This document shows, one piece after another, positions 1-64,000 of a stretch of DNA of 64,000 nucleotides (position 1 is its first letter; every line of letters begins with the position of its first letter). A program made the position numbers and the translations under genes. Origin of the DNA: Asaia bogorensis (GTDB taxonomy: Bacteria; Pseudomonadota; Alphaproteobacteria; CACIAM-22H2). Under the pieces are notes generated by a model. It did not search any database and was not told the DNA's origin. It saw nothing but the letters and a program-made list of their open reading frames with translations. Location: NCBI GenBank assembly GCA_945892765.1, contig CAMDDQ010000002.1, forward strand, positions 3,427 to 67,426, read 5' to 3'.

Positions 1-789
1 TTCATCGCCCAGCCCAGGCTTGAAATCGGTGGCTTTGGGCGCACGGGCCAGCGAAAGGCCCAGACGTTCACCCTCGTCCAAAAGGCGGCGCAGCCTCACG
101 CCATCGATCTTGCTGCCGGTCAGGATAAGGCGGCGGGGGCGGCGGCCGGACCTGTCGAGCTTTTCAACAACTTGAGGGAGATCGTCCAGCGTGCCCAAAA
201 CTTCGATGCCGCGGATGTTGCGGCCGACATGGGTGCCGCGATCGTCGATGATGCCAACCACGCGGTATTGCGCGGTCGGCCGGTGGTCCATGGCGCGAAT
301 GAACATCTCGGCGCCGCTATCGATTCCGACCAGAAGTACCGGCACCCGCCGATTCGCGGTCTGATCCTCGCCTGAACGCAGTTCGAGCCGGCCATCCTTC
401 ATCAATCGATAAAGGACGCGCGGACCGCCGAGGAGGATGAGCAGAACGAACCAATTGATGACCATCATCGATCGGGGCATCGCTTGCAGGCGGGTCAGAA
501 AAAACATGATCGGCAGAAAGATGAGAATCGAATAGGTGACCGCGCGGGCGATGGCGACAAGATCGCTCAAGGACGCATAACGCCAAATGCCCCGGTAAAG
601 CCGCAACGACCAGAACACGCTCGCGGAAACCAGCGTGAACATGACCGTGCCGATGATCAGAAAGTCCTGCGATGCCGACTGGAAGTCCTCGCCCAGCCGC
701 AGGCGCAGGGACAGGACAAAAGAAATTGCCGCCATCGTCATGTCATGCGCAAAGGCGACGACAGGCAGATATCGGCTAGGAAATTTCAC
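1..789 (-). CDS. Polysaccharide biosynthesis protein, WbpM/CapD/PglF-like membrane-anchored nucleotide-sugar 4,6-dehydratase. This is the N-terminal part; the gene continues beyond the window start.
   Basis: Manual minus-strand translation is open from about 789 to 1 with an in-frame stop at 838-840. The N-terminal TM segments read 'VAFAHDMTMAAISFVLSLRLRLG...'. A Rossmann/CoA-binding-like segment follows: 'VPVLLVGIDSGAEMFIRAMDHRPTAQYRVVGIIDDRGTHVGRNIRGIEVLGTLDDL', typical of WbpM-family N-termini. The start codon (GTG 787-789 or ATG 739-741) is uncertain. It was not listed in the ORF track because the stop lies outside the window. Confidence 0.6.
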   Translation of the reverse strand, partial: MKFPSRYLPVVAFAHDMTMAAISFVLSLRLRLGEDFQSASQDFLIIGTVMFTLVSASVFWSLRLYRGIWRYASLSDLVAIARAVTYSILIFLPIMFFLTRLQAMPRSMMVINWFVLLILLGGPRVLYRLMKDGRLELRSGEDQTANRRVPVLLVGIDSGAEMFIRAMDHRPTAQYRVVGIIDDRGTHVGRNIRGIEVLGTLDDLPQVVEKLDRSGRRPRRLILTGSKIDGVRLRRLLDEGERLGLSLARAPKATDFKPGLGDE

Positions 790-880
790 GAATTTTGACC
801 GTAGCTCACGATGACGGCGATTACAGGGCAGGCCAACTCAACCCGAGTCCGACACTACCACACCGAGCCGGCGGCTCGCA

Positions 881-1909
881 TCATCGCTGCGTGCTGCCGG
901 GTCCCCGATCGCGGGGGAGTCGCCCATCCGAAAAATGCCACAGAAGAGCAGCTACGGTGAAGGTCGCGGCGCCCAGTGCCGCCCAACGGGCGCCAGTCTC
1001 GGCCGAGACCGACAGTCCAATCAAGACGAGGTTGGCGATGAGGATGGCGCCGGCCGTCTGGGCGTGGGTAAACCCTCGACGCACCGCCTTTTGGTAGAAA
1101 TGCTGCGCGTGGGCCCGCCACACTTTTTCGCCGCGCGCGAGGCGTTTCAGCAAAGTGAGCGTGGCATCGGCCAGATAATAGAGGGGTAGAATCGCGGCGG
1201 CGCACCAAGCCCCATCGCTCGCCATCGACAAGAGAAGCCAGCCGAGCAGATAACCCAGCGTTACGCTTCCGACATCGCCCAGAAAAATGCGGGCCGGGTG
1301 CCAGTTCCACCACAGAAAACCCGCGGCCGCGCCGGCAAGGGTGGCACCGTGGAAGACCAACGCGCCGCTTAGTCCGAAAGTTGCCGCCACGGCCGCCACG
1401 CCGGATCCCAAAGCCAAGGTTTCAACGCCCGAAATTCCGTCGATTCCGTCCATGAAGTTGAAGAGATTGACAAACCACACCCACAAAACGCCGGTGACGG
1501 CGATATCGACGGCCGGCGGCAGCAATCCCTGAAAGATCGGCGGTTGGTCGAGAAAGGCGGTGAGGCCGACCGCAACTGCGATTGCCTGCCCCAGCAGCCG
1601 CCATGCCGGCGACAGGCCGCGCAGGTCGTCGAACCAACACAAGGCGGCAAGGCCCAGCGTGGCGGCAACGATCGACCAGAATCCGAAGGCTTCCGCAAAC
1701 CCCAGAAAAGCCAATCCGACCCAAACGATAAGCGTGGCGCCGACGACGGCGATACCGCCGCCGCGCGGCGTGGGCAGGCGATGCGAGCTGCGTTCATTGG
1801 GATGATCGAGGATGGCCTTCTGCCGCAGCAGGCGGATCAGGAACCCGGTGCCAGCGAAAGCCAGGGCTGCACACAGTCCCGCGGCGGCTATCGCGCCTGT
1901 CCACGCCAT
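881..1909 (-). CDS. Glycosyltransferase family 4, undecaprenyl-phosphate HexNAc-1-phosphate transferase (WecA/WbpL/MraY family). Initiating transferase.
   Basis: Contains the motif 'NLFNFMDGIDG' and a multi-TM profile typical of polyprenyl-phosphate sugar-1-P transferases. It sits next to the WbpM-like gene, as wbpL-wbpM do in Pseudomonas O-antigen loci. Confidence 0.8.
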   Translation of the reverse strand: MAWTGAIAAAGLCAALAFAGTGFLIRLLRQKAILDHPNERSSHRLPTPRGGGIAVVGATLIVWVGLAFLGFAEAFGFWSIVAATLGLAALCWFDDLRGLSPAWRLLGQAIAVAVGLTAFLDQPPIFQGLLPPAVDIAVTGVLWVWFVNLFNFMDGIDGISGVETLALGSGVAAVAATFGLSGALVFHGATLAGAAAGFLWWNWHPARIFLGDVGSVTLGYLLGWLLLSMASDGAWCAAAILPLYYLADATLTLLKRLARGEKVWRAHAQHFYQKAVRRGFTHAQTAGAILIANLVLIGLSVSAETGARWAALGAATFTVAALLWHFSDGRLPRDRGPGSTQR

Positions 1910-1915
1910 CGCCGG

Positions 1916-3283
1916 TCAGCGTTTTGCGCGGCCGATGGCGGCGGCGAAGGCAGCGGTCAACCACAATCCGCCCTGCCACCAGGCCTGCCACAGCCCGAAA
2001 CTTATTGATGCCAAGACCAGGGCAGTCGTGATCTGCGCCAGCCAGGCCGCCTTGACGTCGCGATCGGACAGCCTGCGAACCGCGGCGGCAGCGGCGAGAA
2101 TCAGCGCTGATCCCAGTGCGGCTCCCACGACGCCAAGCTCCAACCAGAGCTGCAGGGGGGCATTGTGGGGGTGCAGGGGCATCAAGTCGATTTCCTCGCC
2201 TTGAAACCACTGGCGCAGGCTTTGGTAGCGGGGATCGCTTTCGGCAACTTCCCGATCGAGTCGGAGTTTGGCGCCGGTCTCGCCAATATGGCGCGAGGCG
2301 TTCAATCCCCAACCGGAAATCGGCCTCTCCGCGATCTCATGAGCGGAGAACTCCCAAATCCGCACGCGGTGATAGACCGAGGCAAGGACCGAGTGGCTCA
2401 TCTGGATTTGGGTGAGCGGCGGGAGAACATAGGTCGCCAGCGCGGGCGCGAGGACGATTCCGGCGGTCAAGGTCGCGGCGACAAAAGCGGTCGTCGGCGC
2501 GGGCCAGGGCCGGGCAACAACAAAGACACCGGCCCCGGCGAAAAGGGCAACCAACGCCGCCATGCTTTCGGTTTGCGCCACCAGAGCGAAAGCTCCCGCA
2601 GCAACCGTGGCGCCGAGCCATGGAGAGCGCTTCCACAGGACCAGGCCTGCCGGCCACAGACCCAGCGCCACGATTGTGGCCGGGCGATTGAGGACGGTCG
2701 GAAAACTCACGCCCGCGCTGCCCGTCAGGGACCCAAAGGCGTGGCTCAGGAAGCCGGATGTCGCCCATTCACCGAAAAGCAGGGCAAGGCCGGCAAGCAA
2801 ACCGATGACCGCACCCCGTTCAACCGCGCGCCGCTCATCCTCATGAAGGCTCATGGCTAGCCCCAGGGCGACGAGACCACTGAGAAACTCAACCCCAAGT
2901 TCGATGCTTAACGATAGGCTCGAACCGGCGCGCGGCGACCACGCGGCGCTCACCGCGCCCCAGACAACAACGCCGAATACGATCAATGCCGGTGTCGCGG
3001 GGACGCGGGGCAAATAGCGGTGGCGATGCCAATGCACACCGAGACCCAGCAATGCCGTCGCCGGGAGCAGGACACTTAGTCCCTTGGGCGCCAGAACCGC
3101 GAGGGGGAGCAAGAGTGCGGCAGCCAAGCCCAAAGCATGCCCGCCGTGCAAACGCGCAGCGCCGCGCCGGGTCACGAACGGCCCGACAACGGACTTGGAG
3201 GGGTGAGATGACGCCGCTTCCGCCAAAGGTGGCTCCTTATTTCGGGCGCAGACAACACTCGCCGCCCGAATCCTCGACATCAT
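1916..3283 (-). CDS. O-antigen ligase/polymerase family (Wzy_C / WaaL-like) integral membrane protein.
   Basis: About 10 predicted TM helices. Contains 'RVRIWEFSAHEIAERPISGWGLNASR' and 'HPHNAPLQLWLELGVVGA' (H..N...E motif of the O-antigen ligase family). The ORF-track start at 3361 runs through the upstream terminator hairpin, so the start was trimmed to the ATG at 3283. Confidence 0.55.
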   Translation of the reverse strand: MMSRIRAASVVCARNKEPPLAEAASSHPSKSVVGPFVTRRGAARLHGGHALGLAAALLLPLAVLAPKGLSVLLPATALLGLGVHWHRHRYLPRVPATPALIVFGVVVWGAVSAAWSPRAGSSLSLSIELGVEFLSGLVALGLAMSLHEDERRAVERGAVIGLLAGLALLFGEWATSGFLSHAFGSLTGSAGVSFPTVLNRPATIVALGLWPAGLVLWKRSPWLGATVAAGAFALVAQTESMAALVALFAGAGVFVVARPWPAPTTAFVAATLTAGIVLAPALATYVLPPLTQIQMSHSVLASVYHRVRIWEFSAHEIAERPISGWGLNASRHIGETGAKLRLDREVAESDPRYQSLRQWFQGEEIDLMPLHPHNAPLQLWLELGVVGAALGSALILAAAAAVRRLSDRDVKAAWLAQITTALVLASISFGLWQAWWQGGLWLTAAFAAAIGRAKR

Positions 3284-3310
3284 CCCCGTGGATAACCTCC
3301 CCGTCACGCC

Positions 3311-3350
3311 AAAAAAGGAGCCCTCCGTATCAAATGATACGGAGGGCTCC
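3311..3350 (-). terminator. Rho-independent terminator on the minus strand: a 15-bp perfect stem with an AAAT loop, followed by T6.
   Basis: The plus strand reads aaaaaa GGAGCCCTCCGTATC aaat GATACGGAGGGCTCC. On the minus strand this is a hairpin followed by TTTTTT, immediately downstream of the stop of the 3379-4248 gene. Confidence 0.7.
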
Positions 3351-3378
3351 CTTGTCGGCAATCCAACCTATGACGGGG

Positions 3379-4248
3379 TTACATCCAGCCTCGCTCGACT
3401 TTCAGCCGCAATCCCTCGGCGAACGGACGCGGGTGGACGCCAAGGCGCGTCTGCATGTCGGAAATGTCGAACCGTTTATCCTCGCCGGCGCGGGCGAATT
3501 CCGCCGCATCGAAGGGAATCAGGATCCCACATCGCGCCGCGAGGCGGGCAAGCGCAGCCAGCCATCCCAGCGGCACCGCGAGAACACGCGCCTTTCTACC
3601 CATGGCGCCGGCGCAGGCGCGGACCATTTCGGCATAGGTGATCGGTTGTGGACCCGCGATTATGATGGGCGGGCCGAATGCCTGCTTTTGGCTCGTCGCC
3701 GCGACCAGGGCCGCGACCACGTCGTCGACGAAGACGGGTTGCAGGACGTTTCTACCCCCATCCGGCAGCGGCAGGATCAAGGGCAGAAAGCGCGGCCAGC
3801 CCCGTGCCAAGCGCAGGATGCGGTTGACGTTGCGCTCGTCCGGAGCGCCATAGATCATCGTCGGGTGCAACATCACACCCGGCCGTCCGGAGGCGAGGAA
3901 CGCGGCCTCGCCCTTACGCACGGCCTCCGCGGCGGGGTCCGGTAGACGCGTGAACTTGCGCGTGCTGCCGGTGAGTACGATGCGCGGGCATTCTTGCGGA
4001 ATAGCGGTCAGCAGGGTCTCGGTGAAGCGGGCATGAGCCAAACTGACGACACAGTCCACGGCGTCGAGTTTTCCTGCCAAGGTCCGTGGGTCTTCGAGGT
4101 CGGCCGGGATTCGCGAGGCGCGCGGGTCGAGCCGGTTCAGCTTTTCGGTGTTCCGCCCAAGGGCATGAACCTCATGGCCATCGGCGCAGAGCCTTTCAAT
4201 CAGATAGCGGCCGGTCTTACCCGTGGCGCCGAAGACCGCGATCCTCAT
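3379..4248 (-). CDS. NAD(P)-binding SDR / NmrA-like family oxidoreductase (nucleoside-diphosphate-sugar epimerase/reductase type).
   Basis: N-terminal 'MRIAVFGATGKTGRYLIERL' GxxGxxG Rossmann motif. About 290 aa. Confidence 0.6.
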   Translation of the reverse strand: MRIAVFGATGKTGRYLIERLCADGHEVHALGRNTEKLNRLDPRASRIPADLEDPRTLAGKLDAVDCVVSLAHARFTETLLTAIPQECPRIVLTGSTRKFTRLPDPAAEAVRKGEAAFLASGRPGVMLHPTMIYGAPDERNVNRILRLARGWPRFLPLILPLPDGGRNVLQPVFVDDVVAALVAATSQKQAFGPPIIIAGPQPITYAEMVRACAGAMGRKARVLAVPLGWLAALARLAARCGILIPFDAAEFARAGEDKRFDISDMQTRLGVHPRPFAEGLRLKVERGWM

Positions 4249-5381
4249 CGGCGGGCCGGAGCAACGCCGAGCAGTTCGATCTGCCGCTCCACGACTTTGG
4301 TTTCATCGTAAAGAGCGATTGCGCGGTCTCGTCCAGCCTCGCCCATGCGCGCCCGCAGGTCCCGGTCCACGACCAGTCGATTCAGGGCGGCCGCCAACGC
4401 GGGCGGGTCTTCCGCCGGCACCAGAATTCCGGTCGACTCCGCGGCAACCTCTTCGCGGCAGCCGCGGATATCGGTGGCCACCACGGGCAGGCCGGTAAAC
4501 ATGGCCTCGATGATCGACCGGGGCATGCCCTCGCGATGGGATGCCAACACGAAGATGTCGGCAGCCCCCAGCAAATTAGGTATGTCCGCGCGGTAGCCAA
4601 GCAGGCGAACCCGGCGATTGGGATCGGTTTGCGCCTTCTCAATCGCAACGTCGATGCCCGCCGCATGGTCGCTCGGCAACCTTTCGCCGACAGCCCACAA
4701 AATAGCGTTCACCTCGCGCATCGCCGTAAAAAGATCCGGATAACCCTTCTCGGCGACCAGCCTTCCCACAGTGACGATGACCACGGCCTCGTCCGGCGTT
4801 TCGAGCTGCGCGCGCAGAGCCGTACGCTCGCGGTCGCCAGCGGCCACGGGGTAAAACCGCGCGGGATCGGCGCCATTGCCGATCGCCTCGACGATCCCAC
4901 CGCGGCACAGGCGGAATCGCCGGGCCGTGGCCGCGTCCTCCGCCGACTGGGTGAATAGAATGTCAGTGACACGGCCCGGAACGAATTCAAGCGCCATGAA
5001 CAAAGTCCGCTTCCATAGCGGCATGCGGTCGTGAAAATAGAAACCGTGGGCGGTATAAACGATTCGCGGCACGCCGGCCCAGGCGGCGGCCAGACGCCCG
5101 ATCAAGGCACCGATCGGTGTGTGGGTATGAACAAGGTCGAAGTTTTCGCGGCGAAATAACCTCACCAAGGCGCGGAAGGCGCGGAGATGGGCCAAAGGGT
5201 TGTAGCCGCGGACGAAAGGCACGGTCTCGACTGTGAATCCCTGCGCCCGCACGCCGGCCAGAAGTGGTCCGTCGGCACAGACGCCCACGACCTGATGCCC
5301 CGCCTCCCGCATGCCGCGCATCAGCGGCAAGAGAAAGGTATGCAACGTGAAATCGACGGCGCAGAGCTGGCAGATTTTCAC
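4245..5381 (-). CDS. Glycosyltransferase family 1 (GT4).
   Basis: C-terminal 'GMPRSIIEAMFTGLPVVATDIRGCREEV' EX7E-type motif. A GTG start at 5381 overlaps the TGA of the upstream asnB-like gene (GTGA). Confidence 0.8.
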   Translation of the reverse strand: MKICQLCAVDFTLHTFLLPLMRGMREAGHQVVGVCADGPLLAGVRAQGFTVETVPFVRGYNPLAHLRAFRALVRLFRRENFDLVHTHTPIGALIGRLAAAWAGVPRIVYTAHGFYFHDRMPLWKRTLFMALEFVPGRVTDILFTQSAEDAATARRFRLCRGGIVEAIGNGADPARFYPVAAGDRERTALRAQLETPDEAVVIVTVGRLVAEKGYPDLFTAMREVNAILWAVGERLPSDHAAGIDVAIEKAQTDPNRRVRLLGYRADIPNLLGAADIFVLASHREGMPRSIIEAMFTGLPVVATDIRGCREEVAAESTGILVPAEDPPALAAALNRLVVDRDLRARMGEAGRDRAIALYDETKVVERQIELLGVAPARR

Positions 5382-7282
5382 GCGCGCGCCTCCGGCCGGC
5401 CATGCGCCTCGGCCCAGGACTGAAAGGCGAGCAGTGTCCACAAGGTCCAGGCCGTATCGCGGCGGCCGGATTTTAGGTCGGCCAGCCAGCGCTGTGGGGG
5501 TTCCGGCCTAAACAAACCCTGGCGCCTGAGCCGCGCCGGATCGATGGCGCGCCGCAAGCCGTCCGCCAGATCGCCGGTCAACCACGCGGCGACCGGCAAC
5601 TCGAAGCCTTTTTTGGGGCGCGTGAAGACTGATGCCGGGAGAACATCCGCGAAGGCGCGGCGCAGGATGCGTTTGCCGAGACCGGGTGCCAGCTTGAAGC
5701 CGCCGGGCATCGCCGCGGCGCATTCAATGACGTGGTGATCCAAATACGGGCATCTGACTTCGAGTCCGTTGGCCATGCTCATGCGGTCAACCTTCACCAG
5801 CATATCGCCAGGCAGGCCGAACGCGATTTCCGCGCCCAGCATGATATTGATCGGGTCGCTTCCGGGTTGGCCGTCACGGAGTTGTCCGACGAGCGCCTCC
5901 ACGGTCGGCGCCGCCGGTGCCGGTGAGACCAGCAACGCGTCGAGTTCATCTTCGTTCAGTGATCGCGCCCAGCCCGCCTGCCGTTCGGTCGCGGTCTTTC
6001 CGGCATGGGCGGCAAACCGCTTGATCCGCCGGCTCGCCTCCAGAACCGGGTTGTCCTTGCTCTCGGGCAAAAGGCGGACCAGGGACTCGATGACATTTTT
6101 TCGCAGCCAGCGCGGCAGGCGGCGATATCTCTCCGCATATAACTCGCCCTGATAACGGCGATAGCCACCAAACACTTCATCGGCGCCATCGCCCGACAGG
6201 GCAACCGTCACATGCGTCCGTGTTGCTCGCGAGACGAGATATGTCGGCACGGCCGAGCTATCGGCAAAGGGTTCATCGAGCCCGGCGAACACCTCCGGCA
6301 GCGCCGCCAATGCGTCGTTCGCGGAAACCGAGATTTCGGTGTGTTTGGTGCCGAGATGGTTGGCAACTGCGAGCGCGGCGGGTCTTTCTTCGTAATATTC
6401 GGGAGCGCCAGCAAAACCCACGGTAAAGGTACGGACCGTGCCACCCCGTTCGGCCATCACGGCGGCGATGATGGACGAATCGATGCCCCCGGAAAGAAAC
6501 GCGCCAACCGGAACATCGGCCACCAATCGATCCGCCACCGCGGTCTTCAAATGGCGCCTCAACACGGACGCGGCTTCATCCTCGGTGGCAAAGACAGGCG
6601 CGGCGGTTCTCTCGGGCCGATACCAGCGCGCGATGCTCATCCCTGGCGAGGAGAATCGGACAATATGCCCCGGCGGAACCTTGGTAACGCCGGATGCGAT
6701 CGATCGGGGCTCGGGGACGAAGCGCAAGGCGACATAGAGCCGCAACGCCTCCGGATCGATGGGGAATTGGGTACCCACTAGTTTTTCGAGGGCGATCAGA
6801 TCGGAGGCAAAGGCCAGCCGCTTTCCGTCATGGTGAAAAAGCAGAGGCTTCTTGCCGAATCGATCGCGTGCCAGGATCAACTCGCCTTTTTCGGGATCCC
6901 AGAGGGCGAAGGCGAACATGGCGGAAATCCGGTCGAGAAGGCCCTCGCCCCATTCGCGCCAACCCGCAAGCAGGATTTCGGTGTCGGATTGGGTCTGAAA
7001 GCGATGGCCGCGCGCCGCAAGCTCCTCGCGCAACGCGGTGAAATTATAGACTTCGCCATTATAGGTGACGACGAAACCATGGGCGGCCATCGGTTGGGCC
7101 GCCGCTTGAGTAAGGTCGATAATGGCAAGCCGGCGATGGCCGAAAGCGGCACGCTCGTCGAACCAGGTTGCTTCGCCGTCCGGACCGCGTCTCCGGAGCC
7201 GATCCAGTGCCGCCGCCAAGCGCGGTGCCACAATGGCCCGGTTGATGCCGCCGAGATCGACGAGTCCGGCGATGCCGCACAT
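5378..7282 (-). CDS. Asparagine synthase (glutamine-hydrolysing) family amidotransferase (AsnB/WbpS-like).
   Basis: N-terminal 'MCGIAG' with the Cys2 nucleophile. PP-loop 'SGGIDSS'. 634 aa. Confidence 0.85.
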   Translation of the reverse strand: MCGIAGLVDLGGINRAIVAPRLAAALDRLRRRGPDGEATWFDERAAFGHRRLAIIDLTQAAAQPMAAHGFVVTYNGEVYNFTALREELAARGHRFQTQSDTEILLAGWREWGEGLLDRISAMFAFALWDPEKGELILARDRFGKKPLLFHHDGKRLAFASDLIALEKLVGTQFPIDPEALRLYVALRFVPEPRSIASGVTKVPPGHIVRFSSPGMSIARWYRPERTAAPVFATEDEAASVLRRHLKTAVADRLVADVPVGAFLSGGIDSSIIAAVMAERGGTVRTFTVGFAGAPEYYEERPAALAVANHLGTKHTEISVSANDALAALPEVFAGLDEPFADSSAVPTYLVSRATRTHVTVALSGDGADEVFGGYRRYQGELYAERYRRLPRWLRKNVIESLVRLLPESKDNPVLEASRRIKRFAAHAGKTATERQAGWARSLNEDELDALLVSPAPAAPTVEALVGQLRDGQPGSDPINIMLGAEIAFGLPGDMLVKVDRMSMANGLEVRCPYLDHHVIECAAAMPGGFKLAPGLGKRILRRAFADVLPASVFTRPKKGFELPVAAWLTGDLADGLRRAIDPARLRRQGLFRPEPPQRWLADLKSGRRDTAWTLWTLLAFQSWAEAHGRPEARA

Positions 7283-7284
7283 GG

Positions 7285-8382
7285 TTAGGTCAAACCCAGG
7301 TGGAGCGCGTCGAAGGCGGCGGCGGCGCGGGCTACGGAAAAATTCTCTTCGATACGTCGGCGAGCGGCGATGCCGCGCTTGGCCAACGATTCCGGTCCCT
7401 CCCTCAGGAGCCCAACGATGGCCGCACTCATCGCAACCGGATCGGATGGCGGCACGATTCGACCGGTCTCGCCAATGATGCGCGCGGAATCACCGACATC
7501 GGTGGCGACCGCCGGCAACCCAGCGGCCATGCCTTCCGCGATCGCGCTCGGAAAACCTTCGCCGAAAGCCGAGGACGAAACCACTAGGTCGGCGGCAGCC
7601 AACACGCGCGCGACGTCGTCGCGTCGCCCGAGTCGATGCAGCCCGGCGCGTTCGGGGAGCGTCTCCGTGCCCAAACCGACGGCCAGCAATGTGGTTCCGG
7701 GCAACCGGTCGAGACTCGCGAGCATCGTTTCGTGATCCTTCATCGGGTCGCGGCGAGCCACCTGGATCAGGACATGCGCTCCGTCTGCGAGGCCGAGAGA
7801 CGCCCGCAACTCCGCCTTTGCCCTGGGGTCCGGGCGAAATCGTTCGGTGTCGATCCCGTTGTCGATCATGTGAAACCGCTGTGGCCGGTAGCCCAGCCGT
7901 TCATGCGTCGCCCGGCCGGCCTCCGAATTCGCAACGATGGCGTCGGGCAGGTGGGAGAGGCGGGCACCGGCCTGCACGATTAACCGCAACTGCCGGTCAT
8001 ATCGGCTGAGATCCATGTCGGAGCAACGTATGCCCCAGTAGAGCCCCGTCCCGCGGCGTCGACCTGATAGACCAAGGGCGAGGGTCGCCGCGAGATTACC
8101 GTGATACATCCAGCCTTGAATGGCGTGCGGCTTCCACGAGCGGATTTGACCGGCAAGTTTCCATAGTCCGGGGAGAATCGTTCCCACGCCGGCAATTCCC
8201 AGATCCGCGACGGGTACACCCGTATGGGTGATACGCGCGGCGAGGGGGCCGGCCGGGGTCAGGCTGACCACGGAAGCCCTGGGTGCGTTCGGCCGTCTTG
8301 CCTCAAGAAGTGTCGCCAACATGTTCTCGGCGCCGCCGACATCGAGGTCGGTAATGACATGCAGGACACGGTCGGTGCTCAC
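7285..8382 (-). CDS. Glycosyltransferase family 1 (GT4).
   Basis: 'LHVITDLDVGGAE' N-terminus and a C-terminal GT1 E..E region. GTG start with GTGA overlap to the upstream gene. Confidence 0.8.
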   Translation of the reverse strand: MSTDRVLHVITDLDVGGAENMLATLLEARRPNAPRASVVSLTPAGPLAARITHTGVPVADLGIAGVGTILPGLWKLAGQIRSWKPHAIQGWMYHGNLAATLALGLSGRRRGTGLYWGIRCSDMDLSRYDRQLRLIVQAGARLSHLPDAIVANSEAGRATHERLGYRPQRFHMIDNGIDTERFRPDPRAKAELRASLGLADGAHVLIQVARRDPMKDHETMLASLDRLPGTTLLAVGLGTETLPERAGLHRLGRRDDVARVLAAADLVVSSSAFGEGFPSAIAEGMAAGLPAVATDVGDSARIIGETGRIVPPSDPVAMSAAIVGLLREGPESLAKRGIAARRRIEENFSVARAAAAFDALHLGLT

Positions 8383-9533
8383 GGGGCTTCCTTCGCGCCA
8401 CAAAGGCGATGAAACAGGTCCGCATAACGGGCGGCGATACGGTCGGCGGAGAAGCGGTGCGAAGACTCGATCCCCGCCGCCCCCAGGCGCTTGGCCAAGG
8501 CAGGATCGTCGAACAGCCTTTTCATGCCGTCGGTCAGTCCCCCGATGTTCGCCGGTACCAGCAATCCGTCCTGTTCATGGCGGACGATGTCGGTGGGACC
8601 GTACGGGCAATCCGCCGCGATCACGGGGGTGCCAGAGGCCATGGCCTCGACGATGACATGACCGAAACCCTCCCAACGCGACGACAGGACGAACATGGCG
8701 GCGTGGGTCAGCCACGGAGCGATGTCCTCGGCGCTGGTCCGTATCCCGACGCGGCCTTCAATGCCGAGTTCGCCGGCAAGGTGTTGAAGGGCGTCGCGGT
8801 CGGGGCCGTCGCCGATAATGACCAGCCGAGCATTGTCCGGCGCCGCGGCCGCGAAAGCACGTAGAAGTAGGTCGAAACCCTTCTGCGCAACCAACCGGCC
8901 AAGCCCGACCACTACTGGTGCGTTATCTGTCCATGGCCGAATGGCGGCACGGGCGTTTGCTGCGATGTGTTCGACCTCGACCGGATTGTGAATGGTAACG
9001 ACCCGCGTCGGTTCGAGACCATAGGATTCAGTCAATTCGCGGCCGACGCCGCGTGAAAGCGCCACCACGGCATCGGCGCGGCGATAGGCCCAGGCGATCG
9101 CCGCGCGGCTTGCCCAAGACAAATCGGGACGATGGCGATGGCTATTGGTCTCGCGCAACACGACGGCCGGCCGGTCTGAAAGCCCGAGTGTCGCCAACGT
9201 GGCGACGACATTGGCGTGCGCGATGGTCGCGAAAACAAGGTTTGGGCGAGTCGCGGTGATCAAGCGCCTGAGGGGTAGGGGCGCGCCACGCAACCGGCCC
9301 GCGGCCAAGTCGACGAAGTTGATATCTTTCGCAAGCCACTCGCGCCCCGGTCCATTGGCCCGCGCCGCGGCCAGCATCGGCAAGACACCGGTTCGCGGCA
9401 AATTGTTGACCAAGTTGACAACGGTCCGTTGCGCGCCGCCGAGATCGAGGTCGGGCAGAAAAAATAGTACCCGAAGCGGCTCCTTCCCGCTTCGGGCCGC
9501 TGCGGTCAATGGGATTTCCGCAGCAACCACCAA
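8379..9533 (-). CDS. Glycosyltransferase family 1 (GT4).
   Basis: 'RVLFFLPDLDLGGAQR' N-terminus. C-terminal 'GFGHVIVEAMASGTPVIAAD'. Confidence 0.8.
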   Translation of the reverse strand: MVVAAEIPLTAAARSGKEPLRVLFFLPDLDLGGAQRTVVNLVNNLPRTGVLPMLAAARANGPGREWLAKDINFVDLAAGRLRGAPLPLRRLITATRPNLVFATIAHANVVATLATLGLSDRPAVVLRETNSHRHRPDLSWASRAAIAWAYRRADAVVALSRGVGRELTESYGLEPTRVVTIHNPVEVEHIAANARAAIRPWTDNAPVVVGLGRLVAQKGFDLLLRAFAAAAPDNARLVIIGDGPDRDALQHLAGELGIEGRVGIRTSAEDIAPWLTHAAMFVLSSRWEGFGHVIVEAMASGTPVIAADCPYGPTDIVRHEQDGLLVPANIGGLTDGMKRLFDDPALAKRLGAAGIESSHRFSADRIAARYADLFHRLCGAKEAP

Positions 9534-10138
9534 TTGACGTCGTCCAGCCCGGTTGTCCGCTTCCAGAAAAATCCATCGGCGACGTATTCAAGGTCGGGAA
9601 AGCCGTCGAGCCAAAGTCCGCCATAGTCGCGTTTGAATAGCAGGTCGCCATGCCCGCGATAGGTAATGGTCTGCGTCACCGGGGAGAAATATTCCATGCA
9701 GAGGATCCAGCGCCGGCTGACGCGATGAATCTCCCGCATGGCCGCGGCGAGCGCCTCGTCCGGTACATGGATCAACACCGTCGAGGTGAAAACGAGGTCA
9801 AACGAGGTATCCGCCAACGGCAGGGCCGCCGCCGTCGCGTCATGAACCCGCTCAGCCGGCAAAACGGATTCCGCAATCAAGATCTCGCGAGCTTGGCGGT
9901 TTGGCTCGACGGCGTGGAGCGCGGCCCCGGTTAGGCCGGTGAGCGCGCGCAGGTTGAGCCCGATATTGGCGCCGACCTCGAGAATCGACGCAGCCGGGGC
10001 ACCGGCGAGGTGAGGCAGGATCGAAGCAAAAGCCGCGATGCGCTGTCTTACACGTTCCGCGGTCGCTTGGTTGCGCTCGATATACGCGTTGCCAAAATCG
10101 CCGCGCCAGATGCCAAGTTGTTTTTCGCCGAGTGTCAT
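9506..10138 (-). CDS. Class I SAM-dependent methyltransferase, of the family associated with nonulosonic-acid (Pse-type) clusters.
   Basis: 'ILEVGANIGLNLRAL' SAM-binding motif. About 210 aa from the ATG at 10138, which overlaps the upstream stop (ATGA). Confidence 0.55.
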   Translation of the reverse strand: MTLGEKQLGIWRGDFGNAYIERNQATAERVRQRIAAFASILPHLAGAPAASILEVGANIGLNLRALTGLTGAALHAVEPNRQAREILIAESVLPAERVHDATAAALPLADTSFDLVFTSTVLIHVPDEALAAAMREIHRVSRRWILCMEYFSPVTQTITYRGHGDLLFKRDYGGLWLDGFPDLEYVADGFFWKRTTGLDDVNWWLLRKSH

Positions 10139-10890
10139 GGTGAGTCCTGCGGAAGTCCGCGATAAGGGTTTTGCGCCGTGGCGCGGTTGATGGCGAGCAG
10201 CTCCGGCCTGGCCGCGAACAATGCTTCGATGTCGGCGAAGCCAAAGCCCGGGCGCGTCGCATAGAGAGCGTCGAAGACGCGCCTCGCCAGTTCCAGATCC
10301 TCGGCGGTGTCGACCACAAGCCGCCAGTCCCGCCGCGTGGGGCGGCGATCGAGGAAGACACAGGGATAGCGATCCGGGCGGCGCCACAGGAAGGGTGTTA
10401 CGTGTTCGCGTTCATAGGAATCCACGGCTTCCCGATCCGCCTCCGCCAGGGCGTCCGCGCGGACGACTTCGATATCGAAGCCGAGGGGAAAACCGCTTGC
10501 GAACGCGGTTCGCGCATAGGGCAGGCCCGTGGCCTGCCGCATTGCGATAACCGCGGCGCAAACATCGGGGTCGATCATCGGGCAGTCCGACGTCAGCCGA
10601 ACGACGACATCCGCGCGGCACACCGTCGCGGCCATCGCCGTTCGGCGCAATACGTCGTCCTCCGGGCCACGCACCAACGTCACATCCCTCAACCCACGGA
10701 CCAGTTCGGCAATCGGGTCATGCGCCGGGCCTTCGGGAATGGCGACGCAGATGCGATCGAGCCCGCCGATGCGGCGCACGCGCTCGATCATGCGGGTCAG
10801 AAGCGGGGCGCCGGCCAGGGGCATGAGAACTTTGCCCGGCAAACGCGTGGACGTCATCCGCGCCTGGATGACGGCAACAACGTTGTTCAT
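10135..10890 (-). CDS. CMP-sugar cytidylyltransferase (SpsF/PseF-like, CTP_transf_3).
   Basis: N-terminal 'VAVIQARMTSTRLPGKVL' signature of acylneuraminate / spore-coat cytidylyltransferases. Confidence 0.7.
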   Translation of the reverse strand: MNNVVAVIQARMTSTRLPGKVLMPLAGAPLLTRMIERVRRIGGLDRICVAIPEGPAHDPIAELVRGLRDVTLVRGPEDDVLRRTAMAATVCRADVVVRLTSDCPMIDPDVCAAVIAMRQATGLPYARTAFASGFPLGFDIEVVRADALAEADREAVDSYEREHVTPFLWRRPDRYPCVFLDRRPTRRDWRLVVDTAEDLELARRVFDALYATRPGFGFADIEALFAARPELLAINRATAQNPYRGLPQDSP

Positions 10891-11543
10891 GCCGGCATTC
10901 CGCCGAAATCATCGGCAATGGCGCCGCCCAGTGCCTTGACGATCCGCCAGTTTGCCCGCAGGGCGGAGCCGAATCGGGGTTGTCCATCGCGCGGCCGGAT
11001 CGGTACAGATACGTTTGCCCAACGGTGGCCCGAGCGGATCGCAGCGAGCGCCATGGCGGTATTGATCGATCGCCTCGCCGCCGCCGCGCCATGGGTGCAA
11101 TAGACCGATGCCGAAAATGCCTTGAGGCCGCACAAGATGTCGGGAACGCCGAATTGGGCGCGCGCATAAAGATCGAACAGCCATTCGGAGGGTCGGGCGG
11201 GGTGCGGCCGCGCTCCTAGCACCAGGTCCGCTTGCCCGGCCGCGATTGGCGCCAGCATGCGCGCGATCACGGCGGGATCATGTTGGCCATCGGCGTCGAA
11301 AGACAAGGCGGCATCGAGCTTCAAAGACGCCGCTCGGGCGAAGCCACTGGCGAGCGCGCCGTCATAGCCGCGATTGGCGGCGTGCCGGACGACAATGGCG
11401 CCCGCCGTCTCGGCAAGCGCCGAAGTGGCGTCGCTGGAGCCGTCATCAACGACGATCACCTCGCCATAGGGGCGGACGCTACGCACGACCTCGGCGATGG
11501 TCTTCTCCTCATTCAGCGCCGGGATGACTATCCCGGCTTTCAT
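10887..11543 (-). CDS. Glycosyltransferase family 2.
   Basis: 'KAGIVIPALNEEKTIAEVV...VIVVDDGSSD' GT2 motifs. ATGA overlap with the downstream neighbour. Confidence 0.7.
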   Translation of the reverse strand: MKAGIVIPALNEEKTIAEVVRSVRPYGEVIVVDDGSSDATSALAETAGAIVVRHAANRGYDGALASGFARAASLKLDAALSFDADGQHDPAVIARMLAPIAAGQADLVLGARPHPARPSEWLFDLYARAQFGVPDILCGLKAFSASVYCTHGAAAARRSINTAMALAAIRSGHRWANVSVPIRPRDGQPRFGSALRANWRIVKALGGAIADDFGGMPA

Positions 11544-12610
11544 TCGACGTCGGCCAGCCGCACGCAATCGCCGGCGTCGATGGCGCGCCGGGCGACGTGA
11601 CCGATCAGTTCAGCCTTTCGATGCGGGGGCAACCCGTCCACCGGGCAAGGACGTAGCACGACAAGATCAGTCGCCTCGATCTTGCGACCACGCGGGATCG
11701 CCCGCGCCGCCCGGATGGCGCGGCGTTGCAGGACCACGGTTTCGACTTCGTTGTCTTCGACTTTCTTGATCCCATCGCCGAGTGCGGCCTCCAGTTCGCG
11801 CGTGCGATCCACCATCTCGCGCCAGTTGCGGGGATCCATCGAAAATTTGTGATCGGGCCCGGCGCGTTCGCAATCGTCGGTGAAGTGTTTTTCGATGGCT
11901 CTTGCCCCGAGCGCCACGGCGCCGAGCACCGTTGCATGACCGGGCGTATGATCGGAAAGACCGAGGATGACGTCCGGAAATTCTGCCGCGAAGGCAGTGA
12001 GTGCCTTCAGGTTGACGTGCCGGAAATTCTCAAGCGACGCGGTGTAGTTGGTGTTGCACTGCATCAGCACGATGTCGCTGCAATGTTTACGGGCGGCAGC
12101 CATCGCGGCGCGGACCTCGGCCATGGTCGAAGCGCCGGTGGCGATGATGAGGGGCTTGCCATCCTTCGCCATGCGTTCGATCGATTCATGCCAGGTCACA
12201 TCGCCCGAGCCTAGTTTCCAGGCGCAGACATGGGGCGCGAGTCGGTCGATCAGGTCGAGGTCGTAGGGCGCGGTGAAATAATCGATTCCGGCCGCGTTGC
12301 AGGTAGCCTTCAACGTCTCGGTCCACCCCACCGGCAAGGACGCATCGGCATAAACATCGAAGACGCTCTTTGCCCAATTGGCCTGGTGCGATTTCTGTCC
12401 GCCCAGCGCCTTGAAGCCATAGTCGGAAACGATGGTCTCCGCCCTGAAATTCTGGAACTTCGCGGCGTGGGCGCCGGCTTCCGCGCAAAGCCGTATCAGC
12501 CGCTTTGCGCGCTCGAGATCGCCATCGTGATTGGCGGCGACGTCGGCGATGAAATAGGTGGGATTGCGGCCACCCACGCGGTGGCGGCCTATGGTGAATT
12601 CCCGGCTCAT
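11540..12610 (-). CDS. NeuB-family nonulosonic acid (sialic/pseudaminic/legionaminic-like) synthase, paralog 1.
   Basis: 'YFIADVAANHDGDLERAKRLIRLCAEAGAHAAKFQ' TIM-barrel NeuB motif. C-terminal SAF/AFP-like domain. Confidence 0.85.
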   Translation of the reverse strand: MSREFTIGRHRVGGRNPTYFIADVAANHDGDLERAKRLIRLCAEAGAHAAKFQNFRAETIVSDYGFKALGGQKSHQANWAKSVFDVYADASLPVGWTETLKATCNAAGIDYFTAPYDLDLIDRLAPHVCAWKLGSGDVTWHESIERMAKDGKPLIIATGASTMAEVRAAMAAARKHCSDIVLMQCNTNYTASLENFRHVNLKALTAFAAEFPDVILGLSDHTPGHATVLGAVALGARAIEKHFTDDCERAGPDHKFSMDPRNWREMVDRTRELEAALGDGIKKVEDNEVETVVLQRRAIRAARAIPRGRKIEATDLVVLRPCPVDGLPPHRKAELIGHVARRAIDAGDCVRLADVE

Positions 12611-13446
12611 AGCCTGTCGATCTCTTCCTGAAGTGTGGGGAGGCGCCGCCCGAGAGCCGCCTCCAGACGGCTCACATCCATGCGCAGGTCGCGCGCCCGC
12701 CGGGCGCGGCCCGGAACGCCGCGTACGTAGCCGGAGGTCGCGCTGTCGGTCGCCAATCCGAGGCGCCGGGCGACGGCAAAGCCGAAATCCCGCTTCGACA
12801 TCCCGGCGCGGCTGCCGAAATTAAAAATGCCCGAGAGGTTCTTGTCCAAAGCCTCCGCGATCAACGCCGCCAGTGTATCCATTTGCAACGGCGAATAGAG
12901 GGAGTCCAAAAACAGTGTGATCGGATGGCGTTCCGCCAGATTTGCCGTGATCCAGTCCGAAAGGCTGAGACGCCCGGGGGTGCGCGACCGGCCGAAGAAA
13001 TTCGTGCGAATAATCAATGCGCCCGGATGCGCCATTGCCTCGCGTTCACCGTCAAGCTTGCTGCGGCCATAGGTGTTGACGGGGCCGGTGTTGTCCTCGG
13101 CATGCGGTCCGTCCGTGTCCGAATAGACCTGATCCGTCGAGATCGCGACGAGTCTGGTATCCGGGGCAAGAGCCGACACCAGATTGCGCGTCGCGTCGCG
13201 GTTGAGGGCGGCGGCGCGCGCCGGGTTCCCTTCGCATTCATCGACCAGGCTGAGCGCGGCGGAATGAATGACAATGCCGGGGTCGACCGACTCCACCATC
13301 CGACGTGTCGCCTGGGCATCGGTCAGGTCGCATGGGATATCCCCGCCGCGTCCGCCAGTGCCCACGACCTTGCCCCGTTTTGCCATCGTGTCGATCAGAT
13401 AGGGGCCGAGCAGGCCGGTGACACCCGTGACCAAGGTCGGCCGCAT
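12607..13446 (-). CDS. dTDP-4-dehydrorhamnose reductase-like (RmlD family) NDP-sugar 4-keto reductase.
   Basis: 'MRPTLVTGVTGLLG' N-terminus. 'YGRSKLDGE' YxxxK catalytic motif. About 280 aa. Confidence 0.75.
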   Translation of the reverse strand: MRPTLVTGVTGLLGPYLIDTMAKRGKVVGTGGRGGDIPCDLTDAQATRRMVESVDPGIVIHSAALSLVDECEGNPARAAALNRDATRNLVSALAPDTRLVAISTDQVYSDTDGPHAEDNTGPVNTYGRSKLDGEREAMAHPGALIIRTNFFGRSRTPGRLSLSDWITANLAERHPITLFLDSLYSPLQMDTLAALIAEALDKNLSGIFNFGSRAGMSKRDFGFAVARRLGLATDSATSGYVRGVPGRARRARDLRMDVSRLEAALGRRLPTLQEEIDRL

Positions 13447-13448
13447 GG

Positions 13449-14495
13449 TTAGGCAAGTAGTCCATTTTCAACGAGAACGCGGCGGAGCGATGCGGCGTCG
13501 AGCCACTCGGGATTGGTGTCGCTGGCGTACCGAAAGCCCTCGGCAACGCGCTTGGCGCCGCGATCGGCCAGTGACTCCGACCGCCAGAACTTGAGTGAAG
13601 GTTCGATAACAAAGCGGTCATCGAGTTCGACGGTCGTGCGGGCGTCGTCTTCGGTGACCATGACTTCGTGCAGCTTCTCGCCCGGACGAATGCCGACCGT
13701 TCGTTGAACGCGGCCAGGAAGCATCGCTTCGGCCAGGTCGGTGATGCGGACGCTGGGGATTTTGGGCACGAAGATTTCTCCGGCCTGCATTGCGGCAAGG
13801 GCGGACAGAACGAAATCAACCCCCTGGTCGAGCGTGATCCAAAAGCGCGTCATGCGGGGGTCGGTGATCGGCACGTCTCCCGCGCCCGCGGCCGCGAGCG
13901 TCTTGAACAGCGGTACGACGCTACCCCGAGACCCCAATACATTGCCATATCGAACGACGCAAAAATGCGCGCCGCCGCGGCCGCTCAGATGGTTGGCGGC
14001 GACGAAAATCTTGTCGGAGGCAAGTTTGCTCGCCCCGTACAGATTGATGGGGTTGACCGCCTTGTCGGTGGAAAGCGCCACGACCCGCTTCACGCCGGTG
14101 CGGAGCGCCGCCTTCACCACGTTCTCCGCACCCAAGACGTTGGTGCGGATGCATTCAAAGGGATTGTATTCGGCCGTCGGCACCTGTTTCAGCGCGGCGG
14201 CGTGGATGACATAGTCGACCCCGCGCATGGCCATCTCCAAGCGATCGGAATCGCGGACATCGCCAATAAAGTAGCGCATCGGGTTGCCCGCGCCGATCGT
14301 GGGATCGCCCTGCATTTCGTACTGTTTCATCTCGTCGCGGGAAAACACGATGAGGCGCTCGGGCCGCCAATGTCTCAATACCGCGCGTACGAAATGCCTG
14401 CCGAACGAGCCGCTCCCGCCGGTGATCAGGACGGTGGCGCCGTTTAAGTCGATGCGCGGCTGATAACGGCCGCTCCGGTCGGTATCAGGCTTCAT
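13449..14495 (-). CDS. UDP-GlcNAc 4,6-dehydratase, PseB/FlaA1/CapD-like (polysacc_synt_2).
   Basis: 'VLITGGSGSFGRHFV'. 'LYGASKLASDK' YxxxK motif. About 350 aa. The start was taken at the internal ATG (14495). Confidence 0.8.
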   Translation of the reverse strand: MKPDTDRSGRYQPRIDLNGATVLITGGSGSFGRHFVRAVLRHWRPERLIVFSRDEMKQYEMQGDPTIGAGNPMRYFIGDVRDSDRLEMAMRGVDYVIHAAALKQVPTAEYNPFECIRTNVLGAENVVKAALRTGVKRVVALSTDKAVNPINLYGASKLASDKIFVAANHLSGRGGAHFCVVRYGNVLGSRGSVVPLFKTLAAAGAGDVPITDPRMTRFWITLDQGVDFVLSALAAMQAGEIFVPKIPSVRITDLAEAMLPGRVQRTVGIRPGEKLHEVMVTEDDARTTVELDDRFVIEPSLKFWRSESLADRGAKRVAEGFRYASDTNPEWLDAASLRRVLVENGLLA

Positions 14496-16133
14496 CGCGG
14501 ATTTTCTCCAAACGGAAAGGGCCGAGGTAGAGCACGTCAAGGCCACTGCAGAAATAGGTGTGCAACGCTTCTAGCGGGGCGTTGACCGTCGGCTGTTCAT
14601 TGATGTTGAGGCTGGTGTTGAGCACAACCGGGACGCCACCCTTGGCCGCGAATGTCTCGATCAGGCGATGGAACAGCGGATTGTGTTCGGCGCTAACACT
14701 TTGCAGGCGCGCGGTGTTGTCGACATGGGTGACTGCCGGCAAAATGTCGGCGGTCCCGGGCCGTGCCGGAAAGGTCACGACCATGAACGGCGCATCAAAG
14801 CTGTTCTCAAAATAGTCGGCCTGCGCGGCCGGCAGAACCGACGGGCAAAAGGGCCTGAATTCTTCACGGTATTTGATGGTGGCGTTGATGCGGTCTTTCA
14901 TCGCCTTACTGCGTGGGTCGGCGAGAATGGATCGGTTGCCAAGGGCGCGTGGACCGAATTCCATGCGTCCTTGAAACCAGCCCACGGTCCGTTGCGCGAG
15001 CAAGTCGGTGGCCGCGGCTTCGGTCGGGTCGCGGCACTCGGCAAAACGCGCGCCGACCTGAACGAGCGTCCGGCGGATTTCGTCCGGTGAATATTCCGGT
15101 CCCCAATAGGCATGGGCGAGCGGCGCGATGGAATGCCCGTGTTCGACGCATTTCAGCATGGCCGCGCCCAAAGCGACGCCGGCATCATGCGGGACCGGCG
15201 GGACATAGAGCCGGCGGATTCCGGCTTCCCGCCAAATCTCCATGTTCATCTTGCAGTTCAGCGCGACGCCTCCAGCAAGGCACAGATCGGTGCAGCCGGT
15301 GCGTTGAACCAGCGTGCGGGCGAGATGAACGCCGATTTCCTCCAATCGCTTTTGACCACTTGCGGCGATATCGCGGAAGCGGTCGTCGAGTTTCTGACCG
15401 GGCAGACGGCGCGGGCCAAGAACCTCTTCGAGCAATTCCGTGAATATGCGTTCTTGTCGCGTCGAGAAATCGGTCGTGTATATCGGCGCATCGCGCAGCC
15501 GCTTGTCATAGCCGCGCTCGAGCACGAAGCCGAAGCCATCGGGGCGGAGGATACGGTCGAAGGCCTCCAGGAATCGCGGCGTGCCGTAGGAGGCAAGACC
15601 CATGACCTTGTATTCGTCATGCGTCATGGAGAACCCAAGGTACTGCGTCAGCATCCCGTAGAACAGGCCGAGGCTGTTGTGACGTTCGAAACGGACAACC
15701 TCCGACATCGTCTTTCCCCGGCCATGGATGGCGAGGCCCGAACTCGAATCGCCCGAGAAATCGACGCACAAGACGCCGGCCTCGTCGAAGCCGGAGCCGT
15801 AATAGGTGCTGGCAGCGTGGCAGAGGTGGTGGTCGTAGAGTTCTATTTTTGGGCTGTGGCCGAAATTGAAGGCGAAATAATCGGTCAGGCGCTGTGCATA
15901 GTGCGGATAGGATTTGAGCGGCGAACATACCCAATCGACATCGCGCATCGTGATGCCGGCCTTCTTGAGGCAGAATCGGATGGCGCCACGCGGTAGCTCC
16001 CCGCGCGCGTGTTTGGCGAGTGTGAACCGCTCCTCCTCGCTGGCGGCGATTAACTCGCCGTCTCGCAAGAGCACGGCGCCGCCGTCGTGGTGACCGTGTT
16101 TCAGGCCAGAACTGATGCCGATGACGTACATGG
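14485..16133 (-). CDS. Carbamoyltransferase (NodU/CmcH family).
   Basis: 'MYVIGISSGLKHGHHDGGAVLL...DHHLCHAASTYY' N-terminal Kae1/YgjD-like fold with a C-terminal carbamoyltransferase domain. Start at the internal ATG (16133), because the ORF-track start lies inside the upstream gene. Confidence 0.8.
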
Positions 16134-17369
16134 AGCCTTTGTGTTGAAAGAACCGCGAATGATGGAAATTTCCTGACCCACGCGCTCGTCCCAGCCGATC
16201 AAGATCTTGTCGGCGAGCCGCCGGGCGGCGGCGGCGTGGGCGGCGACCTGTTCGGGGCGGTCGAGCAATGCGATGAGTGTGTCGGCGAGACTTCGGGCTA
16301 TGTCGGCGCGAGAAACGCGCTTTGCACAGTCCCGGGGTAACAGCGACTCGGTGATCTGATCGATATGGGCCGCCGGATCGCCCTCCAGCACGACCATACA
16401 TTTGCCGGCGGCGAGCGCCTCAAGATTGGCGTTGCTCAAATTGCCATGTTTGTTGAGCGAGACATAGATATCGCAGGCCGCGTAGACTGCTGGCATCGCG
16501 TCATGCGGCAGACCGTCCAGAAGATGGATATCGCTGGGTCGGCCGGCATCCTGAAGACTCTGAAGTAGCGTGTCCTTGAGGCTGCCCGAACCGGCGATAA
16601 CGAACTGGGCGGCATCCGGCCGGTCCCTGAGGACAAGCAGCGCCGCATCGAGAAATTCCACGCAACCCTTCATGGTCTCCAGACGGCCGACAAAAAGGAT
16701 TGTCGGTCGCCGGTTCGGTCCAAGCCGGGCGCGTAGTGTCTCGACTTGTTCCGGGCTTGGCCCGTCCTGGTCCACGCCGTTCAGGAGAATCGAGAGCGGC
16801 GCCGAGGGCCGGAGCAAACGCGGCAGGTACCATTCGGCGCCGCTGCCCTCCTGAGTGCAGACCACGTGGTCGAAGGGCGCGGCATAGAGCCAGCGCACGA
16901 AACCGCCTCGGGATAGCGCCAGCGCCTGCTCCGCCGGGAACATGCCCATGAACCGCAAGATGACGCGGCCTAATCCAAGACGCGCGAAAAGCGCGGCTAT
17001 GGCGAAATTGGCGCTGGTGAAATAGATGACGTCGGGACGGTGGCGCAGATAGAGCCATAGACAACGCGCGGCATGTGTGAATTCGCGCCACGCCGTATCC
17101 AGCCCCGTCGCGGCGAGCCCGGGGCGCCGCCGATAGGGCAGGATGGCGCAGACGCCAAGGCGATCGACATTGGCCCATCGCCGCCCGGCGAATCGTTGTC
17201 CCGCGGGTTCGTCCTTACACCCGAAAACGGAGATCAGGTCGATGTCGGGGGCGTCGGCGAGGGCTTCCAGCAATTTGTAGATCGCGGGTTGGCCTTTCGG
17301 CCGCCAAGTGCCCGTCGCCAGCGAATCAGAGAAGCCGGAGAACAGCCGTGAGACGACCATCACGCGCAT
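16101..17369 (-). CDS. Glycosyltransferase family 1 (GT4).
   Basis: 'ILFVGRLETMKG...LEALAAGKCMVV' GT1 C-terminal domain. Confidence 0.7.
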   Translation of the reverse strand: MRVMVVSRLFSGFSDSLATGTWRPKGQPAIYKLLEALADAPDIDLISVFGCKDEPAGQRFAGRRWANVDRLGVCAILPYRRRPGLAATGLDTAWREFTHAARCLWLYLRHRPDVIYFTSANFAIAALFARLGLGRVILRFMGMFPAEQALALSRGGFVRWLYAAPFDHVVCTQEGSGAEWYLPRLLRPSAPLSILLNGVDQDGPSPEQVETLRARLGPNRRPTILFVGRLETMKGCVEFLDAALLVLRDRPDAAQFVIAGSGSLKDTLLQSLQDAGRPSDIHLLDGLPHDAMPAVYAACDIYVSLNKHGNLSNANLEALAAGKCMVVLEGDPAAHIDQITESLLPRDCAKRVSRADIARSLADTLIALLDRPEQVAAHAAAARRLADKILIGWDERVGQEISIIRGSFNTKAPCTSSASVLA

Positions 17370-19045
17370 TCGGCCTCGATCGCCCGTCCGTCGAGACCGA
17401 GACCCTTGGCGGCCAAATAGGCTTCGACATGCCAGGAAATGGCGTTGCGGTGATCGCGTCGATCCCGTCGCACGCGGGGATAGGGTGCGATCGCGTAATT
17501 GGCGACGACGTCCATCCAGTAAGCGAAGTGCGAGCGTTCAAATCGGTGCCAGCGCTTGCGGCCGAATGGCACGAACGCGGCCTTGGCGGCCAAGCGCAGT
17601 GGCGCGAGCCAGGCGGGAGATACACGCCGCGGAAAGGCCCAGCCCTGCCAGACGCCGCCCCAATTTTGTTCTTCGAGCATGCGGCGGTAGAGCGACTGCC
17701 CCGCCTTGGCGGCGAGTGGGGCCTCCGCCCAAAAGTCCAAATAGTCGTTGTCCCACAGCGGCAGCCGCCAATCGAAACCCAGGAATTCGTAAATGCGTTG
17801 GCCGCCGATCACGTATTTGCATTGGCGATTGCGGAATTCCGAAACCTCGAAAAGCCCGTGATCGGTCTCGGGCTCGCCAAGAACACCCCCGGACGCTGCG
17901 ATGTCCGTCTTTAGGCGCCCTTGGACCAACGCCAAATTCTCGCGCGTTTTGAGAGACCCCCACAGGCTGTAATGTTTGGCGACGAGCCCGTCGAGAATAA
18001 GGCGCCAGCGAGAATCGGCGTCGAGTTCGGATCGCGCCCGCCGCAGCGCCACAGGGATATGATTGCCGGCAATGAAATCGCCTGTCTGGCCATTAACGAG
18101 CACGGCGTCCTTCGGCAGCCAGCCGGAATCGCGAAGGCTGCGCACGGCATGGAAATCCTGCTGGAAGGGAACCGCGGCCAGGGTGTCGGCAAACCGGACA
18201 TAGGCCTGGTTGTCGGCCGAGGCGAAGACGTCGCGCTGGATTCTCGGATCGAGGCGAATGAATGTCCACGGATAGCCCAGCCGGTCGGCGATGCCGCGTC
18301 CCGCTTCGGCCTCGTAGTTTCCCGGAAGTCCGTAGGAAAAGCACCGCACCTGCCGAACACCGAGCCGATGGAGGCCGGAAACGATCAGGCGCGAATCCAG
18401 ACCCGCGCTGAGCGGCACCACGATCGGGCGGCCGCCCACCGAGGCGGCCATCCGTGCCAACACGCCGAGCGTTACGTCGGCAAGTTGGCTTGTCGTTTTT
18501 GCAGGTGTGCCGGCGCTGCTCTGCCAAGGCGTCCAGGCGTGGTAGCGCTTCTGTAGAGGTAGCGCCGGTCCTCGTATGAGTAGAAAATGGCCGGGCTCGA
18601 TTTGGTCGATGCGGCGGTCCAAAGTTTTGGCGCCGAGTGTGTAGCCTGACATTCCCAGCACCAGGGCCGCTTCGCGATCGAGGTATTCGGGCGATGGGCG
18701 AAGTCTTCCCTGCAAGCGCAAGGCATTGGCACCGATGATCGGCCCGCTGGAACCTTCCGTCACGAAGAGCGGGATGCTGCGAACCCGATCGACGGCGGCC
18801 AAGGTCCACTCCGGCGTCTCAGCAACAAGAGCAAAATGGCCGTGGAGCGAGAGCAAAGCGGAAGCGAGTTTGTCCGCGTCGGCATTGGCGAAAGCGCGCG
18901 CGAGCGATTCCGCCGACTGCCCGTCGACGTAGCCCTTGGTCCAAAGCGCCATCGTGCCATGGCGCGTCCGGCGCCAACCGTAGCCATCCTCAATGTCGAC
19001 AAACGTGGCGGCGGGGATGGCGGTTCGGGCGATTTGGGCGGTCAT
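17360..19045 (-). CDS. Asparagine-synthetase-domain protein lacking the N-terminal Cys nucleophile. AsnB C-terminal / β-lactam-synthetase-like ATP-dependent amidotransferase.
   Basis: PP-loop variant 'VPLSAGLDSRLIV'. The N-terminus 'MTAQIARTAIP' has no Cys2. Start ATG at 19045 overlaps the upstream stop (ATGA). Confidence 0.6.
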   Translation of the reverse strand: MTAQIARTAIPAATFVDIEDGYGWRRTRHGTMALWTKGYVDGQSAESLARAFANADADKLASALLSLHGHFALVAETPEWTLAAVDRVRSIPLFVTEGSSGPIIGANALRLQGRLRPSPEYLDREAALVLGMSGYTLGAKTLDRRIDQIEPGHFLLIRGPALPLQKRYHAWTPWQSSAGTPAKTTSQLADVTLGVLARMAASVGGRPIVVPLSAGLDSRLIVSGLHRLGVRQVRCFSYGLPGNYEAEAGRGIADRLGYPWTFIRLDPRIQRDVFASADNQAYVRFADTLAAVPFQQDFHAVRSLRDSGWLPKDAVLVNGQTGDFIAGNHIPVALRRARSELDADSRWRLILDGLVAKHYSLWGSLKTRENLALVQGRLKTDIAASGGVLGEPETDHGLFEVSEFRNRQCKYVIGGQRIYEFLGFDWRLPLWDNDYLDFWAEAPLAAKAGQSLYRRMLEEQNWGGVWQGWAFPRRVSPAWLAPLRLAAKAAFVPFGRKRWHRFERSHFAYWMDVVANYAIAPYPRVRRDRRDHRNAISWHVEAYLAAKGLGLDGRAIEAECA

Positions 19046-20688
19046 GCCTCTCCGGCCAACAGGCGGCGGAAGTCTGAAGGGTCCGCGCGTCCCGGGCCTC
19101 CGGCCACGGCCTCGACCAACGAAGGGGCGTCGACGATCGGCCGGTTTCGTTCGTCCATTTTCGCGGGAATGACTCGGCATCGTCGCGCGATCATCGCCGC
19201 GACCGGCGCCGCGAACGGGGCCATGCCCATGTCGATGAAGACCACTGGCCGGTCCGTGCACAGCGCCTTCCAAAAAGCGGTCGTCGAGGCGAAGTCGAAA
19301 ACGAAGACATCGGCGGCGTCGATCACATCTTCAAACGGGACATAGGTCGTGTCGGCGATTGCGGCGAGGGGATGGGGCCGGCCGCGCAGGAGCCCTTCGG
19401 GATGAGGCTTGCACAAGACATCGACCGGTGAGGCCTTTAACATTTCGGCCAAGCGCAACTGCCAGTCGAGATAGATGGGATCGGCAAGCCAGGGTTGAGG
19501 TAGTTGTCGGTAGCCACGGAGCAACGTCGGCGCGTAGACGGCCAGTCGCCGCCCGACTTTCGCCGGCCGCGGCGATTTGGAAACTGCGGCGAAAGCCGGA
19601 TCTCCATCAGCGCCCTCGATCCGACACTTTCGCCACGGCACCATACGTTCGGGCCGTGCCAGCCGTGCGATGGCGGCCATTGCTTCCGTGGCCACGACGT
19701 AACGGCCGGCTGCGGTAAATTCACGTTGCGCCGTGTCCTCGAGTCGGGCCAGCATGCCGAAGGTGCCGCCATGGTCGAAGCGGACAACCCCGCCGCCGCG
19801 GCGGAGGACCTCCAGCCCCGCGGCCCGAGCCGGCCAATACCCCCCGGTCCCCGACCACAGGATCTGGGGAAGGCGGATCTGCCGAATCGCGGCCAGGTCG
19901 CGGGCGGCTTGCTCGAACAGGCTTTGCGCCTGGTCCAAGACGAGCCACTCAAGGCGCAGGCGGACGAGGTCGCCGAGTCCCCCGATTCTGGTAAGCGCCG
20001 ACGCCGCCGACGCCGCCAGTTCGCCAACGGCGAAGAGCGGTTCGGCCATCCGAGAGCGGACGTCAAGAAGCAGACTTTCCGCATGTCCAAATCCGACGCC
20101 GCCTGGAAAACGGCGGGCCGCCGTCGCCAGCATCGGGTTGTGGCTTATCGCGGTCGCGCGTGGCGCCAGCAGGGCGCGCGGAAGCCGCCACGGCACCGTC
20201 CAACTGGCCGTGCGCAGCGCGCGCCGAATGACGGCGTATTTCGGTACGGAAGGCGGTTTGATGCGGGACAGACCGGCCGCGCGCGGCGGCGTGTCCGCTT
20301 CGCCGCGTAGCCAGGGCAATTCGGCGGGGCCGCCGCTAAGGCGAATTCCGGCCTGCTGTTCGCGGGTCACGGCGAGCGCGGACTCCGCCAACCAGCCGGC
20401 GGTCGCGACGAGGGTCAGTCCCGCCAGCACCGCGACGTCGCGATGGCTCTCGTCGCGGAGTGTTTGCAGGAATTCGAGCCACCGCTGCGTAAGCGCATCG
20501 ACCGTGGACGCGATTTCCGCTGGCGGCAGCGGCCACGCCACGCTTTCGCGCCACGCCGGGTCGCGTTCCATCGCCTCCAAGTCGAAGGCGACGGGCCGTG
20601 CCGCCTCGTTCACGCGTCGCGGGATTGCGGTCAATCGCGCTTCCGGCGCGCGACCGCGCGTTGCCATTGATCCGCGTACCAGGCGCAA
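19042..20688 (-). CDS. Hypothetical GT-B-like protein of the TagF/KpsS (CDP/CMP-sugar-dependent transferase) type.
   Basis: C-terminal 'VLCKPHPE...ADVFVFDFASTTAFWKALCTDRPVVFIDMG' resembles the K-P-H-P and D-Y/F-S-S motifs of CDP-glycerol glycerophosphotransferases and capsule KpsS/C proteins. The start is uncertain; the ORF overlaps the upstream gene by 58 nt. Confidence 0.4.
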   Translation of the reverse strand: MRLVRGSMATRGRAPEARLTAIPRRVNEAARPVAFDLEAMERDPAWRESVAWPLPPAEIASTVDALTQRWLEFLQTLRDESHRDVAVLAGLTLVATAGWLAESALAVTREQQAGIRLSGGPAELPWLRGEADTPPRAAGLSRIKPPSVPKYAVIRRALRTASWTVPWRLPRALLAPRATAISHNPMLATAARRFPGGVGFGHAESLLLDVRSRMAEPLFAVGELAASAASALTRIGGLGDLVRLRLEWLVLDQAQSLFEQAARDLAAIRQIRLPQILWSGTGGYWPARAAGLEVLRRGGGVVRFDHGGTFGMLARLEDTAQREFTAAGRYVVATEAMAAIARLARPERMVPWRKCRIEGADGDPAFAAVSKSPRPAKVGRRLAVYAPTLLRGYRQLPQPWLADPIYLDWQLRLAEMLKASPVDVLCKPHPEGLLRGRPHPLAAIADTTYVPFEDVIDAADVFVFDFASTTAFWKALCTDRPVVFIDMGMAPFAAPVAAMIARRCRVIPAKMDERNRPIVDAPSLVEAVAGGPGRADPSDFRRLLAGEA

Positions 20689-21707
20689 TAACGTTTATAC
20701 CCGGTCTCCAACCCCCATCCGGCCTTGAAGCCCAGTTCCTCCTCGGCCTTCTTTGTCGACAGGGTGCCGCGCACCGGTTTGTCGGCGGCGCGCGGTCTCT
20801 CCTCCAGCGTTGCGGTTGGCACCACTGTCTTCACGATGGCCGCAAGCTCGGCGATGGTGCGCGCGTTGCCGAAGGTCAGGTTGAACGTGTTGGTGTAACC
20901 GGGGCGCTTCTTGAGCGAGAGAGCGCGCGCCATGCCCTGAACCAGGTCCTCGATATAGGTGAAATCAAGTCGGCCATCGCCGCCGCCCTCGAGCAACAGC
21001 GGTTTGCCCGAAAGGGCGTTTTCGATGAACGCCTGGGAGACACGGCCGCTGATGCAACGCTCGCCATAAAGCGCGCTGGGACGAACCACGACGCAAGCGA
21101 TGCCGTGTTGGTCGGCATAGGTGCGAACCAGTCTTTCGCCCATGTATTTCGCATTCGCGTAGATGCCGCGAGGCTGGGGGCGCGTGGCCTCATCCACGGT
21201 CGGCGTCTCGAAATCGCCGTAGACGGTGCTCGAGCTCAGAAACATCACCTCGATCAGGTCACCCCCGCGACGGCACAATTCCAACACATTGCGAAGGGTG
21301 AGGAGTTGCAGGTCAAAGCAAAGGCCCGGGTCTTTGCCGGCATCGACGGCGCTGGCGATGGCCGCCAATTGAACGACCTTGTTGGGCCTGAATTCATCGA
21401 AGAGACGCGTGACGTCGGTCAAGTTGCGGGCGTCGGCATTGCGGATAAGTACGCCCGCCTCGCGCATCAGGCTGAACCGGTCGAGCAGAAAATCGAGATA
21501 CATCTGGCGGCGCAGCGGATCCAGCGCCGGGTCACCGACATTGGCGATCAGATTATTGACCACCAGATTGTCGGCGACCATGACCTCGGCGTTGGCGCGA
21601 CGAAGTGCCAGGGCCAAATTGTGTCCGATGAAACCGGCGCCGCCGACCAGCAGGATGCGCTGACCGGCGAGCGGCGCCACGAAGCTGTCATAGGAGATGA
21701 GGGGCAT
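20631..21707 (-). CDS. NAD-dependent epimerase/dehydratase (extended SDR).
   Basis: 'ILLVGGAGFIGHNL' and 'YANAKYMGE' YxxxK motifs. Confidence 0.8.
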   Translation of the reverse strand: MPLISYDSFVAPLAGQRILLVGGAGFIGHNLALALRRANAEVMVADNLVVNNLIANVGDPALDPLRRQMYLDFLLDRFSLMREAGVLIRNADARNLTDVTRLFDEFRPNKVVQLAAIASAVDAGKDPGLCFDLQLLTLRNVLELCRRGGDLIEVMFLSSSTVYGDFETPTVDEATRPQPRGIYANAKYMGERLVRTYADQHGIACVVVRPSALYGERCISGRVSQAFIENALSGKPLLLEGGGDGRLDFTYIEDLVQGMARALSLKKRPGYTNTFNLTFGNARTIAELAAIVKTVVPTATLEERPRAADKPVRGTLSTKKAEEELGFKAGWGLETGYKRYCAWYADQWQRAVARRKRD

Positions 21708-21719
21708 TGGGGGTGGCCG

Positions 21720-22598
21720 TCAAATGTCTCGGAAATGGGTTTGGGTGTCGCGGTGCCAGCGCTCGAAGAAATCCGACATCGCCTTGGGATCGTCCCCTTG
21801 CCACGGGATCGATTTGCCCTTGGCCTCCTTGCGCGCGACCACGACCAGCCAGTCCTGATCGACATAACGATTGATGGCGACGGGGGCAAAGCCGGAAACG
21901 GCCAGAATCCCGCGCAAGGAATTGGCGCTGAACCGGAAGCAATGGGTGTCGGCGGGATTCTTGCTCAAATAATAGTGCAGCGGCTTCTTGAACGGCACGA
22001 GCAGGCGGCTGCCTGTTGCCACCAGGATGTGACCGCCATCGGCGAGCACGTCATGAGCGGCGTCGAGCATGGCGCGGCAGGACTGGCAGTTTTCCAACGT
22101 CCACATGATGGTGACGACGTCGAAGCGGCGTTTTTGCCCATCCGGCCGGTCCCGATAATCCTCGATCGTGCCGTTGAAATGTTCGACGCCAAGCTCCCGA
22201 AGCCGGGCGCAATTGGCCGGCGACGGCTCGATCCCGAAGGTGCGGGCGCCATAAGGCTGCCCACCGGCAATGCGGAGAAATTCACCCTCGCCGCCGCCGA
22301 TGTCGCACAACGTCTTGCCCTTCAGCCCGATTTGTTCGTCGAGAAAGGCGGCGACGAACGTCAGCCGGGCCGTCACCGCCGGAATGCGCGCGGTGTACCC
22401 CTCGCCGAAGATGTCGTCGGACCAGGACGCCGCGATGTCCTTGGCCGATCGCCGGCTGCGAACATAGACAAACCCACATTGGCTACAGATGTAAACGGGC
22501 TGGTCGCCGGTGTATTCCCGGCTATGCGGCACCTCGACGGGCCGGTCGGCGCCGCACAGATCGCAAGGAAAATTCGTGTGCTTAACGGTCGGCATCAT
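21720..22598 (-). CDS. SAM-dependent methyltransferase with an N-terminal zinc-ribbon.
   Basis: 'CDLCG...CSQCG' Cys4 ribbon followed by 'LCDIGGGEGEF' class-I methyltransferase motif. Confidence 0.65.
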   Translation of the reverse strand: MMPTVKHTNFPCDLCGADRPVEVPHSREYTGDQPVYICSQCGFVYVRSRRSAKDIAASWSDDIFGEGYTARIPAVTARLTFVAAFLDEQIGLKGKTLCDIGGGEGEFLRIAGGQPYGARTFGIEPSPANCARLRELGVEHFNGTIEDYRDRPDGQKRRFDVVTIMWTLENCQSCRAMLDAAHDVLADGGHILVATGSRLLVPFKKPLHYYLSKNPADTHCFRFSANSLRGILAVSGFAPVAINRYVDQDWLVVVARKEAKGKSIPWQGDDPKAMSDFFERWHRDTQTHFRDI

Positions 22599-22618
22599 CA
22601 GCCTTTCTCAATGTCGAA

Positions 22619-23728
22619 TTAACGCAACGCGTTGCGCAAATGCCATTCATTGTCTTGAATCGTCCAGATTTCAGGATTTCGATGAAGATCGACGATGTGC
22701 TCGAATTCGCTGCGGCTAAGGCCCAGGAAATCGAGCGTGGCATCGATATGTTCCCCGGGGAACTCGCCGTCATAACGTTGGGCAAGCTCGAGACCCTGGG
22801 CCCGGGTCAGGCGGCCGTTTTGGATTTGCCTGCTGGCGTCGCGCACGGCCCGGCCAAATCCGAATTTGATGAATTGAAGGTAGTAATAGAGGTCGTCGAT
22901 CTTGTCGTCGAGGCTGTCGAAACTCGTGAACGTGCCTTCGCTGCGGCCCCAGGGAACAGTCTTGAAGTCTATCTTTTCGGCGATGAGTTCGTAATTGGAC
23001 ACCACGTCCCATCGATGGAAGTAGGCAAAATAGAGCGCCTTCACGCCGACGGCGGCGACGGCGTCGCGGTCGGGATAGTGATAGGGGTTGAGATCGCCGG
23101 CCCCAATCTTGTCATCGACCCAGTTGCGCGGATCGTCGCCGATCTGATGTTCGATGACTTCGGTGAAGTCTCGAATTTTCTTGGACTCCTCGTTACGGAC
23201 CTTGCCGCCATATTCGCTTTCACCATGTTCGGCGTAAAAGACCAGCGCGATGCGATAACGCACGGCGACCTGCAAGGGAATGGTATTGACCCCCGCGTCC
23301 CAGGCCACCTTGGGATTGCCGCGCTCGACAAAAAAGCGATGGGCGAGGTGCCGCGCTACTTGCTGATTCGGCCGGACGAGAAGGTGGTCGAATCCCGCCT
23401 TCAGCATCTGCTCGCGATTGTGTTGCGCGATTTCGGAGGGGATCATCGGCGAAAAGGTGACGAGCAGCGGATTAAGGCCGTAGTCGAATTTTAGTCGCCA
23501 GGCGATCGCGCTTGAATCCTTGCCGCCGCTCCAGGGCACGACACAATCCCAACTACCATCGGTGGATTTATAGGCGGCGATGAGGTCCAGGAACTCCTGG
23601 CCTCGGGCCGCCCAATCCACATGGTTTTTTTGTTCGGCATTGAGGCAACCGTTGCAGATTCCCTCGGGATTGAAGCCGATACGTGGCCTGCTCGACGGCA
23701 TCAGACATTTTTTGCAGAACTGGAACAT
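22619..23728 (-). CDS. N-acetyl sugar amidotransferase (WbuX/PseA/LPS biosynthesis PP-loop ATPase family).
   Basis: 'CKKCLMPSSRP...CNGC' Zn-ribbon. 'VVPWSGGKDSS' PP-loop. Confidence 0.8.
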   Translation of the reverse strand: MFQFCKKCLMPSSRPRIGFNPEGICNGCLNAEQKNHVDWAARGQEFLDLIAAYKSTDGSWDCVVPWSGGKDSSAIAWRLKFDYGLNPLLVTFSPMIPSEIAQHNREQMLKAGFDHLLVRPNQQVARHLAHRFFVERGNPKVAWDAGVNTIPLQVAVRYRIALVFYAEHGESEYGGKVRNEESKKIRDFTEVIEHQIGDDPRNWVDDKIGAGDLNPYHYPDRDAVAAVGVKALYFAYFHRWDVVSNYELIAEKIDFKTVPWGRSEGTFTSFDSLDDKIDDLYYYLQFIKFGFGRAVRDASRQIQNGRLTRAQGLELAQRYDGEFPGEHIDATLDFLGLSRSEFEHIVDLHRNPEIWTIQDNEWHLRNALR

Positions 23729-23751
23729 TGCCTACTCGATGGTGAACGACA

Positions 23752-24510
23752 TCATGGACGGACTTCGATTCCGGCTTTGGTGAGAAAGGATTTCGCGCTT
23801 TTGATCGCGGTCTCGGTGAAATGGTAGATGTTCTGGGTGCAGACGGCCGAGGCACGGGCCGCCCGGAATCCCTCGACGAAGTGTTGCCATTGGCCGGCGC
23901 CGCCGAGGATCAGGACCGGTACGTCGACCGCATCGGCGACTGCCCGGCAAAGTTCGAGATCGTAGCCCTCGAGCGACCCATCGCGGTCCACGGCCTGGAT
24001 AAGAATCTCCCCGGCCCCACGCCGCACCGCCTCCCGCGCCCATTTCTCCGGTGTTAGGCCGGTGGGCGAGGACGCGAAATCCGCGAATACTTCATAGCCG
24101 CCCTCGGCGTTTTTTCTGGCGTCGATGCAGACGACAACACATTGAGCGCCATAGGCCCGCGCGATTTCGGTAATGAAGTCCGGCCGCCGGATCGCCGCCG
24201 AATTGACCACGACTTTGTCCGCGCCGATGCCCATCATCTCGCGCACGTCATCGAGATGGCGAAGCCCGCCGCCGGCGGCGAGCGGCACGAAACACTTGCC
24301 GGCGAAACGGCGCACGACCTCAAGAAAATTGGCCCGCTGCCCACCGCCTGGCCGGGTGACGTCGAGCACCACGATTTCGTCCACGGACCACGCATCCACG
24401 AAATTGAGCGTATAGCGATAATCCGGCACGAAGTCCTTGGTCCGGAACAAGACCCCGTCGTTGAAGGTGAGGACGGTCACCAGGCGTTTGCGTAACACGA
24501 CCCTCCTCAA
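23752..24510 (-). CDS. Imidazole-glycerol-phosphate synthase cyclase subunit homolog (HisF-like, WbuZ type).
   Basis: 'VPLAAGGGLR', 'VVVNSAAI' and 'VPVLILGGAG' HisF barrel motifs. Encoded inside a glycan locus next to HisH-like and WbuX-like genes. Confidence 0.8.
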   Translation of the reverse strand: MRRVVLRKRLVTVLTFNDGVLFRTKDFVPDYRYTLNFVDAWSVDEIVVLDVTRPGGGQRANFLEVVRRFAGKCFVPLAAGGGLRHLDDVREMMGIGADKVVVNSAAIRRPDFITEIARAYGAQCVVVCIDARKNAEGGYEVFADFASSPTGLTPEKWAREAVRRGAGEILIQAVDRDGSLEGYDLELCRAVADAVDVPVLILGGAGQWQHFVEGFRAARASAVCTQNIYHFTETAIKSAKSFLTKAGIEVRP

Positions 24511-25127
24511 CCCTCTTCGAGGAAATTCCGTAACACGGTGAGGCCGTGTCGCTGGCTCTTTTCGGGATGAAATTGGGTCCCGTAGATCCGCCCCTTCTCG
24601 ACCGTGGCCGTAACCGGCCCGCCATAATCGGTCTCCCCGGTGATGACGTCGTCGTCGCCGCGGATGTGAAAACTATGGACGTAGTAGAAGAGCGCGTCGT
24701 CGGGGACGTTCTTGAACAACACGCTATCGCGCTTTCGGCGCAACTCGTTCCATCCGACATGCGGGACGCGCAGGTTCGTATCCGTTGGTTCGATGCGAAC
24801 AACCTCGGCGTCCAGCCAACCCAGGCCGCGGTGATCGCCGAATTCCGCGCTGCCGCGAGCGAGCAATTGAGCGCCGAGACAAATGCCCAGGATCGGCTTG
24901 CCCGCCCCCAGAACCAGTCGGTTCAGCGCATCGGCGAGGCCGCGGCGGCGCAGCTCGGCCATCCCATCGCCGAAGGCGCCAACCCCCGGCAGGATATATT
25001 TGTCTGCGGTTTCAAGCGCTGCGGGCTCGGCGGCAAGCCGGGGCGCGAAACCGAGCCGTTCGACCGCCCCGGCCACCGAGGTAAGGTTGCCCAGCCCGTA
25101 ATCGACGATGGCGATCGTCGCCGTCAA
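24507..25127 (-). CDS. Glutamine amidotransferase class I, HisH-like (WbuY type).
   Basis: 'IAIVDYGLGNLTSV' and 'GICLGAQLL' (catalytic Cys) with 'HSFH'. ATGA overlaps on both sides. Confidence 0.8.
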   Translation of the reverse strand: MTATIAIVDYGLGNLTSVAGAVERLGFAPRLAAEPAALETADKYILPGVGAFGDGMAELRRRGLADALNRLVLGAGKPILGICLGAQLLARGSAEFGDHRGLGWLDAEVVRIEPTDTNLRVPHVGWNELRRKRDSVLFKNVPDDALFYYVHSFHIRGDDDVITGETDYGGPVTATVEKGRIYGTQFHPEKSQRHGLTVLRNFLEEG

Positions 25128-26950
25128 GCCGCTGCTCGGCGATCGAGGAAAAGGCGGGCCGACACGAAACTGAACAGAAATTTCGAGAAGCTGTTGTCGG
25201 TCATGTCGGCGTCGAAGAATTCGAGAAAACGCTTGCGATCAACGACGTCGAAAATTGGACCAGGGGCAAGCAGGCGCTCGCGCACCCGCGGATCGCGGCG
25301 GTCGAGTAGCGATTCGATGGAGGCATTGAATCCCCGCTTGCGCCGGTCCAGGCGCACGCGGTCATGCAGACTTCCGGCCCCGGCTTCGCGCAGCGGCCAT
25401 TTGACGAAGCCGTCGCGAATCAGGTGCGCGTTGGGAATCCGATAAGCGAACTCCGCCAGATCGCGGTCGAGATAGGGCGAACGGTTCTCGATGGAATATT
25501 CCATCGAATTCATGTCGTCCTCTCCGAGGATCACCGGGATGGATTCGTGTTGGAGTTCGTTCAGCATCCGGTTGCGCAGCAAATTGCCGCTATAGGCCGC
25601 CTCCGCGAAGGGTTCGTCGAAGGGATCGCGCAACAGGGAAGAAAAGAAGGCGGCGTTCAGGAAAATATGGTCGCGCGCGCAGGGCTCGGAGACAAAACGG
25701 AGGGGCTCCTGGAGCAGCGGGTTCTGGACAAAGGCGCCATAACTCTTGCGCCATTCGTCGAGGACGCGCGGGAAATCGTTGCGGTCGCGTTGTTCGGCCA
25801 ACCAGAAGGCGTAGTGGTCGTAATAGCCGGTGAAGAGTTCGTCGGCGGCGGTACCCGAGATCGCGACCTTATAACCTCGTGCCGCGATCGCCTGCGACAG
25901 GAACGCGTGCAGGTAATAGGTGATCGTCGCCACCGGGGCGTCGTGATAGGCGATTTGCGAGTCGAGGCGGTCGAGGAAACCCTCGGTCGATGTGTGGACG
26001 ATGTGATGCTCGCAGCCGAGATCCTCGACCACGGTCGCAATATTTGCGCTTTCGTTGTAGCGGGCGTCGCCGTCGATGATCGAAAAGGCATGGAGGCGGG
26101 CGCCGAAATGTTTGACCGCCAGGGCCGCCAGGGTTCCCGAATCGATGCCGCCGGACAGGCAGAAGGCGACCGGGACGTCCGCGCGCAGCCTGATTTCAAT
26201 GGCTCGAGTCAGGCGTGCGCGCACGCCATCGGCGGCGTCCTGCGCCGACATGGCCTGAGGCGTGTATTCCAGCCGCCAGTAGCGGCGGGGCATGGGCAGA
26301 TCCGGACCGGCCAACTCGGCGAAGGATGAGGCCGGCAGCGCGCCGACTCCGTCGAAGAAGGTGTCTTGTCGCTTGTATAACGACTTGTAGCCATTAACGA
26401 GGTAGCGCCGCACCTGACGAAGATTGGCGGCGGGCCGATGACCCGACAGCGCCTCGAGAAATTTCACTTCGGAAGCGAAGTACAAGGCGCCGTCATGGCG
26501 CATGAAATAAAGCGGCTTTTCGCCGAAGCGGTCGCGCGACAGGATCAACCTGTCGCTTGCCGTATCGAGAAGGGCGAACGCCCACATCCCCTCGAAGCGG
26601 TCGAACGAAGCCTTGCCCCACTCCCGCCATGCCTCGACGATGACCTCGGTATCCGACGTCGTCGTGAAGCGGTGTCCTAGCCCCTCCAACTCCGCGCGCA
26701 GTTCGACATAATTGTAGATTTCGCCATTGTAGATCAGGGCGAGGTTGCCGCGCATGAAGGGCTGATTGGCGCGCGGATCGAGATCGATGATGGCCAGTCG
26801 CGTGTGAAGCAGGGTCACGGAAAAGCCACCCAAGATGCCGCGATGGATGCCGCTGCCATCGGGTCCGCGGTTCTTCATCGCGGCGAAGGTCGCGGCGATG
26901 CGCTTATCATCGAGCGGGATTCTATGGATAGCGCCGGCAATGCCGCACAT
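25124..26950 (-). CDS. Asparagine synthase (glutamine-hydrolysing) family amidotransferase, second copy.
   Basis: 'MCGIAGAI' Cys2. 'LSGGIDSG' PP-loop. 608 aa. Confidence 0.85.
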   Translation of the reverse strand: MCGIAGAIHRIPLDDKRIAATFAAMKNRGPDGSGIHRGILGGFSVTLLHTRLAIIDLDPRANQPFMRGNLALIYNGEIYNYVELRAELEGLGHRFTTTSDTEVIVEAWREWGKASFDRFEGMWAFALLDTASDRLILSRDRFGEKPLYFMRHDGALYFASEVKFLEALSGHRPAANLRQVRRYLVNGYKSLYKRQDTFFDGVGALPASSFAELAGPDLPMPRRYWRLEYTPQAMSAQDAADGVRARLTRAIEIRLRADVPVAFCLSGGIDSGTLAALAVKHFGARLHAFSIIDGDARYNESANIATVVEDLGCEHHIVHTSTEGFLDRLDSQIAYHDAPVATITYYLHAFLSQAIAARGYKVAISGTAADELFTGYYDHYAFWLAEQRDRNDFPRVLDEWRKSYGAFVQNPLLQEPLRFVSEPCARDHIFLNAAFFSSLLRDPFDEPFAEAAYSGNLLRNRMLNELQHESIPVILGEDDMNSMEYSIENRSPYLDRDLAEFAYRIPNAHLIRDGFVKWPLREAGAGSLHDRVRLDRRKRGFNASIESLLDRRDPRVRERLLAPGPIFDVVDRKRFLEFFDADMTDNSFSKFLFSFVSARLFLDRRAAA

Positions 26951-26953
26951 GGA

Positions 26954-27970
26954 CTATGTCACCGCGTCCCGCGGAACGATTTCACCCCGGCGCAAAGCGC
27001 GCAGCAGACGCCGTCCGATAAGCGTCGGACGTTCCGCGGCGAGGAACTGCGTTGCCGGCCGCGCATACAGCAGATCGTCATCGGTCAACACGACTCCGGC
27101 GGCAAGGTCGTGTTTGGCGACGATGCCCTTTCGGATTGCATCTCGGTTCCCGGCTTCCGCCGCCTGCACGGTCTTCGCCGCATCGCCCAGCGCGGATTTC
27201 ACGCCCCGGATGGATTGGATGAGCGCCGCCAGCTCGGGCCCGGTGAACGACAGGCGGTGATCGCGGAAGCTGCTCGTCTCCCTCAGATCGGCATCGGTAA
27301 CGTGGACTTCGATGATTGCGGCGCCCAAAGCCACGGCCGCCAGCACGGCCTCGGACCCAATGACATGGTTGGAGTAGCCGACCGTTAGATCATAACGCGT
27401 CTTCAGGAAGGACACGGCGCGTACATTGGCCTGTTCGATCGGCGTGGGATAGCCGGACACGCAATGCAGCAGCACCAACCTTTCGTTCAATGCCTTCTGA
27501 CCAACCTCGTCGCGTACCCAACCGACCGCTCGGTCGATTTCGTCGACAACACCGCAGCCGGTCGAAAGGAGGACCGGCTTGCCGGTGCGGGCGGCGGCGC
27601 GGATCACCGTCTCAAAGGTCAAATCGCCACTGGCGATCTTGATGGCGGGCGCGAATTCGGCGATTCGCGGGACCCAATCTTCGGAAAGCGGCGTCGAAAG
27701 CAAGGGAATGCCGAGTGCCTTGGCTTCCGCCGCCAGGCGGTGGTGGGCGGCGATGTCGAGGGCGACGCGTGAAACTCGCGCAAAACGTTCGGCGTCCGAA
27801 GCGGACGTGTAACGCTCGGGCGTGTAGCTCTGAAGCTTGACCGCGTCGGCCCCGGCCTTCGCGGCGGCGGCGAGGATTCGGGAGGCGGCGTCGACATTGC
27901 CTTCGTGGTTGACGCCGATTTCGGCGACCACGGCGACCTCCCGATCAAGGTCACGGCCGAACAGGTTCAT
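26954..27970 (-). CDS. NeuB-family nonulosonic acid synthase, paralog 2.
   Basis: 'VAVVAEIGVNHEGNVDAASRILAAAAKAGADAVKLQ' with a C-terminal SAF domain. The true start ATG at 27970 overlaps the upstream stop (ATGA). The ORF-track N-terminal extension of 200 aa is spurious. Confidence 0.8.
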   Translation of the reverse strand: MNLFGRDLDREVAVVAEIGVNHEGNVDAASRILAAAAKAGADAVKLQSYTPERYTSASDAERFARVSRVALDIAAHHRLAAEAKALGIPLLSTPLSEDWVPRIAEFAPAIKIASGDLTFETVIRAAARTGKPVLLSTGCGVVDEIDRAVGWVRDEVGQKALNERLVLLHCVSGYPTPIEQANVRAVSFLKTRYDLTVGYSNHVIGSEAVLAAVALGAAIIEVHVTDADLRETSSFRDHRLSFTGPELAALIQSIRGVKSALGDAAKTVQAAEAGNRDAIRKGIVAKHDLAAGVVLTDDDLLYARPATQFLAAERPTLIGRRLLRALRRGEIVPRDAVT

Positions 27971-28917
27971 GCCGCGCCCTCCGGTTGGGCCAAGAACGGA
28001 TAGGGGCGGTTCTCGAACCCGACCATGTCGCGACGGATATGGAAGGGGTTGGTGATTCCAAGATCGTTGGACCCCGCCATGGCGCTCGGCGCATGATCGA
28101 AGCCGCGTTCGCGCAGATGGCCGATGACATGGTCGTCGTAATCGTCGGCCTGGCCCTCGGGGTAGGAAAACAGGCTGCAACGCCGTCCTAGCTCGCGTTC
28201 TAGAGCGGCGACCGATTCGTTGATCTGGCGGCGCATCTCGACCTCCGGCACCTTCGCCAGCGACACATGGTCCACGGTGTGGGCACCAAAATCGACAAGC
28301 GGCGACCGGGTCATCGTCCGGACCTCGTCCCAATCGAGAAAGCGATAGAGCGGGTGATTGGGATCGGCCTGCGCTTGGAGCTGCGATTCCACCGCGGCCA
28401 CGATTGCGTCCTTGTCGGAATTGGGCAGACCTTTGCAGGCGCGTTTGACCGAGGCCAGAGCCTGGAGGCGGGACTCGCTTCCCGTCAGGGAAAAACGCGT
28501 CTCCACGCCGCTCAAGACAAGAGTCAGCCGGTCGCGTTTGGTCTGCACAATCGCCGCTTCCAACCGGTCGGTCCATATCGCGCGGCCAGTGCCGATGAAC
28601 CCGGTCGCGAGATAGAAGGTCGCGGGAACGCCGAATTTCTCAAGAACAGGCAAGGCCTCGGCGAGATTGTTGTAGAAGCCATCATCGAAGGTGACGGCGA
28701 CCGCACCCGCCGGCAGGTCGCGCTCGCCGCGATGGGCGGCGGCGATGTCGCTCAAGCGGACGACCGGACGGTTTGCCGCCAAATGCTGCATCTCGGCGGC
28801 GAAACGCGACCGCGGCACATGTTTTCCCGAACTATTGCGATGGTTGAGTTCGAGATCATCGGCGTGAACGCCGTGATAGAGCAGAACGAAATATCGGCCC
28901 GGCGGGTCGGCGATCAT
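27967..28917 (-). CDS. Polysaccharide deacetylase family (CE4).
   Basis: 'VAVTFDDGFYNN' NodB motif 1. 'HTVDH' His motif. Start ATG at 28917, with ATGA overlap. Confidence 0.7.
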   Translation of the reverse strand: MIADPPGRYFVLLYHGVHADDLELNHRNSSGKHVPRSRFAAEMQHLAANRPVVRLSDIAAAHRGERDLPAGAVAVTFDDGFYNNLAEALPVLEKFGVPATFYLATGFIGTGRAIWTDRLEAAIVQTKRDRLTLVLSGVETRFSLTGSESRLQALASVKRACKGLPNSDKDAIVAAVESQLQAQADPNHPLYRFLDWDEVRTMTRSPLVDFGAHTVDHVSLAKVPEVEMRRQINESVAALERELGRRCSLFSYPEGQADDYDDHVIGHLRERGFDHAPSAMAGSNDLGITNPFHIRRDMVGFENRPYPFLAQPEGAA

Positions 28918-29738
28918 GGCGACTCCGCATAGGCGCGCAGCAGGCGGCCGGCGCGTTGCCTTAGTAGCCAGGGCATCGGACCGAAGTAACGGCCTTCGCC
29001 CGTCTGCGGCTCCGCTTTGGCGGTGCCGGCGACAAAACATGCGAGCAGATCAATGGTCATGCGCGCGCACAAAATGGCGGTATGGCAGCGCAGATTGACG
29101 ACATTCATGCCCTTGATGCGGCCGATGGGCTCGGCGGCGTAAATCGCGCCGGTATCGATTCCGGCGTCGATGCCGTGCAGAGTGACATTCATATCCTGGG
29201 GTCGCCCTTCAAGCACCGCCCATAGATTGGTGTCGAGGCCGCGATAGGCCGGCAATTTTCCGCCATGGGCGTTGACCGTGCCGAGCCTTGGCGCATCGAA
29301 GATCCGCGCCTTGACCACGCCGGTGCCATAGACCAGTTGAAGGTCCGGCGACGCCTCGGCAAGCGCCGCCGCCGCGTCGTCATCGTTGATGGATCGTACC
29401 TTTTTGACCGAGAGAGATTGGGGCAGGCTGCTGTCGCCATCGGGGAAGAAAAGTGAATTTTCGAACTCGGCTTGGGCGCGGGCGAAGGATAGGGGCTGGA
29501 AATAGGGGTTGAGCGCAAGGCCGCGCCATAGATTTGGGAAAGTCTGCCGCAAGTGTCGCTTCGCGTTGCGGCCCCACGGATAGGGCCTGGTCTCGAACAG
29601 CGCGAGAACAAGTTCGACACGTTCCGGCTTCTCCCGCCACAAGCGGCGAAGATAATAACGGTGGTGCGGTGTGTCGGTCGTAAGCACGGCAACCCGAATG
29701 ACGCCATCCCGCTTCGTGGAGCCGGCATCTTCGTTCAT
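28914..29738 (-). CDS. Formyltransferase (Fmt / ArnA-N-terminal-like sugar N-formyltransferase).
   Basis: 'NAHGGKLPAYRGLDTNLWAVLEG' resembles the formyl_trans_N H..LP.YRG motif. Start ATG at 29738 overlaps the upstream stop. Confidence 0.6.
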   Translation of the reverse strand: MNEDAGSTKRDGVIRVAVLTTDTPHHRYYLRRLWREKPERVELVLALFETRPYPWGRNAKRHLRQTFPNLWRGLALNPYFQPLSFARAQAEFENSLFFPDGDSSLPQSLSVKKVRSINDDDAAAALAEASPDLQLVYGTGVVKARIFDAPRLGTVNAHGGKLPAYRGLDTNLWAVLEGRPQDMNVTLHGIDAGIDTGAIYAAEPIGRIKGMNVVNLRCHTAILCARMTIDLLACFVAGTAKAEPQTGEGRYFGPMPWLLRQRAGRLLRAYAESP

Positions 29739-31663
29739 GTTCTCGTGGCGATCAGCGGGGCCGCGCCAGCCGTTTGCTTCGCGAAGGCCTCGGCATACCA
29801 ACCGCCCCGGCGAAGCAGGGCCTCATGGGCGCCGATGGCGACGAGTCTGCCGCCATCAATGACGATGATCTGATCGGCGTCGGCAACGGTCGACAGGCGG
29901 TGGGCGATCACAACGATGGTCGTTGCCGTGTCCCGCCGGATGCGGCGCAGCGCCTCGCGAAACTTCACCTCGGCGTCCGCGTCGAGTTGACTGGTTGGCT
30001 CGTCGAGGATCAGGACGGCAGACTGTCGCGCGAGGGCGCGGGCGAGGTCGAGACGCTGGCGTTGGCCCCCGGAAAGTCGATGCCCATCTTCGCCAAGTGC
30101 GGTGTCGTAGCCCTTCGGCAACTTCTCGATGAACTCCGCCGCCCCCGCCAGATTGGCCGCCGCGCGCACCTCGTCATCCGTGGCCTTCGGGTTGCCATAT
30201 CGAATGTGCTCGGCGACGAGGACGTCGAAAATCTGGGGGCTCTGCGACACATAGGCAATGCCGGCGCGCAGGGAATCGAGCGCGAATTCGGTGAGCGCCG
30301 CACCATCGATAGAAATCGAACCGCCTGTCGGATCGCGGAGGCGTGGCAAGAGGTCGATCAAGGTCGATTTGCCGCTGCCCGAAGGCCCGACCAAGGCCGT
30401 CATTTGACCGGCGGGGATGTCGAAGGAAATGTCGTGCAGCGCCGGTACTTCCGTTCCCAGGCCGTAATCGAATGTCACGCCGTTGAAGCGGATCGCCCGC
30501 CGCAGCCCGCTGAAGCGGCGCTCCCCGCCCTTGTCTTCGCGGGCCGCGTCGAGGGCTGCCAGCCTTTGTTCCACGGCGCGGAGACTCGCCGAGAATCCGA
30601 GGACGACATGGTGCATCTTGACCATTTCGGTTACGGCCGGAAGCAGACGCAGCAGGATCAACAGAAATAAACCGATCGTTTCGAGCGGCATCGCGGCAAC
30701 GGTCGTGGCCACGTACAGCATGACGAAGCTGAAGGCCACGACGACCGGCTCCATCAGGGTGTTGATGCTCGCCCCCAGCGATTGGAAACGTACGGCCCTT
30801 TTGGCCTGTCGCAGCGTCAACATTTCCATGCGCGCAATCTCGCCGGCTTGGGTGCCGGATAGACGAATGAGGCGCACGGCCTTCAATCGCTCGGCGAGGA
30901 ACGTGGCCACACTGCGACTCGACTCGCTGATCCTCTGACTGGCTTCGCGGCTTTGCCCGATCAGGCCGCGGAGCATTCCGACCGAGCCGCCGAACACAAC
31001 CAATGACGCGAGCGTCATCCAGGGCGACAGCAGGGTCAGCAATCCGGCGTAGAAGGCCATCAGGATAGTGCCGCCCGCGACGCGAACGACGCACATTACT
31101 GCGCCGACGGCGCGCGGGGCCTCGACGACCAGGTCATTCACGACCGCGCCGAGCCGAGCGTCTTCCTGCGCGGTGACGCGTGCGGTCAAATAGCGGCGAA
31201 ACCCAAGATTGCGCAGCGATTGGATGGACGACTCATTGACCCGCGCCTCATAGATCATGCGGGCGTAGACGAAGGCCTGGCGAAGAAGAATTCCGGCGAA
31301 ACTCGCGGCCAGCAGGGTGACCAGGCTGACCTGGAGGCCGAGGGCCTCGTGCGCCGAGATGATCCAGCGCCAAAACGTTCCTTGGGCGAGCGGGCCAATA
31401 GCCTCGCCGGCTTGCATGAATTGAAATACAGGCAGCAGCATCGAAACGCCGAGGCCCTCGAAGGCGACGGCGCCAACCTGCAACACCAGCAATATCCCGA
31501 CACGGCGGCGCGTGAAGCCGACCCGCGGCGCGGCGCGTATGGCGTCCTTGTACGCCAAATCCGTCACTCCGACCGCGGCCTTGCTCCGTCGAGCAAGAGG
31601 CTCCTGATCGGATCGCCGCCGAATCGATGACCGTCGAAACGGCCGGAGAAGGAGGGACGACAT
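29735..31663 (-). CDS. ABC transporter, fused permease-ATPase type I exporter (MsbA-like).
   Basis: Six TM helices followed by 'GPSGSGKSTL' Walker A, 'LSGGQRQRLDLARAL' signature and 'ILDEPTSQLD' Walker B. The N-terminal 100 nt overlap the upstream ORF, so the start is uncertain. Confidence 0.8.
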   Translation of the reverse strand: MSSLLLRPFRRSSIRRRSDQEPLARRSKAAVGVTDLAYKDAIRAAPRVGFTRRRVGILLVLQVGAVAFEGLGVSMLLPVFQFMQAGEAIGPLAQGTFWRWIISAHEALGLQVSLVTLLAASFAGILLRQAFVYARMIYEARVNESSIQSLRNLGFRRYLTARVTAQEDARLGAVVNDLVVEAPRAVGAVMCVVRVAGGTILMAFYAGLLTLLSPWMTLASLVVFGGSVGMLRGLIGQSREASQRISESSRSVATFLAERLKAVRLIRLSGTQAGEIARMEMLTLRQAKRAVRFQSLGASINTLMEPVVVAFSFVMLYVATTVAAMPLETIGLFLLILLRLLPAVTEMVKMHHVVLGFSASLRAVEQRLAALDAAREDKGGERRFSGLRRAIRFNGVTFDYGLGTEVPALHDISFDIPAGQMTALVGPSGSGKSTLIDLLPRLRDPTGGSISIDGAALTEFALDSLRAGIAYVSQSPQIFDVLVAEHIRYGNPKATDDEVRAAANLAGAAEFIEKLPKGYDTALGEDGHRLSGGQRQRLDLARALARQSAVLILDEPTSQLDADAEVKFREALRRIRRDTATTIVVIAHRLSTVADADQIIVIDGGRLVAIGAHEALLRRGGWYAEAFAKQTAGAAPLIATRT

Positions 31664-32499
31664 TTATGCGCCGGGGCATATTGAATAATACAAACGACGC
31701 GAACGCCACCGCGGCATCGAGAGCCGAAATGCAGGCAGTTCGAGGTGTCGACGAATGCCCCTCGGCCGGCCGGACCGACCAGCGCAACGGCGTCTTCGGG
31801 GCGGCAATGTTGAAACACTTCTTCGTCGCTCAGGCGAGTATCGCCCGAATATGAGCGGCGCTCGTAGGATGTCGCGCCGCGAACGCGGGACGTAACATCC
31901 GCCGGCAGAAAGGTCAGGGGGCCGCTTTCGGGTCCGACGTCCAGCACATTGAGGAATGCCTGCAGGAATCCCACGCTCGGTTTATCGAGGTGGTAAAGCT
32001 CGCTCTGGATTGAGGCGGCGCGGCCTGGGGACACGCAGAGCATGATGTTTTGCAGGCGCGGCATCGTGCCGAAATAGCCGGCGGCGATCTCTACCATCGC
32101 GGGCGACAGGGCCGCGTCGAGAAAGGCGGGGCGATCGAGAATGTCGCGCGATGTCAGGATGTCATAGAAAGGCTGCGCCCCATCTTGAGGTACGGAACTC
32201 GCGCGTTCGGCGTAAAGCGCCTGCCCGGCGGAAACCAACGCCGCGACCTCCGGGACGATCGATGAATCGATAGGCGCAAATCCCTTCGCCCGGGGAATGT
32301 GGTTCCCCCGCGGCGACCCCGCCGACACCGATCGGGCGACCCTGCGGCGAGGCCAGCAATCCAACGGCCGGCGCGCAACGTCCAGGGCCTCCGCGGCGAC
32401 CCTGATCGCCGGAAAGGGCAAGCCCGCGCGCAGGCCGTAAATGAACATCATTTCTTGGACCGGTGTGCGGCGCGGTTTGATTTTGGCGGGGACGTCCAT
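31564..32499 (-). CDS. Putative Fe(II)/2-oxoglutarate-dependent oxygenase (PhyH-like).
   Basis: 'LYHLDKP' (HxD) and a later 'NCLHFGS' His, consistent with the PhyH facial triad. The match is weak. Confidence 0.35.
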   Translation of the reverse strand: MDVPAKIKPRRTPVQEMMFIYGLRAGLPFPAIRVAAEALDVARRPLDCWPRRRVARSVSAGSPRGNHIPRAKGFAPIDSSIVPEVAALVSAGQALYAERASSVPQDGAQPFYDILTSRDILDRPAFLDAALSPAMVEIAAGYFGTMPRLQNIMLCVSPGRAASIQSELYHLDKPSVGFLQAFLNVLDVGPESGPLTFLPADVTSRVRGATSYERRSYSGDTRLSDEEVFQHCRPEDAVALVGPAGRGAFVDTSNCLHFGSRCRGGVRVVCIIQYAPAHKCRPSFSGRFDGHRFGGDPIRSLLLDGARPRSE

Positions 32500-32505
32500 G
32501 GTTGC

Positions 32506-33348
32506 CTATCCCTGCGCCGCCGCCGCCCGTGGCTGAGAAATCGCCGCGCTCGGCCGCAAACGGAAACGGGCCATGCGGATGGGCACGGTTGGCTTGTAGC
32601 CCGCGGTCGCCCATTCGCGAACTTCCTCGCAATCCAGCCGCGTCCCTTTGATCGCATCCATAAAGAATCGCGAGTTGTGGTGCCAATTGACGTTGTCGTT
32701 TTGGTATTCGCAATCGGAGTCCGCATAGGTGAAGGTCAGCAGGAATACGCTTCGTTCGTGAATGAAATCGGCCATGTCGCGGATCAATTGTCGAACCGCC
32801 TCGGGCGGCATATGCACAACGACATCTTGGGCGTAGATGACATCAAACTTTTTCCCGGCCAGCGCGGCCAGCGAGCCGCCGCTCAAATGAACGAAATTCG
32901 GGTTCTTGTGCGAAAGGCCACATGTGGCAACCCACCCGCGCGCGCGTTCGAGGCATTCGCTTGAGATGTCGGCGCCGGTGTAACGGCCAGGCCCCAGATG
33001 CAGAATGAAATTGACCCCCGTGGCGCCCCCGCCGCAGCCATAGTCCAAGAACGTCGTCGCCGGCGTAATCCAACCGTGGGTTGCGAAATATTCCGGCGCG
33101 AACCGGCGGCGACGCTCCTCGGGTGTGCCGGTAACGGCCGCGCCCGATTTGCCCGTCCAGGCGCCGCGGGCGCGGCGGTCCATCATCCGCTCGTAGAAAT
33201 CGGTGTAGCTGCCGCCCCGAAGCCTTGTCGTCCACAACAGCCACTTATTCACGGTGCGCCGGAACGGCTTTTTGACTCTATTGAGGAAGGCCAGGACGAT
33301 CGGGAACAGCCCGAGTGCCACCAATATTCTCTTCAGAATCTTGCGCAT
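32506..33348 (-). CDS. Class I SAM-dependent methyltransferase with an N-terminal TM anchor.
   Basis: 'ILVALGLFPIVLAFL' hydrophobic N-terminus. 'FLDYGCGGGATG' SAM motif. Confidence 0.65.
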   Translation of the reverse strand: MRKILKRILVALGLFPIVLAFLNRVKKPFRRTVNKWLLWTTRLRGGSYTDFYERMMDRRARGAWTGKSGAAVTGTPEERRRRFAPEYFATHGWITPATTFLDYGCGGGATGVNFILHLGPGRYTGADISSECLERARGWVATCGLSHKNPNFVHLSGGSLAALAGKKFDVIYAQDVVVHMPPEAVRQLIRDMADFIHERSVFLLTFTYADSDCEYQNDNVNWHHNSRFFMDAIKGTRLDCEEVREWATAGYKPTVPIRMARFRLRPSAAISQPRAAAAQG

Positions 33349-33403
33349 GGTTCCATCCGGTGTTTATCGCTGGGACGCCTGCCAATGGCCAAGGGGCGGC
33401 AGA

Positions 33404-34420
33404 TCACTCGATTGCCTCGGGCGTGAGCGCCTCGAACGCCGCGATGCGCCGCCGAAGCCTGCGGCCGGAAAGATGAGGCGCATCAGCTGGGGACAGCGGT
33501 CCCTCCGGACGAATGATCTTGATGTCAGTTTCGGCGATCCTGTGGCCGGCATCGAGGTCGCGTGCAGCGTAAAGCCCGCGGCGCATGCGCCGGCGCATGG
33601 CGTCCTCGCCCGGCGCCGGAATCTTTTGTCCGTTGCCTAACATCCGTTCAATGCGGCGGATCGAGGTTACCAATCCCGCCATACCGACGGGATCAAGCGA
33701 CAGCGGGTGATCGCCGGGGCGCTGATTGCTGTCCAGCGTGAAGTGCTTCTCGATCACCCGTGCCCCCAACGCCACGGCCACGATGGGTGCCTCGGCGCCG
33801 ATCGTGTGGTCGGAGTAGCCCAGCGTGACATCGGGGAACCGGGCGCGCATGGTCTTAAGCGCGAGCAGATTGGCGTCCTCGTCGGGCAACGGATAAAGCG
33901 ACACGCAGTGCAGCAGCACAAGCCGTTCGGCCGGAACCAAAGCTGCGGCCCCGGCGACTTCGTCAAGCGTGGACATCCCCGTGGACAGCAGCACCGGCTT
34001 GCCGGTCGCGGCCCCGGCACGGATCAATTGGTGGAACGTGAGATCGCCTGAAGCGATCTTGATTGCCGGCATGCGTGGCGCCATTGCGTCAAGGATGTCG
34101 AGGGCGAATGGTGTCGTCAGGAAGTCGATTCCGAGGCCCGCGCAACGGTCGATAATTCGATCATAGGTCTCGGGGGGAAGCTCCAAAGATTTGAATCGTT
34201 CGAACTGGGATCTATAGGCGCTTCCGGCCATCGGCATCGGCGCGGCATTTGGGTGAATCAGAGACCCGGCGTCATAGGTCTGAAATTTGACGGCATCAGC
34301 GCCAGCGCCAGCCGCTTCCTCCACGAGTCGCAGCGCGACCGTCGAATCGCCATTGTGGTTGCCGCCGATCTCCGCGACGACATAGACGTGGCGGCCCAGG
34401 TCGGTGCGGCCGATGATCAT
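33404..34420 (-). CDS. NeuB-family nonulosonic acid synthase, paralog 3.
   Basis: 'VYVVAEIGGNHNGDSTVALRLVEEAAGAGADAVKFQ' with a C-terminal SAF domain. Start at the internal ATG (34420). Confidence 0.8.
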   Translation of the reverse strand: MIIGRTDLGRHVYVVAEIGGNHNGDSTVALRLVEEAAGAGADAVKFQTYDAGSLIHPNAAPMPMAGSAYRSQFERFKSLELPPETYDRIIDRCAGLGIDFLTTPFALDILDAMAPRMPAIKIASGDLTFHQLIRAGAATGKPVLLSTGMSTLDEVAGAAALVPAERLVLLHCVSLYPLPDEDANLLALKTMRARFPDVTLGYSDHTIGAEAPIVAVALGARVIEKHFTLDSNQRPGDHPLSLDPVGMAGLVTSIRRIERMLGNGQKIPAPGEDAMRRRMRRGLYAARDLDAGHRIAETDIKIIRPEGPLSPADAPHLSGRRLRRRIAAFEALTPEAIE

Positions 34421-34421
34421 C

Positions 34422-35834
34422 CTAGGTCGCGACCCCGTGAGGGGCGGAACCGGCGCCCTGCCATGAATCGGCGCCACGGGTCATGTGTTGCGCCGTCCAG
34501 TAGTCGAAGGGCGTGGCGATGCGCAGCGCATCATAGGGCGCCAACTCGATATGCCCGACGGCGCGGCCGAACAAATCGCTGCCCGAGATCAGATTTTCAG
34601 CCTTTAATGCGTACAGGCCGCCAGCCTCGCGGTAGATGACGTCGCGATCCTGGCGCACGACTCGTTTCTGGTAGCCGACCGGCGTGAGTCCGAATCGTCC
34701 GACTTTCCAGTGATAGGTGAGGTCTTCCACGACCGCGACGACCGAATCTGTATCGTAGAGCAGTAGGGTATCCAGCGCCTCTACGACATGGTCGCGGCGA
34801 ATGAAAGGCGATGTGGGATGGATGATCAGGACGAGATCCGGCTGATATCCATCGTCGGCCTGAAGGCGGTGCAACAGGTCGGTCAAGACCGCCTCGAACG
34901 CGATGGCCGGACTGTTCAGCGCCTTGCTACGCAGGAAGGGAGCCTCGGCGCCGGCCGCCCGCGCTGCATCCGCGACCTCGGCATCGTCGGTCGAGACAAC
35001 AATGCGCTCGATCATTTCGACGCCGCGGAGCTTATCGATGCAGCGGGCCAGCAGGTTGCCGTTCTCGAGGGATAGCAAGGGCAGCTTCGATCCATTGAAC
35101 CGGTCGGCCCTCGCCGGAAGGACGGCGAGGACCCGCCGCTGGAAGCGTTCGCGATGTTCTGCGACGAAGCGGTGTTTGACCGCCCGCCGCGTTTCCATCC
35201 GCCCTTCCCAGTTTCGAGACATGCTCTTGCCGTGCTCGCGGCGGAAGTAGAGCGGCAACGATACATTCCGAACTTGGAACTTTTCGATGAACTTGATCCA
35301 GAAGTCATAGTCTTCTTGGTAGCGAATGGACTCATTGTAGCCGCCGATCGCGTCGAAACAGGGGCGGCGATACATGGCGCCGGCGGCCGGCGCGGAGCGA
35401 TCGAGCAGCTCCACCTCTTCATTCACACGGTAGTGTCGTACGCGCTCGATGATGTCGCCATGCGAATCAACGGCGACGAGGTCGCAGAAGACAAGTCCAA
35501 TATCGGGGTGACGATCGAGATAGGTCGCCAGCACCAGAGCCAGGTTTTCGTCGTACCAGTCATCAGCGTCGAGTCGCACAATGTATTCGCCCGTCGATGC
35601 GGCGATCCCGCGATTGCAGGCGGCGGCCAGGCCGATCCCGGCGGTGCGGACGATCTTCAATCCGGGTCTTCCCTCATAACGAAGGAGAATTTGAGGCGTT
35701 TCATCGGTCGACCCATCGTCGACGACGACGACTTCGACCGCCGCATAATTCTGGCTGAGCGCGCTGTCCAGTGCGCGCGGCAAGTATTTCGCGTAGTTGT
35801 GCGCAGTGACGATGATGCTGACGGGAGTAGGCAC
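34422..35834 (-). CDS. Bifunctional fusion: an N-terminal GT2 glycosyltransferase and a C-terminal NeuA-like CMP-sugar cytidylyltransferase.
   Basis: N-terminal 'VSIIVTAHNYAKYL...VVVVDDGSTD...RLDADD' GT2. C-terminal 'LAVLPARADRFNGSKLPL' CTP_transf_3 signature. GTG start overlaps the upstream TAG by 1 nt. Confidence 0.7.
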   Translation of the reverse strand: MPTPVSIIVTAHNYAKYLPRALDSALSQNYAAVEVVVVDDGSTDETPQILLRYEGRPGLKIVRTAGIGLAAACNRGIAASTGEYIVRLDADDWYDENLALVLATYLDRHPDIGLVFCDLVAVDSHGDIIERVRHYRVNEEVELLDRSAPAAGAMYRRPCFDAIGGYNESIRYQEDYDFWIKFIEKFQVRNVSLPLYFRREHGKSMSRNWEGRMETRRAVKHRFVAEHRERFQRRVLAVLPARADRFNGSKLPLLSLENGNLLARCIDKLRGVEMIERIVVSTDDAEVADAARAAGAEAPFLRSKALNSPAIAFEAVLTDLLHRLQADDGYQPDLVLIIHPTSPFIRRDHVVEALDTLLLYDTDSVVAVVEDLTYHWKVGRFGLTPVGYQKRVVRQDRDVIYREAGGLYALKAENLISGSDLFGRAVGHIELAPYDALRIATPFDYWTAQHMTRGADSWQGAGSAPHGVAT

Positions 35835-36601
35835 TATTCTCTGTCTCCGCGTAGCCTGACGTTGATTGACGAGTCGATCTCCATCGCCGGTACTTGGCTG
35901 TTCAACGCGACGATTTCCGGATGGGCGTCAAGCCAGGCGATAATTTCCTTGAGCCGCGGGGGATTGCCTCCGAAGGCCTCATAGACCGCGCGGACGACGG
36001 CAAGGTCCTGCGGCGTGTCGATCGTCAACCGCAGTTCCGGCCGCCTTAGCGCGGGGTCGGCGACTGCGAATTTGCAAACATTGAATCGATCCGGCCGGCG
36101 AATCATCAAAGTCATGTACTCGCTGGCCTTGGGGTCTTCGGCGAGATCATGGCAGCGTTCGAGCGCCTTCAACGACATGACTTCGCATCGCGTGCCGCGC
36201 GGCGGATCCTCCGTGTAGGTATAATCGGCGCCGGCCTCTTTATGGGCCGCCAGCAACTGGTCCATGATTTCCGGATCGGTCAGCGGATTGTCACCCGTAA
36301 TCCGGACGATTGTGTGGGTGGCTCGACTCCAAGCCACCTCGATGAAGCGCGACATCACGTCGAGCTCGTCGCCACGGTAGACGCGCGCGCCGATCGTCCC
36401 AGCCAGTTCCTCAAGCGGATCGTCGTCCGGGTTCGTCGATGTACACCAGACGACATCCTCCGAAAGCCTCGCCTGCGAGACACGTTCGTGAAGTCGAAGA
36501 ATCAATGGTTTGCCCACGAGGTCGGCCAGGGCCTTCCTGGGAAGCCTTGAGGATTTTAGCCGTACGGCAACCAGGGCCAGCGTGCCGCTATGCGGGATCA
36601 T
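35834..36601 (-). CDS. CMP-sugar cytidylyltransferase (SpsF/PseF-like), second stand-alone copy.
   Basis: 'LALVAVRLKSSRLPRKAL' signature. Confidence 0.7.
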   Translation of the reverse strand: MIPHSGTLALVAVRLKSSRLPRKALADLVGKPLILRLHERVSQARLSEDVVWCTSTNPDDDPLEELAGTIGARVYRGDELDVMSRFIEVAWSRATHTIVRITGDNPLTDPEIMDQLLAAHKEAGADYTYTEDPPRGTRCEVMSLKALERCHDLAEDPKASEYMTLMIRRPDRFNVCKFAVADPALRRPELRLTIDTPQDLAVVRAVYEAFGGNPPRLKEIIAWLDAHPEIVALNSQVPAMEIDSSINVRLRGDRE

Positions 36602-37590
36602 GGGAGATCCTCCGCCAGGATCGGCTCGTCAGGCAGTTTGGCCGCCGCCAACAGCCGTCCCGCGAGCCGTTCAACGTCCGACTCGCTTAGCCCGGCCCGA
36701 TTGGTGCGCTTAAAGACCGCGTCTTTGGCGGTGAGGTGGTGGTCCCTGGGCAATGAACCCGCGGCGACAGCCTGCCGTTTCATCTCGTAGCGATACTTCG
36801 TCTCCGCGGGCGAGAGTGCGTCGCCGCCGTCGCCGAGGGATGTCCCGACGAGGCGCAGGAATCGCGTGAAGTCGGCGAACTCGGCGGGCTCGAGCGCCGA
36901 GAAATGGTCGCGACCCTTCCTCGACCGATCGTCCGTCACGTGTTTTTCAATGACCTCCGCTCCGGCCGCGAGCGCCATCGCCGGCAGGGTTCGGGCTTGT
37001 TCGCGGGCCGATGCGTCGGTGTGATCGGCAAATCCGACCGGCAACCCGAAACGCTGCTTCAAAGCCGGAAGTCGCGCGAGCTTCATGTCCTCTATCCGCG
37101 TGGGATAGCTCTGAAATCCGTGCATGAGCGTGACGCGCGCCTGGGTGAGGGGACTAATGACACCCAGCGCCGCGGCAATCTCTGCGTCCGTGGCGCCGCC
37201 GACGGCAAGGTGCAGGGGCTTGCCCGTGTGCGCCGCCGCCGCAAGGAAACGAAGGTTCGCGATATCCGAGGTAGGAAGCTTGTAGCCGCTGACGCTGCCG
37301 CTGCCTTCGGCCAGGTCCAAGCTAGGCTCATCGAAGGCCTCAACCCAAATTGCGACCGACGCACCGCGATATTCCGCAAGAATTTCTCGCCATGTTTCGG
37401 CGGCGATTTCGATCTGTCCAAAGGATTCGAATTTCGGATGGAAACGCGAAATCAGCGCGTCGCGGCGGAAGATCTGGAATTTTACCGCGTCAGCTCCGGT
37501 TCCCGCGGCCAGTTCAAACAATCGCCTTGCCAGCGCGGGGTCGCCTTCGTGAGCGGAGGCGATCTCGGCAACGATATAGGGAAGGTTCAC
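36598..37590 (-). CDS. NeuB-family synthase, paralog 4 (divergent).
   Basis: 'YIVAEIASAHEGDPALARRLFELAAGTGADAVKFQ' with a C-terminal SAF domain. 330 aa. Confidence 0.75.
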   Translation of the reverse strand: MNLPYIVAEIASAHEGDPALARRLFELAAGTGADAVKFQIFRRDALISRFHPKFESFGQIEIAAETWREILAEYRGASVAIWVEAFDEPSLDLAEGSGSVSGYKLPTSDIANLRFLAAAAHTGKPLHLAVGGATDAEIAAALGVISPLTQARVTLMHGFQSYPTRIEDMKLARLPALKQRFGLPVGFADHTDASAREQARTLPAMALAAGAEVIEKHVTDDRSRKGRDHFSALEPAEFADFTRFLRLVGTSLGDGGDALSPAETKYRYEMKRQAVAAGSLPRDHHLTAKDAVFKRTNRAGLSESDVERLAGRLLAAAKLPDEPILAEDLP

Positions 37591-37631
37591 GCCGATCCAA
37601 CTCTAGTTGAAGGGCCCAATTGCAACACTGG

Positions 37632-38771
37632 CTATATCGCGGTCGCGTCGTGGCGCCGCTGTTCTTCGGCCTTATCGGCGTGATGTTCGTGGTGATCGAC
37701 ATCGGCGCGAATGAAGCGGCCCGGCGCGGACTCCGATTCCTTCGCCAGCCGTTCGCGTTCGGCCAACTCGGTTGGGCTCATCTTCCGCCATTCATAGGAC
37801 GTCATGACGAAGCAGCCCTTGCAGGGGTCGAATTCGTCCAGACGACCGCTGCGATTCCAGTCGCGCAGCGTCTCCATGCGTTCGCCCTTCCAGATGTCTT
37901 TGAGCGGCACCTTCGTCGCGTCGCCGATGGTATAGGTGCGCTCCCAATCCGAACAGCAAGGGAAGACCTTGCCGTCGCGGGCGACGATCATGCGCTGCCA
38001 GGGCTGGTTGCACCGCTTGCGTCCGACGGCGATCTGGTCGCCGCTGTAAAAGGCGTTGCCTTGGCCGCGGTCGCTGACATCCTTGACCGCGATGTCGTCG
38101 GCGATCTCCTTCCACATTTCAAGAAAACGATCGACCTCGGCCTGATTCTCCTTCATGCGCACCATTTGAATGCGGATGAACGGCTTGACGCGGCCCTTGG
38201 CCTCTCGAACTTCGTGGAATTTGCGGATGTTGGCAGTCAGGCGGTCGTAATCCGAGCCGACCCGAACTTTCTCGTAGGTCTCCTTGGTCGCCCCATCCAT
38301 GGAAAAAATGATGCGGTCGAGACCGGCATCGATCAGCTTCTCGATGCGCTTTTGCGTGTAGGGGATGCCGTTGGTGTTGATCTGGACCTCGAGGATTCCC
38401 TTCTTCTTGGCGTAAGCCACGAGGTCCTCGAGCCCGGTGTGCAAGGCCGGCTCGCCGCGCCAATTGAACTTGATCGATTTCGTGCCGCCGGCGGCCGCCT
38501 GATCGATGGTGGATTTGGCGAAAGACATGTCCATGCGACCGGTGATCGGAACCCCGGTCGTGCCATGAACGCACATGATGCAGCGCAGATTGCAGGCCTC
38601 CGTCACCTCGATGTCGAGATGCAGGGGGAACGGCGTCACATGATCGTATTTCGCGACGAATCCCCATTTGGCCCGATAGATGAAGAAATTGAGATCGAAG
38701 CCGCGCTTGGCCCATTCGAGCGCCGCGTTGATCTTGCGGGCGAAGCCGTTGATTTCTTCATACTTGGCCAT
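37632..38771 (-). CDS. Radical SAM enzyme with a C-terminal SPASM/twitch-like Cys cluster.
   Basis: 'EVTEACNLRCIMCVHG' CxxxCxxC. C-terminal 'CNQPW...FPCCSDW...CKGCF'. Start at the internal ATG (38771). Confidence 0.75.
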   Translation of the reverse strand: MAKYEEINGFARKINAALEWAKRGFDLNFFIYRAKWGFVAKYDHVTPFPLHLDIEVTEACNLRCIMCVHGTTGVPITGRMDMSFAKSTIDQAAAGGTKSIKFNWRGEPALHTGLEDLVAYAKKKGILEVQINTNGIPYTQKRIEKLIDAGLDRIIFSMDGATKETYEKVRVGSDYDRLTANIRKFHEVREAKGRVKPFIRIQMVRMKENQAEVDRFLEMWKEIADDIAVKDVSDRGQGNAFYSGDQIAVGRKRCNQPWQRMIVARDGKVFPCCSDWERTYTIGDATKVPLKDIWKGERMETLRDWNRSGRLDEFDPCKGCFVMTSYEWRKMSPTELAERERLAKESESAPGRFIRADVDHHEHHADKAEEQRRHDATAI

Positions 38772-39774
38772 GATGCGTCCCACTGTAGCCGACTTCGCCC
38801 GCTTGCCTGAAATAGTCGAAGGTGCGGCGCACGCCTTCTTCGAGTGCAATTCGCGGCATGAAATCAAGCAATCGAGCCGCTTTGGATATGTCGGCGAAGC
38901 TGCGGCGGACCTCGCCGGCACGCTCCGGATGGTGCTTTAAACCGATTGTCCGACCGGTGCCGTGGCGAACAACTTCGGTGATCAAAGCGGCGAGCTCGTT
39001 GACCGTGCTTTCGGTTTGGGTGGCGATTTGGATGACTTCGCCGCCGATTCCGGGGCGAGTCGCCGCGCGAAAAATTGCCTCGATCAGATCGTCGACAAAG
39101 ACGAAATCGCGGCTTTGGTCGCCGTCGCCGTAAACCTCGAGAGGTTTGCCGGCCAAGGCACGCTTCAGAAAGGCGGCGACGACGCTGTCCTTGTGCGCCG
39201 ATCCGGGTCCGTAGACATTGCCGAAGCGCAGAGCCACGGTTTCAATGGCGAATGTGTGGAAATAGGCGCTGCAATAACCCTCGCCCGATAGTTTGCTCGC
39301 GCCATAGGGGGATTTCGGCCGGGGCGGCAGATTCTCGTGCAGCGGTGGGGCATGATCGCCCAGCGGTGCGGCCGACGATGCGAAGACAAATCGCCCGACG
39401 CGGTTTTTGCGCGCTGCCTCCAGATAGTTGAGCGTGCCGACCACGTTCACGGCGCAGTCGAAGGCCGGATCGGCGATGGACGACATCACACCGGCGTTGG
39501 CAGCAAGATGGACAATGACATCTGCGCCATCGGCCGCGCGCAAGGCCGCCGCCGCGTCGCGTATGTCGGCGATCATGACTTGGCAACCGGCCCATTCAGG
39601 CCCGGCACCATTGCCGCCCGAGTCGACCGCGTTGGTGCCATCGGGCAATGCCGAGCGCTTACCGGTCGATAGATTGTCGACGACCCGCATGGAAGCGCCC
39701 TCGCCATGCAGCCGCGCGACCAGGGCCGACCCAATGAAACCGCAGCCGCCAGTAATCAGCCAATTCATGCCCAT
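38758..39774 (-). CDS. NAD-dependent epimerase/dehydratase (UDP-hexose 4-epimerase-like extended SDR).
   Basis: 'WLITGGCGFIGSAL' and 'YGASKLSGE'. Confidence 0.8.
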   Translation of the reverse strand: MGMNWLITGGCGFIGSALVARLHGEGASMRVVDNLSTGKRSALPDGTNAVDSGGNGAGPEWAGCQVMIADIRDAAAALRAADGADVIVHLAANAGVMSSIADPAFDCAVNVVGTLNYLEAARKNRVGRFVFASSAAPLGDHAPPLHENLPPRPKSPYGASKLSGEGYCSAYFHTFAIETVALRFGNVYGPGSAHKDSVVAAFLKRALAGKPLEVYGDGDQSRDFVFVDDLIEAIFRAATRPGIGGEVIQIATQTESTVNELAALITEVVRHGTGRTIGLKHHPERAGEVRRSFADISKAARLLDFMPRIALEEGVRRTFDYFRQAGEVGYSGTHHGQV

Positions 39775-40913
39775 TTCACTCGCGGTAGGATGTAGTCCTT
39801 GCGTATGGCGTTGCCGTGACGGCGCACGAAATCGATCATGCCCACAATCAGTTCATCCGAGAGCGGATGGGGCTTCAATCCCAAATCCAGCAACCCGGTG
39901 TTCTTGGGATTGTAGTAGTGCTCTTCGGCCTCGCGCCTAGGGTTGTCGACCGGCCTTATCGCTACCTTGATCCCCGCGGCTTTGCCTGCTCGCTGAACGC
40001 GGTTCGCCAGTTCGTTCACCGAGAAGGTTTCGGTGAATTGGTTCAGTACACGGAATTCGCCGACCTTCGCCGGCTGGCGCAGAGCAAGTGCGACGCATTG
40101 GAGCGTGTCGCGAATGTCGAGATAGCCACGGGTCTGACCACCCTTGCCATACACAGTCAGCGGCTCGCCCGCTACCGCCTGCACGACAAATCGGTTCAAG
40201 ACGGTGCCGAAGATGTCGTCGTAGTTGAACAGCGGCGCGAGACGTTCGTCGGCGGCCAGTTCCTCCGTCTCGATCCCGTAGACCGGCCCTTGGTTCAAAT
40301 CGGTTACGGCAATATTCCAAACGCGCACGGCCAGATAGAGCAAGTCGCTGTCCTGGACCTTGGTCAGGTGATAGATCGATCCCGGCGTTTTCGGATAGAG
40401 GAAGCGATGTTCGCGTCCGTTGTGGGTGACGTCCAGATACCCTTCCTCAATATCTATATTCGGCGTCCCGTATTCGCCCATCGTGCCAAGCTTGACGATG
40501 TGGCAGCCGGGTGCTTTTTCGCGAACCGCCCATACAACGTTGAGCGTCGCCAGAAGATTGTTTTGAACGGTCGCGGCGGCGTGAGGCTGGCTCATCATCG
40601 AAAAAGGCGCCGAGGGTTGCTCGGCATAGTGAACGACGGAATCGGGACCGAATTCCCCGAACAGGCGCCGTAGGAATGCGTAGTCGGTGACGTCGCCGAC
40701 ATGCACGGCGATGCCGCGCCCACCGGCCGCGCGCCAGATCGCGGCGCGCTCGGGCATTTCCGGAACCCCAACCAATGGCTGGCAATCGAGATCGCGGCAA
40801 TTGCGCCGGCGCAAGTAGTTGTCCGCCACTGCCACGTCATGGCCCTGCGCGGCGAGGTTCATGGCCGTCGCCCAGCCGAGATAGCCGTCGCCGCCGAGCA
40901 CGAGCACTCTCAT
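39765..40913 (-). CDS. UDP-sulfoquinovose synthase homolog (SQD1/SqdB/Agl3 family).
   Basis: Near-identity to the SQD1 signature: 'VLVLGGDGYLGWATA', 'HYAEQPSAPFSM', 'VKLGTMGEYGTPNIDIEEGY', 'YHLTKVQDS', 'TDLNQGPVYGI'. Confidence 0.8.
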   Translation of the reverse strand: MRVLVLGGDGYLGWATAMNLAAQGHDVAVADNYLRRRNCRDLDCQPLVGVPEMPERAAIWRAAGGRGIAVHVGDVTDYAFLRRLFGEFGPDSVVHYAEQPSAPFSMMSQPHAAATVQNNLLATLNVVWAVREKAPGCHIVKLGTMGEYGTPNIDIEEGYLDVTHNGREHRFLYPKTPGSIYHLTKVQDSDLLYLAVRVWNIAVTDLNQGPVYGIETEELAADERLAPLFNYDDIFGTVLNRFVVQAVAGEPLTVYGKGGQTRGYLDIRDTLQCVALALRQPAKVGEFRVLNQFTETFSVNELANRVQRAGKAAGIKVAIRPVDNPRREAEEHYYNPKNTGLLDLGLKPHPLSDELIVGMIDFVRRHGNAIRKDYILPRVKWA

Positions 40914-41953
40914 GCGGCGGTCTCGGGTCTCAGAAGGCCGCTATCCCTTAAATAGGCGCGCAGCGAGTCGCGGTCCATGGGTGGGTGGTTGGCCGATGTA
41001 TAGGGCTGCTCCACCTGTTCGCGGAGAGTTTCGGGATAGCTGAAGTTCACATCGCGATAGAGATCGCGCAGGGCCGGGAGCACGGCAAAATGACGGCCAA
41101 GCTCGACTGACCGCCGGGTCTCCTCGCTGGTCATCAACTCCTCATAGAGCTTTTCTCCGGGGCGTGAGCCGATTTCCTTGATAAGGATCGCCTTCGGGTC
41201 AAGACCGAAAACCGGCGCCAATTCCTCGATCATCACACGCGCGAGGTCGGAGATGACGATCGTCGCCATCTTCGGGATGAAGACCTCGCCCCCGCGGGCC
41301 AGCGCCCCGGCCCCCAACACTAGATCGACGGCCTCGTCCAACGTCATGATGAACCGGGTCATCGCGCGATCGGTCAACGTGACGGCTCCGCCGCGCCGAA
41401 TTTGTTCGCGGAACAGCGGCACGACTGAACCGCGCGAACCCAGGACATTGCCGAAGCGGGTCGACGTGAATAGCGTTCCGTCGGGTGAAACGGCGGCAGC
41501 CGACATCAATCGCTCGCCCATCAGTTTCGATGCGCCCATCACATTGGTGGGGTTCACGGCCTTGTCGGAAGAGGTGTAGACGACCCTTGCCACCTTCGCC
41601 GCGCGGGCCGCGGCCACTACGTTTTGCACGCCCAGAATATTGGTTTGTACGGCTTCGAGCGGGCTGCGTTCGCACAGCGGCACATGTTTCAATGCCGCGG
41701 CGTGGAGGACGATGTCTACTCCCCGGCAGGCGTCGGCTACCTTGTCGCCGTCACGCACGTCGCCAAGGAGGGGAACAACCCGGTCCGCCCTGTGAGTCTC
41801 GGCCAGAAAGAACAGCTCGCTTTCATTGTTGTCGAGGGCGCGCAGTTCTCCCACGCCGAGGCCGAGCAGCCGAGTGACAAGCGCTCGCCCGACCGTGCCA
41901 GCCGCGCCGGTAACAAGCACGACGCGGCCTGAGAAAAGCATGCTAGGAGTCAC
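40910..41953 (-). CDS. PseB/CapD-like UDP-HexNAc 4,6-dehydratase, second copy (polysacc_synt_2).
   Basis: 'VVLVTGAAGTVGRALV' and 'MGASKLMGE'. Paralog of the 13449-14495 gene. Confidence 0.8.
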   Translation of the reverse strand: MTPSMLFSGRVVLVTGAAGTVGRALVTRLLGLGVGELRALDNNESELFFLAETHRADRVVPLLGDVRDGDKVADACRGVDIVLHAAALKHVPLCERSPLEAVQTNILGVQNVVAAARAAKVARVVYTSSDKAVNPTNVMGASKLMGERLMSAAAVSPDGTLFTSTRFGNVLGSRGSVVPLFREQIRRGGAVTLTDRAMTRFIMTLDEAVDLVLGAGALARGGEVFIPKMATIVISDLARVMIEELAPVFGLDPKAILIKEIGSRPGEKLYEELMTSEETRRSVELGRHFAVLPALRDLYRDVNFSYPETLREQVEQPYTSANHPPMDRDSLRAYLRDSGLLRPETAA

Positions 41954-42085
41954 GGATGGACTCGGCGACGTTCAACGGCCGATCGCCTCGATCCACGAAG
42001 TTTCCCGACGCGTACGCCGAGCGAGGCCCGTTCGCGAACTCATTGATAGCCTTGGGTACAGATAACATCTCGCTATGTGTAAGAA

Positions 42086-43624
42086 TCAGGTGGCTTGTTG
42101 GAGAACGGCATTCACGTCGCTTTCGCCAAGGCTGTCGATTAGGCCCCCAAACGCGTTCTTTACGGCGGCGTCCAAGAGTGGCTCGGTCTGACCCTTGGTC
42201 TTGAGAGCAAAATTGTGCATATCGAAGGAACAGGCGATAGCCGCAGCCAGGAAACGGCTTCCATCCTTCCATGCCTTTTCGGCATCGACACCGTAGAGCG
42301 CGCGCTGAATGAACCCTTTGATTTGCGCCTCATCAATAACCGTCATGACGTGAGGGGCCATCGCATACATATTGTGTCGGCCGAACGTAATGACTGGCCG
42401 ACCGAGTGCCGCGGCTTCAAATCCCGCGGTCCCGGTAATGGTCACCGTAAATGCGGCCCGTCGCGCGCAATCAATGCCGCTTTCGCCCACATGGAGAAAG
42501 ACGACATTCTTCAAATCACCGATCTGATCGTAGAAATCGGTTGGCCGACGTCCGAGGGTGTAGAGATTTTCCTTGATCGCGAGAACGACACCCGCCGGTA
42601 GATCGCGGGCGATGGAGAGAATCGCGGCATGTTGGTTGAAGTATTCCGGAGACATGAGTTGCAAACTGGTTTCCGGCTCCTTGTGCAATGGGAAATATGC
42701 AAAGCGTCGGTCGGCAAGATCGGCAAGCCGGATGGTGCGTGAACCTGTCATGCGACGATAGGCGGCGTGTTCCCGAAGCGGGAAAGAAACGAACTCGCCG
42801 AAATCGAAACTCCGGGCTTTCTGATAGCCGCGTAGTTTCCAGTAGCCGTAGCTCAACGCGGCTACCGCGGCGCGGCGCAAACTTGTCGCGAGCGAGTGGC
42901 CGGTAAACCAGGTTTTCTTGGCGACAGCCATGCTGTAAGGCTGCTCTATTGTCGATTCCGGCCATGATGTCATGGCATGATAGGCGCGCTCGACCGCTGG
43001 GTTGAAGTAGTACTCGGTCGGCGTCCAATACCAGTAGTTTTTGTAGCGGCTCGTATCGAGTCGACGATAGAGAATGCCATGGGCGCGCGCCATCACGGCA
43101 GCGTCCTTGTCGCCTTGAAGCAGGATGGTCAGACCCTTGCCCTCGATTTCGCGGCGCCAGAAATCGAGCAACTCGCTATGCGCGTGCAGCATCTGGATAT
43201 AGCTGACGTCCCGATAGTGCTTCGATCGCGGGTAGTGAAAACTGCCGGGGCTGAAACCGCGTCCGAAATGCCGGTGGATGCAAGCAATCAGGCTGAATGT
43301 CGTGTCGCTCAGCTTCTCGAACGCCTGGGCGCGGGCGATGACCTCGGTTTCGTTCAGATCCGTGGCGCGCATGGCTTCCGGAATAACGTTGTTGTTGGAT
43401 ACGGAATCCCAGCGGCCGTGGGCGTTCATTTCTCGGAAGGCGCGGAGTTCCTCCGGACTGCGAACGTAAAGGTGGATCTTGGAGCCGTACCGCTCCTTGA
43501 GGCGGTCCGCCAGCTTGAGCGCGAGATCGCGCCAAACCGCGCGCACCTCAATCCCAACGCTGGCGAATCGACGTGACGCCGTCGCCTCATCGACATCTGG
43601 CGAGAATCCCGTGGCCGAACTCAT
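42086..43624 (-). CDS. Capsule-polysaccharide-biosynthesis (KpsS/KpsC-like, Capsule_synth) GT-B protein. Putative CMP-ulosonic-acid transferase.
   Basis: 'FAYFPLHKEPETS' and C-terminal 'TVTITGTAGFEAAALGRPVITFG' resemble KpsS/KpsC family motifs. The assignment is from memory of the family profile, not a computed search. Confidence 0.5.
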   Translation of the reverse strand: MSSATGFSPDVDEATASRRFASVGIEVRAVWRDLALKLADRLKERYGSKIHLYVRSPEELRAFREMNAHGRWDSVSNNNVIPEAMRATDLNETEVIARAQAFEKLSDTTFSLIACIHRHFGRGFSPGSFHYPRSKHYRDVSYIQMLHAHSELLDFWRREIEGKGLTILLQGDKDAAVMARAHGILYRRLDTSRYKNYWYWTPTEYYFNPAVERAYHAMTSWPESTIEQPYSMAVAKKTWFTGHSLATSLRRAAVAALSYGYWKLRGYQKARSFDFGEFVSFPLREHAAYRRMTGSRTIRLADLADRRFAYFPLHKEPETSLQLMSPEYFNQHAAILSIARDLPAGVVLAIKENLYTLGRRPTDFYDQIGDLKNVVFLHVGESGIDCARRAAFTVTITGTAGFEAAALGRPVITFGRHNMYAMAPHVMTVIDEAQIKGFIQRALYGVDAEKAWKDGSRFLAAAIACSFDMHNFALKTKGQTEPLLDAAVKNAFGGLIDSLGESDVNAVLQQAT

Positions 43625-44916
43625 TCGGCGCCCAACAGCGACATCAGCTTGTCAAGGCGCGGCGGATGGGCCGCCAACAGGCGCTCGCGCTCGACGAAAA
43701 GGCTCCCACCCTCCCAAGGCGCGTCGCTTAATGCAGATTCCAGCCGTCTTTCGAAATCTGGCGCCGCTGGGTTGACGAATATCGTGCCATATCCCTGACC
43801 GAGCGACGTCTCGCCCTGCCGGTCGTAGTGCTCTTCCCGGTAGTCCGCGCAATCGATGAAACGTCCTTCGGGGCTCGTGAATGCGACATTGGTCGGTGCG
43901 TTCACGATCGCCCGCCTGGACAGGGCGATCAGCACCTCTGGATGGGCGAGGCTGACAACGATGTGGGGATCGTGAAGCCAGCCAAGAGTATCGGAGAGGT
44001 AGGCGGCATTTTCGGCGAGAGGATGCGGTCGCACGAGAATCGTCGATTTCCGGCGGAGTTGCCGAAGGGCCATTAGAATCTGGCGGAAAGTCCTTTCTGC
44101 GGAATCGGGCGTGCGTAGATTGGCCGAGCTTGCCGTCTTCGGCGCAAAGAAGCAGTAGATCTCCCCAATTGGGTGCCCCGTCGCCCGCAACCGCTCCCGC
44201 TCGGCCGCCGCTTCGGCGATCACCAAGCGACGCCACGCTTCCAATTGGTTCGGGAGGCCCATGCACAAATTCGGTAGCGGCTGAACTGTGCCCCATCGAT
44301 TCAAAGCGTTCAGATAAAGGGTCTGCCGGTCATGGTAGTGGATCAGCGCATCGGCATCCCGCCCGAACAGCCGTCGCACCATGCTGGGTCCCAAATCCGA
44401 CACCATCAGGCGTGGCTGTACATGAGGATGAATGCCGGCATCGACTCCTCGCCCGCCCGCCAGGATGATGCCGCGGCCACGGCGCAGCCGCGCCAAAAGG
44501 AACCAGACCGGGTATGGGCCCGAGCTGAATTGTCGCCCGGCGAATAGGATCGGCCGCTTCCATCGCAACACCCAAACGCAGATGCGCCCGAATCCCGATA
44601 TTCTTCGCCACCATCGGACCAGGGTATTGGGCGCAGTCTTGGCATCGAGACAATGAAGCGTGCCGCATCGTTCGAGCCCGCGCATCAGCGTCGAATTGCG
44701 CCGGATGAAATCGAAATTCTTGGCGGAGAAGGTGACAAAACGGATTTGCCAGTCCGGCCGGGCTTCCTTCAACGCCAGCGCGGTTGGTAGATAGGTGTCG
44801 AAGTCGATGACTCGGGGCGAAAGCATGAAGACAACAAGACGCCGCCGGGATGCGCGCGCCGGCGCGAACGCAGCAGCGCCGTCCGCCATCGGGGTGTCCG
44901 CGTTCTCCGCCAGCAC
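43621..44916 (-). CDS. Hypothetical TagF-like GT-B protein (putative CDP/CMP-sugar transferase).
   Basis: 'ILVRPHPL' and downstream 'IVNAPTNVAFTSPEGRFI', similar to the HP and C-terminal motifs of glycerophosphotransferase-like enzymes. The match is weak. Confidence 0.4.
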   Translation of the reverse strand: MLAENADTPMADGAAAFAPARASRRRLVVFMLSPRVIDFDTYLPTALALKEARPDWQIRFVTFSAKNFDFIRRNSTLMRGLERCGTLHCLDAKTAPNTLVRWWRRISGFGRICVWVLRWKRPILFAGRQFSSGPYPVWFLLARLRRGRGIILAGGRGVDAGIHPHVQPRLMVSDLGPSMVRRLFGRDADALIHYHDRQTLYLNALNRWGTVQPLPNLCMGLPNQLEAWRRLVIAEAAAERERLRATGHPIGEIYCFFAPKTASSANLRTPDSAERTFRQILMALRQLRRKSTILVRPHPLAENAAYLSDTLGWLHDPHIVVSLAHPEVLIALSRRAIVNAPTNVAFTSPEGRFIDCADYREEHYDRQGETSLGQGYGTIFVNPAAPDFERRLESALSDAPWEGGSLFVERERLLAAHPPRLDKLMSLLGAE

Positions 44917-45675
44917 CTAACGCCGCTTCGCCGGAGAGGTCGCGCGCTGGTCGCAACGCATCATGTCGTCGCGTTCGGCGAACCACTCGGCCGAATATTC
45001 GCAATCCCGGTATTCGTCGAAATAGGGTCCGCCGATTGTGTAGTGGACCAACGCCGCATCGGGTCGGGGCGCTGACACGCCGACCAAGTGGTTCCATTTC
45101 GACGGCAGCTCGCCGATCAGTGAGTCGTCCTCGAGCCATTTAAACTGGTGGAGTTTAAGTCCGTTTGCCGCATTGACATAGGCCGGCGTCAACGCCCGAC
45201 ACCGGTCGCAATTGAACAGCATGACACTCGACCAGTTCTTCTTCCCGTATTTGGACTGCGGCTCATCGAGAAATTTCTTGGTCTCGGACGGGACATGATT
45301 GTGTTTGACCGCCATGACGGCGAAACGTTCGTCACGGAGGTGCCACAACGCGCCGATGTCCTCGCGCATGATCATGTCGCAATCCATGAAGATCGCCCAA
45401 CCGCGATAGTCCACAAGATGCGGCGTAAGGAATCTGGAAAACGAAAAATCCGACGATTGCAACGGCTCGCGCGGCCGCGTGAGTGAGCCGGCGAGTTGGG
45501 TCAACATTAGAGGCACCACACAAACCGGCTGGGTCGCCCGTTTGTGTATGCTGTGGACCAGCACGCTGAAGGCTGCCGCCTCGCGCGGGTCATAACCGAT
45601 GAAAACTCTGATCATTTTGGGAAGGAAACCTTGTGATCTCGGCAAAGCTACCGCAGTCCGGGTGAAAGCCTTCAC
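44917..45675 (-). CDS. Putative nucleotide-sugar glycosyltransferase with a DxD motif (Gly_transf_sug / OCH1 / Gb3-synthase-like).
   Basis: 'IRVFIGYDPREAAAFSVLVHSI' and 'AIFMDCDMIM' (DxD). Confidence 0.5.
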   Translation of the reverse strand: MKAFTRTAVALPRSQGFLPKMIRVFIGYDPREAAAFSVLVHSIHKRATQPVCVVPLMLTQLAGSLTRPREPLQSSDFSFSRFLTPHLVDYRGWAIFMDCDMIMREDIGALWHLRDERFAVMAVKHNHVPSETKKFLDEPQSKYGKKNWSSVMLFNCDRCRALTPAYVNAANGLKLHQFKWLEDDSLIGELPSKWNHLVGVSAPRPDAALVHYTIGGPYFDEYRDCEYSAEWFAERDDMMRCDQRATSPAKRR

Positions 45676-45755
45676 CCAGTGGAACTCGACACCAACCGCG
45701 CTCTAGGCCGCGGCAAACTGGGCTCGCCGAGGGCGAGCGCCAGAGACAGAGACGC

Positions 45756-46259
45756 CTAGGCGCAGGCGGCCACCGCGTCGAGCGGAAGCCTCACGCGCAC
45801 CGGGCGGCCAAGGAGTTGCAGAAGGACGACAACACGCTGAGAATCGGACCCGTCGTCAAACAACCCGATCTGATCGCTCAATGCCCCGGTGACCACGCGT
45901 ATCCGATCGCCCTTCGCGAAAATTGTCCCCCGGCCAAGGACCACGAAGCCGCAATCATCCTCGCGCGCCCGGATCGCCTCGATCACCTCCGGCGGCACGG
46001 GAATTGGTCCGTCACCGCCCGATACCAGCCGGTGAACGCCGACGGTGGAGTCGATGGAACGCCACCGCTGCCGCTCCATGTCGATGCCAACGAACAGATA
46101 GCCCGGAAACAGGGGGGCGGCGACAATTTCCGCGCGACCCGCATGCCGGCGCTGTTTCTTGTGACGGGGCAGGTAGACGGCGAATTCCTGGCGGCGCAAA
46201 TGCATTTCGGCCTGGGCTTCGGCGCGCGGCTGCGTATGGGCGACGTACCAGCGCTGCAT
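45756..46259 (-). CDS. NusG-family transcription antiterminator paralog (RfaH/UpxY-like).
   Basis: 'RWYVAHTQPRAEAQAEMHL' NGN domain. C-terminal KOW-like 'FAKGDRIRVVTGALSDQIGLF'. It lies directly upstream of, and on the same strand as, the glycan operon. Confidence 0.7.
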   Translation of the reverse strand: MQRWYVAHTQPRAEAQAEMHLRRQEFAVYLPRHKKQRRHAGRAEIVAAPLFPGYLFVGIDMERQRWRSIDSTVGVHRLVSGGDGPIPVPPEVIEAIRAREDDCGFVVLGRGTIFAKGDRIRVVTGALSDQIGLFDDGSDSQRVVVLLQLLGRPVRVRLPLDAVAACA

Positions 46260-46260
46260 G

Positions 46261-46890
46261 TCAGCGGTTCCGTCCGTGCGTGAGCCGTAGCAGATTGGGA
46301 GTCAGGATGCGTTCTGGATCGAAATTTGCTGCGGCTTCGTCAAAGGCGGCCTGCGGTGATCGCGTCTCGGTGAGGATGACGGCATCGACCGTGCCAAGCT
46401 GGCCCGGCAGCCTCGATACCTTCAGCCCGGCGAAAGTGTCGGCCTTACTCTTCGAATCCTGGATGCCGACCAGGACCACGCCATGTTCACGCGCGCATAG
46501 GGTGGCGATTTCCGCCAACTCGCTCGAACCCCACAGGGCGATGCGGCGCCAGTTTCGTTGCTCGCACAGTCCGAACAATTCCGAGAGCTGGCTGCGGGCC
46601 TTGCGAAAAAAATTGAACGACGACGACAGGTATTCCGCGGTCAGCCGGCTTTTTTCGGCGAATCCCTTGGGCGTGAGATAATACGCATAACGCTTCCGGG
46701 GAATTTGCCGGACCTTAATCAATCCCTTGCTCACACACCGGCGCAGATAGGCGTTCGTCAGTCCCAGCGCGATGCCAAGATCGCGGGATGCCGATCGCTG
46801 CGTGAGATCGCTGTTTTTTTCGACGGCGTTGAGCAAACCGAGCGTGATTTCGGTATCGCCCGCGCCCGTCGATGCCTGTGACTTCGCCAA
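46261..46890 (-). CDS. Winged helix-turn-helix transcriptional regulator with a C-terminal Rossmann-like domain.
   Basis: 'TQRSASRDLGIALGLTNAYLRRCVSKGLIKV' wHTH. TTG start at 46890 preceded by an AAGGA Shine-Dalgarno sequence. It is the first gene of the locus. Confidence 0.5.
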   Translation of the reverse strand: MAKSQASTGAGDTEITLGLLNAVEKNSDLTQRSASRDLGIALGLTNAYLRRCVSKGLIKVRQIPRKRYAYYLTPKGFAEKSRLTAEYLSSSFNFFRKARSQLSELFGLCEQRNWRRIALWGSSELAEIATLCAREHGVVLVGIQDSKSKADTFAGLKVSRLPGQLGTVDAVILTETRSPQAAFDEAAANFDPERILTPNLLRLTHGRNR

Positions 46891-46900
46891 GGGTATCCTT

Positions 46901-46939
46901 GTTCAGATCGTGAACGATACCCCGTTCATGGCATGAACG
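46901..46939 (-). promoter_or_regulatory. Tandem inverted repeats GTTCA-N5-TGAAC (candidate operator) in the locus promoter region.
   Basis: 'gttcagatcgtgaac' at 46901-46915 and the perfect 17-bp palindrome 'cgttcatggcatgaacg' at 46923-46939, centre-to-centre about 23 bp. They lie 10-50 bp upstream of the regulator TTG start. Confidence 0.5.
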
Positions 46940-46993
46940 TCAAGGCGCCCCGCCGCATTTCCTGTAGAGGAATTCCGGGATGAATCGCGGCGG

Positions 46994-48571
46994 TCAAGCC
47001 TTCGTCGGAAGGCGTTTGATGGCCCATTTCACCGCGGCATCGTCGGTTCCAGTCGCTCCCTCGACGACGATCTGCTCGCAACGCCGGGGCTTGCCAGCCT
47101 TGCCCAAATAGACGCTCTCCGCGAGCCCGATCCGCCCGCCCGCGACCTGAAGGCGCCAGCCGGGCCCGCGCGGTGGCCGCAACAGCGCCATGGCGCTGTT
47201 TTGCGCGAGCGACACCTGCACTTCGGGATGGATGTGGAAGCGGAGAGCGAAAGGCCGTCCGGCGGGACCGGTCAGGCGATCCTCGCCGCGCAAGTCATCG
47301 CCGGCGGCGGAAAGATAAAGCCGACGATGGTGGATGACGCCGAGCGTGCCGTACCCGTCGTGGCTTGCTTCGATCCAGATATTCTCATCGGCTTCGGCGC
47401 GGCGGCACTCCACGTGCACTGGCCGATGGCCGAGACCGCCATCGGCGAGCAGCTCCGACGAATTGGTGTTGGCAACCACGACGGTGCTGTGGGCGGCGGT
47501 GGCGCGCTGGGCCGTCCGCCACGCGGACGAATCCGCGCGTGTACCGCAATTGACGATCAGGCGTTCGCGGCCGACGCTCATCTCAAAGCTGAGCGTGCCG
47601 GCATGGGCTCTCCGATCGAGCCCCGGCGGCGGTGGCGCGCCGGCGTCGAAAATAACCAGCGTGCGCTCCGCGCTCAGGCGTTGGAAGCCCAGATGCGGCG
47701 CCGCGGCCGGTGGTTTGCCCTTGGCTTCGCTGGCGGCAAGGATAGCGTCGATCTCGGCGCCGTCCTCCTCGCCGCTGTCGTTGAACAGGGCCAGACCGCC
47801 ATCGCCATGCCGAAAGAAGCGGAGCATCGGAGCAACGCGGTCGATGGCGTGATGCAGGGCCTCGGGCACGCCGATGCCGCAATCGCTCAAGAGGACGCGC
47901 AACTCGACAAGAGCCCGCAGCGCTTCGAGTTGGGCGGCCGGCGAACGTTCGACATGTCCGCCGTCCACCAAGATTTGGCGCCCAAGCTCGCGCTCGAGCA
48001 AGGTCAGGCCGCGGGTGAGGAGGGCGTCCCGGCCGGGCAGGCAGGCCCCGGCAAAGATCAATCCCTTGATGGCGATGAGGCGGGCAACTCCGTCGGGCCC
48101 CGCGCCGGCGCTGCGCGCGAGACGGCGGAGTTGCCGGGCGAAGCTTCGGCGGAGGCGAAGGTCAAGGTCGGCGTCGGGTTTGAGAAAATCGTAAGCGCGC
48201 AGCCACGACGTCAAGCGAGCGCCCAGAATGTCGGCGCGCCAGGATACCGGATTCGGATCGCCATGGAGGTCGATCCAGGACGAAACCTCGGCGATAGCCA
48301 GGTTCCGCGCATCGGCGTCGCCCGACGCGCGCAAATCACTCAACCACTCAAAAGAATGGAAGCCGGCGCCAGCCGAATCGCCGGCTTCTGCTCGGGCTTT
48401 TTCTTCGAAGGCAATTTGGGCGCCACGATTGGGATCGCCGGCCCAGGGGTAGGATGGAATGCAATGTGGCCGTGGAACGGCGCCGGTGGTCCAGTCACGC
48501 CACAGCCGCGATAGCCGCGCGATCAATGTGGGCGGGCGAGAACGGGGCGCCTTCCCGGCGGTGCCTTCCAT
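46994..48571 (-). CDS. Heparinase II/III-like family protein (conserved alphaproteobacterial housekeeping neighbour of rpe).
   Basis: 525 aa. 'VDGGHVERSPAAQLEALRAL' and C-terminal Hepar_II_III-like regions. Confidence 0.65.
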   Translation of the reverse strand: MEGTAGKAPRSRPPTLIARLSRLWRDWTTGAVPRPHCIPSYPWAGDPNRGAQIAFEEKARAEAGDSAGAGFHSFEWLSDLRASGDADARNLAIAEVSSWIDLHGDPNPVSWRADILGARLTSWLRAYDFLKPDADLDLRLRRSFARQLRRLARSAGAGPDGVARLIAIKGLIFAGACLPGRDALLTRGLTLLERELGRQILVDGGHVERSPAAQLEALRALVELRVLLSDCGIGVPEALHHAIDRVAPMLRFFRHGDGGLALFNDSGEEDGAEIDAILAASEAKGKPPAAAPHLGFQRLSAERTLVIFDAGAPPPPGLDRRAHAGTLSFEMSVGRERLIVNCGTRADSSAWRTAQRATAAHSTVVVANTNSSELLADGGLGHRPVHVECRRAEADENIWIEASHDGYGTLGVIHHRRLYLSAAGDDLRGEDRLTGPAGRPFALRFHIHPEVQVSLAQNSAMALLRPPRGPGWRLQVAGGRIGLAESVYLGKAGKPRRCEQIVVEGATGTDDAAVKWAIKRLPTKA

Positions 48572-48583
48572 TCCGGCAGGCGA

Positions 48584-49246
48584 TCAGCCGTTCCTGAGGC
48601 GCCGGATGTTTTCGGCGTAGGCGGTCGGGCCGCCGGTGAACGTCGCCGTGCCGGCAACCAGAACATCGGCGCCGGCGGCGGCGGCGCTGCGCGCGGTCTC
48701 GAGATTGATCCCGCCATCGACTTCAAGATCGACACTTCGGCCCAGGGCATCGATGCGCCGGCGCAAAACCCGAATTTTGTCTAGTTGGCTGGCGATGAAT
48801 GCCTGACCGCCGAAGCCCGGATTGACCGACATGACCAAGACCAGGTCGATGTCGCCGAGGATGAAATCGATCGCCTCCACCGGGGTCGCCGGGTTCAGCG
48901 ATACGCCCGCTTTCTTTCCCAAGGATTTGATGAGCTGCACCGTGCGGTGCAGATGCGGACCGGATTCCGGGTGAACCGTGATGATGTCGGCACCGGCCTC
49001 CGCGAAATCCCGGATAAACGGGTCGACCGGGGCGATCATGAGATGTACGTCGAAAACCAGCTTCGTGTGGGGCCGCAACGCCTTCACGACACCTGGGCCG
49101 ATGGTGATGTTGGGCACGAAGTGGCCGTCCATGACGTCGACATGGATGTAGTCGGCGCCCGCCGAGGTCACTGCCCGCACCTCTTCCCCAAGCCGGGCGA
49201 AATCGGCCGACAAGATCGACGGTGCGATGCGCACGGATTGCTGCAT
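48584..49246 (-). CDS. rpe: Ribulose-phosphate 3-epimerase.
   Basis: '[16 protein letters not shown]...[13 protein letters not shown]...[10 protein letters not shown]'. Confidence 0.9.
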
Positions 49247-49342
49247 GGATGACCTTAAAGATTTCCCCGTGTCGTATCAGGTGGAAGTGTTGACGACAAG
49301 GGACAAGGCTAATGGCGGCAAGCTGCCGCCCTTCCGCGAAGG

Positions 49343-50368
49343 TTAGGTGGCACGCTGCATATAGTTCTTGATGAGGTGTTCGGCGATCTGGACCGCATTC
49401 AGCGCGGCGCCCTTGCGCAGATTGTCGCCAACCACCCACAAGGCGAGGCCGTGCGGCACCGTATGGTCTTCCCGAATGCGGCTGACAAAGACATTATCCT
49501 CGCCGGCCACCTCGATCGGCGTCACATAACCCTCGTCGGCGCGTTGGTCGACCACCGAAACCCCGGGCGCCTTCTTGAGAGCGGCCCGCGCTTCGGCGGC
49601 CGAAATCGGCCTGGCGAATTCAACGTTGAGTGATTCAGCGTGGCCGATGAACACGGGCACACGCACACAGGTGGAGATGACCTCGATATCGCGATCGAGA
49701 ATCTTCCGCGTTTCCACCCGCATTTTCCATTCTTCCTTGGTCGCGCCGTCGTCCATGAAGACGTCGATGTGCGGGATGACGTTGAAGGCGATCTGCTTGG
49801 TGAATTTGTTGAGCTCGATTCTGTCGTTGACGAATATCGCGCGGGTTTGGCTGAACAGCTCGTCCATCGCCTCTTTTCCCGCGCCCGAGGTCGATTGATA
49901 AGTGGACACGACCACCCGTTTGATTCGGGCGATATCGTGCAGGGGTTTGAGGGCAACCACCATCTGGATGGTCGAACAATTGGGATTGGCGATGATATTG
50001 CGCCGGGCGTAATTGGCGATCGCCTCCGGGTTCACCTCGGGCACGACGAGCGGCACGTCCGGCTCCATGCGGAATTGCGACGTGTTGTCGATAACGACGC
50101 AACCCGCCTTGGCGGCCTTCGGGGCGAAGACCGCGGACACTTTCGAGCCCGGCGAGGACAGCGCGATATCGATTCCCTTGAAATCGAATTTCGCGAGGTC
50201 GCGGACCTTCAAGACATTGTCCTCGCCGAATGAGATTTCCGAACCGACCGATCGCTCGGACGCCAGCGCCACGACGTCATCGACGGGAAATTTGCGTTCA
50301 GCGAGCGTCGCCAGCATTTCGCGCCCGACATTGCCGGTGGCCCCAACCACTGCAACCCGGTAACCCAT
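49343..50368 (-). CDS. asd: Aspartate-semialdehyde dehydrogenase.
   Basis: 'VAVVGATGNVGREML...NPNCSTIQMVVAL...STYQSTSGAG'. ATG at 50368 with an AAGGA Shine-Dalgarno sequence. Confidence 0.9.
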   Translation of the reverse strand: MGYRVAVVGATGNVGREMLATLAERKFPVDDVVALASERSVGSEISFGEDNVLKVRDLAKFDFKGIDIALSSPGSKVSAVFAPKAAKAGCVVIDNTSQFRMEPDVPLVVPEVNPEAIANYARRNIIANPNCSTIQMVVALKPLHDIARIKRVVVSTYQSTSGAGKEAMDELFSQTRAIFVNDRIELNKFTKQIAFNVIPHIDVFMDDGATKEEWKMRVETRKILDRDIEVISTCVRVPVFIGHAESLNVEFARPISAAEARAALKKAPGVSVVDQRADEGYVTPIEVAGEDNVFVSRIREDHTVPHGLALWVVGDNLRKGAALNAVQIAEHLIKNYMQRAT

Positions 50369-50532
50369 GGTCCTTGATCTCCGTTTGGCTTGACAAGCAA
50401 GACCGCGTTGCTTACCCCTCATGGAAGGGCGATTGCAAGTGCGCTTGCCGGTTCCTTGCAGCAATGGCGGCGTGGGCGGCAGGGGCGCGCGTCTGACAAC
50501 CAGACGGCACGCTTTCCCCGGGGTCTAGCATT

Positions 50533-51219
50533 ATGCCCAATCCTCCGTCCAGCCACTTCCACCGCAGGTTGCGAGGCGTCGTCGCCGCCCGGCTCAATGA
50601 TGCCTTTGGCCTTGGCATAGGCGATATCCCGGCCCAACCAGCCAAGCGTGGCGAGGATCTGCTGTTTCTGGGGCGCTGGCTTGCCAATCCCCTGAAAGTC
50701 GGGTCGGTGCTGCCGAGTTCCCCGGCGCTGGCGCGCCTTGTCGCAAAACACGTCAAAGTTGCCGAAGATCAGGCCATCATCGAGCTTGGCGCCGGTACCG
50801 GTGCCGTGACCCGCGCTCTGAGAGCCTCAGGGATCCCCAACGACCGCCTATTCGTCGTGGAAATCGACGGCCGAATGGCTGCGTTCTTGCGGAAGCAATT
50901 CGCCAGTCTTCAAGTCATCCATGGCGACGCCACCAACCTCTCACATTTGGTGCCAGCGGCGTGGCATGGCCGGATCGGCACGGTCATCTGCGGAATTCCG
51001 ATGGTGAATCTGCCGCTTGCCATTCAAAAGCGGATCGTCGATGAGTGCTTTTCGGTCTTGGCGCCCCGGGGCCGCTTCCTGCAATTCACCTATTTGCCGG
51101 TATCCCCTCTGCCCAAGGGTCGGCTCGGCCTCACGGGCAAACGGTTGGGCACGACAATCTTCAACCTGCCGCCCGCCTCGGTTTGGGCCTATCAAAAGGC
51201 CGAACCGGAAGCCGCTTAG
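50533..51219 (+). CDS. Class I SAM-dependent methyltransferase (phospholipid / rRNA-adenine-methylase-like).
   Basis: 'IIELGAGTGAVTRAL' motif I. 228 aa. Confidence 0.55.
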   Translation: MPNPPSSHFHRRLRGVVAARLNDAFGLGIGDIPAQPAKRGEDLLFLGRWLANPLKVGSVLPSSPALARLVAKHVKVAEDQAIIELGAGTGAVTRALRASGIPNDRLFVVEIDGRMAAFLRKQFASLQVIHGDATNLSHLVPAAWHGRIGTVICGIPMVNLPLAIQKRIVDECFSVLAPRGRFLQFTYLPVSPLPKGRLGLTGKRLGTTIFNLPPASVWAYQKAEPEAA

Positions 51220-51224
51220 GCCGT

Positions 51225-52337
51225 TCAGGCCGAGAGCTGGTCGAGCTCCCTTAACACGGCGTCGCCCATTCCGGTCGTTGAAACGGGTGTCTTGCCGGGT
51301 TGCATGATGTCGGCAGTACGAATGCCGGCGTTCAGCGCGGCCTCGACGGCTCGCTCAACCAACCTCGCATCTTCCTCGAGGTCGAACGAATAGCGCAGCA
51401 TCATCGCGAAGCTCAGCACGGTGGCCAGCGGATTGGCGATATCTTTGCCCGCGATGTCGGGGGCGCTGCCATGGACGGGTTCGTACAGCGCCCGGCGCCG
51501 TCCCGAACCGTCGGCCTGGCCCAGCGAGGCTGAGGGCAACATGCCGAGCGAGCCGGTCAGCATCGCGGCGCAATCGGAGAGCAAGTCACCGAATAGATTG
51601 TCGGTGACGATGACGTCGAATTGCTTCGGCGCGCGCACGAGCTGCATGGCGCAGTTGTCGGCGTACATGTGCGACAGCTCGATGCGTGGATAGGAGAAAT
51701 CGCGCAGCTTCTGCACCTCCTCGCGCCAAAGCTGGCCGCTTTCCATGACATTGGCTTTTTCCACGGAACAGAGTTTCCCGCGGCGTTTACCGGCAAGCTC
51801 GAAGGCGACACGGGCGACGCGGTCGATTTCCGCGGTCGTGTAGACCTGGGTATTCACACCGCGTCGGCTGCCGTCCGGCAATGTCTCGATGCCGCGGGGC
51901 AGGCCGAAATAGACGCCACCGGTCAACTCGCGGACGATCAAAAGATCGAGACCGCGTACAATTTCAGGTTTAAGCGTCGAAGCGTCGAGCAAGGCCTCGA
52001 ATAGGAAGGCCGGCCGCAGATTCGCGAACAAGTCCAAATCCTTTCGCAGCCGCAACAGGCCGCGCTCAGGCTTCTTGACGAAGGGTACCGAATCCCATTT
52101 TGGGCCGCCGACGGCGCCGAACAACACAGCGTCGGCCTGCATCGCCCGATCGAGCGTGGCATCGGTGAGCGGTGTGCCATGAACGTCGTAAGCGGCGCCG
52201 CCGACCAACCCTTCTTCGATATCGAAATCGACGGCGCGGTTGCGACTCATCCATTCGATGATGCGGCGAACTTGCCGCATGGATTCGGGACCGATGCCGT
52301 CGCCGGCAAGGATCAGGAGTCTGCGTTTGGCGGGCAT
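51225..52337 (-). CDS. leuB: 3-isopropylmalate dehydrogenase.
   Basis: '[12 protein letters not shown]...[26 protein letters not shown]'. Confidence 0.9.
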
Positions 52338-52342
52338 CGGGT

Positions 52343-52954
52343 TCACTTGAACAGCCACGGCTGGGTTCGCCGCGCCGCCTGTTCGTAAGTTGCGATCGCG
52401 GGCGCCTTCTCCAGGGTCAATTCAATATCGTCCAGGCCGTTGAGCAGGCAATGTTTGCGGAAGGGGTCGATCTCGAAGGTCACCGTCCTGCCGTCGGGAT
52501 CGATGATTTCCTGTTTCGCCAAATCTATGGTGAAAACCGCGTTGGCGCCGCGCCCGGCGCACTCTGTGAGGCGGGCGATTTCCGGCTTTGGCAAAACCAC
52601 GGGCAGAATGCCGTTCTTGAAGCAGTTGTTATAGAAAATATCGGCGAAGCTTTCGGCGATGACACAACGGATGCCGAAATCGAGTAGGGCCCAGGGCGCA
52701 TGCTCCCGGCTCGATCCACAGCCGAAATTCCCTCCCGCGATCAGGATGCCGGCCTTGCGGTAGCGGGGTTGGTTGAGGACGAAATCCGGCCTCTCGCTGC
52801 CGTCGGCGTTGTAACGCAGGGGATAGAGCAGGGCCGTGCCGAGTCCGCTCCGCCTAATTGTTTTCAGGAACCGGGCCGGAATGATCCTGTCGGTATCGAC
52901 GTTGTCGATCGGTAGCGGAGCCGCGACTCCGGAAAGCGTGTCAAACTTTTGCAT
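52343..52954 (-). CDS. leuD: 3-isopropylmalate dehydratase small subunit.
   Basis: '[21 protein letters not shown]...[18 protein letters not shown]'. Confidence 0.9.
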
Positions 52955-52987
52955 TTTTGTCCGCTTGTTGTCGTCGTGTCGGCAGCG

Positions 52988-54394
52988 CTACACGACCTCG
53001 CGCACATCCGCGAGGCGGCCGGCCAACGCGGCCGCAGCAGCCATTTCAGGGCTCATCAGATGGGTTCGTCCGCCCGGTCCCTGCCGTCCCTCAAAATTGC
53101 GATTGGAGGTCGAGGCGCAGCGCTCGCCGGGCTTCAACTTGTCGGCGTTCATTGCCAGGCACATGGAACAGCCAGGTTCGCGCCATTCAAATCCCGCGTC
53201 GATGAAGACGCGATCAAGCCCCTCCGTTTCCGCCTGGTTCTTGACCAGGCCGGACCCGGGAACCACCAACGCCCGGACCGAATCGGCCACATGGCGGTTC
53301 TTGACGACGGCGGCGGCGGCGCGCAGATCCTCAATGCGTGCATTCGTGCAGGAACCAATGAACACGGTGTCGATCTGTATGTCGCGAAGGTTCATGCCTG
53401 GCGTGAGACCCATATAGCTCAGGGCGCGCTCCATGGCTTCCCGGCGTCGCGGATCGGCCTGTTCGGCCGGATCGGGGACCGTTCCATCGATCGCGGCCAC
53501 ATCTTGGGGGCTGGTGCCCCAAGTGACCTGGGGCGCGATTGCGCCGGCATCGAGCGCGACCTCGCTCTCGTAAATCGCCCCGGGATCGGAGGGCAGCGTC
53601 TTCCAATAGGCGAGCGCCATTTCCCAGGCCCCGGCCTTCGGCGCCAACGGACGCCCGCCAAGATAGGCGAAGGTCTTTTCATCCGGAGCGATCAAACCCG
53701 CCCGTGCTCCCGCCTCGATGGACATGTTGCACATGGTCATGCGGCCTTCCATCGACAGCTCGGCCACCGCCTCTCCGGCAAATTCGATGACATGTCCGGT
53801 GCCGCCGGCCGTTCCGATCTGGCCGATGATCCCCAAGACCAAATCCTTGGCCGCGACGCCTTTTCCACGCCGCCCCGACACGGTGACGCGCATGTTCGAG
53901 GCCGGACGCTGGATCAGGGTTTGCGTGGCCAGCACATGCTCGACCTCGGAGGTGCCGATGCCAAAGGCCAGCGCGCCGAAGGCGCCGTGGGTGGACGTAT
54001 GGCTGTCGCCGCAGACGATGGTCATGCCCGGTTGGGTCAAACCCTGCTCCGGGCCCACGATATGAACGATGCCCTGCCTTATATCCCCCATGTCGAAATA
54101 GCGGATGCCGAAGGCGGTGCAGTTCTGCCCCAAGGTTTCGACCTGGAGCAGCGATTGTTCGTCGGTTATGCCGAGCCGGCGGTCGGTTGTCGGGACGTTG
54201 TGATCGGCGACGGCGAGCGTCAGGTCCGGGCGGCGCACCGGCCGCCCGGCGCTACGCAATCCCTCGAAGGCCTGCGGCGAGGTGACCTCGTGAATGAGGT
54301 GGAGGTCGACGTAGATGAGGCACGTACCGTCCTTCTGCCGATCAACGACATGGTGGTTCCAAATCTTGTCGAACAGGGTGAGCGGCTTCGACAT
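52988..54394 (-). CDS. leuC: 3-isopropylmalate dehydratase large subunit.
   Basis: '[12 protein letters not shown]...[24 protein letters not shown]' aconitase-family motifs. Confidence 0.9.
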
Positions 54395-54426
54395 GTCGCT
54401 CCCGCCTCACCGCGCCGGTTCGTGGA

Positions 54427-54864
54427 TCATTTGTCCGCCTTGGCCGCCTCCGCCGCGACCGGGGTGGCGTCCGCAATCAGCTCAGCTTCTGGCAAATCCG
54501 AGGCCGTCGCCGCACGTTCGGCGATACGCGCCTTCTTGCCGGTCCGGCCGCGCAGGTAATACAGCTTGGCCCGGCGCACATCGCCGTGGCGGACGACTTC
54601 GATATCGGCGATCCGGGGAGAATAAAGCGGGAAAACACGTTCAACACCCTCGCCGAACGAGATTTTGCGCACGGTGAAGGACGAGTTGAGTCCGGAATTG
54701 CGGCGCGCGATACACACGCCCTCGAACGCCTGTAGACGCTCGCGCGTGCCCTCGACCACCTTGACGCTGATCTTGAGCGTATCGCCCGGTCGGAAGCTCG
54801 GCACTTTGCGTTGCGCCGTCAGCTTGGCGATCTGTTCATTCTCGAGTTGTTCGATGACGTTCAT
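54427..54864 (-). CDS. rplS: 50S ribosomal protein L19.
   Basis: 'MNVIEQLE...[16 protein letters not shown]...[41 protein letters not shown]'. Confidence 0.85.
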
Positions 54865-54887
54865 GGTTAGTCCTTTCTGCGAATGCA

Positions 54888-55607
54888 CTACGCGCGGGCA
54901 GCCACATATCGGGCCCACAAGTCGGGCCGCCGCTCGCGCGTTATTTGTTCGGCCTGACTAAGGCGCCAGGCCCGGATTTTCTCATGGTGACCCGAGACCA
55001 ACACATCGGGCACGGGTCTTTCTTGCCAAATCTGTGGCCGGGTGTAGTGCGGATATTCCAGGAGGCCGCGCTCGAAGCTCTCCTCCGCCAGCGATTGTTC
55101 CTGCCCCATGACGCCGGGCAACAGCCGCACGCAGGCATCGATCAGCGCGATTGCCGCCGGTTCGCCGCCAGACAGCACGAAGTCGCCGAGGCTGACTTCT
55201 TCCAATCCGCGCGCGGCGATGACCCGTTCATCGATGCCCTCGAATCGACCGCACACCATGACGACGCCGGGGGCTTCGGCAATCTCGCGGATGCGCCGTT
55301 GCGCCAGCAGGTTGCCGCGCGGCGATAGGCAGATCGTGGGCCGCGCCGGGCCGCGCTGGACCGCCCAAGCAAGCGCGGCGTCGATGACGTCGGGACGCAT
55401 GACCATCCCCGGGCCGCCGCCGAAGGGGTAATCATCAACCGTGCGATGGCGGTCGGTGGCGAAGCCGCGAATGTCCACGGCCTCCAACGCCCAACGCCCA
55501 TCGGCCAGGGCGCGGCCGGCCAAGGAATGGCCGAGCGGCCCCGGAAACATCTCCGGGAACAACGTCAGCACCGTAGCTGACCAGGGAAGCCTTGCGGTCT
55601 CGGTCAT
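54888..55607 (-). CDS. trmD: tRNA (guanine37-N1)-methyltransferase.
   Basis: '[17 protein letters not shown]...GGGPGMVM...LSPRG...[12 protein letters not shown]'. Confidence 0.85.
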
Positions 55608-55611
55608 TCCA

Positions 55612-56208
55612 TCAATCCCGATCGACGGATCGTCCGCTCGCAGGGAGGGGCGGGCGAAGCCCGCCTTGTTCGATATCCGGGTCATCGTCGGTTTCCGTCG
55701 GAGGATCGACAACGACGCGTCCTCCGCCCAGATCGACGACCGGCACCGTCCGGCGACCGAAGGGAATCATCATTTCAGACGTTTCGCCGGCGATTTCGAG
55801 ATAGGGCCCGCCGCCATGGTTGTGGACAGCCTTGACCGTTCCCAAAAAGCCGCCGTCGCTCGACTCCGCGCGCAAGCCGATCAGATCGGCTTGGTAGTAT
55901 TCCTCCTCGGCCAGTTTCGGCAGGGCATCGCGCGAGGTAAACAGCCGCGTGCCCGCCAATGCCGCGGCGGCGTCGCGGTCTTCGACGCCGCGGATCGCCG
56001 CGACCAGCCCTCCCCTTGCCGCCGCCAGCTTCTTCAACGCGAAGCGCCGCGAGCCCGACTCGTCGAAAAGGGGTTGATAGGCGGTGATCGCGGCCGGGTC
56101 GGAGGTGAAGCTCTGGACACGCACGGCGCCGCGCACGCCGTGTGGCCCCACGATCACACCGACGCAGATGGGCTGCGTCGGCGTTCCAGGCTGCTTCACT
56201 GCGACCAT
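55612..56208 (-). CDS. rimM: Ribosome maturation factor RimM.
   Basis: '[22 protein letters not shown]...YYQADLIGL'. Operon order is rpsP-rimM-trmD-rplS. Confidence 0.8.
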
Positions 56209-56223
56209 CGTCCGATCCGGCGT

Positions 56224-56586
56224 TTAGGCGGCGGGCGCGCCGCTGGCCGGCGCCGTAGCGGCGGCGGCCTCGGTGCGCTCGCGTGTCTTCTTGCGGGGCG
56301 CGCTCTTTTTCGGGCTTTCGCCATAGGTCGGCATCGGCGCCAGACCGGCTTTCCCTAGGAAGCGGCCGACACGATCGCTCGGCTTGGCGCCGACCGATAG
56401 CCAATATTTGATGCGTTCGGCATCCAGCGTTACGCGGTCGGGATGGTTGTCGGCGACCATCGGGTTATAGGTGCCGAGCTTTTCGATGAAACGTCCGTCC
56501 CTTGGGCAACGGCTATCGGCGACGACGATACGGTAGAACGGCCGTTTCTTGGCTCCGGCCCGGCTCATGCGAATTTTCAAGGCCAT
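56224..56586 (-). CDS. rpsP: 30S ribosomal protein S16, with a C-terminal Ala/Pro-rich extension.
   Basis: '[42 protein letters not shown]'. Confidence 0.85.
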
Positions 56587-56620
56587 GTCGGTCTCGACCT
56601 CATTTCTGGTTGGAGTGACA

Positions 56621-57001
56621 TCATTCCGGCTTGTGACAGACGGCCTCGATGTGATGGCCGTCGGGATCGATAACAAAAGCGCCATAGTAGTCTGCATGGT
56701 AGCGTGGCCGGGGGCCGGGCTTGCCGTTGTCCTTGGCGCCCGCCGCGATCGCCGCCTTGTAGAAACGATCCACGGATTTGCGGTCGGCGGCCACAAAAGC
56801 AACGTGGAAACCGGGCATCACTTTGGGTTTTGCGCGCCCGGCCGCCTGGCCGGGCCAGAAACTCGGCTTGCCCTCGCGGCCGTAACCGACTGCGTGGGGA
56901 AAGGTGAGCGCGCGTTTGTAGCCCATCGGCTTCAGTACCTTGTCATAAAAGCCGCGGCTGCGCGTCAAGTTCGCGACCCCGACGGATAGGTGATCGATCA
57001 T
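56621..57001 (-). CDS. VOC family protein (glyoxalase/bleomycin-resistance/dioxygenase fold).
   Basis: '[23 protein letters not shown]...[10 protein letters not shown]...GHHIEAVC'. Confidence 0.6.
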
Positions 57002-57016
57002 GGTTCGGTCCCCGGC

Positions 57017-58381
57017 CTAATGACGCCGCATGAGCGCGGCCATGCCTTGGCGCGCCAATCCCTTTTGGCCCATGCGGCCGACCTGTTTCACGATCCGGCT
57101 CATTTCCATGTACTGCTTGATCAACCGATTGACGTCTTCGACGGACGTGCCCGAGCCGCCGGCGATGCGACGCTTGCGCGACGCGTTGAGCAATTTGACG
57201 TTGCGGCGTTCACCCCGCGTCATCGATCCAATGATCGCCTCCTGGCGCCGCAGGACATGCTCATCGACTTTCGCACCGGCTAGCTTCCGTTTGATCTGAC
57301 CGATGCTCGGCAGCATGCCCATGACCCCAGACAACCCGCCCATGCGGCGGATTTGGCGCAGTTGGGACGCCATATCGTCGAGGTCAAAATCGCCTTTTTG
57401 CATTTTGCTGGCGATCTTCTCGGCCTCGTCGCGTTCGACCGTTTCGGCGGCGCGTTCGACCAAGCCAACGATGTCGCCCATGCCAAGGATTCGGGACGCG
57501 ATGCGGTCGGGTTGGAAAATCTCAAGCGCATCGGGTTTTTCGCCGGTGCCGATCAATTTGATCGGCCGACCGGTGACCGCGCGCATGGACAAGGCCGCGC
57601 CGCCGCGGGCATCGCCATCGACACGGGTCATGACGATGCCGGTAACACCGAGCTGTTCATTGAAGGCCCGCGCCAAATTGACCGCGTCCTGCCCGGTCAT
57701 GGCGTCGACGACCAAAAGCGTCTCGGTGGGCGAGGCGATCGCCCCGATGGCGCGTGCCTCCGCCATCAACTCATCGTCGATATGCAGGCGGCCGGCGGTG
57801 TCGAGCAGGAGTACATCGCAGCCCTCGCGGCGGGCGGCATCCAAGGCGCGGCGGGTGATTGCCTCGGGCTGCTCGCCGATGACGATCGGCAACGTAGCCA
57901 CGTCCACCTGGGTTCCCAGAACGGCGAGTTGCTCCTGCGCCGCCGGGCGCCTGGTGTCGAGCGAGGCCATCAAAACCTTTTTGCGCTCGCGGGTCTTGAG
58001 GCGCAGCGCGATCTTGGCGGTCGTCGTCGTCTTGCCCGAACCTTGAAGTCCGACCATGAGGACGACCACGGGAGCGGCCGCGCGCAGATTGATGCCGGCT
58101 TCATCGACCGGCTGACCGCCGCCCAATAGCTCGACCAGCTGATCGTGGACGATCTTCACCACCATCTGGCCGGGCGTAACGCTCCGGATCACGTCCTGGC
58201 CGATAGCGGCGCCGCGAACACGCCCGGTGAAGTCCTTGACCACGGACAGGGCGACGTCGGCTTCAAGCAGGGCAACGCGCACTTCGCGCAGCGCGGCGTC
58301 GACATCGGCCTCCGACAACGCCCCGCGCTTGCGCAAGCGTTCGAAGACTTCACCGAGTTTTCCCGTCAAGGATTCAAACAT
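57017..58381 (-). CDS. ffh: Signal recognition particle protein Ffh.
   Basis: 'MFESLTGKLGEVFERLRKRG...VGLQGSGKTTTTAKIA...DTAGRLHID' and a C-terminal M-domain. Confidence 0.9.
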   Translation of the reverse strand: MFESLTGKLGEVFERLRKRGALSEADVDAALREVRVALLEADVALSVVKDFTGRVRGAAIGQDVIRSVTPGQMVVKIVHDQLVELLGGGQPVDEAGINLRAAAPVVVLMVGLQGSGKTTTTAKIALRLKTRERKKVLMASLDTRRPAAQEQLAVLGTQVDVATLPIVIGEQPEAITRRALDAARREGCDVLLLDTAGRLHIDDELMAEARAIGAIASPTETLLVVDAMTGQDAVNLARAFNEQLGVTGIVMTRVDGDARGGAALSMRAVTGRPIKLIGTGEKPDALEIFQPDRIASRILGMGDIVGLVERAAETVERDEAEKIASKMQKGDFDLDDMASQLRQIRRMGGLSGVMGMLPSIGQIKRKLAGAKVDEHVLRRQEAIIGSMTRGERRNVKLLNASRKRRIAGGSGTSVEDVNRLIKQYMEMSRIVKQVGRMGQKGLARQGMAALMRRH

Positions 58382-58569
58382 CGCCGCGGCGCCGCCTTGC
58401 CAAAAACAACAACACGCCGGTGCGCGAAACTCGCGGACCGGCGGACCCTCAAGGGGTTCGAATCGCCACAAACTGCGTGGACGGGCGAAATCTAGAAGTC
58501 GCGCCCTGCTTCGTCAAGCATCCCCAGATCCGTTCGGCCGGGAGCGTTGCGGTTGCGCCGGCGCGCGAC

Positions 58570-59352
58570 TCATTCAGCCGAGGTGTACGGCCAACCCCAT
58601 TTGGCGAAGATAGACGACCCTTGCTGGCTCGCCAGGAAGGCGACGAAGGAATGCGCCAAGGTCTTGGATTCACCCAGATCGGTGAACATGACACTTGTCG
58701 GGCGGTACAGCGATTCCGGCAGGCCGCCCGAAATTTCGGCGAATTCGCTCTCCTCGACCTTTCCGGCGCCCCAATTCAGCCAGACATCGATCGTGGTGTT
58801 CATCGCCCAAAACTGTTCGGCTTCCTTGCGGTCCCTGGCGACGGCGACAACATTGTCGAGGAGTGCGCTTAACAGAACTGCATCCGCCGCATCGGCCGGC
58901 GTGGATGCCTGCAACCAATCATGGGTGCCCGATACAACCATGATGTTCGTGCCGGGTCGCGCCAGATCGCGCACCGTGGAAATGTTTTCCGGGTTGCCCG
59001 GCCTGACGACAACGGAGGGCGGCCGCGAGAAGAGCGGTATCGCGGGCCGCGGCGCCAACCCGACGGGCAAGCCGGCCGCGATTTCAGTCAACGCCGTCTC
59101 CCCGTCGTCGAAAAGAAGATCCGCGCCCGCCGCGGCTTGGAGGGCTCCGTTCGCTGAGGCGATCGAGATCTCGATGCGCCCATCCTGCTTCTTGGCGAAG
59201 GCCTCGGCGGCTTCGACGAAGGCAGGAGCCGCGCCGGCCGCGCCAAGAACCTTCACGACCAAGGGCGCACCGGAGACCTGCGGCCCCGAGAGGCAAGTGG
59301 CACCGACGAACCCGATGAGTCCAAGCGCGGCAGCGGCGATACGTACGTACAT
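58570..59352 (-). CDS. Periplasmic substrate-binding protein (ModA / PBP-like, type 2) with a signal peptide. It is an orphan: no permease or ATPase gene is adjacent.
   Basis: N-terminal 'MYVRIAAAALGLIGFVGATCLSG' signal peptide. About 260 aa with a layout similar to ModA-type binding proteins. Confidence 0.45.
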   Translation of the reverse strand: MYVRIAAAALGLIGFVGATCLSGPQVSGAPLVVKVLGAAGAAPAFVEAAEAFAKKQDGRIEISIASANGALQAAAGADLLFDDGETALTEIAAGLPVGLAPRPAIPLFSRPPSVVVRPGNPENISTVRDLARPGTNIMVVSGTHDWLQASTPADAADAVLLSALLDNVVAVARDRKEAEQFWAMNTTIDVWLNWGAGKVEESEFAEISGGLPESLYRPTSVMFTDLGESKTLAHSFVAFLASQQGSSIFAKWGWPYTSAE

Positions 59353-59536
59353 GGGCTCACCTTATTTTGTATGTCGACCGGCCAGCGAAACGACTGTGTC
59401 CCTTATATGTACGTTGCCCCCGCCGATTTCCTCTGGTGGTCACGGGGAAGTGAGCCAACGTGACAGGCATTTGGCGGCCTCGCGGCGAAGGGCGAATCCT
59501 ATGGACTTGCGGACTTCGGCCGCCCTATAAGCCGAA

Positions 59537-60373
59537 ATGACGAGCGGACGGGCTTTTCTCAAGATGCATGGGCTCGGCAACGATTTTGTCGTCGTTGACG
59601 CTCGCGGCGAGCCATTTGTTGCGGATGAACGCGTGGCGCGACACATCGCCGATCGCCATATCGGAATTGGCTGCGATCAGCTTATCGTCATCGAAAAACC
59701 TCGAAATGGGCAGGCCGACGCGTTCATGCGGATTCGCAACGCCGATGGCGGCGAGGTTGCCGCATGCGGCAACGCCACGCGCTGCGTTGCCCAGCTCTTG
59801 ATGGCCGAATCGGGTCGAGACCATGCCTACATCGAGACCGTGGCCGGACGGCTCGAGGCCGCGCGCGCCGATCGTGGACGGATCGCGGTGGATATGGGTC
59901 CGGCGCGAACCGACTGGCGCGACATTCCGCTGGCGCGCGCCATGGACACACAAAGGCTGCCAATTTCGCTCGGTCCCCTGAAAGACCCGGTCGCGGTGAG
60001 CATGGGGAACCCACATATGGTTTTCTTCGTGGACGACGCAGACGCGGTGGACCTCGCGACGCTGGGGCCGGTGTTGGAGACCAACGCGCTGTTTCCCGAA
60101 CGGGCCAATGTCGGCGTGGCCACCGTTCTAGCCCCCGACCGGGTTCGTCTGCGCGTGTGGGAACGAGGCGCCGGCCTCACGCGGGCCTGCGGCAGCGGCG
60201 CCTGCGCCGCGATTGTCGCCGCCCATCGGCGCGGTCTTTCGGAACGCCGCGCCGTGGTCGCCGTGGATGGCGGTGAACTGTCGATCGAGTGGTTGCCCAA
60301 CGGACACGTCACGATGATCGGACCGGCGGCCATCGCCTTCACCGGAATCATGGACGGGACGTTGCTGTCATGA
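59537..60373 (+). CDS. dapF: Diaminopimelate epimerase.
   Basis: 'FLKMHGLGNDFVVVD...IIEKPRNGQADAFMRIRNADGGEVAACGNATRC...ACGSGACAA'. Confidence 0.9.
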   Translation: MTSGRAFLKMHGLGNDFVVVDARGEPFVADERVARHIADRHIGIGCDQLIVIEKPRNGQADAFMRIRNADGGEVAACGNATRCVAQLLMAESGRDHAYIETVAGRLEAARADRGRIAVDMGPARTDWRDIPLARAMDTQRLPISLGPLKDPVAVSMGNPHMVFFVDDADAVDLATLGPVLETNALFPERANVGVATVLAPDRVRLRVWERGAGLTRACGSGACAAIVAAHRRGLSERRAVVAVDGGELSIEWLPNGHVTMIGPAAIAFTGIMDGTLLS

Positions 60374-61608
60374 GCGGTCCCGAGATCGTCACTTTCGGCT
60401 GTCGGCTCAACGCTTATGAATCAGAAGCCATACGCGCGGCGACCGCCGGGCGCGACGACCTCGTCATCGTCAATACCTGCGCCGTCACGGCGGAGGCCGA
60501 GCGGCAAGCACGGCAGGCGATTCGCCGCCTGCGGCGCGAACGACCGAACGCCTGTATCGTCGTCACCGGCTGCGCCGCCCAGATCAATCCAGGCGCCTTC
60601 GCAGCGATGCCCGAAGTCGACCGTGTCCTTGGCAATAGCGAGAAATTCCGACCGGAGCGCTATGCGGACACCGAGGCTCGCGTGACCGTCGGCGACATCA
60701 TGGCGGTTCGAGAGACGGCCGGGCATCTTGCCGCTGGTTTTCGTGAACGCGTCCGCGCCTTCGTTCAAGTGCAGAACGGCTGCGACCATCGATGCACCTT
60801 CTGCATCATTCCTTACGGACGTGGTCCCAGCCGCAGCGTGCCGACTTCGCGCATAGAAGAAGAACTGAAGGCGCTGGTCGCGGCCGGTTATCGCGAGATC
60901 GTTCTCACCGGCGTCGATCTTACCTCCTATGGCGGCGATCTGCCGGAGCGCCCGCAACTTGGCGGCATGATTCGCGGCTTGCTCGATGCGGTTCCGGGGC
61001 TGGCTCGTCTGCGGCTCTCCTCGGTCGATCCCGCCGAAGTAGATGACGATCTGTTTCGTCTGTTCGCCGAAGAAGGCCGGCTGATGCCCCATCTCCATCT
61101 CAGCCTTCAATCCGGCGACGATCTCATCCTCAAGCGCATGAAACGCCGGCACAGCCGCGCCGATGTCGTTCGGTTGTGCGAGCGCCTACGCGAGGTGCGT
61201 CCCGATATCGCCTTCGGCGCCGATCTCATCGCTGGCTTTCCGACCGAAACCGAGGAGATGGCGGCGGGGACGCGATCGTTGCTCGACGAATGCGGCATCG
61301 CCTTCCTGCATGTCTTTCCCTTTTCGCCGCGAGTGGGAACGCCGGCCGCGCGGATGCCGCAGCTTCCCGTGGCGCTGCGGCGCGAACGTGCCGCCCAATT
61401 GCGGGAGCAGGGCGTCGTGTTGAGACGGCGATTTCTCGCCGGCCTCGTTGGCGCAACCGCCGATGTGCTGGTCGAGGATGGGTCGTTCGGGCGCACCGAA
61501 CATTTTGCGCCGGTCCGCGTCGATCGCGAGTCGCACCTCGGCGCCTTGGTTAAGGCTCGCCTAGAGGCCGTCGAAGGCGAAGAGCTGCGCGCCCGCGTCT
61601 TGGCGTGA
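60370..61608 (+). CDS. mtaB: tRNA t6A37 methylthiotransferase (MiaB-like MtaB), radical SAM.
   Basis: 'IVTFGCRLNAYESE...VNTCAVT...VQNGCDHRCTFCIIP'. ATGA overlap with the dapF stop. Confidence 0.8.
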   Translation: MSGPEIVTFGCRLNAYESEAIRAATAGRDDLVIVNTCAVTAEAERQARQAIRRLRRERPNACIVVTGCAAQINPGAFAAMPEVDRVLGNSEKFRPERYADTEARVTVGDIMAVRETAGHLAAGFRERVRAFVQVQNGCDHRCTFCIIPYGRGPSRSVPTSRIEEELKALVAAGYREIVLTGVDLTSYGGDLPERPQLGGMIRGLLDAVPGLARLRLSSVDPAEVDDDLFRLFAEEGRLMPHLHLSLQSGDDLILKRMKRRHSRADVVRLCERLREVRPDIAFGADLIAGFPTETEEMAAGTRSLLDECGIAFLHVFPFSPRVGTPAARMPQLPVALRRERAAQLREQGVVLRRRFLAGLVGATADVLVEDGSFGRTEHFAPVRVDRESHLGALVKARLEAVEGEELRARVLA

Positions 61609-61615
61609 TCTCGGC

Positions 61616-62572
61616 ATGACCGAAACGACCGCCGAGGGCCGCGGCTGGTTGGGCCGGCTCAAAACCGGGTTGAGCCGCTCGTCCTCGCGTTTGGTCGAAG
61701 GCATCGCCTCCGCGCTCACCAGTGGCAAACTCGATGAGGCCACTCTCGAGCGGTTGGAGGAGTTGCTCGTCGGCGCCGATCTGGGTCCGCGCACGGCGGC
61801 GGCGCTGGTTGCCGCCTTGAAGGCGCGCAGGTTCGACCGCGGTGTTACGGCCGACGACGTTCGCGCCGCACTGGCCGGCGAAATCGCAACCCGTCTTGCG
61901 CCCGCGGCCCGTCCCCTTGTTCTCGACCCCGCGCGCCGGCCCTTCGTCGTGCTCGTCGTCGGCGCCAATGGCGGCGGCAAGACCACGACCGTCGGCAAAC
62001 TCGCCAGCCTGTTCGGCGCCGATGGCAAGCAAGTCGTCCTGGCAGCCGGCGACACTTTCCGCGCTGCCGCCGTCAGCCAGTTGCGGCTGTGGGGCGATCG
62101 TGTCGGCTGTCCGGTGATCGTTGGCCCCGAAGGCGGCGATCCCGCGTCCCTTGCTTATGACGCTCTCGAAGAAGCGCGTCGCCGTGACGCCGACCTCCTC
62201 CTCATCGACACCGCCGGGCGTCTTCACAACAAGGCCGGCCTCATGGCCGAATTGCAAAAGATCGTACGCGCTCTGCGCAAGGCCGACCCAACCGCGCCGC
62301 ATGAATGTCTGCTGATCCTCGACGCAACCATCGGCCAAAATGCCTTGGCTCAAGTCGAGACATTTCGCACCATGGTCGATGTCAGCGGACTCGTTTTGAC
62401 GAAGCTCGATGGCTCCGCGCGCGGCGGCATCTTGGTCGCGTTGGCCGAAAAATTTTCGCTTCCCGTGCGTGCCATCGGCGTCGGCGAAGGCGCGAAAGAT
62501 TTTCGGCAGTTCGATGCGGTGGAATTTGCAGGGGGGCTGTTGTCGGAACCGCTGCAACCGCAAGATGTATGA
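61616..62572 (+). CDS. ftsY: Signal recognition particle receptor FtsY (short form, NG domain only).
   Basis: 'VVGANGGGKTTTVGKLA...DTAGRLHNKAGLMAEL...VLTKLDGSARGG'. Confidence 0.9.
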   Translation: MTETTAEGRGWLGRLKTGLSRSSSRLVEGIASALTSGKLDEATLERLEELLVGADLGPRTAAALVAALKARRFDRGVTADDVRAALAGEIATRLAPAARPLVLDPARRPFVVLVVGANGGGKTTTVGKLASLFGADGKQVVLAAGDTFRAAAVSQLRLWGDRVGCPVIVGPEGGDPASLAYDALEEARRRDADLLLIDTAGRLHNKAGLMAELQKIVRALRKADPTAPHECLLILDATIGQNALAQVETFRTMVDVSGLVLTKLDGSARGGILVALAEKFSLPVRAIGVGEGAKDFRQFDAVEFAGGLLSEPLQPQDV

Positions 62573-62914
62573 CGATCTCTCCGCTATCGCTCAGTTTGTG
62601 CAGTTACCAGCGTTGTTGTGTGGAAGTGTCATACCACGGCGTGTGCTAACAAATTTCACGTACGCAACCATTGGGGGCATACGCAATATTTGGATGATTT
62701 GCAAACTCGACCCACAGGATATTGAATTTTCTTGACAGGGGGTTGAATTGCCATGATCTTCTGCCGCTTAGGACCGGTTGCGCGTTGTGTGCAGTGGTCG
62801 AGGGGTGGCCCGATCATCATGCGATGATCAAGTCCGCGAAAAAGCTCCGCGGTACCGACAGCCACCACCCTCGGCCGACCCGGTCCTTAGTGTGACCAAT
62901 AGGAGGTCAATGAC

Positions 62915-63004
62915 ATGCCAGTGAAGAAGGCTGCTGCAAAGAAACCGGCGAAGAAGACCGTGGCGAAGAAGCCCGCCGCAAAAAAGACTGCAAAAAAGAA
63001 GTAG
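62915..63004 (+). CDS. Candidate 29-aa Lys/Ala-rich polycationic micro-protein (histone-H1-tail-like).
   Basis: ATG at 62915 is preceded by a perfect AGGAGG (62901-62906) at 8 nt spacing. It encodes MPVKKAAAKKPAKKTVAKKPAAKKTAKKK. A 10-bp stem hairpin (63011-63047) follows. It is below the ORF-track length cut-off. Confidence 0.4.
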   Translation: MPVKKAAAKKPAKKTVAKKPAAKKTAKKK

Positions 63005-63010
63005 TTGGTT

Positions 63011-63047
63011 GGAGTCTTCATCGGCCTAGCGGCCGTTTGAAGACTCC
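63011..63047 (+). terminator. Stem-loop (GGAGTCTTCA...TGAAGACTCC) downstream of the micro-ORF. No T-tract follows.
   Basis: 10-bp perfect inverted repeat with a 17-nt loop that contains a ggcc/ggcc mini-palindrome. Confidence 0.35.
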
Positions 63048-63478
63048 ATCGCGTCCGGGCGCGGTTTGCCCCCGGCCTGCTTCAGTCGGCGGCCCTCTGG
63101 GTCGCCGACTTCCTTTTTTGGGCAACAACGTTTTAGCGTTGCCCGAGCCGTCCATCCCTCAGATTCAGACGAGAATGTTCAGCAGGCTCCCGCGCGGGAC
63201 CGTAGGCAGATGGGAAATCGCGACCGGTTTATTGGCCCCCGGTTGGGGCTGGGCGGCGACCGCTAGACGAGCATTGGTCGCCGTCAGCGGTTGCGTTCGC
63301 GCGGCAGCCGTCGTGGGTGGTTGCGGTTTGACCGGCGCCGGGCGCGGCGCCCCGCCATTGGCGGGGGCGACGTGTCGCGAAAGTGCTTCCAAGACGGAAA
63401 AGCTGGGTGGGATTTGCATCCGGGCGCTCGCGTGTCATTGCCGTCGCCCTGTTGTATGCGCCCGTGACTAACGATCGG

Positions 63479-64000
63479 TTAACGGCGGTATTGAATGCGC
63501 CAGACGACATTGCCGACATCGTCGGCGGCGAGCAGGCTGCCATCGTCGGCGATCGCGAGGCCAACCGGGCGGCCCCAAACCCGAGCACGGCCGGGGCCCT
63601 GTGTGGCAAAGCCGGTGGCGAAAGCCTCGTAGTGGCCGGAGGGGCGTCCATTCGTGAAGGGCACGCGAACAATCATGTAGCCGGTCGTCTGGCTTGCATT
63701 CCAGGAACCGTGAAAGGCAACGAACGCGTCGCCGCGATAATCGTCGGGGAACTGCGTCCCAGCGTAAAACGCTAGGCCCAGCGGGGCCGAGTGGCTCTGG
63801 AACAGCACATCGGGAACCAGGCTGCGTGCAACGAGATCCGGGCGTCTTTCGGCAAGTCGAGGCTGCGGATTGCGTCCGATATAGGCATAAGGCCACCCGT
63901 AGAAGCCGCCATTCTCAATCCGCGTGAGATAGTCCGGAACCAAACCGTCGCCCAGACCGTCACGTTCATTGACGACGACGTAGAGGTCGGCGGACCCCGG
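63479..64000 (-). CDS. PQQ-dependent sugar dehydrogenase (soluble aldose / sorbosone dehydrogenase, β-propeller). C-terminal part; the gene continues beyond the window end.
   Basis: 'GFYGWPYAYIG...GRPVGLAIADDGSLLAADDVGNVVWRIQY' C-terminal blades of the SGDH family. The minus-strand frame is open to the window edge. Confidence 0.55.
   Translation of the reverse strand, partial: PGSADLYVVVNERDGLGDGLVPDYLTRIENGGFYGWPYAYIGRNPQPRLAERRPDLVARSLVPDVLFQSHSAPLGLAFYAGTQFPDDYRGDAFVAFHGSWNASQTTGYMIVRVPFTNGRPSGHYEAFATGFATQGPGRARVWGRPVGLAIADDGSLLAADDVGNVVWRIQYRR

Follow-up and report, generated by a model that had tools for sequence, protein, structure and literature searches.

What is a radical SAM (rSAM) enzyme doing in a cluster of sugar-nucleotide genes, and on what kind of substrate might it act? 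The first-pass annotation of this DNA had placed such an enzyme between a NeuB paralog and an SDR epimerase, and had taken it to predict an unusual modification of a nonulosonic acid or its precursor. We followed this up in the window, by which we mean the whole 64-kb stretch of DNA analysed, and in the genomes that carry related genes.

The radical SAM protein and its auxiliary domain

The gene and the two parts of its product that matter most here are:

37632 to 38771, minus strand: radical SAM/twitch-domain enzyme (rSAM), 379 aa plus stop, from the ORF list and from Pfam PF04055 and PF13186 matches above cut-off
38571 to 38594, minus strand: CX3CX2C motif (C60/C64/C67), predicted to ligate the SAM-cleaving [4Fe-4S] cluster, read from the sequence
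37812 to 38012, minus strand: twitch auxiliary-cluster domain, residues 254–320 (C254-x12-G267-x4-C272, C273, C317-x2-C320), from the BtrN alignment

The annotated gene proved to be real: it is a minus-strand ORF whose product matches two Pfam profiles far beyond chance, scoring 61.5 bits against Radical_SAM (PF04055; cut-off 29.5, E = 1.5e-16) and 54.4 bits against SPASM (PF13186; cut-off 21.5, E = 1.6e-14). The ATG at 38771 on the minus strand is its likely start, because 18 homologs share this position of an M-x-x-Y-x-E start, independent contigs carry the same 379-aa gene call, and the alternative GTG start at 38921 would intrude by ~160 nt into the upstream SDR gene. More than 548 homologs were found, the best of which are 50–76% identical. 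The close matches, among those listed, all come from MAGs or metagenome contigs, and among the genome-contig matches listed there was no cultured carrier of an ortholog, only MAGs.

The CxxxCxxC core reported at first pass reads CNLRCIMC (C60/C64/C67); it is invariant in all 18 aligned homologs and is kept across a 269-member alignment. With this CX3CX2C motif and a PF04055 score above the curated cut-off, rSAM belongs to the Radical SAM superfamily. The C-terminal cysteines that the annotation quoted are likewise where it put them, with C272 and C273 in ‘PCCSDW’ and C317 and C320 in ‘CKGCF’, and 229 of 262 family members retain the five-Cys C-terminal pattern. The label ‘SPASM/twitch’ survived only in part: an auxiliary-cluster domain is present and is of the twitch kind, with BtrN-type spacing, but it is not a full SPASM domain, for the CX5CX3C part of the seven-Cys motif CX9-15GX4C...CX2CX5CX3C...C is absent. 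Because conservation in the C-terminal domain extends to just five Cys, we assign it, from the sequence, as a predicted one-cluster twitch domain of the BtrN type rather than a two-cluster SPASM domain. On the alignment, it has the four Cys for a single auxiliary [4Fe-4S] cluster that mark the twitch subclass.

BtrN (PDB 4m7t/4m7s), the 2-deoxy-scyllo-inosamine dehydrogenase of the butirosin pathway, is the best PDB match by sequence (E = 1.7e-15, spanning both core and auxiliary domain) as well as by fold (Foldseek E = 1.9e-13, TM 0.74 normalised to BtrN). BlsE comes next by fold, with DesII, MoaA, anSME and SuiB as further matches. When the C-terminal domain served as the sole query, BtrN was the only match; the two align without gaps over 71 residues, and C254/C272/C317/C320 correspond, with the same spacing, to C169/C187/C232/C235 of BtrN. 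Both proteins combine a core with a one-cluster twitch domain, and BtrN acts on a small, carbohydrate-like compound rather than on a peptide. The closest relatives of rSAM with solved structures are thus sugar-acting enzymes (BtrN, BlsE and DesII) rather than peptide maturases.

The likeness to BtrN has its bounds. Identity is just ~19–25%, and rSAM, unlike BtrN, carries an extra N-terminal extension (~50 residues, two helices) and a C-terminal tail. All 18 aligned homologs have C273, as do 229 of 262 family members, whereas BtrN has Phe188 at that position; the residue may have a structural role or serve as an alternative ligand of a cluster. Many Arg and Lys residues are invariant among the rSAM homologs, which suggests an anionic substrate, whereas that of BtrN is cationic. 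The genomic settings also differ: rSAM sits among nonulosonic-acid genes and BtrN among aminoglycoside genes.

No curated family covers rSAM among the Pfam and NCBIfam profiles. Against NF033640 (N_Twi_rSAM) it scores 66.6 bits in three partial stretches, where 170 are required, and is not a member. TIGR04321 (spiro-SPASM; NCBIfam, function unknown) is a 510-position model whose halves are matched by two separate window proteins, rSAM (88 bits, positions 227–502) and the cytidylyltransferase CTP255 described below (44.8 bits, positions 78–227). Because these scores lie far below the cut-off of 250 bits, and because a NeuB gene separates the genes for the two halves where TIGR04321 describes a single ~510-aa protein, rSAM is a relative of that family rather than a member. 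The Pfam scan found no cobalamin-binding domain (PF02310), methylase domain or RRE domain in rSAM, and for want of a B12 or methylase domain we set C-methylation aside.

A conserved cassette with NeuB and CMP-sugar synthetase genes

The neighbouring genes on which the functional reading depends are:

33404 to 34477, minus strand: second NeuB-family synthase, with an SAF domain (NeuB3), 357 aa; TIGR03569 293 bits; conserved last gene of the cassette
34422 to 35834, minus strand: GT2 glycosyltransferase fused to a PseF/NeuA-like cytidylyltransferase domain, 470 aa; from a domain search and its conserved cassette position
35834 to 36601, minus strand: SpsF/FlmC-type cytidylyltransferase (CTP255), 255 aa; Pfam CTP_transf_3
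36598 to 37590, minus strand: NeuB-family synthase (NeuB4), 330 aa; Pfam NeuB E = 6.5e-47; conserved downstream partner
38758 to 39774, minus strand: GalE/WbgU/WbpP-like UDP-hexose 4-epimerase-type SDR, 338 aa; frequent upstream accessory
39765 to 40913, minus strand: UDP-sulfoquinovose synthase (SQD1/SqdB) ortholog, 382 aa; PDB 1qrr, E = 2e-135; cassette accessory
40910 to 41953, minus strand: PseB/FnlA-like UDP-GlcNAc 4,6-dehydratase, 347 aa; TIGR03589 257 bits, below cut-off; cassette accessory

The flanks named at first pass are therefore correct, with the NeuB-family gene downstream and the SDR epimerase-like gene upstream. The spacing is tight: NeuB4 lies 41 nt downstream of the rSAM gene, and the SDR gene overlaps the rSAM start by 14 nt. 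NeuB4 retains the counterparts of the catalytic and metal residues of NmNeuB, including R314 and with E134 replaced by D, and by these residues it looks catalytically competent. CTP255 shares 98% identity with a MAG protein that carries the annotation FlmC; proteins of the SpsF type putatively supply the cytidylyltransferase step of the CMP-legionaminic acid pathway (PMC7439481). On the upstream side, a GalE-like SDR directly precedes rSAM in further loci as well (L087, L090, L091, L092, L095, L102 and L104). The SQD1 ortholog, which is 53% identical to 1qrr over 380 ungapped residues and keeps the T...YHxxK motif, is linked to the cassette in ~10 loci, and the PseB/FnlA-like dehydratase in three (L087, L091 and L075). 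Rfam gave no match within the 64-kb window. A lead towards Leptospira was dropped: the neighbours’ best PDB matches (6ncs, 6oew and 6p61) looked like one structural-genomics set, 6ncs being a Leptospira NeuB-family protein, and the L. borgpetersenii locus holds CTP_transf_3, AKR, SDR and DegT genes and no rSAM.

From rSAM downwards, the order of the cassette is rSAM, NeuB-like synthase, SpsF/FlmC-type cytidylyltransferase, GT2–cytidylyltransferase fusion and second NeuB. Counting as orthologs those rSAM proteins of at least 43% identity, we had 32 evaluable loci: a NeuB4-like gene was present in 30 and lay directly downstream of rSAM in 24, usually followed by CTP255, the GT2–CTP fusion and the second NeuB. 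The loci belong to Alphaproteobacteria, SAR11, Nitrospirota (including Thermodesulfovibrionales), Desulfobacterota (including Desulfomonile), Omnitrophota, Cloacimonadota, Magnetococcales and one archaeon, and the partner genes are kept in about 25 unrelated bacteria and archaea. The linkage to nonulosonic-acid genes, which the first-pass annotation had drawn from this window, is thus no local accident.

Gene fusions tie the rSAM, NeuB and cytidylyltransferase trio together still more closely. In L006 and L088 a single gene combines NeuB4 and CTP255, and the wider family includes P0285, in which a CTP255-type domain and rSAM/SPASM make up one protein. If a nonulosonic cassette is defined operationally by the co-location of NeuB and a CMP-sugar synthetase in unrelated genomes, these 30 of 32 loci and the fusions make this set of genes one. 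In L088, the cassette adjoins fliD and motAB, followed by a Maf-like (MptE) protein, which places the locus in a flagellin-glycosylation island. The end product of the cassette is predicted to be a glycosyl donor.

The apparent exceptions are four (L009, L013, L015 and L016); all lie in polysaccharide clusters, and in two of the four the downstream sequence is shorter than 1 kb. For L009 and L015, which were evaluable, no NeuB was detectable nearby. In SAR11-type loci rSAM is 65–68% conserved, against 31–34% for NeuB4, a gap that would fit a constant rSAM substrate combined with a varying synthase substrate. Below ~43% rSAM identity the NeuB linkage is gone, and the 66 distant homologs have heterogeneous neighbours (other rSAMs including B12-rSAMs, methyltransferases, and GT1/GT4 glycosyltransferases); the nonulosonic association is therefore confined to the ortholog clade.

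The canonical CMP-nonulosonic pathways (NeuCBA, PseBCHGIF, LegBCHGIF and B. subtilis Sps) share with the cassette the NeuB synthases, the SpsF/FlmC and PseF/NeuA CMP-sugar synthetases and the PseB-like dehydratases, and both occur in O-antigen, capsule or flagellin-glycosylation loci. Unlike those pathways, the cassette lacks a DegT aminotransferase, a hydrolase or epimerase of the NeuC/LegG/PseG type and a step of the PseH type; what it has, and they do not, is rSAM, paired NeuB genes, two to three cytidylyltransferase domains and a GT2 domain. No Epimerase_2 (NeuC-type) or DegT gene was found in the window cluster or within the 10-kb flanks of the annotated cassette loci, although such genes could lie beyond those flanks. 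Our literature search returned nothing on radical SAM enzymes with nonulosonic acids or on spiro-SPASM, and nothing relevant on radical SAM with flagellin glycosylation or on NeuB/SpsF/Fe-S oxidoreductase combinations; most subscription journals lay outside the search, and we treat this silence as weak evidence.

Candidate reactions

We consider rSAM very probably to be a sugar-tailoring radical SAM enzyme of a nonulosonic-acid pathway, and the branch that it serves is best read as that of the NeuB-type synthase and SpsF/FlmC-type CMP-sugar synthetase just downstream. Epimerisation or oxidation is the favoured chemistry, with an epimerase the most likely and a dehydrogenase the alternative. 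The complete reading, in which rSAM is a BtrN-like, sugar-acting twitch enzyme that works as a redox-neutral epimerase in this branch, stands in our judgement about evenly between right and wrong, and epimerisation specifically, as the reaction, we put forward more tentatively. The substrate, the carbon attacked and the choice of epimerase over dehydrogenase are what we infer rather than observe.

In such an epimerase, the [4Fe-4S] cluster at C60/C64/C67 would split SAM reductively to give a 5′-deoxyadenosyl radical, which would take a hydrogen from the sugar intermediate, either at a carbinol carbon or at one that bears an acetamido group. The substrate radical would then lie beside the auxiliary [4Fe-4S] cluster held by C254/C272/C317/C320, and the non-ligand C273 could give a hydrogen atom back on the opposite face to yield the epimer, by analogy with HygY (hygromycin B) and NeoN (neomycin). 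In these carbohydrate twitch rSAM epimerases, a single non-ligand Cys gives the hydrogen atom and decides between epimerase and dehydrogenase (Cys249 in NeoN; PMC10991966). The invariant C273 would fit such a role and may be the counterpart of their Cys; HygY and NeoN act on aminoglycoside pseudo-oligosaccharides. The closest scaffold relative, BtrN, is a dehydrogenase, an observation that runs counter to an epimerase.

With no NeuC/LegG-type 2-epimerase in the pathway, epimerisation could provide the NeuB-type synthase with the configuration it requires; alternatively, epimerisation could serve to tailor the CMP-activated acid. In a free 2-acetamido sugar the C2–H is acidic, so ordinary epimerases could do the job at C2, and a radical enzyme would be needed just where the centre is unactivated or the substrate is linked to a nucleotide. 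For the latter, DesII and BlsE, both significant PDB matches of rSAM, offer a precedent, since they carry out radical chemistry on a nucleotide- or nucleobase-attached sugar, as would be the case with a CMP-linked acid. Their similarity to rSAM is mainly in the rSAM core, however; their reactions are deamination/oxidation and decarboxylation, and they have no tie to NeuB-type genes.

That rSAM is instead a BtrN-type dehydrogenase, with the same scaffold in the same pathway, seems to us somewhat unlikely. The substrate radical would then lose an electron via the auxiliary cluster, and the resulting keto-sugar or keto-CMP-nonulosonic acid would later be reduced, amidated or carbamoylated. BtrN is nearest to rSAM by both sequence and fold, the four auxiliary ligands align, and SDR reductases, AsnB-like amidotransferases and carbamoyltransferases are often encoded nearby; the CTP–rSAM fusions fit tailoring at the CMP-sugar level, and we also count on this side that DesII has dehydrogenase activity. 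What speaks for the epimerase is the invariant C273, which has no counterpart in BtrN (Phe188): a Cys of this kind turns oxidation into epimerisation in HygY and NeoN. In addition, the NAD-dependent SDRs in the cluster could oxidise ordinary carbinols.

We hold it decidedly unlikely that rSAM catalyses a radical elimination or decarboxylation, as an AprD4- or DesII-type diol/amino-alcohol dehydratase or a BlsE-type decarboxylase, giving a deoxy or chain-shortened sugar acid and replacing the usual 4,6-dehydratase/aminotransferase logic. Although BlsE and DesII rank just behind BtrN among the PDB matches, the DesII match is limited to the rSAM core and the twitch domain is specifically BtrN-like. 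Three loci (L088, L007 and L010) have no dehydratase within 10 kb, and the many invariant Arg and Lys residues suggest an anionic substrate, but PseB-like dehydratases making 6-deoxy sugars are already present in many loci.

Less credible still is the idea that rSAM tailors another sugar of the same surface polysaccharide, such as the sulfoquinovose-type hexose made by the adjacent SQD1 ortholog and 4-epimerase, and lies near NeuB only because the operon is shared. The SQD1 ortholog and the GalE-like SDR do lie directly upstream in the window and in ~10 other loci, and L009 and L015 lack NeuB yet sit in glycan clusters. SQD1 is absent, however, from most of the long cassette loci (L003, L006, L007, L010, L011 and L088), whereas almost every locus has NeuB4 and CTP255, and gene fusions link these two to the rSAM type.

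We set aside as highly improbable an anSME-like or RiPP SPASM maturase acting on a small precursor or a cluster protein: peptide-maturase families are numerous among the weak, partial NCBIfam matches of rSAM, and SuiB and anSME are among its fold matches, but those NCBIfam scores are far below cut-offs and mostly confined to the rSAM core, its five Cys would hold one auxiliary cluster against two in anSME and SuiB, Pfam detects no RRE domain in it, the cluster contains no sulfatase gene, and the 14-nt overlap upstream and 41-nt gap downstream, with orthologous loci equally tight, leave no space for a conserved small ORF and hence for a precursor peptide beside it. The first-pass annotation had named membership of an anSME/peptide-maturase clade with a nearby precursor as the finding that would overturn its proposal, and we found neither.

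A possible radical route to nonulosonic acids

Pathogens and abundant environmental microbes carry nonulosonic acids on their lipopolysaccharide, capsules, flagella and S-layers, and these sugars govern immune recognition, phage adsorption and motility. To our knowledge, the characterised routes to them all run on purely polar, NAD- or PLP-type chemistry. As a wider and tentative reading, to which we give somewhat less than even credence, the cassette may be a self-contained route to one or two undescribed nonulosonic (or higher) sugar acids, working without an aminotransferase or NeuC, in which the radical step sets a stereocentre or oxidation state unlike those of the known sialic-, legionaminic- and pseudaminic-acid pathways. 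It would have spread horizontally from SAR11 and soil Alphaproteobacteria to Nitrospirota, Omnitrophota and archaea, and in the lineage of the window it would be combined with a sulfonated hexose made by way of the SQD1 ortholog.

If this is true, nonulosonic sugars would gain a new enzymatic entry in the radical SAM step, and a protein family of >1000 50%-identity clusters would gain a function. Environmental surveys show nonulosonic-acid masses that have no assigned structure, and a radical route would help to explain them. SAR11 are among the most abundant marine bacteria, and the presence of the cassette in them would make it relevant to the diversity of cell surfaces in the ocean. For the enzyme itself, a switch between epimerase and dehydrogenase at Cys273 is a sharp and directly testable hypothesis.

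Gene model and surface-polysaccharide setting

The gene for the 379-aa radical SAM protein studied here (rSAM) begins with an ATG at 38771 and ends with a stop codon at 37632 on the minus strand. A longer ORF starting from a GTG at 38921 is unlikely, since it would overlap the SDR gene upstream by ~160 nt and since 18 aligned homologs begin at the same M-x-x-Y-x-E position as the ATG; this 379-aa gene was also called on independent metagenome contigs. The CxxxCxxC core and C-terminal cysteines ("CCSDW...CKGCF") described in the first-pass annotation are present exactly as quoted: CNLRCIMC provides C60/C64/C67, PCCSDW C272/C273 and CKGCF C317/C320, and the Pfam matches to Radical_SAM (61.5 bits, cut-off 29.5) and SPASM (54.4 bits, cut-off 21.5) both exceed their cut-offs. 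The neighbors that it named are also in place, with the fourth NeuB paralog (NeuB4) 41 nt downstream and an SDR gene overlapping the rSAM start by 14 nt.

rSAM lies within a minus-strand surface-polysaccharide cluster of ~45 kb (881-46259) that encodes a WbpL-like initiating transferase, a Wzy_C protein, an ABC transporter, many glycosyltransferases, three AsnB-like amidotransferases, a HisF/GATase pair, a carbamoyltransferase and several methyltransferases. The long polysaccharide transcript may have its own anti-termination factor, as a NusG/RfaH-like paralog (45756-46259, minus strand) heads this operon. The cluster contains four NeuB paralogs (11540-12610, 26954-~27900, 33404-34477 and 36598-37590) and at least four cytidylyltransferase domains, and neither a DegT aminotransferase nor a NeuC-type epimerase is encoded anywhere in it, a combination that is unusual for a nonulosonic-acid locus. 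For the second paralog, the true start is probably internal to the 540-aa ORF (26954-28576, minus strand), because the NeuB domain begins only at residue 236 and an ORF for a polysaccharide deacetylase domain, read in a different frame (27967-29040, minus strand), overlaps the N-terminal portion.

Genes around rSAM, in order of transcription
40910-41953, minus: gene 1, PseB/FnlA-like dehydratase
39765-40913, minus: gene 2, UDP-sulfoquinovose synthase ortholog (53% identity to Arabidopsis SQD1 over 380 ungapped residues, E 2e-135; T/YHxxK kept)
38758-39774, minus: gene 3, GalE/WbgU-like 4-epimerase-type SDR
37632-38771, minus: gene 4, rSAM
36598-37590, minus: gene 5, NeuB4
35834-36601, minus: gene 6, SpsF/FlmC-type cytidylyltransferase (CTP255; 98% identity to a Rhodospirillaceae MAG protein annotated FlmC)
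34422-35834, minus: gene 7, GT2 fused to a PseF/NeuA-like cytidylyltransferase (GT2-CTP)
33404-34477, minus: gene 8, NeuB3 with SAF domain

NeuB4 looks like an active PEP-condensing synthase, as it keeps equivalents of NmNeuB E25, K53, Q55, K129, H215, E234, H236, D247 and R314; its substitutions relative to NmNeuB are E134D, N184Q and S213A. From the SQD1 ortholog and the GalE/WbgU-like 4-epimerase, we predict a sulfonated 6-deoxyhexose in the glycan.

The products of 42086-43624 and 43621-44916 (both minus strand) are candidate transferases of the sugar acid. Neither belongs confidently to a family; one has a weak Capsule_synth (KpsC/KpsS-like) match (E 0.003), and a homolog of the other sits between rSAM and NeuB4 in two collected loci (L091 and L106). 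A second CX3CX2C protein in the window (60289-61608, plus strand; …GCDHRCTFCIIPYGRG…) resembles, by motif alone, a MiaB/RimO-type methylthiotransferase and appears unrelated to rSAM.

Enzyme class of rSAM

Classification against HMM families, as the first-pass annotation had proposed, returned no curated NCBIfam family at cut-off, the best hits being partial matches to the radical SAM core of unrelated maturases. The top PDB sequence match is BtrN (E 1.7e-15), spanning both the core and the C-terminal domain, followed by BlsE, the unnamed radical SAM protein 8wm2, DesII, GDGT-MAS, MoaA, PqqE and SkfB. An AlphaFold2 model built from an 18-sequence alignment (pLDDT 79, pTM 0.79) also has BtrN as its best fold match (Foldseek E 1.9e-13; TM 0.74 normalized to BtrN), then BlsE, with further Foldseek matches to SuiB, DesII, MoaA and anSME.

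When the C-terminal 90 residues were used as the sole query, BtrN was the only PDB match, with a gapless 71-residue alignment that pairs C254/C272/C317/C320 with the BtrN auxiliary-cluster ligands C169/C187/C232/C235. The only other conserved cysteine of this domain is C273, which falls at the position of BtrN Phe188. Because it has just these five, the domain is assigned from its sequence as a one-cluster twitch domain rather than a two-cluster SPASM domain; the earlier SPASM/twitch typing holds for an auxiliary-cluster domain of the BtrN-like twitch kind and not for full SPASM. The nine-position pattern C60, C64, C67, C254, G267, C272, C273, C317, C320 is kept in 229 of 262 family members, down to <38% identity.

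Neither Pfam nor the model revealed a B12 or RRE domain. The outcome named beforehand as counting against a sugar substrate, a peptide maturase with its precursor nearby, was not what we found: an anSME or RiPP maturase reading is unsupported, there being no RRE domain and no room for a precursor peptide between the overlapping upstream gene and the short gap downstream. By sequence comparison, rSAM is placed outside NF033640, TIGR04321, the anSME and RiPP maturases and the B12-rSAMs, that is, outside every curated family compared.

A conserved cassette and its gene fusions

A word-indexed search found >548 homologs (the top 120 at 50-76% identity), and an exhaustive search 1125 50%-identity clusters at E ≤ 1e-30; every one is an unnamed "radical SAM/SPASM" protein, and nearly all derive from MAGs and metagenomes. 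We collected 169 loci and used tblastn to locate counterparts of the window's cluster proteins in them. Among the 36 loci with an rSAM of at least 43% identity, 30 have a NeuB4-like gene (~25 of them non-redundant); since four of the six negative loci have <1 kb of downstream sequence, this corresponds to 30 of 32 evaluable loci. The remaining two (L009, L015) are nonetheless part of polysaccharide clusters. The NeuB4-like gene directly follows rSAM in 24 loci, usually with CTP255, the GT2-CTP fusion and a second NeuB thereafter. Among the carriers of this cassette are Alphaproteobacteria of soil and marine origin, SAR11 Pelagibacteraceae, Omnitrophota, Thermodesulfovibrionales, Desulfomonile, Cloacimonadota, Nitrospirae, Magnetococcales and one archaeon. 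SQD1, GalE-like and PseB-like genes often accompany it (~10 loci), though not always; the SQD1–GalE/WbgU-like pair adjoins the cassette in ~10 other loci. Below ~43% rSAM identity, the NeuB linkage is lost and neighbors are heterogeneous.

In SAR11 Pelagibacteraceae (L003-L005), one glycan cluster holds two twitch rSAM paralogs (2508-3584 and 8001-9089); the second, ~30% identical, adjoins a formyltransferase-like gene and another cytidylyltransferase. One collected protein (P0047) appears to be either a fusion of an rSAM to a formyltransferase or a chimera created during assembly. The O-antigen locus of Leptospira borgpetersenii JB197 (L171; CP000350, rfb region), which encodes the SAF-less NeuB-family protein of PDB 6ncs, is a different non-canonical NeuB context: its neighbors include a cytidylyltransferase, an aldo-keto reductase, an SDR and a DegT aminotransferase, and no rSAM.

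Several observations indicate that rSAM, NeuB4 and CTP255 share one metabolite stream ending in a CMP-activated sugar-acid donor. NeuB4-type and CTP255-type proteins are fused in one Omnitrophota and one alphaproteobacterial locus (600 and 590 aa), and the wider-family protein P0285 joins a CTP255-type domain, 28% identical to full-length CTP255 (E 1e-22) and without similarity to the PseF-like domain, to rSAM/SPASM. CTP255 and rSAM match the first and second halves, respectively, of the NCBIfam "spiro-SPASM" model. In the alphaproteobacterial MAG GCA_002634385.1 (L088, 10001-19580), the cassette adjoins fliD and motAB, and a 1187-aa protein with methyltransferase, MptE/Maf-like and TPR domains comes after it; the arrangement is that of a flagellin-glycosylation island, and the window has the same gene set in an O-antigen-type cluster. 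In the Bacillus pathway to CMP-legionaminic acid, the cytidylyltransferase step is putatively assigned to SpsF-type proteins (PMC7439481).

Two other fusions in the wider twitch family, to a D-2-hydroxyacid dehydrogenase (P0297) and an FkbM methyltransferase (P0312), hint at further small-molecule or sugar-tailoring roles.

Candidate reaction and pathway context

Radical SAM enzymes use a cluster of the C60/C64/C67 type to cleave SAM reductively, and the resulting 5′-deoxyadenosyl radical takes a hydrogen atom from the substrate, to which the auxiliary cluster of the family lies close; BtrN then oxidizes the substrate radical to a ketone. rSAM would likewise generate the radical at C60/C64/C67 and abstract hydrogen from a substrate near its auxiliary cluster. 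In HygY and NeoN, a single non-ligand cysteine gives back a hydrogen atom to yield the epimer, and mutating it in HygY exposes dehydrogenase activity (PMC10991966). C273, next to a cluster ligand, could be the hydrogen-returning cysteine of rSAM, which by analogy would work like these carbohydrate twitch enzymes. Epimerization is accordingly our tentative first choice, favored by the invariant C273 and by the cassette loci, in which no NeuC/LegG-type epimerase was found. Oxidation to a keto-sugar, the BtrN outcome and thus that of the best sequence and fold match, ranks second and seems rather unlikely, given that an invariant cysteine occupies the BtrN Phe position; elimination or decarboxylation is improbable.

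We lean towards a nucleotide-linked substrate, on the basis of the fusions and of the nucleotide-sugar precedents DesII and BlsE. The rSAM step may precede that of NeuB4, with a hexose or nucleotide-hexose as substrate, or follow that of CTP255, with the CMP-acid as substrate; neither gene order nor the much better conservation of rSAM than of NeuB4 across cassette loci (by tblastn mapping) decides between the two.

The NeuCBA, Pse, Leg and Sps nonulosonic-acid pathways have aminotransferase and hydrolase/epimerase steps that are absent from the cassette loci, and to our knowledge they include no radical enzyme. An incomplete literature collection yielded nothing linking radical SAM enzymes to nonulosonic acids. 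The earlier prediction that rSAM modifies a nonulosonic acid or its precursor is supported by the NeuB4 linkage, the fusions and the BtrN fold, with the enzyme class corrected from SPASM to twitch. The novelty lies in the widely distributed pathway context, the enzyme scaffold itself being known, and rSAM is best regarded as a well-founded lead that experiments can address, not as a solved function.

Follow-up and report, generated by a model that had tools for sequence, protein, structure and literature searches.

This locus from Asaia bogorensis raises the question of what an enzyme of the UDP-sulfoquinovose synthase family (SQD1, SqdB and Agl3; EC 3.13.1.1) would be doing among genes for the synthesis of a glycan. 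C-sulfonated sugars are known from the lipids of algae, from a few archaeal N-glycans, as sulfoquinovose or sulfofucose, and as headgroup of the sulfolipid that phototrophs and certain alphaproteobacteria make. In the window, by which we mean the whole 64,000-nucleotide stretch that was analysed (GCA_945892765.1 CAMDDQ010000002.1:3427-67426), the gene in question occupies 39765..40913 on the minus strand, starts with ATG and encodes an SQD1-like SDR of 382 aa that contains GTMGEYGTPNIDIEEGY.

An earlier note on this DNA had recognised an SQD1 motif and collinear blocks throughout the protein, and the alignments bear this out. Arabidopsis SQD1 and the window protein share 201 of 380 residues (53%) without a single gap (BLASTP, E = 5e-150), and in phmmer the SQD1 structures 1qrr/1i24 match it with 455 bits over residues 2-381, so that the homology to UDP-sulfoquinovose synthases is full-length. 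GalE and RmlB score at most 40 bits, far under the SQD1 match. The GxxGxxG, GTMGEYG and YHLTK motifs are all present, His183 included, and T145, M146, E147, Y148, Y182, H183 and K186 are retained together with the equivalent of His95 of Agl3. The fingerprint described for UDP-sulfoquinovose synthases, [ST]MG...Yx3K with an adjacent His (PMC8987622), is thus found in the window protein at the positions of SQD1 T145, M146, Y182, H183 and K186. The protein scores 440.9 bits against the NCBIfam model NF041015, whose equivalog cut-off of 575 also excludes genuine members. Characterised SQD1 reaches 482.9 bits and cyanobacterial SqdB 479-487, and the cut-off is uninformative here because these enzymes fall under it too; an argument for non-membership from the sub-threshold score (441 vs 575 bits) was dropped, since SQD1 itself scores 483. 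Databases name such proteins either 'UDP-sulfoquinovose synthase' (KEGG/JGI) or, generically, 'epimerase/dehydratase' (NCBI). Judged by its sequence, the window protein is a true SQD1-family enzyme and not a GalE-type epimerase.

A sulfolipid operon would place such a gene beside SqdD (GT8) or SqdX/SQD2 (GT4), and SqdC, and none of these was found in the 64-kb window, which agrees with the earlier statement that no SqdD or SqdC partner is present. The SqdD sequences of S. meliloti and Marinovum gave zero tblastn matches across the whole window (E <= 0.01), cyanobacterial SqdX found just generic GT4 C-domain similarity (29-35%) more than 30 kb away, and Marinovum SqdC matched just 96 aa of the downstream SDR described below. 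A weak GT8 gene at 44917..45675 was considered as SqdD and rejected, real SqdD sequences matching nothing in the window. That the enzyme serves the headgroup of the sulfolipid SQDG, with its transferase elsewhere in the genome and a chance placement in a glycan locus, strikes us as very improbable. It is a fact that sqdB and sqdX lie apart in some cyanobacteria (PMC13436972) and that our view is limited to 64 kb of the genome, but beyond the missing SqdD and SqdX such a reading would have to accommodate translational coupling to glycan-type SDRs on both sides, the recurrence of the module on at least six independent contigs, and the position of the canonical sulfolipid enzymes, with Arg101 kept, in other clades. 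Since the protein belongs to the SQD1 family, lies outside a sulfolipid operon and sits in a glycan locus, a C6-sulfonated glycan sugar is the best reading of its role, and to that extent the earlier proposal of a sulfonated 6-deoxyhexose destined for a glycan stands.

Family membership does not make the protein a characterised SqdB. We compared 88 loci, 50 of the group to which the window protein belongs (group A) and 38 others, the 80 genome loci among them being the best-scoring 80 of at least 589. In a distance-based NJ tree with 100 bootstraps, which gives no firm order for its deepest splits, group A was monophyletic in 100/100 bootstraps, SQD1 and cyanobacterial SqdB formed group C (86/100), and the window protein was placed outside the clades of the characterised UDP-sulfoquinovose synthases. 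The label 'bona fide SqdB' of the earlier note therefore holds as to family and has to be given up as to clade. Seven changes relative to the canonical enzymes are invariant in group A, namely R101P, F97Y, V121L, L172F, P173L, H191D and V211P. Arg101 is kept in SQD1, in Agl3 (primer sequence), in cyanobacterial SqdB and in the SqdB of S. meliloti and Marinovum, and is replaced by Pro in the window protein (Pro100 in its own numbering) and in 50/50 group-A sequences, all of which strictly keep His183 and the TMG fingerprint. In Agl3, alanine at H95, R101, M145, Y182 or K186 abolishes activity, and E147A leaves about 12% of it in the assay from UDP-Glc to the 5,6-ene (PMC4388408). The window protein keeps four of these five essential residues, Arg101 being the one absent, and a group-A subclade with GTMGVYG lacks E147 as well.

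It would be tempting to read a change of substrate into the loss of Arg101. Pro101 is, however, also found in group B (Actinomycetota/Chloroflexia) and in one haloarchaeal homologue, both without a CapD-like neighbour of the kind that group A has, and R101P alone is thus no proof of a changed substrate or of a dehydration delegated to another enzyme. Position 101 aligns with Gly102 of WbpP, a sugar-contacting residue, and we considered Pro101 as making room for an N-acetyl group; against this stand the partnerless Pro101 proteins and the finding that a bulkier residue at the Gly102 position of WbpP did not shut out acetylated substrates. We take Pro101 as a clade marker only. Group A itself, with members in the Alpha- and Gammaproteobacteria, Desulfobacterota, Myxococcota, Bacteroidota, Chloroflexota, Gemmatimonadota and Rubrobacteria, appears as a distinct and widespread bacterial subfamily of SQD1-like SDRs, its members known from their sequences.

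Group A also stands apart in its neighbour. The earlier note had placed the gene between a CapD-like dehydratase and an epimerase, and this is the arrangement found: a CapD-family extended SDR at 40910..41953 (minus strand; PF02719, 318 bits), a homologue of UDP-GlcNAc dehydratases of the Pen/CapE/FnlA kind, and a GalE-like SDR at 38758..39774 on the other side. The CapD-like stop codon overlaps the SQD1-like start in an ATGA, and overlapping start and stop codons between the two are common across group A. Of the 50 group-A loci, 45 have a CapD-like gene no more than 2.5 kb away, and of the 38 others none has (Fisher p = 8e-20; genome loci the best 80 of at least 589), a linkage that spans at least eight phyla in the same set and is kept in the subclade that has lost E147. 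The CapD-like gene is a near-obligate partner and no bystander, which speaks against the reading of a sulfoquinovose synthase with a CapD-like gene as mere neighbour. The closest solved relative of the partner is Pen (266 bits), followed by FnlA (222), CapE (212), FlaA1 (187) and PglF (176), and the product shows just 40% identity to the true PseB encoded elsewhere in the window. PglF, CapE and FnlA are 4,6-dehydratases or epimerases, and 38/39 partners resemble them, the window's included, in an SDK...M...K motif that has Met where Pen has its catalytic Tyr; it is therefore possible that the CapD-like partner is no 5,6-dehydratase and that the steps proposed below run the other way round. Pen is a UDP-GlcNAc 5,6-dehydratase (6BWC), and because the partner is near-obligate and Pen its closest solved relative, the substrate stream is probably derived from UDP-GlcNAc rather than UDP-Glc, and the product of the window pathway is probably something other than sulfoquinovose itself.

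[quoted passage not shown] The 53% identity to SQD1, the intact catalytic triad and fingerprint residues, the partnerless Pro101 proteins of group B and the haloarchaea, and a Haloferax glycan reported to contain sulfoquinovose (PMC4388408) all agree with it, and the GalE-like SDR downstream could by 4-epimerisation yield UDP-sulfofucose. We nevertheless consider it doubtful, as it leaves unexplained both the 45/50 vs 0/38 link to one CapD-like subfamily across at least eight phyla and the loss of Arg101, and in the subclade of Glu147, which Agl3 needs for UDP-Glc.

The sulfur itself is suggested by the relatives. A gene for CysH, the enzyme that makes sulfite, stands in the same gene strings as the group-A pair in four loci (L026, L033, L015 and L027; 235-261 bits vs an equivalog cut-off of 154), and CysC, CysD and CysN are encoded in a fifth (L030). 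In the cultured carrier Histidinibacterium aquaticum 176SS1-4 (L026) cysH follows directly downstream; Rubrobacter marinus SCSIO 52915 and Desulfatibacillum alkenivorans DSM 16219, the latter with NeuB and NeuC close by, are further cultured carriers of the pair. No sulfur-assimilation genes were found near the canonical enzymes of group C, and neither cysH nor another sulfite-supply gene was found in the window. From the CysH linkage we infer sulfite as the nucleophile in group A, and the same linkage would fit an ordinary UDP-SQ synthase equally well. It is harder to square with a sulfur-free scheme, in which the SQD1-like protein would be a 5,6-dehydratase, 4-oxidase or reductase and would make, with the CapD-like enzyme, a 6-deoxy or exo-glycal UDP-HexNAc by a route like that of Pen and Pal, to feed NeuB and end in an amino-free acid of the pseudaminic or legionaminic type. 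Such a scheme can draw on the fact that Agl3 without sulfite makes UDP-Glc-5,6-ene and SQD1 behaves likewise, on the precedent of Pen and Pal, two SDRs whose route leads to CMP-pseudaminic acid (PMC8987622), on the loss of Arg101, and on a window module rich in NeuB and CMP-transferase genes with no gene for sulfur assimilation. That four relatives encode a true CysH in one operon-like string with the pair, and a fifth CysDNC, is, however, hard to explain without sulfite. Every group-A sequence also strictly keeps His183 and the TMG fingerprint peculiar to sulfoquinovose synthases. Moreover, with a Pen-like and a Pal-like GalE-type SDR already there, a third enzyme would be redundant, and NeuB is absent from the majority of group-A loci. 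We regard the sulfur-free scheme as improbable.

The reading that we prefer, and hold with a little more confidence than doubt, is that the SQD1-like and CapD-like pair of group A builds a UDP-6-deoxy-6-sulfo-hexose, which in the window would be used by a NeuB-rich glycan module. Agl3 on its own releases UDP-Glc-5,6-ene and then turns it into UDP-SQ (PMC4388408). In group A this SQD1 reaction may be split over two translationally coupled enzymes, a division of labour to which the loss of R101 throughout the group, the loss of E147 in a subclade and the retention of the partner lend support. Like Pen, the CapD-like enzyme would convert UDP-GlcNAc to the 5,6-ene, and the SQD1-like enzyme would re-oxidise C4, add sulfite at C6 and reduce C4 again to give UDP-6-sulfo-6-deoxy-GlcNAc, the C-S bond being formed, as in SQD1 and Agl3, by sulfite on a 4-keto-5,6-ene sugar. 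The sulfosugar would probably be N-acetylated.

The third SDR would act next. This GalE/WbgU/WbpP-like extended SDR (SDR3; 38758..39774, minus strand; PF01370, 196 bits) has UDP-hexose and UDP-HexNAc 4-epimerases as its best PDB matches (7ys8 189, WbgU 159, WbpP 140 and Pal 120 bits). Its start codon overlaps the SQD1-like stop, again in an ATGA, and a gene of this type follows the SQD1-like gene directly in 28/49 group-A loci (genome loci the best 80 of at least 589). SDR3 is a probable C4-epimerase of the UDP-sulfosugar, and would epimerise UDP-6-sulfo-6-deoxy-GlcNAc, probably at C4. For UDP-sulfofucose no pathway is known (PMC12421959).

The surroundings show what the sugar might be for. 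The operon, all on the minus strand, is headed by an HTH_24 winged-helix regulator (46261..46890; PF13412, 35.7 bits), a family also found upstream in four group-A loci when neighbouring genes were clustered with a GC3-aware choice of ORFs, and by a NusG paralogue (45756..46259; PF02357, 85 bits) that we take for an operon-specific antiterminator. There follow the marginal GT8-like glycosyltransferase at 44917..45675 (PF01501, 25.1 bits vs a cut-off of 24.3, partial coverage, no PDB match), a protein of 401-431 aa without a Pfam or NCBIfam match (43621..44916), and a 512-aa protein with sub-threshold similarity to KpsC/KpsS-type Capsule_synth (42086..43624; PF05159, 17.4 bits vs a cut-off of 20). 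Beyond the three SDR genes come a radical SAM/SPASM enzyme (37632..38771; PF04055 and PF13186, matching the C-terminal half of TIGR04321 'spiro-SPASM'), a NeuB-family synthase without a SAF domain (36598..37590; PF03102, TIGR03569 188 bits, below cut-off), a CMP-ulosonic-acid synthetase-like cytidylyltransferase (35834..36601; PF02348, KdsB-like NCBIfam matches, N-terminal half of TIGR04321), a fusion of a GT2 (residues 5-207) to a PseF/NeuA-like cytidylyltransferase (residues 235-450; 34422..35834), and a second NeuB-family synthase, this one with a SAF domain (33404..34420; PF03102 and PF08666, TIGR03569 293 and PseI 238 bits, both below cut-off). A SAM-dependent methyltransferase (32506..33348; Methyltransf_23/31/11), a 311-aa protein without a family match (31564..32499) and a fused TMD-NBD ABC exporter of MsbA/HepA/PglK type (29735..31558; HepA_fam_ABC 358 and MsbA 337 bits, below cut-offs) close the series.

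This is a recurrent arrangement. The window and four relatives (L002, L086, L087 and L088) show identical gene order, radical SAM/SPASM gene included, and two more (L003 and L006) a partial one; the GT2::NeuA fusion is conserved in seven group-A loci, and ABC exporters close the module in L002, L003, L086 and L047. The earlier description of a polysaccharide locus is therefore right in that this is a glycan locus and too generic in that the window's subclade has a conserved NeuB/CMP-sugar module, with three SDR genes at its head, the radical SAM/SPASM gene, two NeuB, cytidylyltransferases, the GT2::NeuA fusion and the exporter. In two distant group-A loci, L047 and L012, NeuB again adjoins the pair, here together with NeuC, which is absent from the window. 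This NeuC adjacency was considered as proof of a 2-acetamido substrate but is given less weight, because NeuC and NeuB alone make ordinary Neu5Ac; the two could in these loci supply plain Neu5Ac for the same glycan.

Within the window's subclade, the sulfosugar may serve as a building block of an ulosonic-acid-rich glycan, or it may be released and condensed with PEP. In the latter case the module from the CapD-like gene to the ABC exporter would make a C-sulfonated counterpart of sialic acid, the CMP-activated form of a 9-deoxy-9-sulfo-nonulosonic acid, by way of UDP-GlcNAc, UDP-6-sulfo-6-deoxy-HexNAc, a free sulfo-hexosamine and condensation with PEP, the free sugar being released by the GT2 domain or, in Ferrovibrio and Desulfatibacillum, by NeuC. 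We offer this only as a long shot. The synthase and CMP-sugar synthetase genes of a nonulosonic acid cluster are there (two NeuB, two CTP_transf_3 domains), but its set of hydrolase (NeuC/LegG/PseG), aminotransferase and N-acetyltransferase is not: no NeuC- or PseG-type UDP-sugar hydrolase was found in the window, and neither a DegT-type aminotransferase nor an acetyltransferase is encoded between 29.7 and 46.9 kb.

The findings point to a sulfonated sugar that would be new to bacterial glycans, and a literature search for sulfoquinovosamine, sulfonated nonulosonic acids and polysaccharide-linked sulfoquinovose synthases in bacteria brought up nothing relevant. Recent reviews trace the sulfoquinovose of the environment to phototrophs (PMC13436972), and a biosynthetic route is known for no further sulfosugar (PMC12421959). 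Taken more widely, the long shot above would make the group-A pairs a so far unrecognised supply, spread over several phyla, of C-sulfonated amino sugars for the glycans of heterotrophic and sulfate-reducing bacteria. Should our reading be correct, many heterotrophs would make sulfonated cell-surface glycans, an unaccounted producer side of the organosulfonate cycle. Bacterial glycobiology would gain one more acidic sugar, perhaps an analogue of sialic acid that carries a sulfonate, and enzymology the idea, open to test, of an SQD1 reaction divided between two enzymes.

Compared with the known systems, the window protein is like SQD1, SqdB and Agl3 in its extended-SDR fold family, length and motifs and in the sulfite-producing genes linked to its relatives, and like Agl3 in a glycan rather than lipid context; group A differs from all three in its separate clade, in Pro101 and six further invariant substitutions, and in its CapD-family operon partner, and the window protein stands without SqdX, SqdD or SqdC. 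With the sqdBDC operons of Rhodobacter and Sinorhizobium and the sqdBX operons of cyanobacteria the locus shares an SQD1-family gene in first position, but in the canonical operons used for comparison (L089 and L091 with sqdB, GT8 sqdD and sqdC; L076 with sqdB and GT4 sqdX) SqdB keeps Arg101, is 40-55% identical to the window protein and has no CapD-like neighbour. The NeuC/NeuB/NeuA, PseBCHGIF and LegBCHGIF clusters resemble the window module in their NeuB synthases, their NeuA/PseF/KdsB-type cytidylyltransferases and the UDP-HexNAc SDRs that come first, and the order of CapD-like, SQD1-like, NeuB and NeuC genes in L047 recalls the Leg and Neu pathways; the module departs from these clusters with two NeuB, two or three cytidylyltransferase domains and no NeuC or PseG. 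To our knowledge, two NeuB in one module, a radical SAM/SPASM enzyme, a GT2::NeuA fusion and an SQD1-like enzyme are not part of any described nonulosonic acid pathway. The Pen/Pal pair of Bacillus thuringiensis, which leads to UDP-4-keto-6-deoxy-L-AltNAc, offers the same combination of a CapD-family SDR and a second extended SDR upstream of NeuB-type and CMP-transferase genes, the second of which would take up the 5,6-ene released by the first. The window module differs from the Pen/Pal pathway in having no aminotransferase, acetyltransferase or PseG-type hydrolase and from Pen in the Met that its CapD-like enzyme has for the Tyr, and its second enzyme is SQD1-like and not Pal-like, so that an addition of sulfite would be expected in place of 5,6-reduction and 5-epimerisation.

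The SQD1-like gene lies on the minus strand at 39765..40913, exactly where the earlier note had located it, and encodes from an ATG start a protein of 382 aa that contains GTMGEYGTPNIDIEEGY. The claimed collinearity with Arabidopsis SQD1 also holds, with 201/380 identities (53%) in a gap-free alignment (E = 5e-150) and a match of 455 bits to PDB 1qrr/1i24, as against no more than 42 bits for the GalE and RmlB models; an identical protein is recorded from a Rhodospirillaceae MAG. The 441 bits that it scores with the NCBIfam UDP-sulfoquinovose synthase model, whose cut-off is 575, might be read as a sign of non-membership, but we rejected this reading and regard the score as uninformative, because genuine SQD1 (483) and cyanobacterial SqdB (479-487) also fall below the cut-off. 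In Agl3 of Sulfolobus acidocaldarius, the mutants H95A, R101A, M145A, Y182A and K186A are inactive, while E147A and Y148A leave ~12-15% of the activity (PMC4388408). All of these residues are kept in the window protein except Arg101, the motif reading AEQPSAP as opposed to AEQRSAP in Agl3 and GEQRSAP in SQD1. The aligned counterpart of position 101 in WbpP, Gly102, is listed among the sugar-nucleotide contact residues (bioRxiv 10.1101/2020.05.26.111013).

We grouped by the motif at this position 88 loci with SQD1-like genes, comprising the window, 7 metagenome contigs and 80 species-representative genomes, the best-scoring 80 of at least 589. In this best-scoring set, 50 loci including the window have HYAEQ-P-SAP (group A; Alpha- and Gammaproteobacteria, Desulfobacterota, Myxococcota, Gemmatimonas, Saprospiraceae, Anaerolineae and Rubrobacter), 25 have HYGE[MQI]-P-SAP (group B; Actinomycetota and Chloroflexia), and 13 have HF[GA]EQ-R-SAP (group C; cyanobacteria, phototrophic Chloroflexi, Acidobacteria and Thermoflexus), with SQD1 clustering in the last. 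The SqdB proteins of S. meliloti and Marinovum have Arg at 101 too. Group A was monophyletic in 100/100 neighbor-joining bootstraps and group C in 86/100, these being distance-based trees in which the deep branch order is not settled. Six substitutions beyond R101P, all essentially invariant, set group A apart from group C: F97Y, V121L, L172F, P173L, H191D and V211P. Within group A, a subclade centred on Desulfobacterota (L004, L005, L007-L011, L044) reads GTMGVYG, with Val in place of Glu147, the residue whose replacement by alanine leaves Agl3 at just 12% activity, and retains the CapD-like partner in Wza/Wzc/Wzx/Wzy loci. Judged from its sequence, then, the window protein belongs to the SQD1 family, where it falls in a separate clade and lacks one residue needed by a characterised member. 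In function it would come closest to SQD1 and Agl3, to whose family it belongs when this is taken broadly. The earlier description of a bona fide SqdB thus stands as to gene, position, context and family by homology, but its interpretation is supported only in part. Two tests for the narrow family failed: the essential Arg101 is Pro, and the protein falls outside the clade with the characterised enzymes.

Pro101 is shared by group B and a haloarchaeal homolog, both without a CapD-like partner. The latter, on a Haladaptatus pallidirubidus plasmid (L090, 5001-8202), reads HTAAQPSAP, so the loss of Arg101 is not restricted to bacteria; it is followed by two NAD(P)-dependent oxidoreductase genes, with sulfatase-like and alkaline-phosphatase-family genes close by. 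The group-B genes (L022, L023, L034, L038, L046, L052, L055-L057, L065, L068, L078 and others) are paired with a DUF2304-GT2 membrane glycosyltransferase in 17/25 loci and have a class-V aminotransferase or cysteine-desulfurase-like gene nearby in 6/25, and may represent another non-sulfolipid use of the SQD1 family. On a Pseudonocardia autotrophica plasmid (L092, 5001-6149), an Arg101-type homolog with the fingerprint changed to GTLGKYG (Met146 to Leu, Glu147 to Lys) has as neighbours a GT2 gene and one of the PLP-dependent cysteine synthase family.

As the earlier note had it, the window gene sits between a CapD-like dehydratase and an epimerase, namely a CapD-family SDR upstream (40910-41953, minus) and a GalE-like SDR, here SDR3, downstream (38758-39774, minus). 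Both junctions are ATGA start/stop overlaps, and the trio is therefore translationally coupled. The absence of SqdD and SqdC from its side was borne out across the 64-kb window, searched with the sqdB-sqdD-sqdC operons of S. meliloti and Marinovum and the cyanobacterial sqdB-sqdX of L076: SqdD matched nothing, SqdC only 96 aa of SDR3, and SqdX only generic GT4 C-domains >30 kb off. The gene thus failed the test for a sulfolipid-synthesis operon. A gene at 44917-45675 with a marginal GT8 match (25.1 bits) was rejected as a detectable SqdD because genuine SqdD sequences found nothing in the window. In S. meliloti Ak57 (L089), the sqdC expected after sqdB and sqdD (7000-8100) is unannotated and split across two frames, perhaps because of a frameshift, pseudogenization or a sequencing error in that strain.

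What accompanies the group-A gene is the CapD-like partner. A gene at least 40% identical to that of the window, within 2.5 kb, was found in 45/50 group-A loci and in 0/38 group-B and -C loci (Fisher p = 8e-20; best-scoring 80 of at least 589 genomes), mostly directly upstream on the same strand. [quoted passage not shown] A plain PseB was rejected, the true PseB of the window (13449-14546; 386 bits to H. pylori FlaA1) being only 40% identical to the partner. To our knowledge, every characterised member of the partner's family acts on UDP-GlcNAc. SDR3 is next in line in 28/49 group-A loci of the same set and most resembles UDP-hexose/UDP-HexNAc 4-epimerases (7ys8, 189; WbgU, 159; WbpP, 140 bits).

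Agl3 forms free UDP-Glc-5,6-ene and then UDP-SQ with sulfite (PMC4388408), and the product of Pen is UDP-GlcNAc-5,6-ene (PMC8987622). The simplest model explaining the obligate pairing would be one in which the CapD-like enzyme supplies the 5,6-ene from UDP-GlcNAc, the SQD1-like enzyme oxidizes C4, adds sulfite onto C6 and reduces C4, and SDR3 epimerizes the sulfonated product; the redox balance would hold for every enzyme. Since Agl3 needs both Arg101 and Glu147 for converting UDP-Glc to the 5,6-ene, the model would also explain why group A has lost the former and its GTMGVYG subclade the latter as well. However, the [ST]DK...M...K motif, present in 38/39 partners, places Met at the Tyr position of Pen, as in PglF, CapE and FnlA, and because of this Met the order could also be reversed, with the SQD1-like enzyme acting first, the CapD-like enzyme then serving as 4-oxidase and 5-epimerase in the manner of CapE and FnlA, and SDR3 as the reductase.

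The model in which the CapD-like enzyme acts first would also account for the linkage to CysH. If group A had given up sulfur chemistry, a link to sulfite supply would not be expected, yet PAPS_reduct-family genes share gene strings with the pair. In the cultured isolate Histidinibacterium aquaticum (L026) such a gene begins 46 nt past the SQD1-like gene, and in L015, L027 and L033 the order is cysH, SDR, CapD-like, SQD1-like, SDR; these four score 235-261 bits, above the curated equivalog cut-off (154) for phosphoadenylyl-sulfate reductase, a sulfite-forming enzyme. An ambiguous family member lies directly downstream in L004, and CysC, CysD and CysN occur in L030 (group A). Assuming a background of roughly 1% per 20-kb stretch, finding at least 5 such loci in 50 gives p ~1e-4, for loci that are not phylogenetically independent. 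TauE, CysN and CysC occur in L078 (group B), and no sulfite-supply gene was found near the 13 canonical group-C loci or in the 64-kb window.

The polysaccharide setting was confirmed: ~1.9-46.9 kb of the minus strand is a single very large glycan locus, with a Wzy_C protein (1916-3361), four NeuB paralogs (11540-12610, ~26954-27960, 33404-34420 and 36598-37590), a HisH/HisF-like pair (23752-25127), at least 4 cytidylyltransferase (CTP_transf_3) domains, two AsnB-like amidotransferases and GT4s, an inventory pointing to a glycan that contains several kinds of ulosonic acid. A NusG paralog and an HTH_24 regulator at the operon head (45756-46890), the latter family recurring upstream in 4 group-A loci, may provide operon-specific antitermination of the ~17-kb module. 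Directly upstream of the operon is a heparinase II/III-like protein (PF07940, 46994-48571), and since housekeeping genes (ribulose-phosphate 3-epimerase, semialdehyde dehydrogenase) follow it, the glycan locus ends here. A second, separate module (10135-14546) holds the true PseB, an RmlD-like reductase, NeuB+SAF, a GT2 and a cytidylyltransferase, and may make a pseudaminic-like acid devoid of amino groups, because no aminotransferase is present.

The trio opens a module of the same order on four independent contigs (L002, L086, L087, L088; SQD1-likes 66-73% identical), and partly in L003 and L006: CapD-like, SQD1-like, SDR3, radical SAM/SPASM, (unknown), NeuB, cytidylyltransferase, GT2::NeuA-like fusion, (cytidylyltransferase), NeuB+SAF, ABC exporter. 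In the window, the spirochaete fusion family TIGR04321 ('spiro-SPASM') is matched in its N-terminal half by the cytidylyltransferase (35834-36601) and in its C-terminal half by the radical SAM/SPASM protein (37632-38771), which suggests a putative radical SAM enzyme acting on a CMP-activated sugar; a NeuB gene lies between the two. NeuB also accompanies the pair in two distant members of group A: in Ferrovibrio (L047) the order is CapD-like, SQD1-like, NeuB, a NeuC-type hydrolysing 2-epimerase and more genes before an ABC exporter, and in D. alkenivorans (L012) NeuB and NeuC lie ~5 kb upstream of the pair. NeuB linkage is seen in 9/50 group-A and 0/38 group-B and -C loci (p = 0.009; best 80 of at least 589 genomes), the majority of group A lying without NeuB in Wza/Wzc/Wzx/Wzy-type loci. 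In the window's subclade, the UDP-sulfosugar could be transferred as such into the ulosonic-acid-rich glycan. Alternatively, the GT2 domain (in L047 and L012, NeuC) might set the sugar free, after which NeuB would condense it with PEP, and CMP activation of the resulting 9-sulfo-nonulosonic acid would follow. We consider this second fate rather unlikely, since NeuC and NeuB alone could give ordinary Neu5Ac and a search of the window for a recognisable UDP-sugar hydrolase found none.

The literature that we searched held no polysaccharide-linked sulfoquinovose synthase from bacteria, no sulfo-HexNAc and no sulfonated nonulosonic acid; in a 2026 review, SqdB figures solely as a sulfolipid enzyme of phototrophs (PMC13436972), and according to a 2025 paper sulfofucose has no known biosynthetic route (PMC12421959). 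No described pathway joins the SQD1-like/CapD-like pair with Neu/Leg/Pse-type genes, the pairing itself resembling Pen/Pal of B. thuringiensis and the genes downstream of the trio resembling the Neu/Leg/Pse clusters.

Follow-up and report, generated by a model that had tools for sequence, protein, structure and literature searches.

Our analysis of the window (the whole 64-kb stretch of DNA under study) revealed two adjacent genes, ORF-A and ORF-B, that encode predicted GT-B proteins. We consider it somewhat better than an even bet (a probability of about 0.55) that both products are soluble GT-B enzymes engaged in glycan assembly, with ORF-A acting as a KpsS1-type CMP-nonulosonic-acid transferase and ORF-B acting as a glycosyltransferase too. 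The find mostly extends known biology, and ORF-A is a further member of a lineage already known. Apart from those for sialic acid, few bacterial nonulosonic-acid transferases have been characterized, and they are hard to spot from sequence. The first-pass annotation of this DNA called the function poorly characterized for all of these acids except sialic acid, a statement that has been overtaken: a tie between PF05159 proteins and nonulosonic acids was reported in 2015 (PMC4487303), genetic evidence for Pse/Leg transferases of Tannerella followed in 2017 (PMC5420450), and KpsS1 was characterized in 2024 and made the founder of GT118 (cited in PMC12887879).

The operon and its two GT-B genes

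ORF-A and ORF-B, which overlap by 4 nt in the program-made list of open reading frames, lie inside an approximately 46-kb minus-strand operon with the following features.

46261..46890, minus strand: MarR_EPS-type regulator, operon gene 1
45756..46259, minus strand: RfaH-like NusG paralogue of the operon antiterminator type
44917..45675, minus strand: GT8-like gene (252 aa), immediately upstream of ORF-B
43621..44916, minus strand: ORF-B (431 aa), gene 4 of the operon
42086..43624, minus strand: ORF-A (512 aa), gene 5 of the operon
33404..37590, minus strand: donor-synthesis module of NeuB and cytidylyltransferase genes, comprising the next four entries
36598-37590, minus strand: NeuB
35834-36601, minus strand: cytidylyltransferase
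34422-35834, minus strand: GT2-cytidylyltransferase fusion
33404-34477, minus strand: second NeuB
29735..31663, minus strand: ABC exporter (homologues in related loci are ABC_membrane plus ABC_tran)
1916-3361, minus strand: Wzy_C/WaaL-type protein, far operon end
881-1909, minus strand: WecA-type initiating transferase, far operon end

The two large neighboring proteins of 512 and 431 aa described in the first-pass annotation match the list of reading frames exactly. Their placement at the operon head is roughly correct, as ORF-B and ORF-A come fourth and fifth, after the MarR_EPS gene, the NusG paralogue, and the GT8-like gene. The locus is indeed rich in CMP-nonulosonic-acid synthesis: it encodes four members of the NeuB family and three CTP_transf_3 proteins, of which one is a fusion with a GT2 domain. 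The ABC exporter recurs alongside homologues of ORF-A and also of ORF-B. At least eight further glycosyltransferases are encoded in the operon, with GT2, GT4, and GT8 types represented, and the WecA-type and Wzy_C/WaaL-type genes at its far end suggest that the glycan is lipid linked. Homologues of DegT aminotransferases, Epimerase_2, PseG, and KpsF were not found within the 64-kb window; the operon's ulosonic acids may not be classical 5,7-diamino sugars, and the locus, with four NeuB paralogues and no aminotransferase, would be an uncommon source of such modified sugars. Genes for radical-SAM, sulfoquinovose-synthase-like, amidotransferase, and carbamoyltransferase proteins are also present in the locus.

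Both reading frames are genuine genes. Homologues of ORF-A reach 78% identity (E values down to 1e-274) and those of ORF-B reach 47% (down to 1e-114); NCBI's call for ORF-B (P0121) is a 422-aa protein with an ATG start 9 codons later. Pfam assigned neither of them to GT1 or GT2, in agreement with the first-pass annotation, and the structure predictions bear out the proposed GT-B fold of both. The AlphaFold model of ORF-A (pLDDT 89.7, pTM 0.89) consists of two Rossmann domains and matched 101 PDB chains in Foldseek at an E value of ≤0.001, the 50 best of which were all GT-B enzymes. The model of ORF-B (pLDDT 91.0, pTM 0.89) matched 264 chains at the same threshold, and its 50 best matches were generic GT-B proteins led by UDP-GlcNAc 2-epimerases. 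Judged by these models, which both fit the GT-B layout of two Rossmann-like domains around a cleft, ORF-A is a predicted GT-B protein and ORF-B a predicted GT-B protein of an unnamed family.

Kinship of ORF-A with KpsS1

The profile of PF05159 (Capsule_synth), a superfamily that takes in KpsS, KpsC, KpsS1, and Gtr59, matched residues 305 to 422 of ORF-A with 17.4 bits (E value of 0.0034), below the gathering cut-off of 20 bits, and 34 of 42 ORF-A homologues matched it at an E value of ≤0.01 (best, 4.7e-9). With hhalign matches of 87% to Escherichia coli KpsS, 83% to KpsC-N, and 71% to KpsC-C (negative controls, <0.5%), this supported the KpsS/KpsC likeness proposed for ORF-A in the first-pass annotation. 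A profile search of the PDB with ORF-A retrieved only KpsC (E value of 0.012) and WbbB (E value of 0.32) as glycan enzymes. ORF-A itself had no NCBIfam match and did not reach an E value of 0.1 on the TIGR04396 and NF046086 models; in its family (n = 42), 15 members matched TIGR04396 and 9 matched NF046086, counts given without individual scores against the curated cut-offs.

For comparison with KpsS1, we used a 480-aa PF05159 protein from an Acinetobacter baumannii psa K locus, which was taken as KpsS1 type by its locus (psa genes, wzx, and wzy) and its Y131-E132 motif, not by accession number. KpsS1 of A. baumannii is a retaining Pse5Ac7Ac pseudaminyltransferase, for which the Y131-E132 motif has been described (PMC12887879). 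BLASTP aligned ORF-A to this protein with 32.7% identity over 113 aa (E value of 1e-20), and hhalign gave 98.6% (E value of 5e-16) over 282 columns. The ORF-A family HMM scored KpsS1 at 95 bits, whereas KpsS and KpsC received 13 to 18 bits. By these alignments, KpsS1, the pseudaminyltransferase of Acinetobacter (GT118), is a far nearer relative of ORF-A than are the β-Kdo transferases KpsS/KpsC, and we place ORF-A with the KpsS1-like (GT118-like) proteins, as a divergent PF05159 member. Three segments of ORF-A are relevant here.

42671..42685, minus strand: motif H314-K-E316-P-E318 (HKEPE), aligned with HFHPE of KpsS1 and QxxxD of KpsS/KpsC
42566..42574, minus strand: K351-E352-N353, aligned with K-x-H-P of KpsC/KpsS, HP histidine absent
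42380..42436, minus strand: G-rich block TGTAGFEAAALGRPVITFG, nucleotide-binding loop

The motifs quoted in the first-pass annotation, namely PLHKEP (mapped here as HKEPE), the G-rich block, and RPHP of ORF-B, are all present and conserved in the respective families. Among the 42 ORF-A sequences, E318 is invariant, E316 and P317 occur in 41 each, and H314 occurs in 30; the G-rich block is almost invariant and is common to KpsC (SQYGFEALLAGKPVTCFG), KpsS, and KpsS1. ORF-A and KpsS1 share the motif P-[LI]-H-x-x-P-E ... [AS]PEY ... LP.G ... K-[DE], within which LH314-K-E-P-E318 of ORF-A corresponds to IHFHPE of KpsS1 and contains the H-x-x-P-E signature that follows strand 1 of the C-terminal domain. 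Like ORF-A, KpsS1 has a C-terminal PF05159-type domain with the loop T/S-x-AG-[FY]-EA..GKPV, and its gene lies within or beside nonulosonic-acid synthesis genes. The two proteins nevertheless differ in several respects. The identity of approximately 33% covers only the C-terminal 113 residues, and the first approximately 150 residues are unaligned. The candidate base of KpsS1, Y131-E132, lacks a conserved counterpart in the ORF-A family, where the aligned region reads G-x-K-E and no more than half of the sequences (21 of 42) have the E. KpsS1 has K-D-H where ORF-A has K351-E352-N353, and the KpsS1 locus encodes Wzx/Wzy and a full pse module, whereas that of ORF-A encodes an ABC exporter and is devoid of pseC, pseG, and pseH.

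A nonulosonic-acid synthesis module lies beside ORF-A in the window and beside its homologues in other loci. The cultured relatives, from Acinetobacter (L019), a Mariluticola plasmid (L020), and a Klebsiella plasmid (L021), adjoin pse modules in all three cases, and the metagenomic homologues (L001, L003, and the P0024 contig) sit among NeuB, Epimerase_2, CTP_transf_3, and ABC-exporter genes. The role of ORF-A as a candidate CMP-nonulosonic-acid transferase is well supported by its sequence kinship with KpsS1 and by these neighborhoods.

The analysis shows the genes, folds, homologies, motif equivalences, and neighborhoods; the donor, acceptor, stereochemistry, and catalytic residues of the two proteins are inferred. 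Both would act as soluble proteins in the cytoplasmic assembly of a lipid-linked surface glycan of the O-antigen or capsule type. The CMP-nonulosonic acid used by ORF-A would most likely come from the operon's own NeuB and cytidylyltransferase genes; ORF-A would most likely attach a single nonulosonic-acid residue to a sugar within the growing glycan, probably with retention, by analogy with KpsS1, KpsC, and WbbB. The invariant E318 is a candidate nucleophile, predicted to sit where KpsS1, KpsC, and WbbB carry the carboxylate nucleophile, while CMP would be bound by K351, R360, and the TGTAGFEAA loop. ORF-A carries the KpsS1/GT118-type lineage into uncultured Alphaproteobacteria and ABC-exporter loci, and its family of 42 sequences helps to define what this lineage requires: all of them have Glu in the place of the nucleophile, and the HP histidine can be dispensed with.

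ORF-B and its unnamed family

ORF-B matched no Pfam or NCBIfam model, its family profile found no PDB sequence, and no meaningful Pfam match was obtained for ORF-B with its 36 close relatives (best stray E value of 0.0078). The family has no Pfam model and no name in the libraries searched, CAZy being left out. The profiles of ORF-A and ORF-B failed to detect each other, ORF-B showed no similarity to KpsS1, and PF05159 did not match ORF-B and matched only 4 of 71 wider family members, at E values of ≥0.097. The close ORF-B family shows full-length homology to a wider family of approximately 390-aa proteins (hhalign 100%, E value of 2.5e-55), and this superfamily falls into 371 clusters when grouped at 50% identity. 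Among the 71 sequences of an alignment made up of ORF-B, 14 of its closer relatives, and 56 members of the wider family, 13 matched TIGR04396, a "surface carbohydrate biosynthesis protein" model (best E value of 2.8e-7), and 10 matched NF046086, the BFO_1060 family glycosyltransferase model (best E value of 1.6e-8), again without individual scores against curated cut-offs; ORF-B itself did not reach an E value of 0.1 on either model. NF046086 contains the Tannerella forsythia transferases of Pse and Leg derivatives Tanf_01245, TFUB4_00887, and BFO_1060, the last of which was identified as a legionaminic-acid transferase by knock-out (PMC5420450). With the ORF-B superfamily and the ORF-A family, these enzymes have in common an HP motif, the GT-B fold, and an association with nonulosonic-acid genes in the genome; they work in protein O-glycosylation. 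The link of ORF-B to known transferases is transitive only.

Two His-Pro motifs characterize the predicted nucleotide-binding domain of ORF-B.

44020..44031, minus strand: first His-Pro motif, R296-P-H298-P299; [K/R]-P-H in 70 of 71 superfamily members
43936..43944, minus strand: second His-Pro motif, H325-P326-E327; H325 in 67 of 71 superfamily members

R296, H298, and P299 are invariant across 36 homologues. Around this motif, the ORF-B profiles showed weak similarity to two CMP-dependent enzymes, KpsC-C (59 to 61%) and NeuS (24 to 39%), whereas NeuC reached only 0.2 to 0.3%. ORF-B keeps R-P-H-P yet has no acid at the QxxxD position, where S263 falls in a hand alignment of IYCFFAPKTASS on VILVPGQVEDDAS of KpsC-C inside the weak 61% hhalign match. 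When the sequences were read by eye, a D/E-D/E-G motif was not seen in ORF-A or ORF-B. Homologues of ORF-B adjoin NeuB and cytidylyltransferase genes in L008, L015, and L016, the donor-synthesis module itself being adjacent in L008 and L015. Others (L003, L005, L012, and L013) occupy the start of an operon in the company of GT8 and methyltransferase genes, and a GT8-like gene recurs near the homologues in five other loci. An abundant homologue (L004) is located away from any NeuB gene and has genes for a 699-aa membrane protein and a radical-SAM protein as neighbors. Methyltransferase-ORF-B domain fusions exist; in the superfamily, a methyltransferase is frequently found as a fused domain or a neighboring gene, and a radical-SAM/SPASM enzyme is a frequent partner.

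We infer that ORF-B is probably a glycosyltransferase, possibly one for a second CMP-activated ulosonic acid, in which the conserved D40 or H195 could serve as the base. More tentatively, ORF-B may found an undescribed glycosyltransferase family with a twin His-Pro signature (K/R-P-H ... H-P) that, in uncultured Alphaproteobacteria of marine and soil habitats, would transfer an uncommon ulosonic acid. Under that reading, the sugar might be nonaminated or radical-SAM tailored, given that four NeuB genes are present in the operon without any aminotransferase, Epimerase_2, or PseG. ORF-B points to a sizeable, unnamed GT-B family missed by present Pfam annotation and, if it is a true transferase, would aid the annotation of many marine and soil glycan loci and provide new enzymes for glyco-engineering.

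An unlikely alternative is that ORF-B is a nucleotide-sugar hydrolase or hydrolyzing 2-epimerase in the role of PseG, NeuC, or LegG, releasing the hexose on which a NeuB-type synthase acts. Such a step otherwise has no recognizable gene in the operon, Epimerase_2 and PseG homologues being absent from the window, and the top fold match of ORF-B was the hydrolyzing epimerase NeuC (5xvs, E value of 2.2e-9). However, the same epimerases are the best fold matches of ORF-A, a clear KpsS1 relative, so these hits are generic to GT-B, and profile comparison with E. coli NeuC yielded only 0.2 to 0.3%. Epimerases have a basic residue after the first strand in their GTRPE loop, to which K/R35 of ORF-B can be likened; members of the superfamily, on the other hand, match transferase models. 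The gene order ORF-B homologue-NeuB-cytidylyltransferase in L008 recalls neuC-neuB-neuA, and a radical-SAM/SPASM sugar-tailoring candidate often stands beside the homologues. L003, in contrast, has an Epimerase_2 gene too, with the ORF-B homologue 10 kb off among GT8, methyltransferase, and sulfotransferase genes. Aminotransferases are also absent from the window, and the pathway genes may be elsewhere in the genome.

Kdo transfer, phosphotransfer, and polymerization

It is quite improbable that ORF-A is a true β-Kdo transferase like KpsS or WbbB that primes or caps the glycan from CMP-Kdo. KpsS/KpsC (GT107) and WbbB (GT99) are retaining β-Kdo transferases of the same superfamily, related to ORF-A by PF05159-type homology. 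WbbB-type Kdo capping is known from ABC-dependent O-antigen systems (PMC12887879), and a KpsF/KdsD-like SIS+CBS gene adjoins the regulators in the related loci L003 and L005. The Asp nucleophile of these enzymes, which lies in the QxxxD motif of KpsS/KpsC (PMC10148158), aligns with the carboxylate of E318, and the nucleotide-binding loop is identical in kind. ORF-A nevertheless lacks QxxxD, which is replaced by HxxxE, as hhalign to KpsS and KpsC-C placed H314 on Q and E318 on D. The HP histidine, the general acid for the CMP phosphate, is replaced by N353 in the alignment of K351-E352-N353-L354 on K-V-H-P, K-P-H-P, and K-H-H-P; across the family, this position is taken by N, T, H, or A. Also missing is the LEDGF/FEEGY motif, whose Glu is the general base in the N-domain: residues 189 to 191 of ORF-A are L, D, and T at this position, in a variable and low-confidence stretch of the alignment, and a conserved acid was not found there in the hhalign alignment and the 42 family sequences, so the chemistry of ORF-A may differ. 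Moreover, the N-terminal Rossmann domain of ORF-A is full size, whereas that of KpsC and WbbB is reduced (PMC12887879). The far closer relationship to KpsS1, the pse modules beside all cultured relatives, and the failure to find a KpsF homologue within the window likewise argue against a Kdo donor.

The first-pass annotation had called ORF-B TagF-like, which our searches did not support, and we regard a TagF/TagB-like phosphotransferase adding polyol phosphate from a CDP-alcohol as very doubtful. TagF has a His-Pro motif after a C-domain strand, and ORF-B has R-P-H-P and the N-domain histidine H195. TagF/TagB (PF04464) would have the GT-B fold and a CMP-containing donor in common with ORF-A and ORF-B, and the operon has spare cytidylyltransferase domains. 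NCBI CDD once put the Tannerella relatives in a "TagB superfamily" (PMC5420450). PF04464, however, was matched neither by ORF-A nor by ORF-B (at an E value of ≤0.1 for both), nor by the 36 close or the 71 wider relatives of ORF-B. TagF chains were absent from the PDB profile searches with either protein (E values up to 10) and from the 50 best fold matches of ORF-B, and the TagD-type glycerol-3-phosphate cytidylyltransferase family was unmatched among the operon genes scanned.

Of the first-pass proposal that both proteins polymerize CMP-activated acids, the nonulosonic-acid transfer role is well supported for ORF-A, but no sign of polymerization was found for either protein, and processive synthesis of an ulosonic-acid homopolymer by one or both proteins, as NeuS makes polysialic acid, is highly improbable: KpsC makes a short poly-Kdo linker (PMC12887879) and the locus has an ABC exporter, yet the nearest characterized relatives (KpsS1 and the Tannerella enzymes) transfer one residue only, hhalign to NeuS (GT38) was insignificant for both families (0.2% for the ORF-A family; 1.9, 24, and 39% for the ORF-B profiles of 36 close relatives, 71 sequences, and 56 distant relatives, respectively, in the HP-motif region only), and the many other operon glycosyltransferases, along with the WecA-type and WaaL-type genes, point to a heteroglycan.

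Organization and gene content of the operon

The two genes under study belong to a same-strand gene run of about 46 kb on the minus strand, with a MarR_EPS-type regulator at one end and a WecA-type initiating transferase at the other. Its first five genes and its far end are as follows:

46261-46890, minus strand: MarR_EPS-type regulator, gene 1 of the run
45756-46259, minus strand: RfaH-like NusG paralogue, gene 2
44917-45675, minus strand: GT8-like gene, gene 3
43621-44916, minus strand: ORF-B, 431 aa, gene 4
42086-43624, minus strand: ORF-A, 512 aa, gene 5
881-1909, minus strand: WecA-type initiating transferase, far end of the run

ORF-A and ORF-B overlap by 4 nt, and the coordinates, lengths and motif strings that the first-pass annotation had reported for them were all confirmed in the sequence. 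The nonulosonic-acid-rich context described there was also borne out, as the operon carries four NeuB-family genes and three CTP_transf_3 genes, one of the latter joined to a GT2 domain. It further encodes two PseB/FnlA-type dehydratases, a UDP-sulfoquinovose-synthase-like protein, a radical-SAM/SPASM protein, AsnB-type and HisH/HisF-type amidotransferases, a carbamoyltransferase and methyltransferases, while export and assembly are represented by an ABC exporter, four GT4 genes, one more GT2 gene and a Wzy_C/WaaL-type gene. No homologue of a DegT-type aminotransferase, Epimerase_2 (NeuC/LegG), PseG or KpsF was found in the 64-kb window; the ulosonic acids of the operon may be unusual, or their pathway may be partly encoded elsewhere. 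The RfaH 'ops' element (GGCGGTAG) occurred at chance level only, with no copy in a leader region.

Several other genes of this region recur in the loci (L numbers) that carry ORF-A or ORF-B homologues. The UDP-sulfoquinovose-synthase-like SDR (39765-40913, minus strand) lies inside the nonulosonic-acid locus and scored 441 bits against NF041015, under the cut-off of 575; a 56%-identical copy directly precedes a NeuB gene in L003. The GT2-CTP_transf_3 fusion gene (34422-35834, minus strand) is kept in L008, L015 and L016, where it adjoins NeuB and a separate cytidylyltransferase. Three operon ORFs on the minus strand have no Pfam family: 31564-32499 (311 aa), 22619-23728 (369 aa) and 19042-20688 (548 aa). 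The 311-aa protein accompanies the ABC exporter in L001, L003 and L012, and the 369-aa protein accompanies HisF, HisH and AsnB beside the ORF-A homologue in L001. The AsnB-like, HisH-like and HisF-like trio of the window (23752-26950, minus strand) resembles the WbuX/WbuY/WbuZ set, by which acetamidino groups are made on amino sugars, and so may point to a sugar with an N-acetimidoyl modification. A heparinase II/III-like protein (46994-48571, minus strand; Hepar_II_III_C, E 2e-69) is encoded by the gene immediately upstream of the regulator, in the same orientation.

ORF-A and the KpsS1-type transferases

ORF-A itself gave a sub-threshold match to the Pfam family PF05159 (Capsule_synth; 17.4 bits, E 0.0034, cut-off 20); an NCBIfam scan returned no match, and a PDB search with the single sequence returned nothing relevant. 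We found at least 228 homologues, and PF05159 was matched by 34 of the 42 aligned family members (best E 4.7e-9). Among glycan enzymes in the PDB, the family profile reached KpsC (E 0.012) and WbbB (E 0.32) alone. In the confident AlphaFold model (pLDDT 89.7, pTM 0.89), a helical insert separates two Rossmann-like domains, and Foldseek recovered GT-B enzymes exclusively.

For profile comparison, KpsS, KpsC, NeuS, NeuE and NeuC were taken from the E. coli K1 kps region. In hhalign, the ORF-A family reached 87% with KpsS, 83% with KpsC-N and 71% with KpsC-C, whereas the same-locus controls NeuS, NeuE and NeuC stayed below 0.5%. A KpsS1-type comparison protein was obtained by tblastn of plasmid records, which matched A. 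baumannii chromosomes filed as plasmids; two such records, L019 (NZ_CP077849.1) and NZ_CP104448.1, are 3.7-4.1 Mb long, evidently chromosomes, and come without a gene table for the K locus. KpsS1 is described in PMC12887879 as a biochemically characterised, retaining pseudaminyltransferase and the founder of GT118. The comparison protein is a 480-aa PF05159 protein whose gene lies between wzx and wzy and immediately follows a psa (pseudaminic acid) module, and its Y131-E132 agrees with KpsS1 as given in that source. BLASTP of ORF-A yielded an E value of 1e-20 against this protein and 1e-3 against KpsS; hhalign gave 98.6% over 282 columns, compared with 71-87% for KpsS/KpsC, and the ORF-A family HMM scored 95 bits on it, compared with 13-18 bits on KpsS/KpsC. 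Judged by these alignments, ORF-A is much nearer to the KpsS1-type protein than to KpsS or KpsC.

The motif YPIHFHPE of KpsS1 aligns with FPLH314-K-E-P-E318 of ORF-A. In KpsS (LQVYND) and KpsC (DQTFND), the H314-K-E-P-E318 stretch is aligned with a QxxxD motif, the Asp of which is the proven nucleophile (PMC10148158). E318 is invariant in ORF-A relatives (42/42 sequences). The K-x-H-P motif of KpsC/KpsS aligns with K351-E352-N353, so that the general-acid histidine of the Kdo enzymes is missing from ORF-A; the LEDGF/FEEGY base motif of Kdo transferases is likewise not conserved. Collectively, the motif and profile comparisons indicate that ORF-A belongs to the PF05159 superfamily as a protein of the KpsS1 type, and it is a new, divergent entry in the known KpsS1/GT118-like group.

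All ORF-A relatives examined are accompanied by ulosonic-acid genes. Those of A. baumannii, a Klebsiella plasmid and a Mariluticola plasmid (M. halotolerans LMO-2) adjoin pse modules, and homologues from metagenomes have NeuB, Epimerase_2, CTP_transf_3 and ABC_membrane-type exporter genes around them. The association of PF05159 proteins with nonulosonic-acid genes was noted already in 2015 (PMC4487303).

The ORF-B family and its gene neighbourhoods

ORF-B matched nothing in Pfam, NCBIfam or the PDB sequences, and a PDB search with the single sequence returned nothing relevant. Its 36 close relatives (39-47% identity to ORF-B) gave no meaningful Pfam match, and their profile found no PDB sequence. 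The AlphaFold model is confident (pLDDT 91.0, pTM 0.89), has a plain GT-B fold and matched 264 PDB chains at E<=0.001 in Foldseek, with UDP-GlcNAc 2-epimerases and GT1 enzymes ranking first (TM 0.4-0.5). Since ORF-A gives the same generic fold list, these matches do not identify the subfamily of ORF-B.

When 1.84 billion representatives were searched exhaustively with the profile, a wider family of 371 clusters (197 at E<=1e-10) emerged, with members mostly of about 380-410 aa. Full-length homology connects its distant members with the close family (hhalign 100%, E 2.5e-55). A word-indexed search with the family profile returned close relatives only, with no informative names, and cluster look-up of 10 distant members yielded no names. 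The family is sizeable, without a Pfam model and without a name in the libraries searched. Across 71 sequences, the conserved set comprises K/R35, D40, P44, N74, W228, K/R296-P-H298, H325-P326, S/T342, D/E355 and Y359, which amounts to two His-Pro motifs together with predicted phosphate-binding and ribose-binding positions in the C-terminal domain.

Links to known transferases came from the 71 superfamily sequences, 13 of which matched TIGR04396 ('surface carbohydrate biosynthesis protein'; best E 2.8e-7) and 10 NF046086 ('BFO_1060 family glycosyltransferase'; best E 1.6e-8). Both models are also matched by ORF-A family members. BFO_1060 is a Tannerella forsythia legionaminic-acid-derivative transferase, and knock-outs showed that its family attaches the Pse or Leg residue with which the S-layer O-glycan ends (PMC5420450). 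The initial proposal that both genes encode ulosonic-acid transferases gains support from these matches of their relatives, for ORF-B transitively only. The accompanying view of such enzymes as poorly characterised for acids other than sialic acid is not supported, given the biochemistry of KpsS1 (PMC12887879) and the knock-out work on the BFO_1060 family (PMC5420450).

Direct comparison of ORF-B with NeuE/DUF6716, NeuS, NeuC, KpsS, KpsC and KpsS1 revealed no significant similarity; in the HP-motif region, hhalign values of ORF-B profiles were weak and non-significant (KpsC-C 59-61%, NeuS 24-39%, NeuC 0.2-0.3%). The ORF-A and ORF-B family profiles showed no relation (0.2%; 6% and 22% when broader ORF-B profiles were used). 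The simplest reading of ORF-B is a further lineage of GT-B transferases with a remote link to TIGR04396 and BFO_1060.

A genome-contig scan detected ORF-B homologues at nine loci only, all in MAGs, and no relative was found in plasmid records. In L003 and L005, the homologues follow MarR and RfaH-like genes and are accompanied by a methyltransferase and a GT8-like gene; those of L012 and L013 have a GT8-like gene and regulator genes of divergent transcription close by, and in L008, L015 and L016 the homologues adjoin NeuB and cytidylyltransferase genes. Three homologous proteins are methyltransferase-ORF-B domain fusions (P0309, 742 aa; P0161, 735 aa; P0312, 626 aa). The SAM-methyltransferase domain is N-terminal in P0161, where the domain order was seen, and the fusions mirror the gene order of ORF-B homologue then methyltransferase in L003 and L005. 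The window and L003 are the only places where homologues of ORF-A and ORF-B come within 10 kb of one another, which argues for independent modules and no obligate pair.

Proposed roles of ORF-A and ORF-B

In our best reading, ORF-A and ORF-B would act on a cytoplasmic lipid-linked glycan that the ABC transporter then exports. The probable role of ORF-A is to attach a single CMP-activated nonulosonic acid, in a transfer that is probably retaining and has E318 as candidate nucleophile. ORF-B probably attaches a further sugar, which may be a second ulosonic acid.

The chief alternative for ORF-B, that it supplies a missing nucleotide-sugar hydrolase or epimerase step, fits a window devoid of Epimerase_2, PseG, DegT aminotransferase and KpsF homologues. 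However, an ORF-B homologue and an Epimerase_2 gene are both present in L003, homologues are frequently found among glycan-assembly genes, some are joined to methyltransferases, and NeuC has no profile similarity to them; on these grounds, we rate it as unlikely. That ORF-A is a Kdo transferase is less likely still: it shares a superfamily with KpsS and KpsC but, by the motif comparisons, fails the defining motifs of beta-Kdo transferases. Slightly more doubtful again is the 'TagF-like' label first given to ORF-B, a GT-B protein that never matched PF04464 or TagF chains. The polymerase roles once suggested for both proteins found no support and are very improbable.

The radical-SAM/SPASM gene of the window (37632-38921, minus strand) recurs by ORF-B homologues in unrelated contigs, sometimes directly adjacent, and adjoins them in L009, L015, L016 and L004; sugar tailoring is one possibility for its role. 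L004, an abundant marine alphaproteobacterial contig, has its ORF-B homologue outside any glycan locus. The 699-aa multi-pass membrane protein encoded there has no Pfam match and is unrelated to ORF-A; its gene forms a four-gene group (L004 8415-14540; also L007 and L010) with those for a Glu_synthase-domain protein, the ORF-B homologue and the radical-SAM/SPASM protein.
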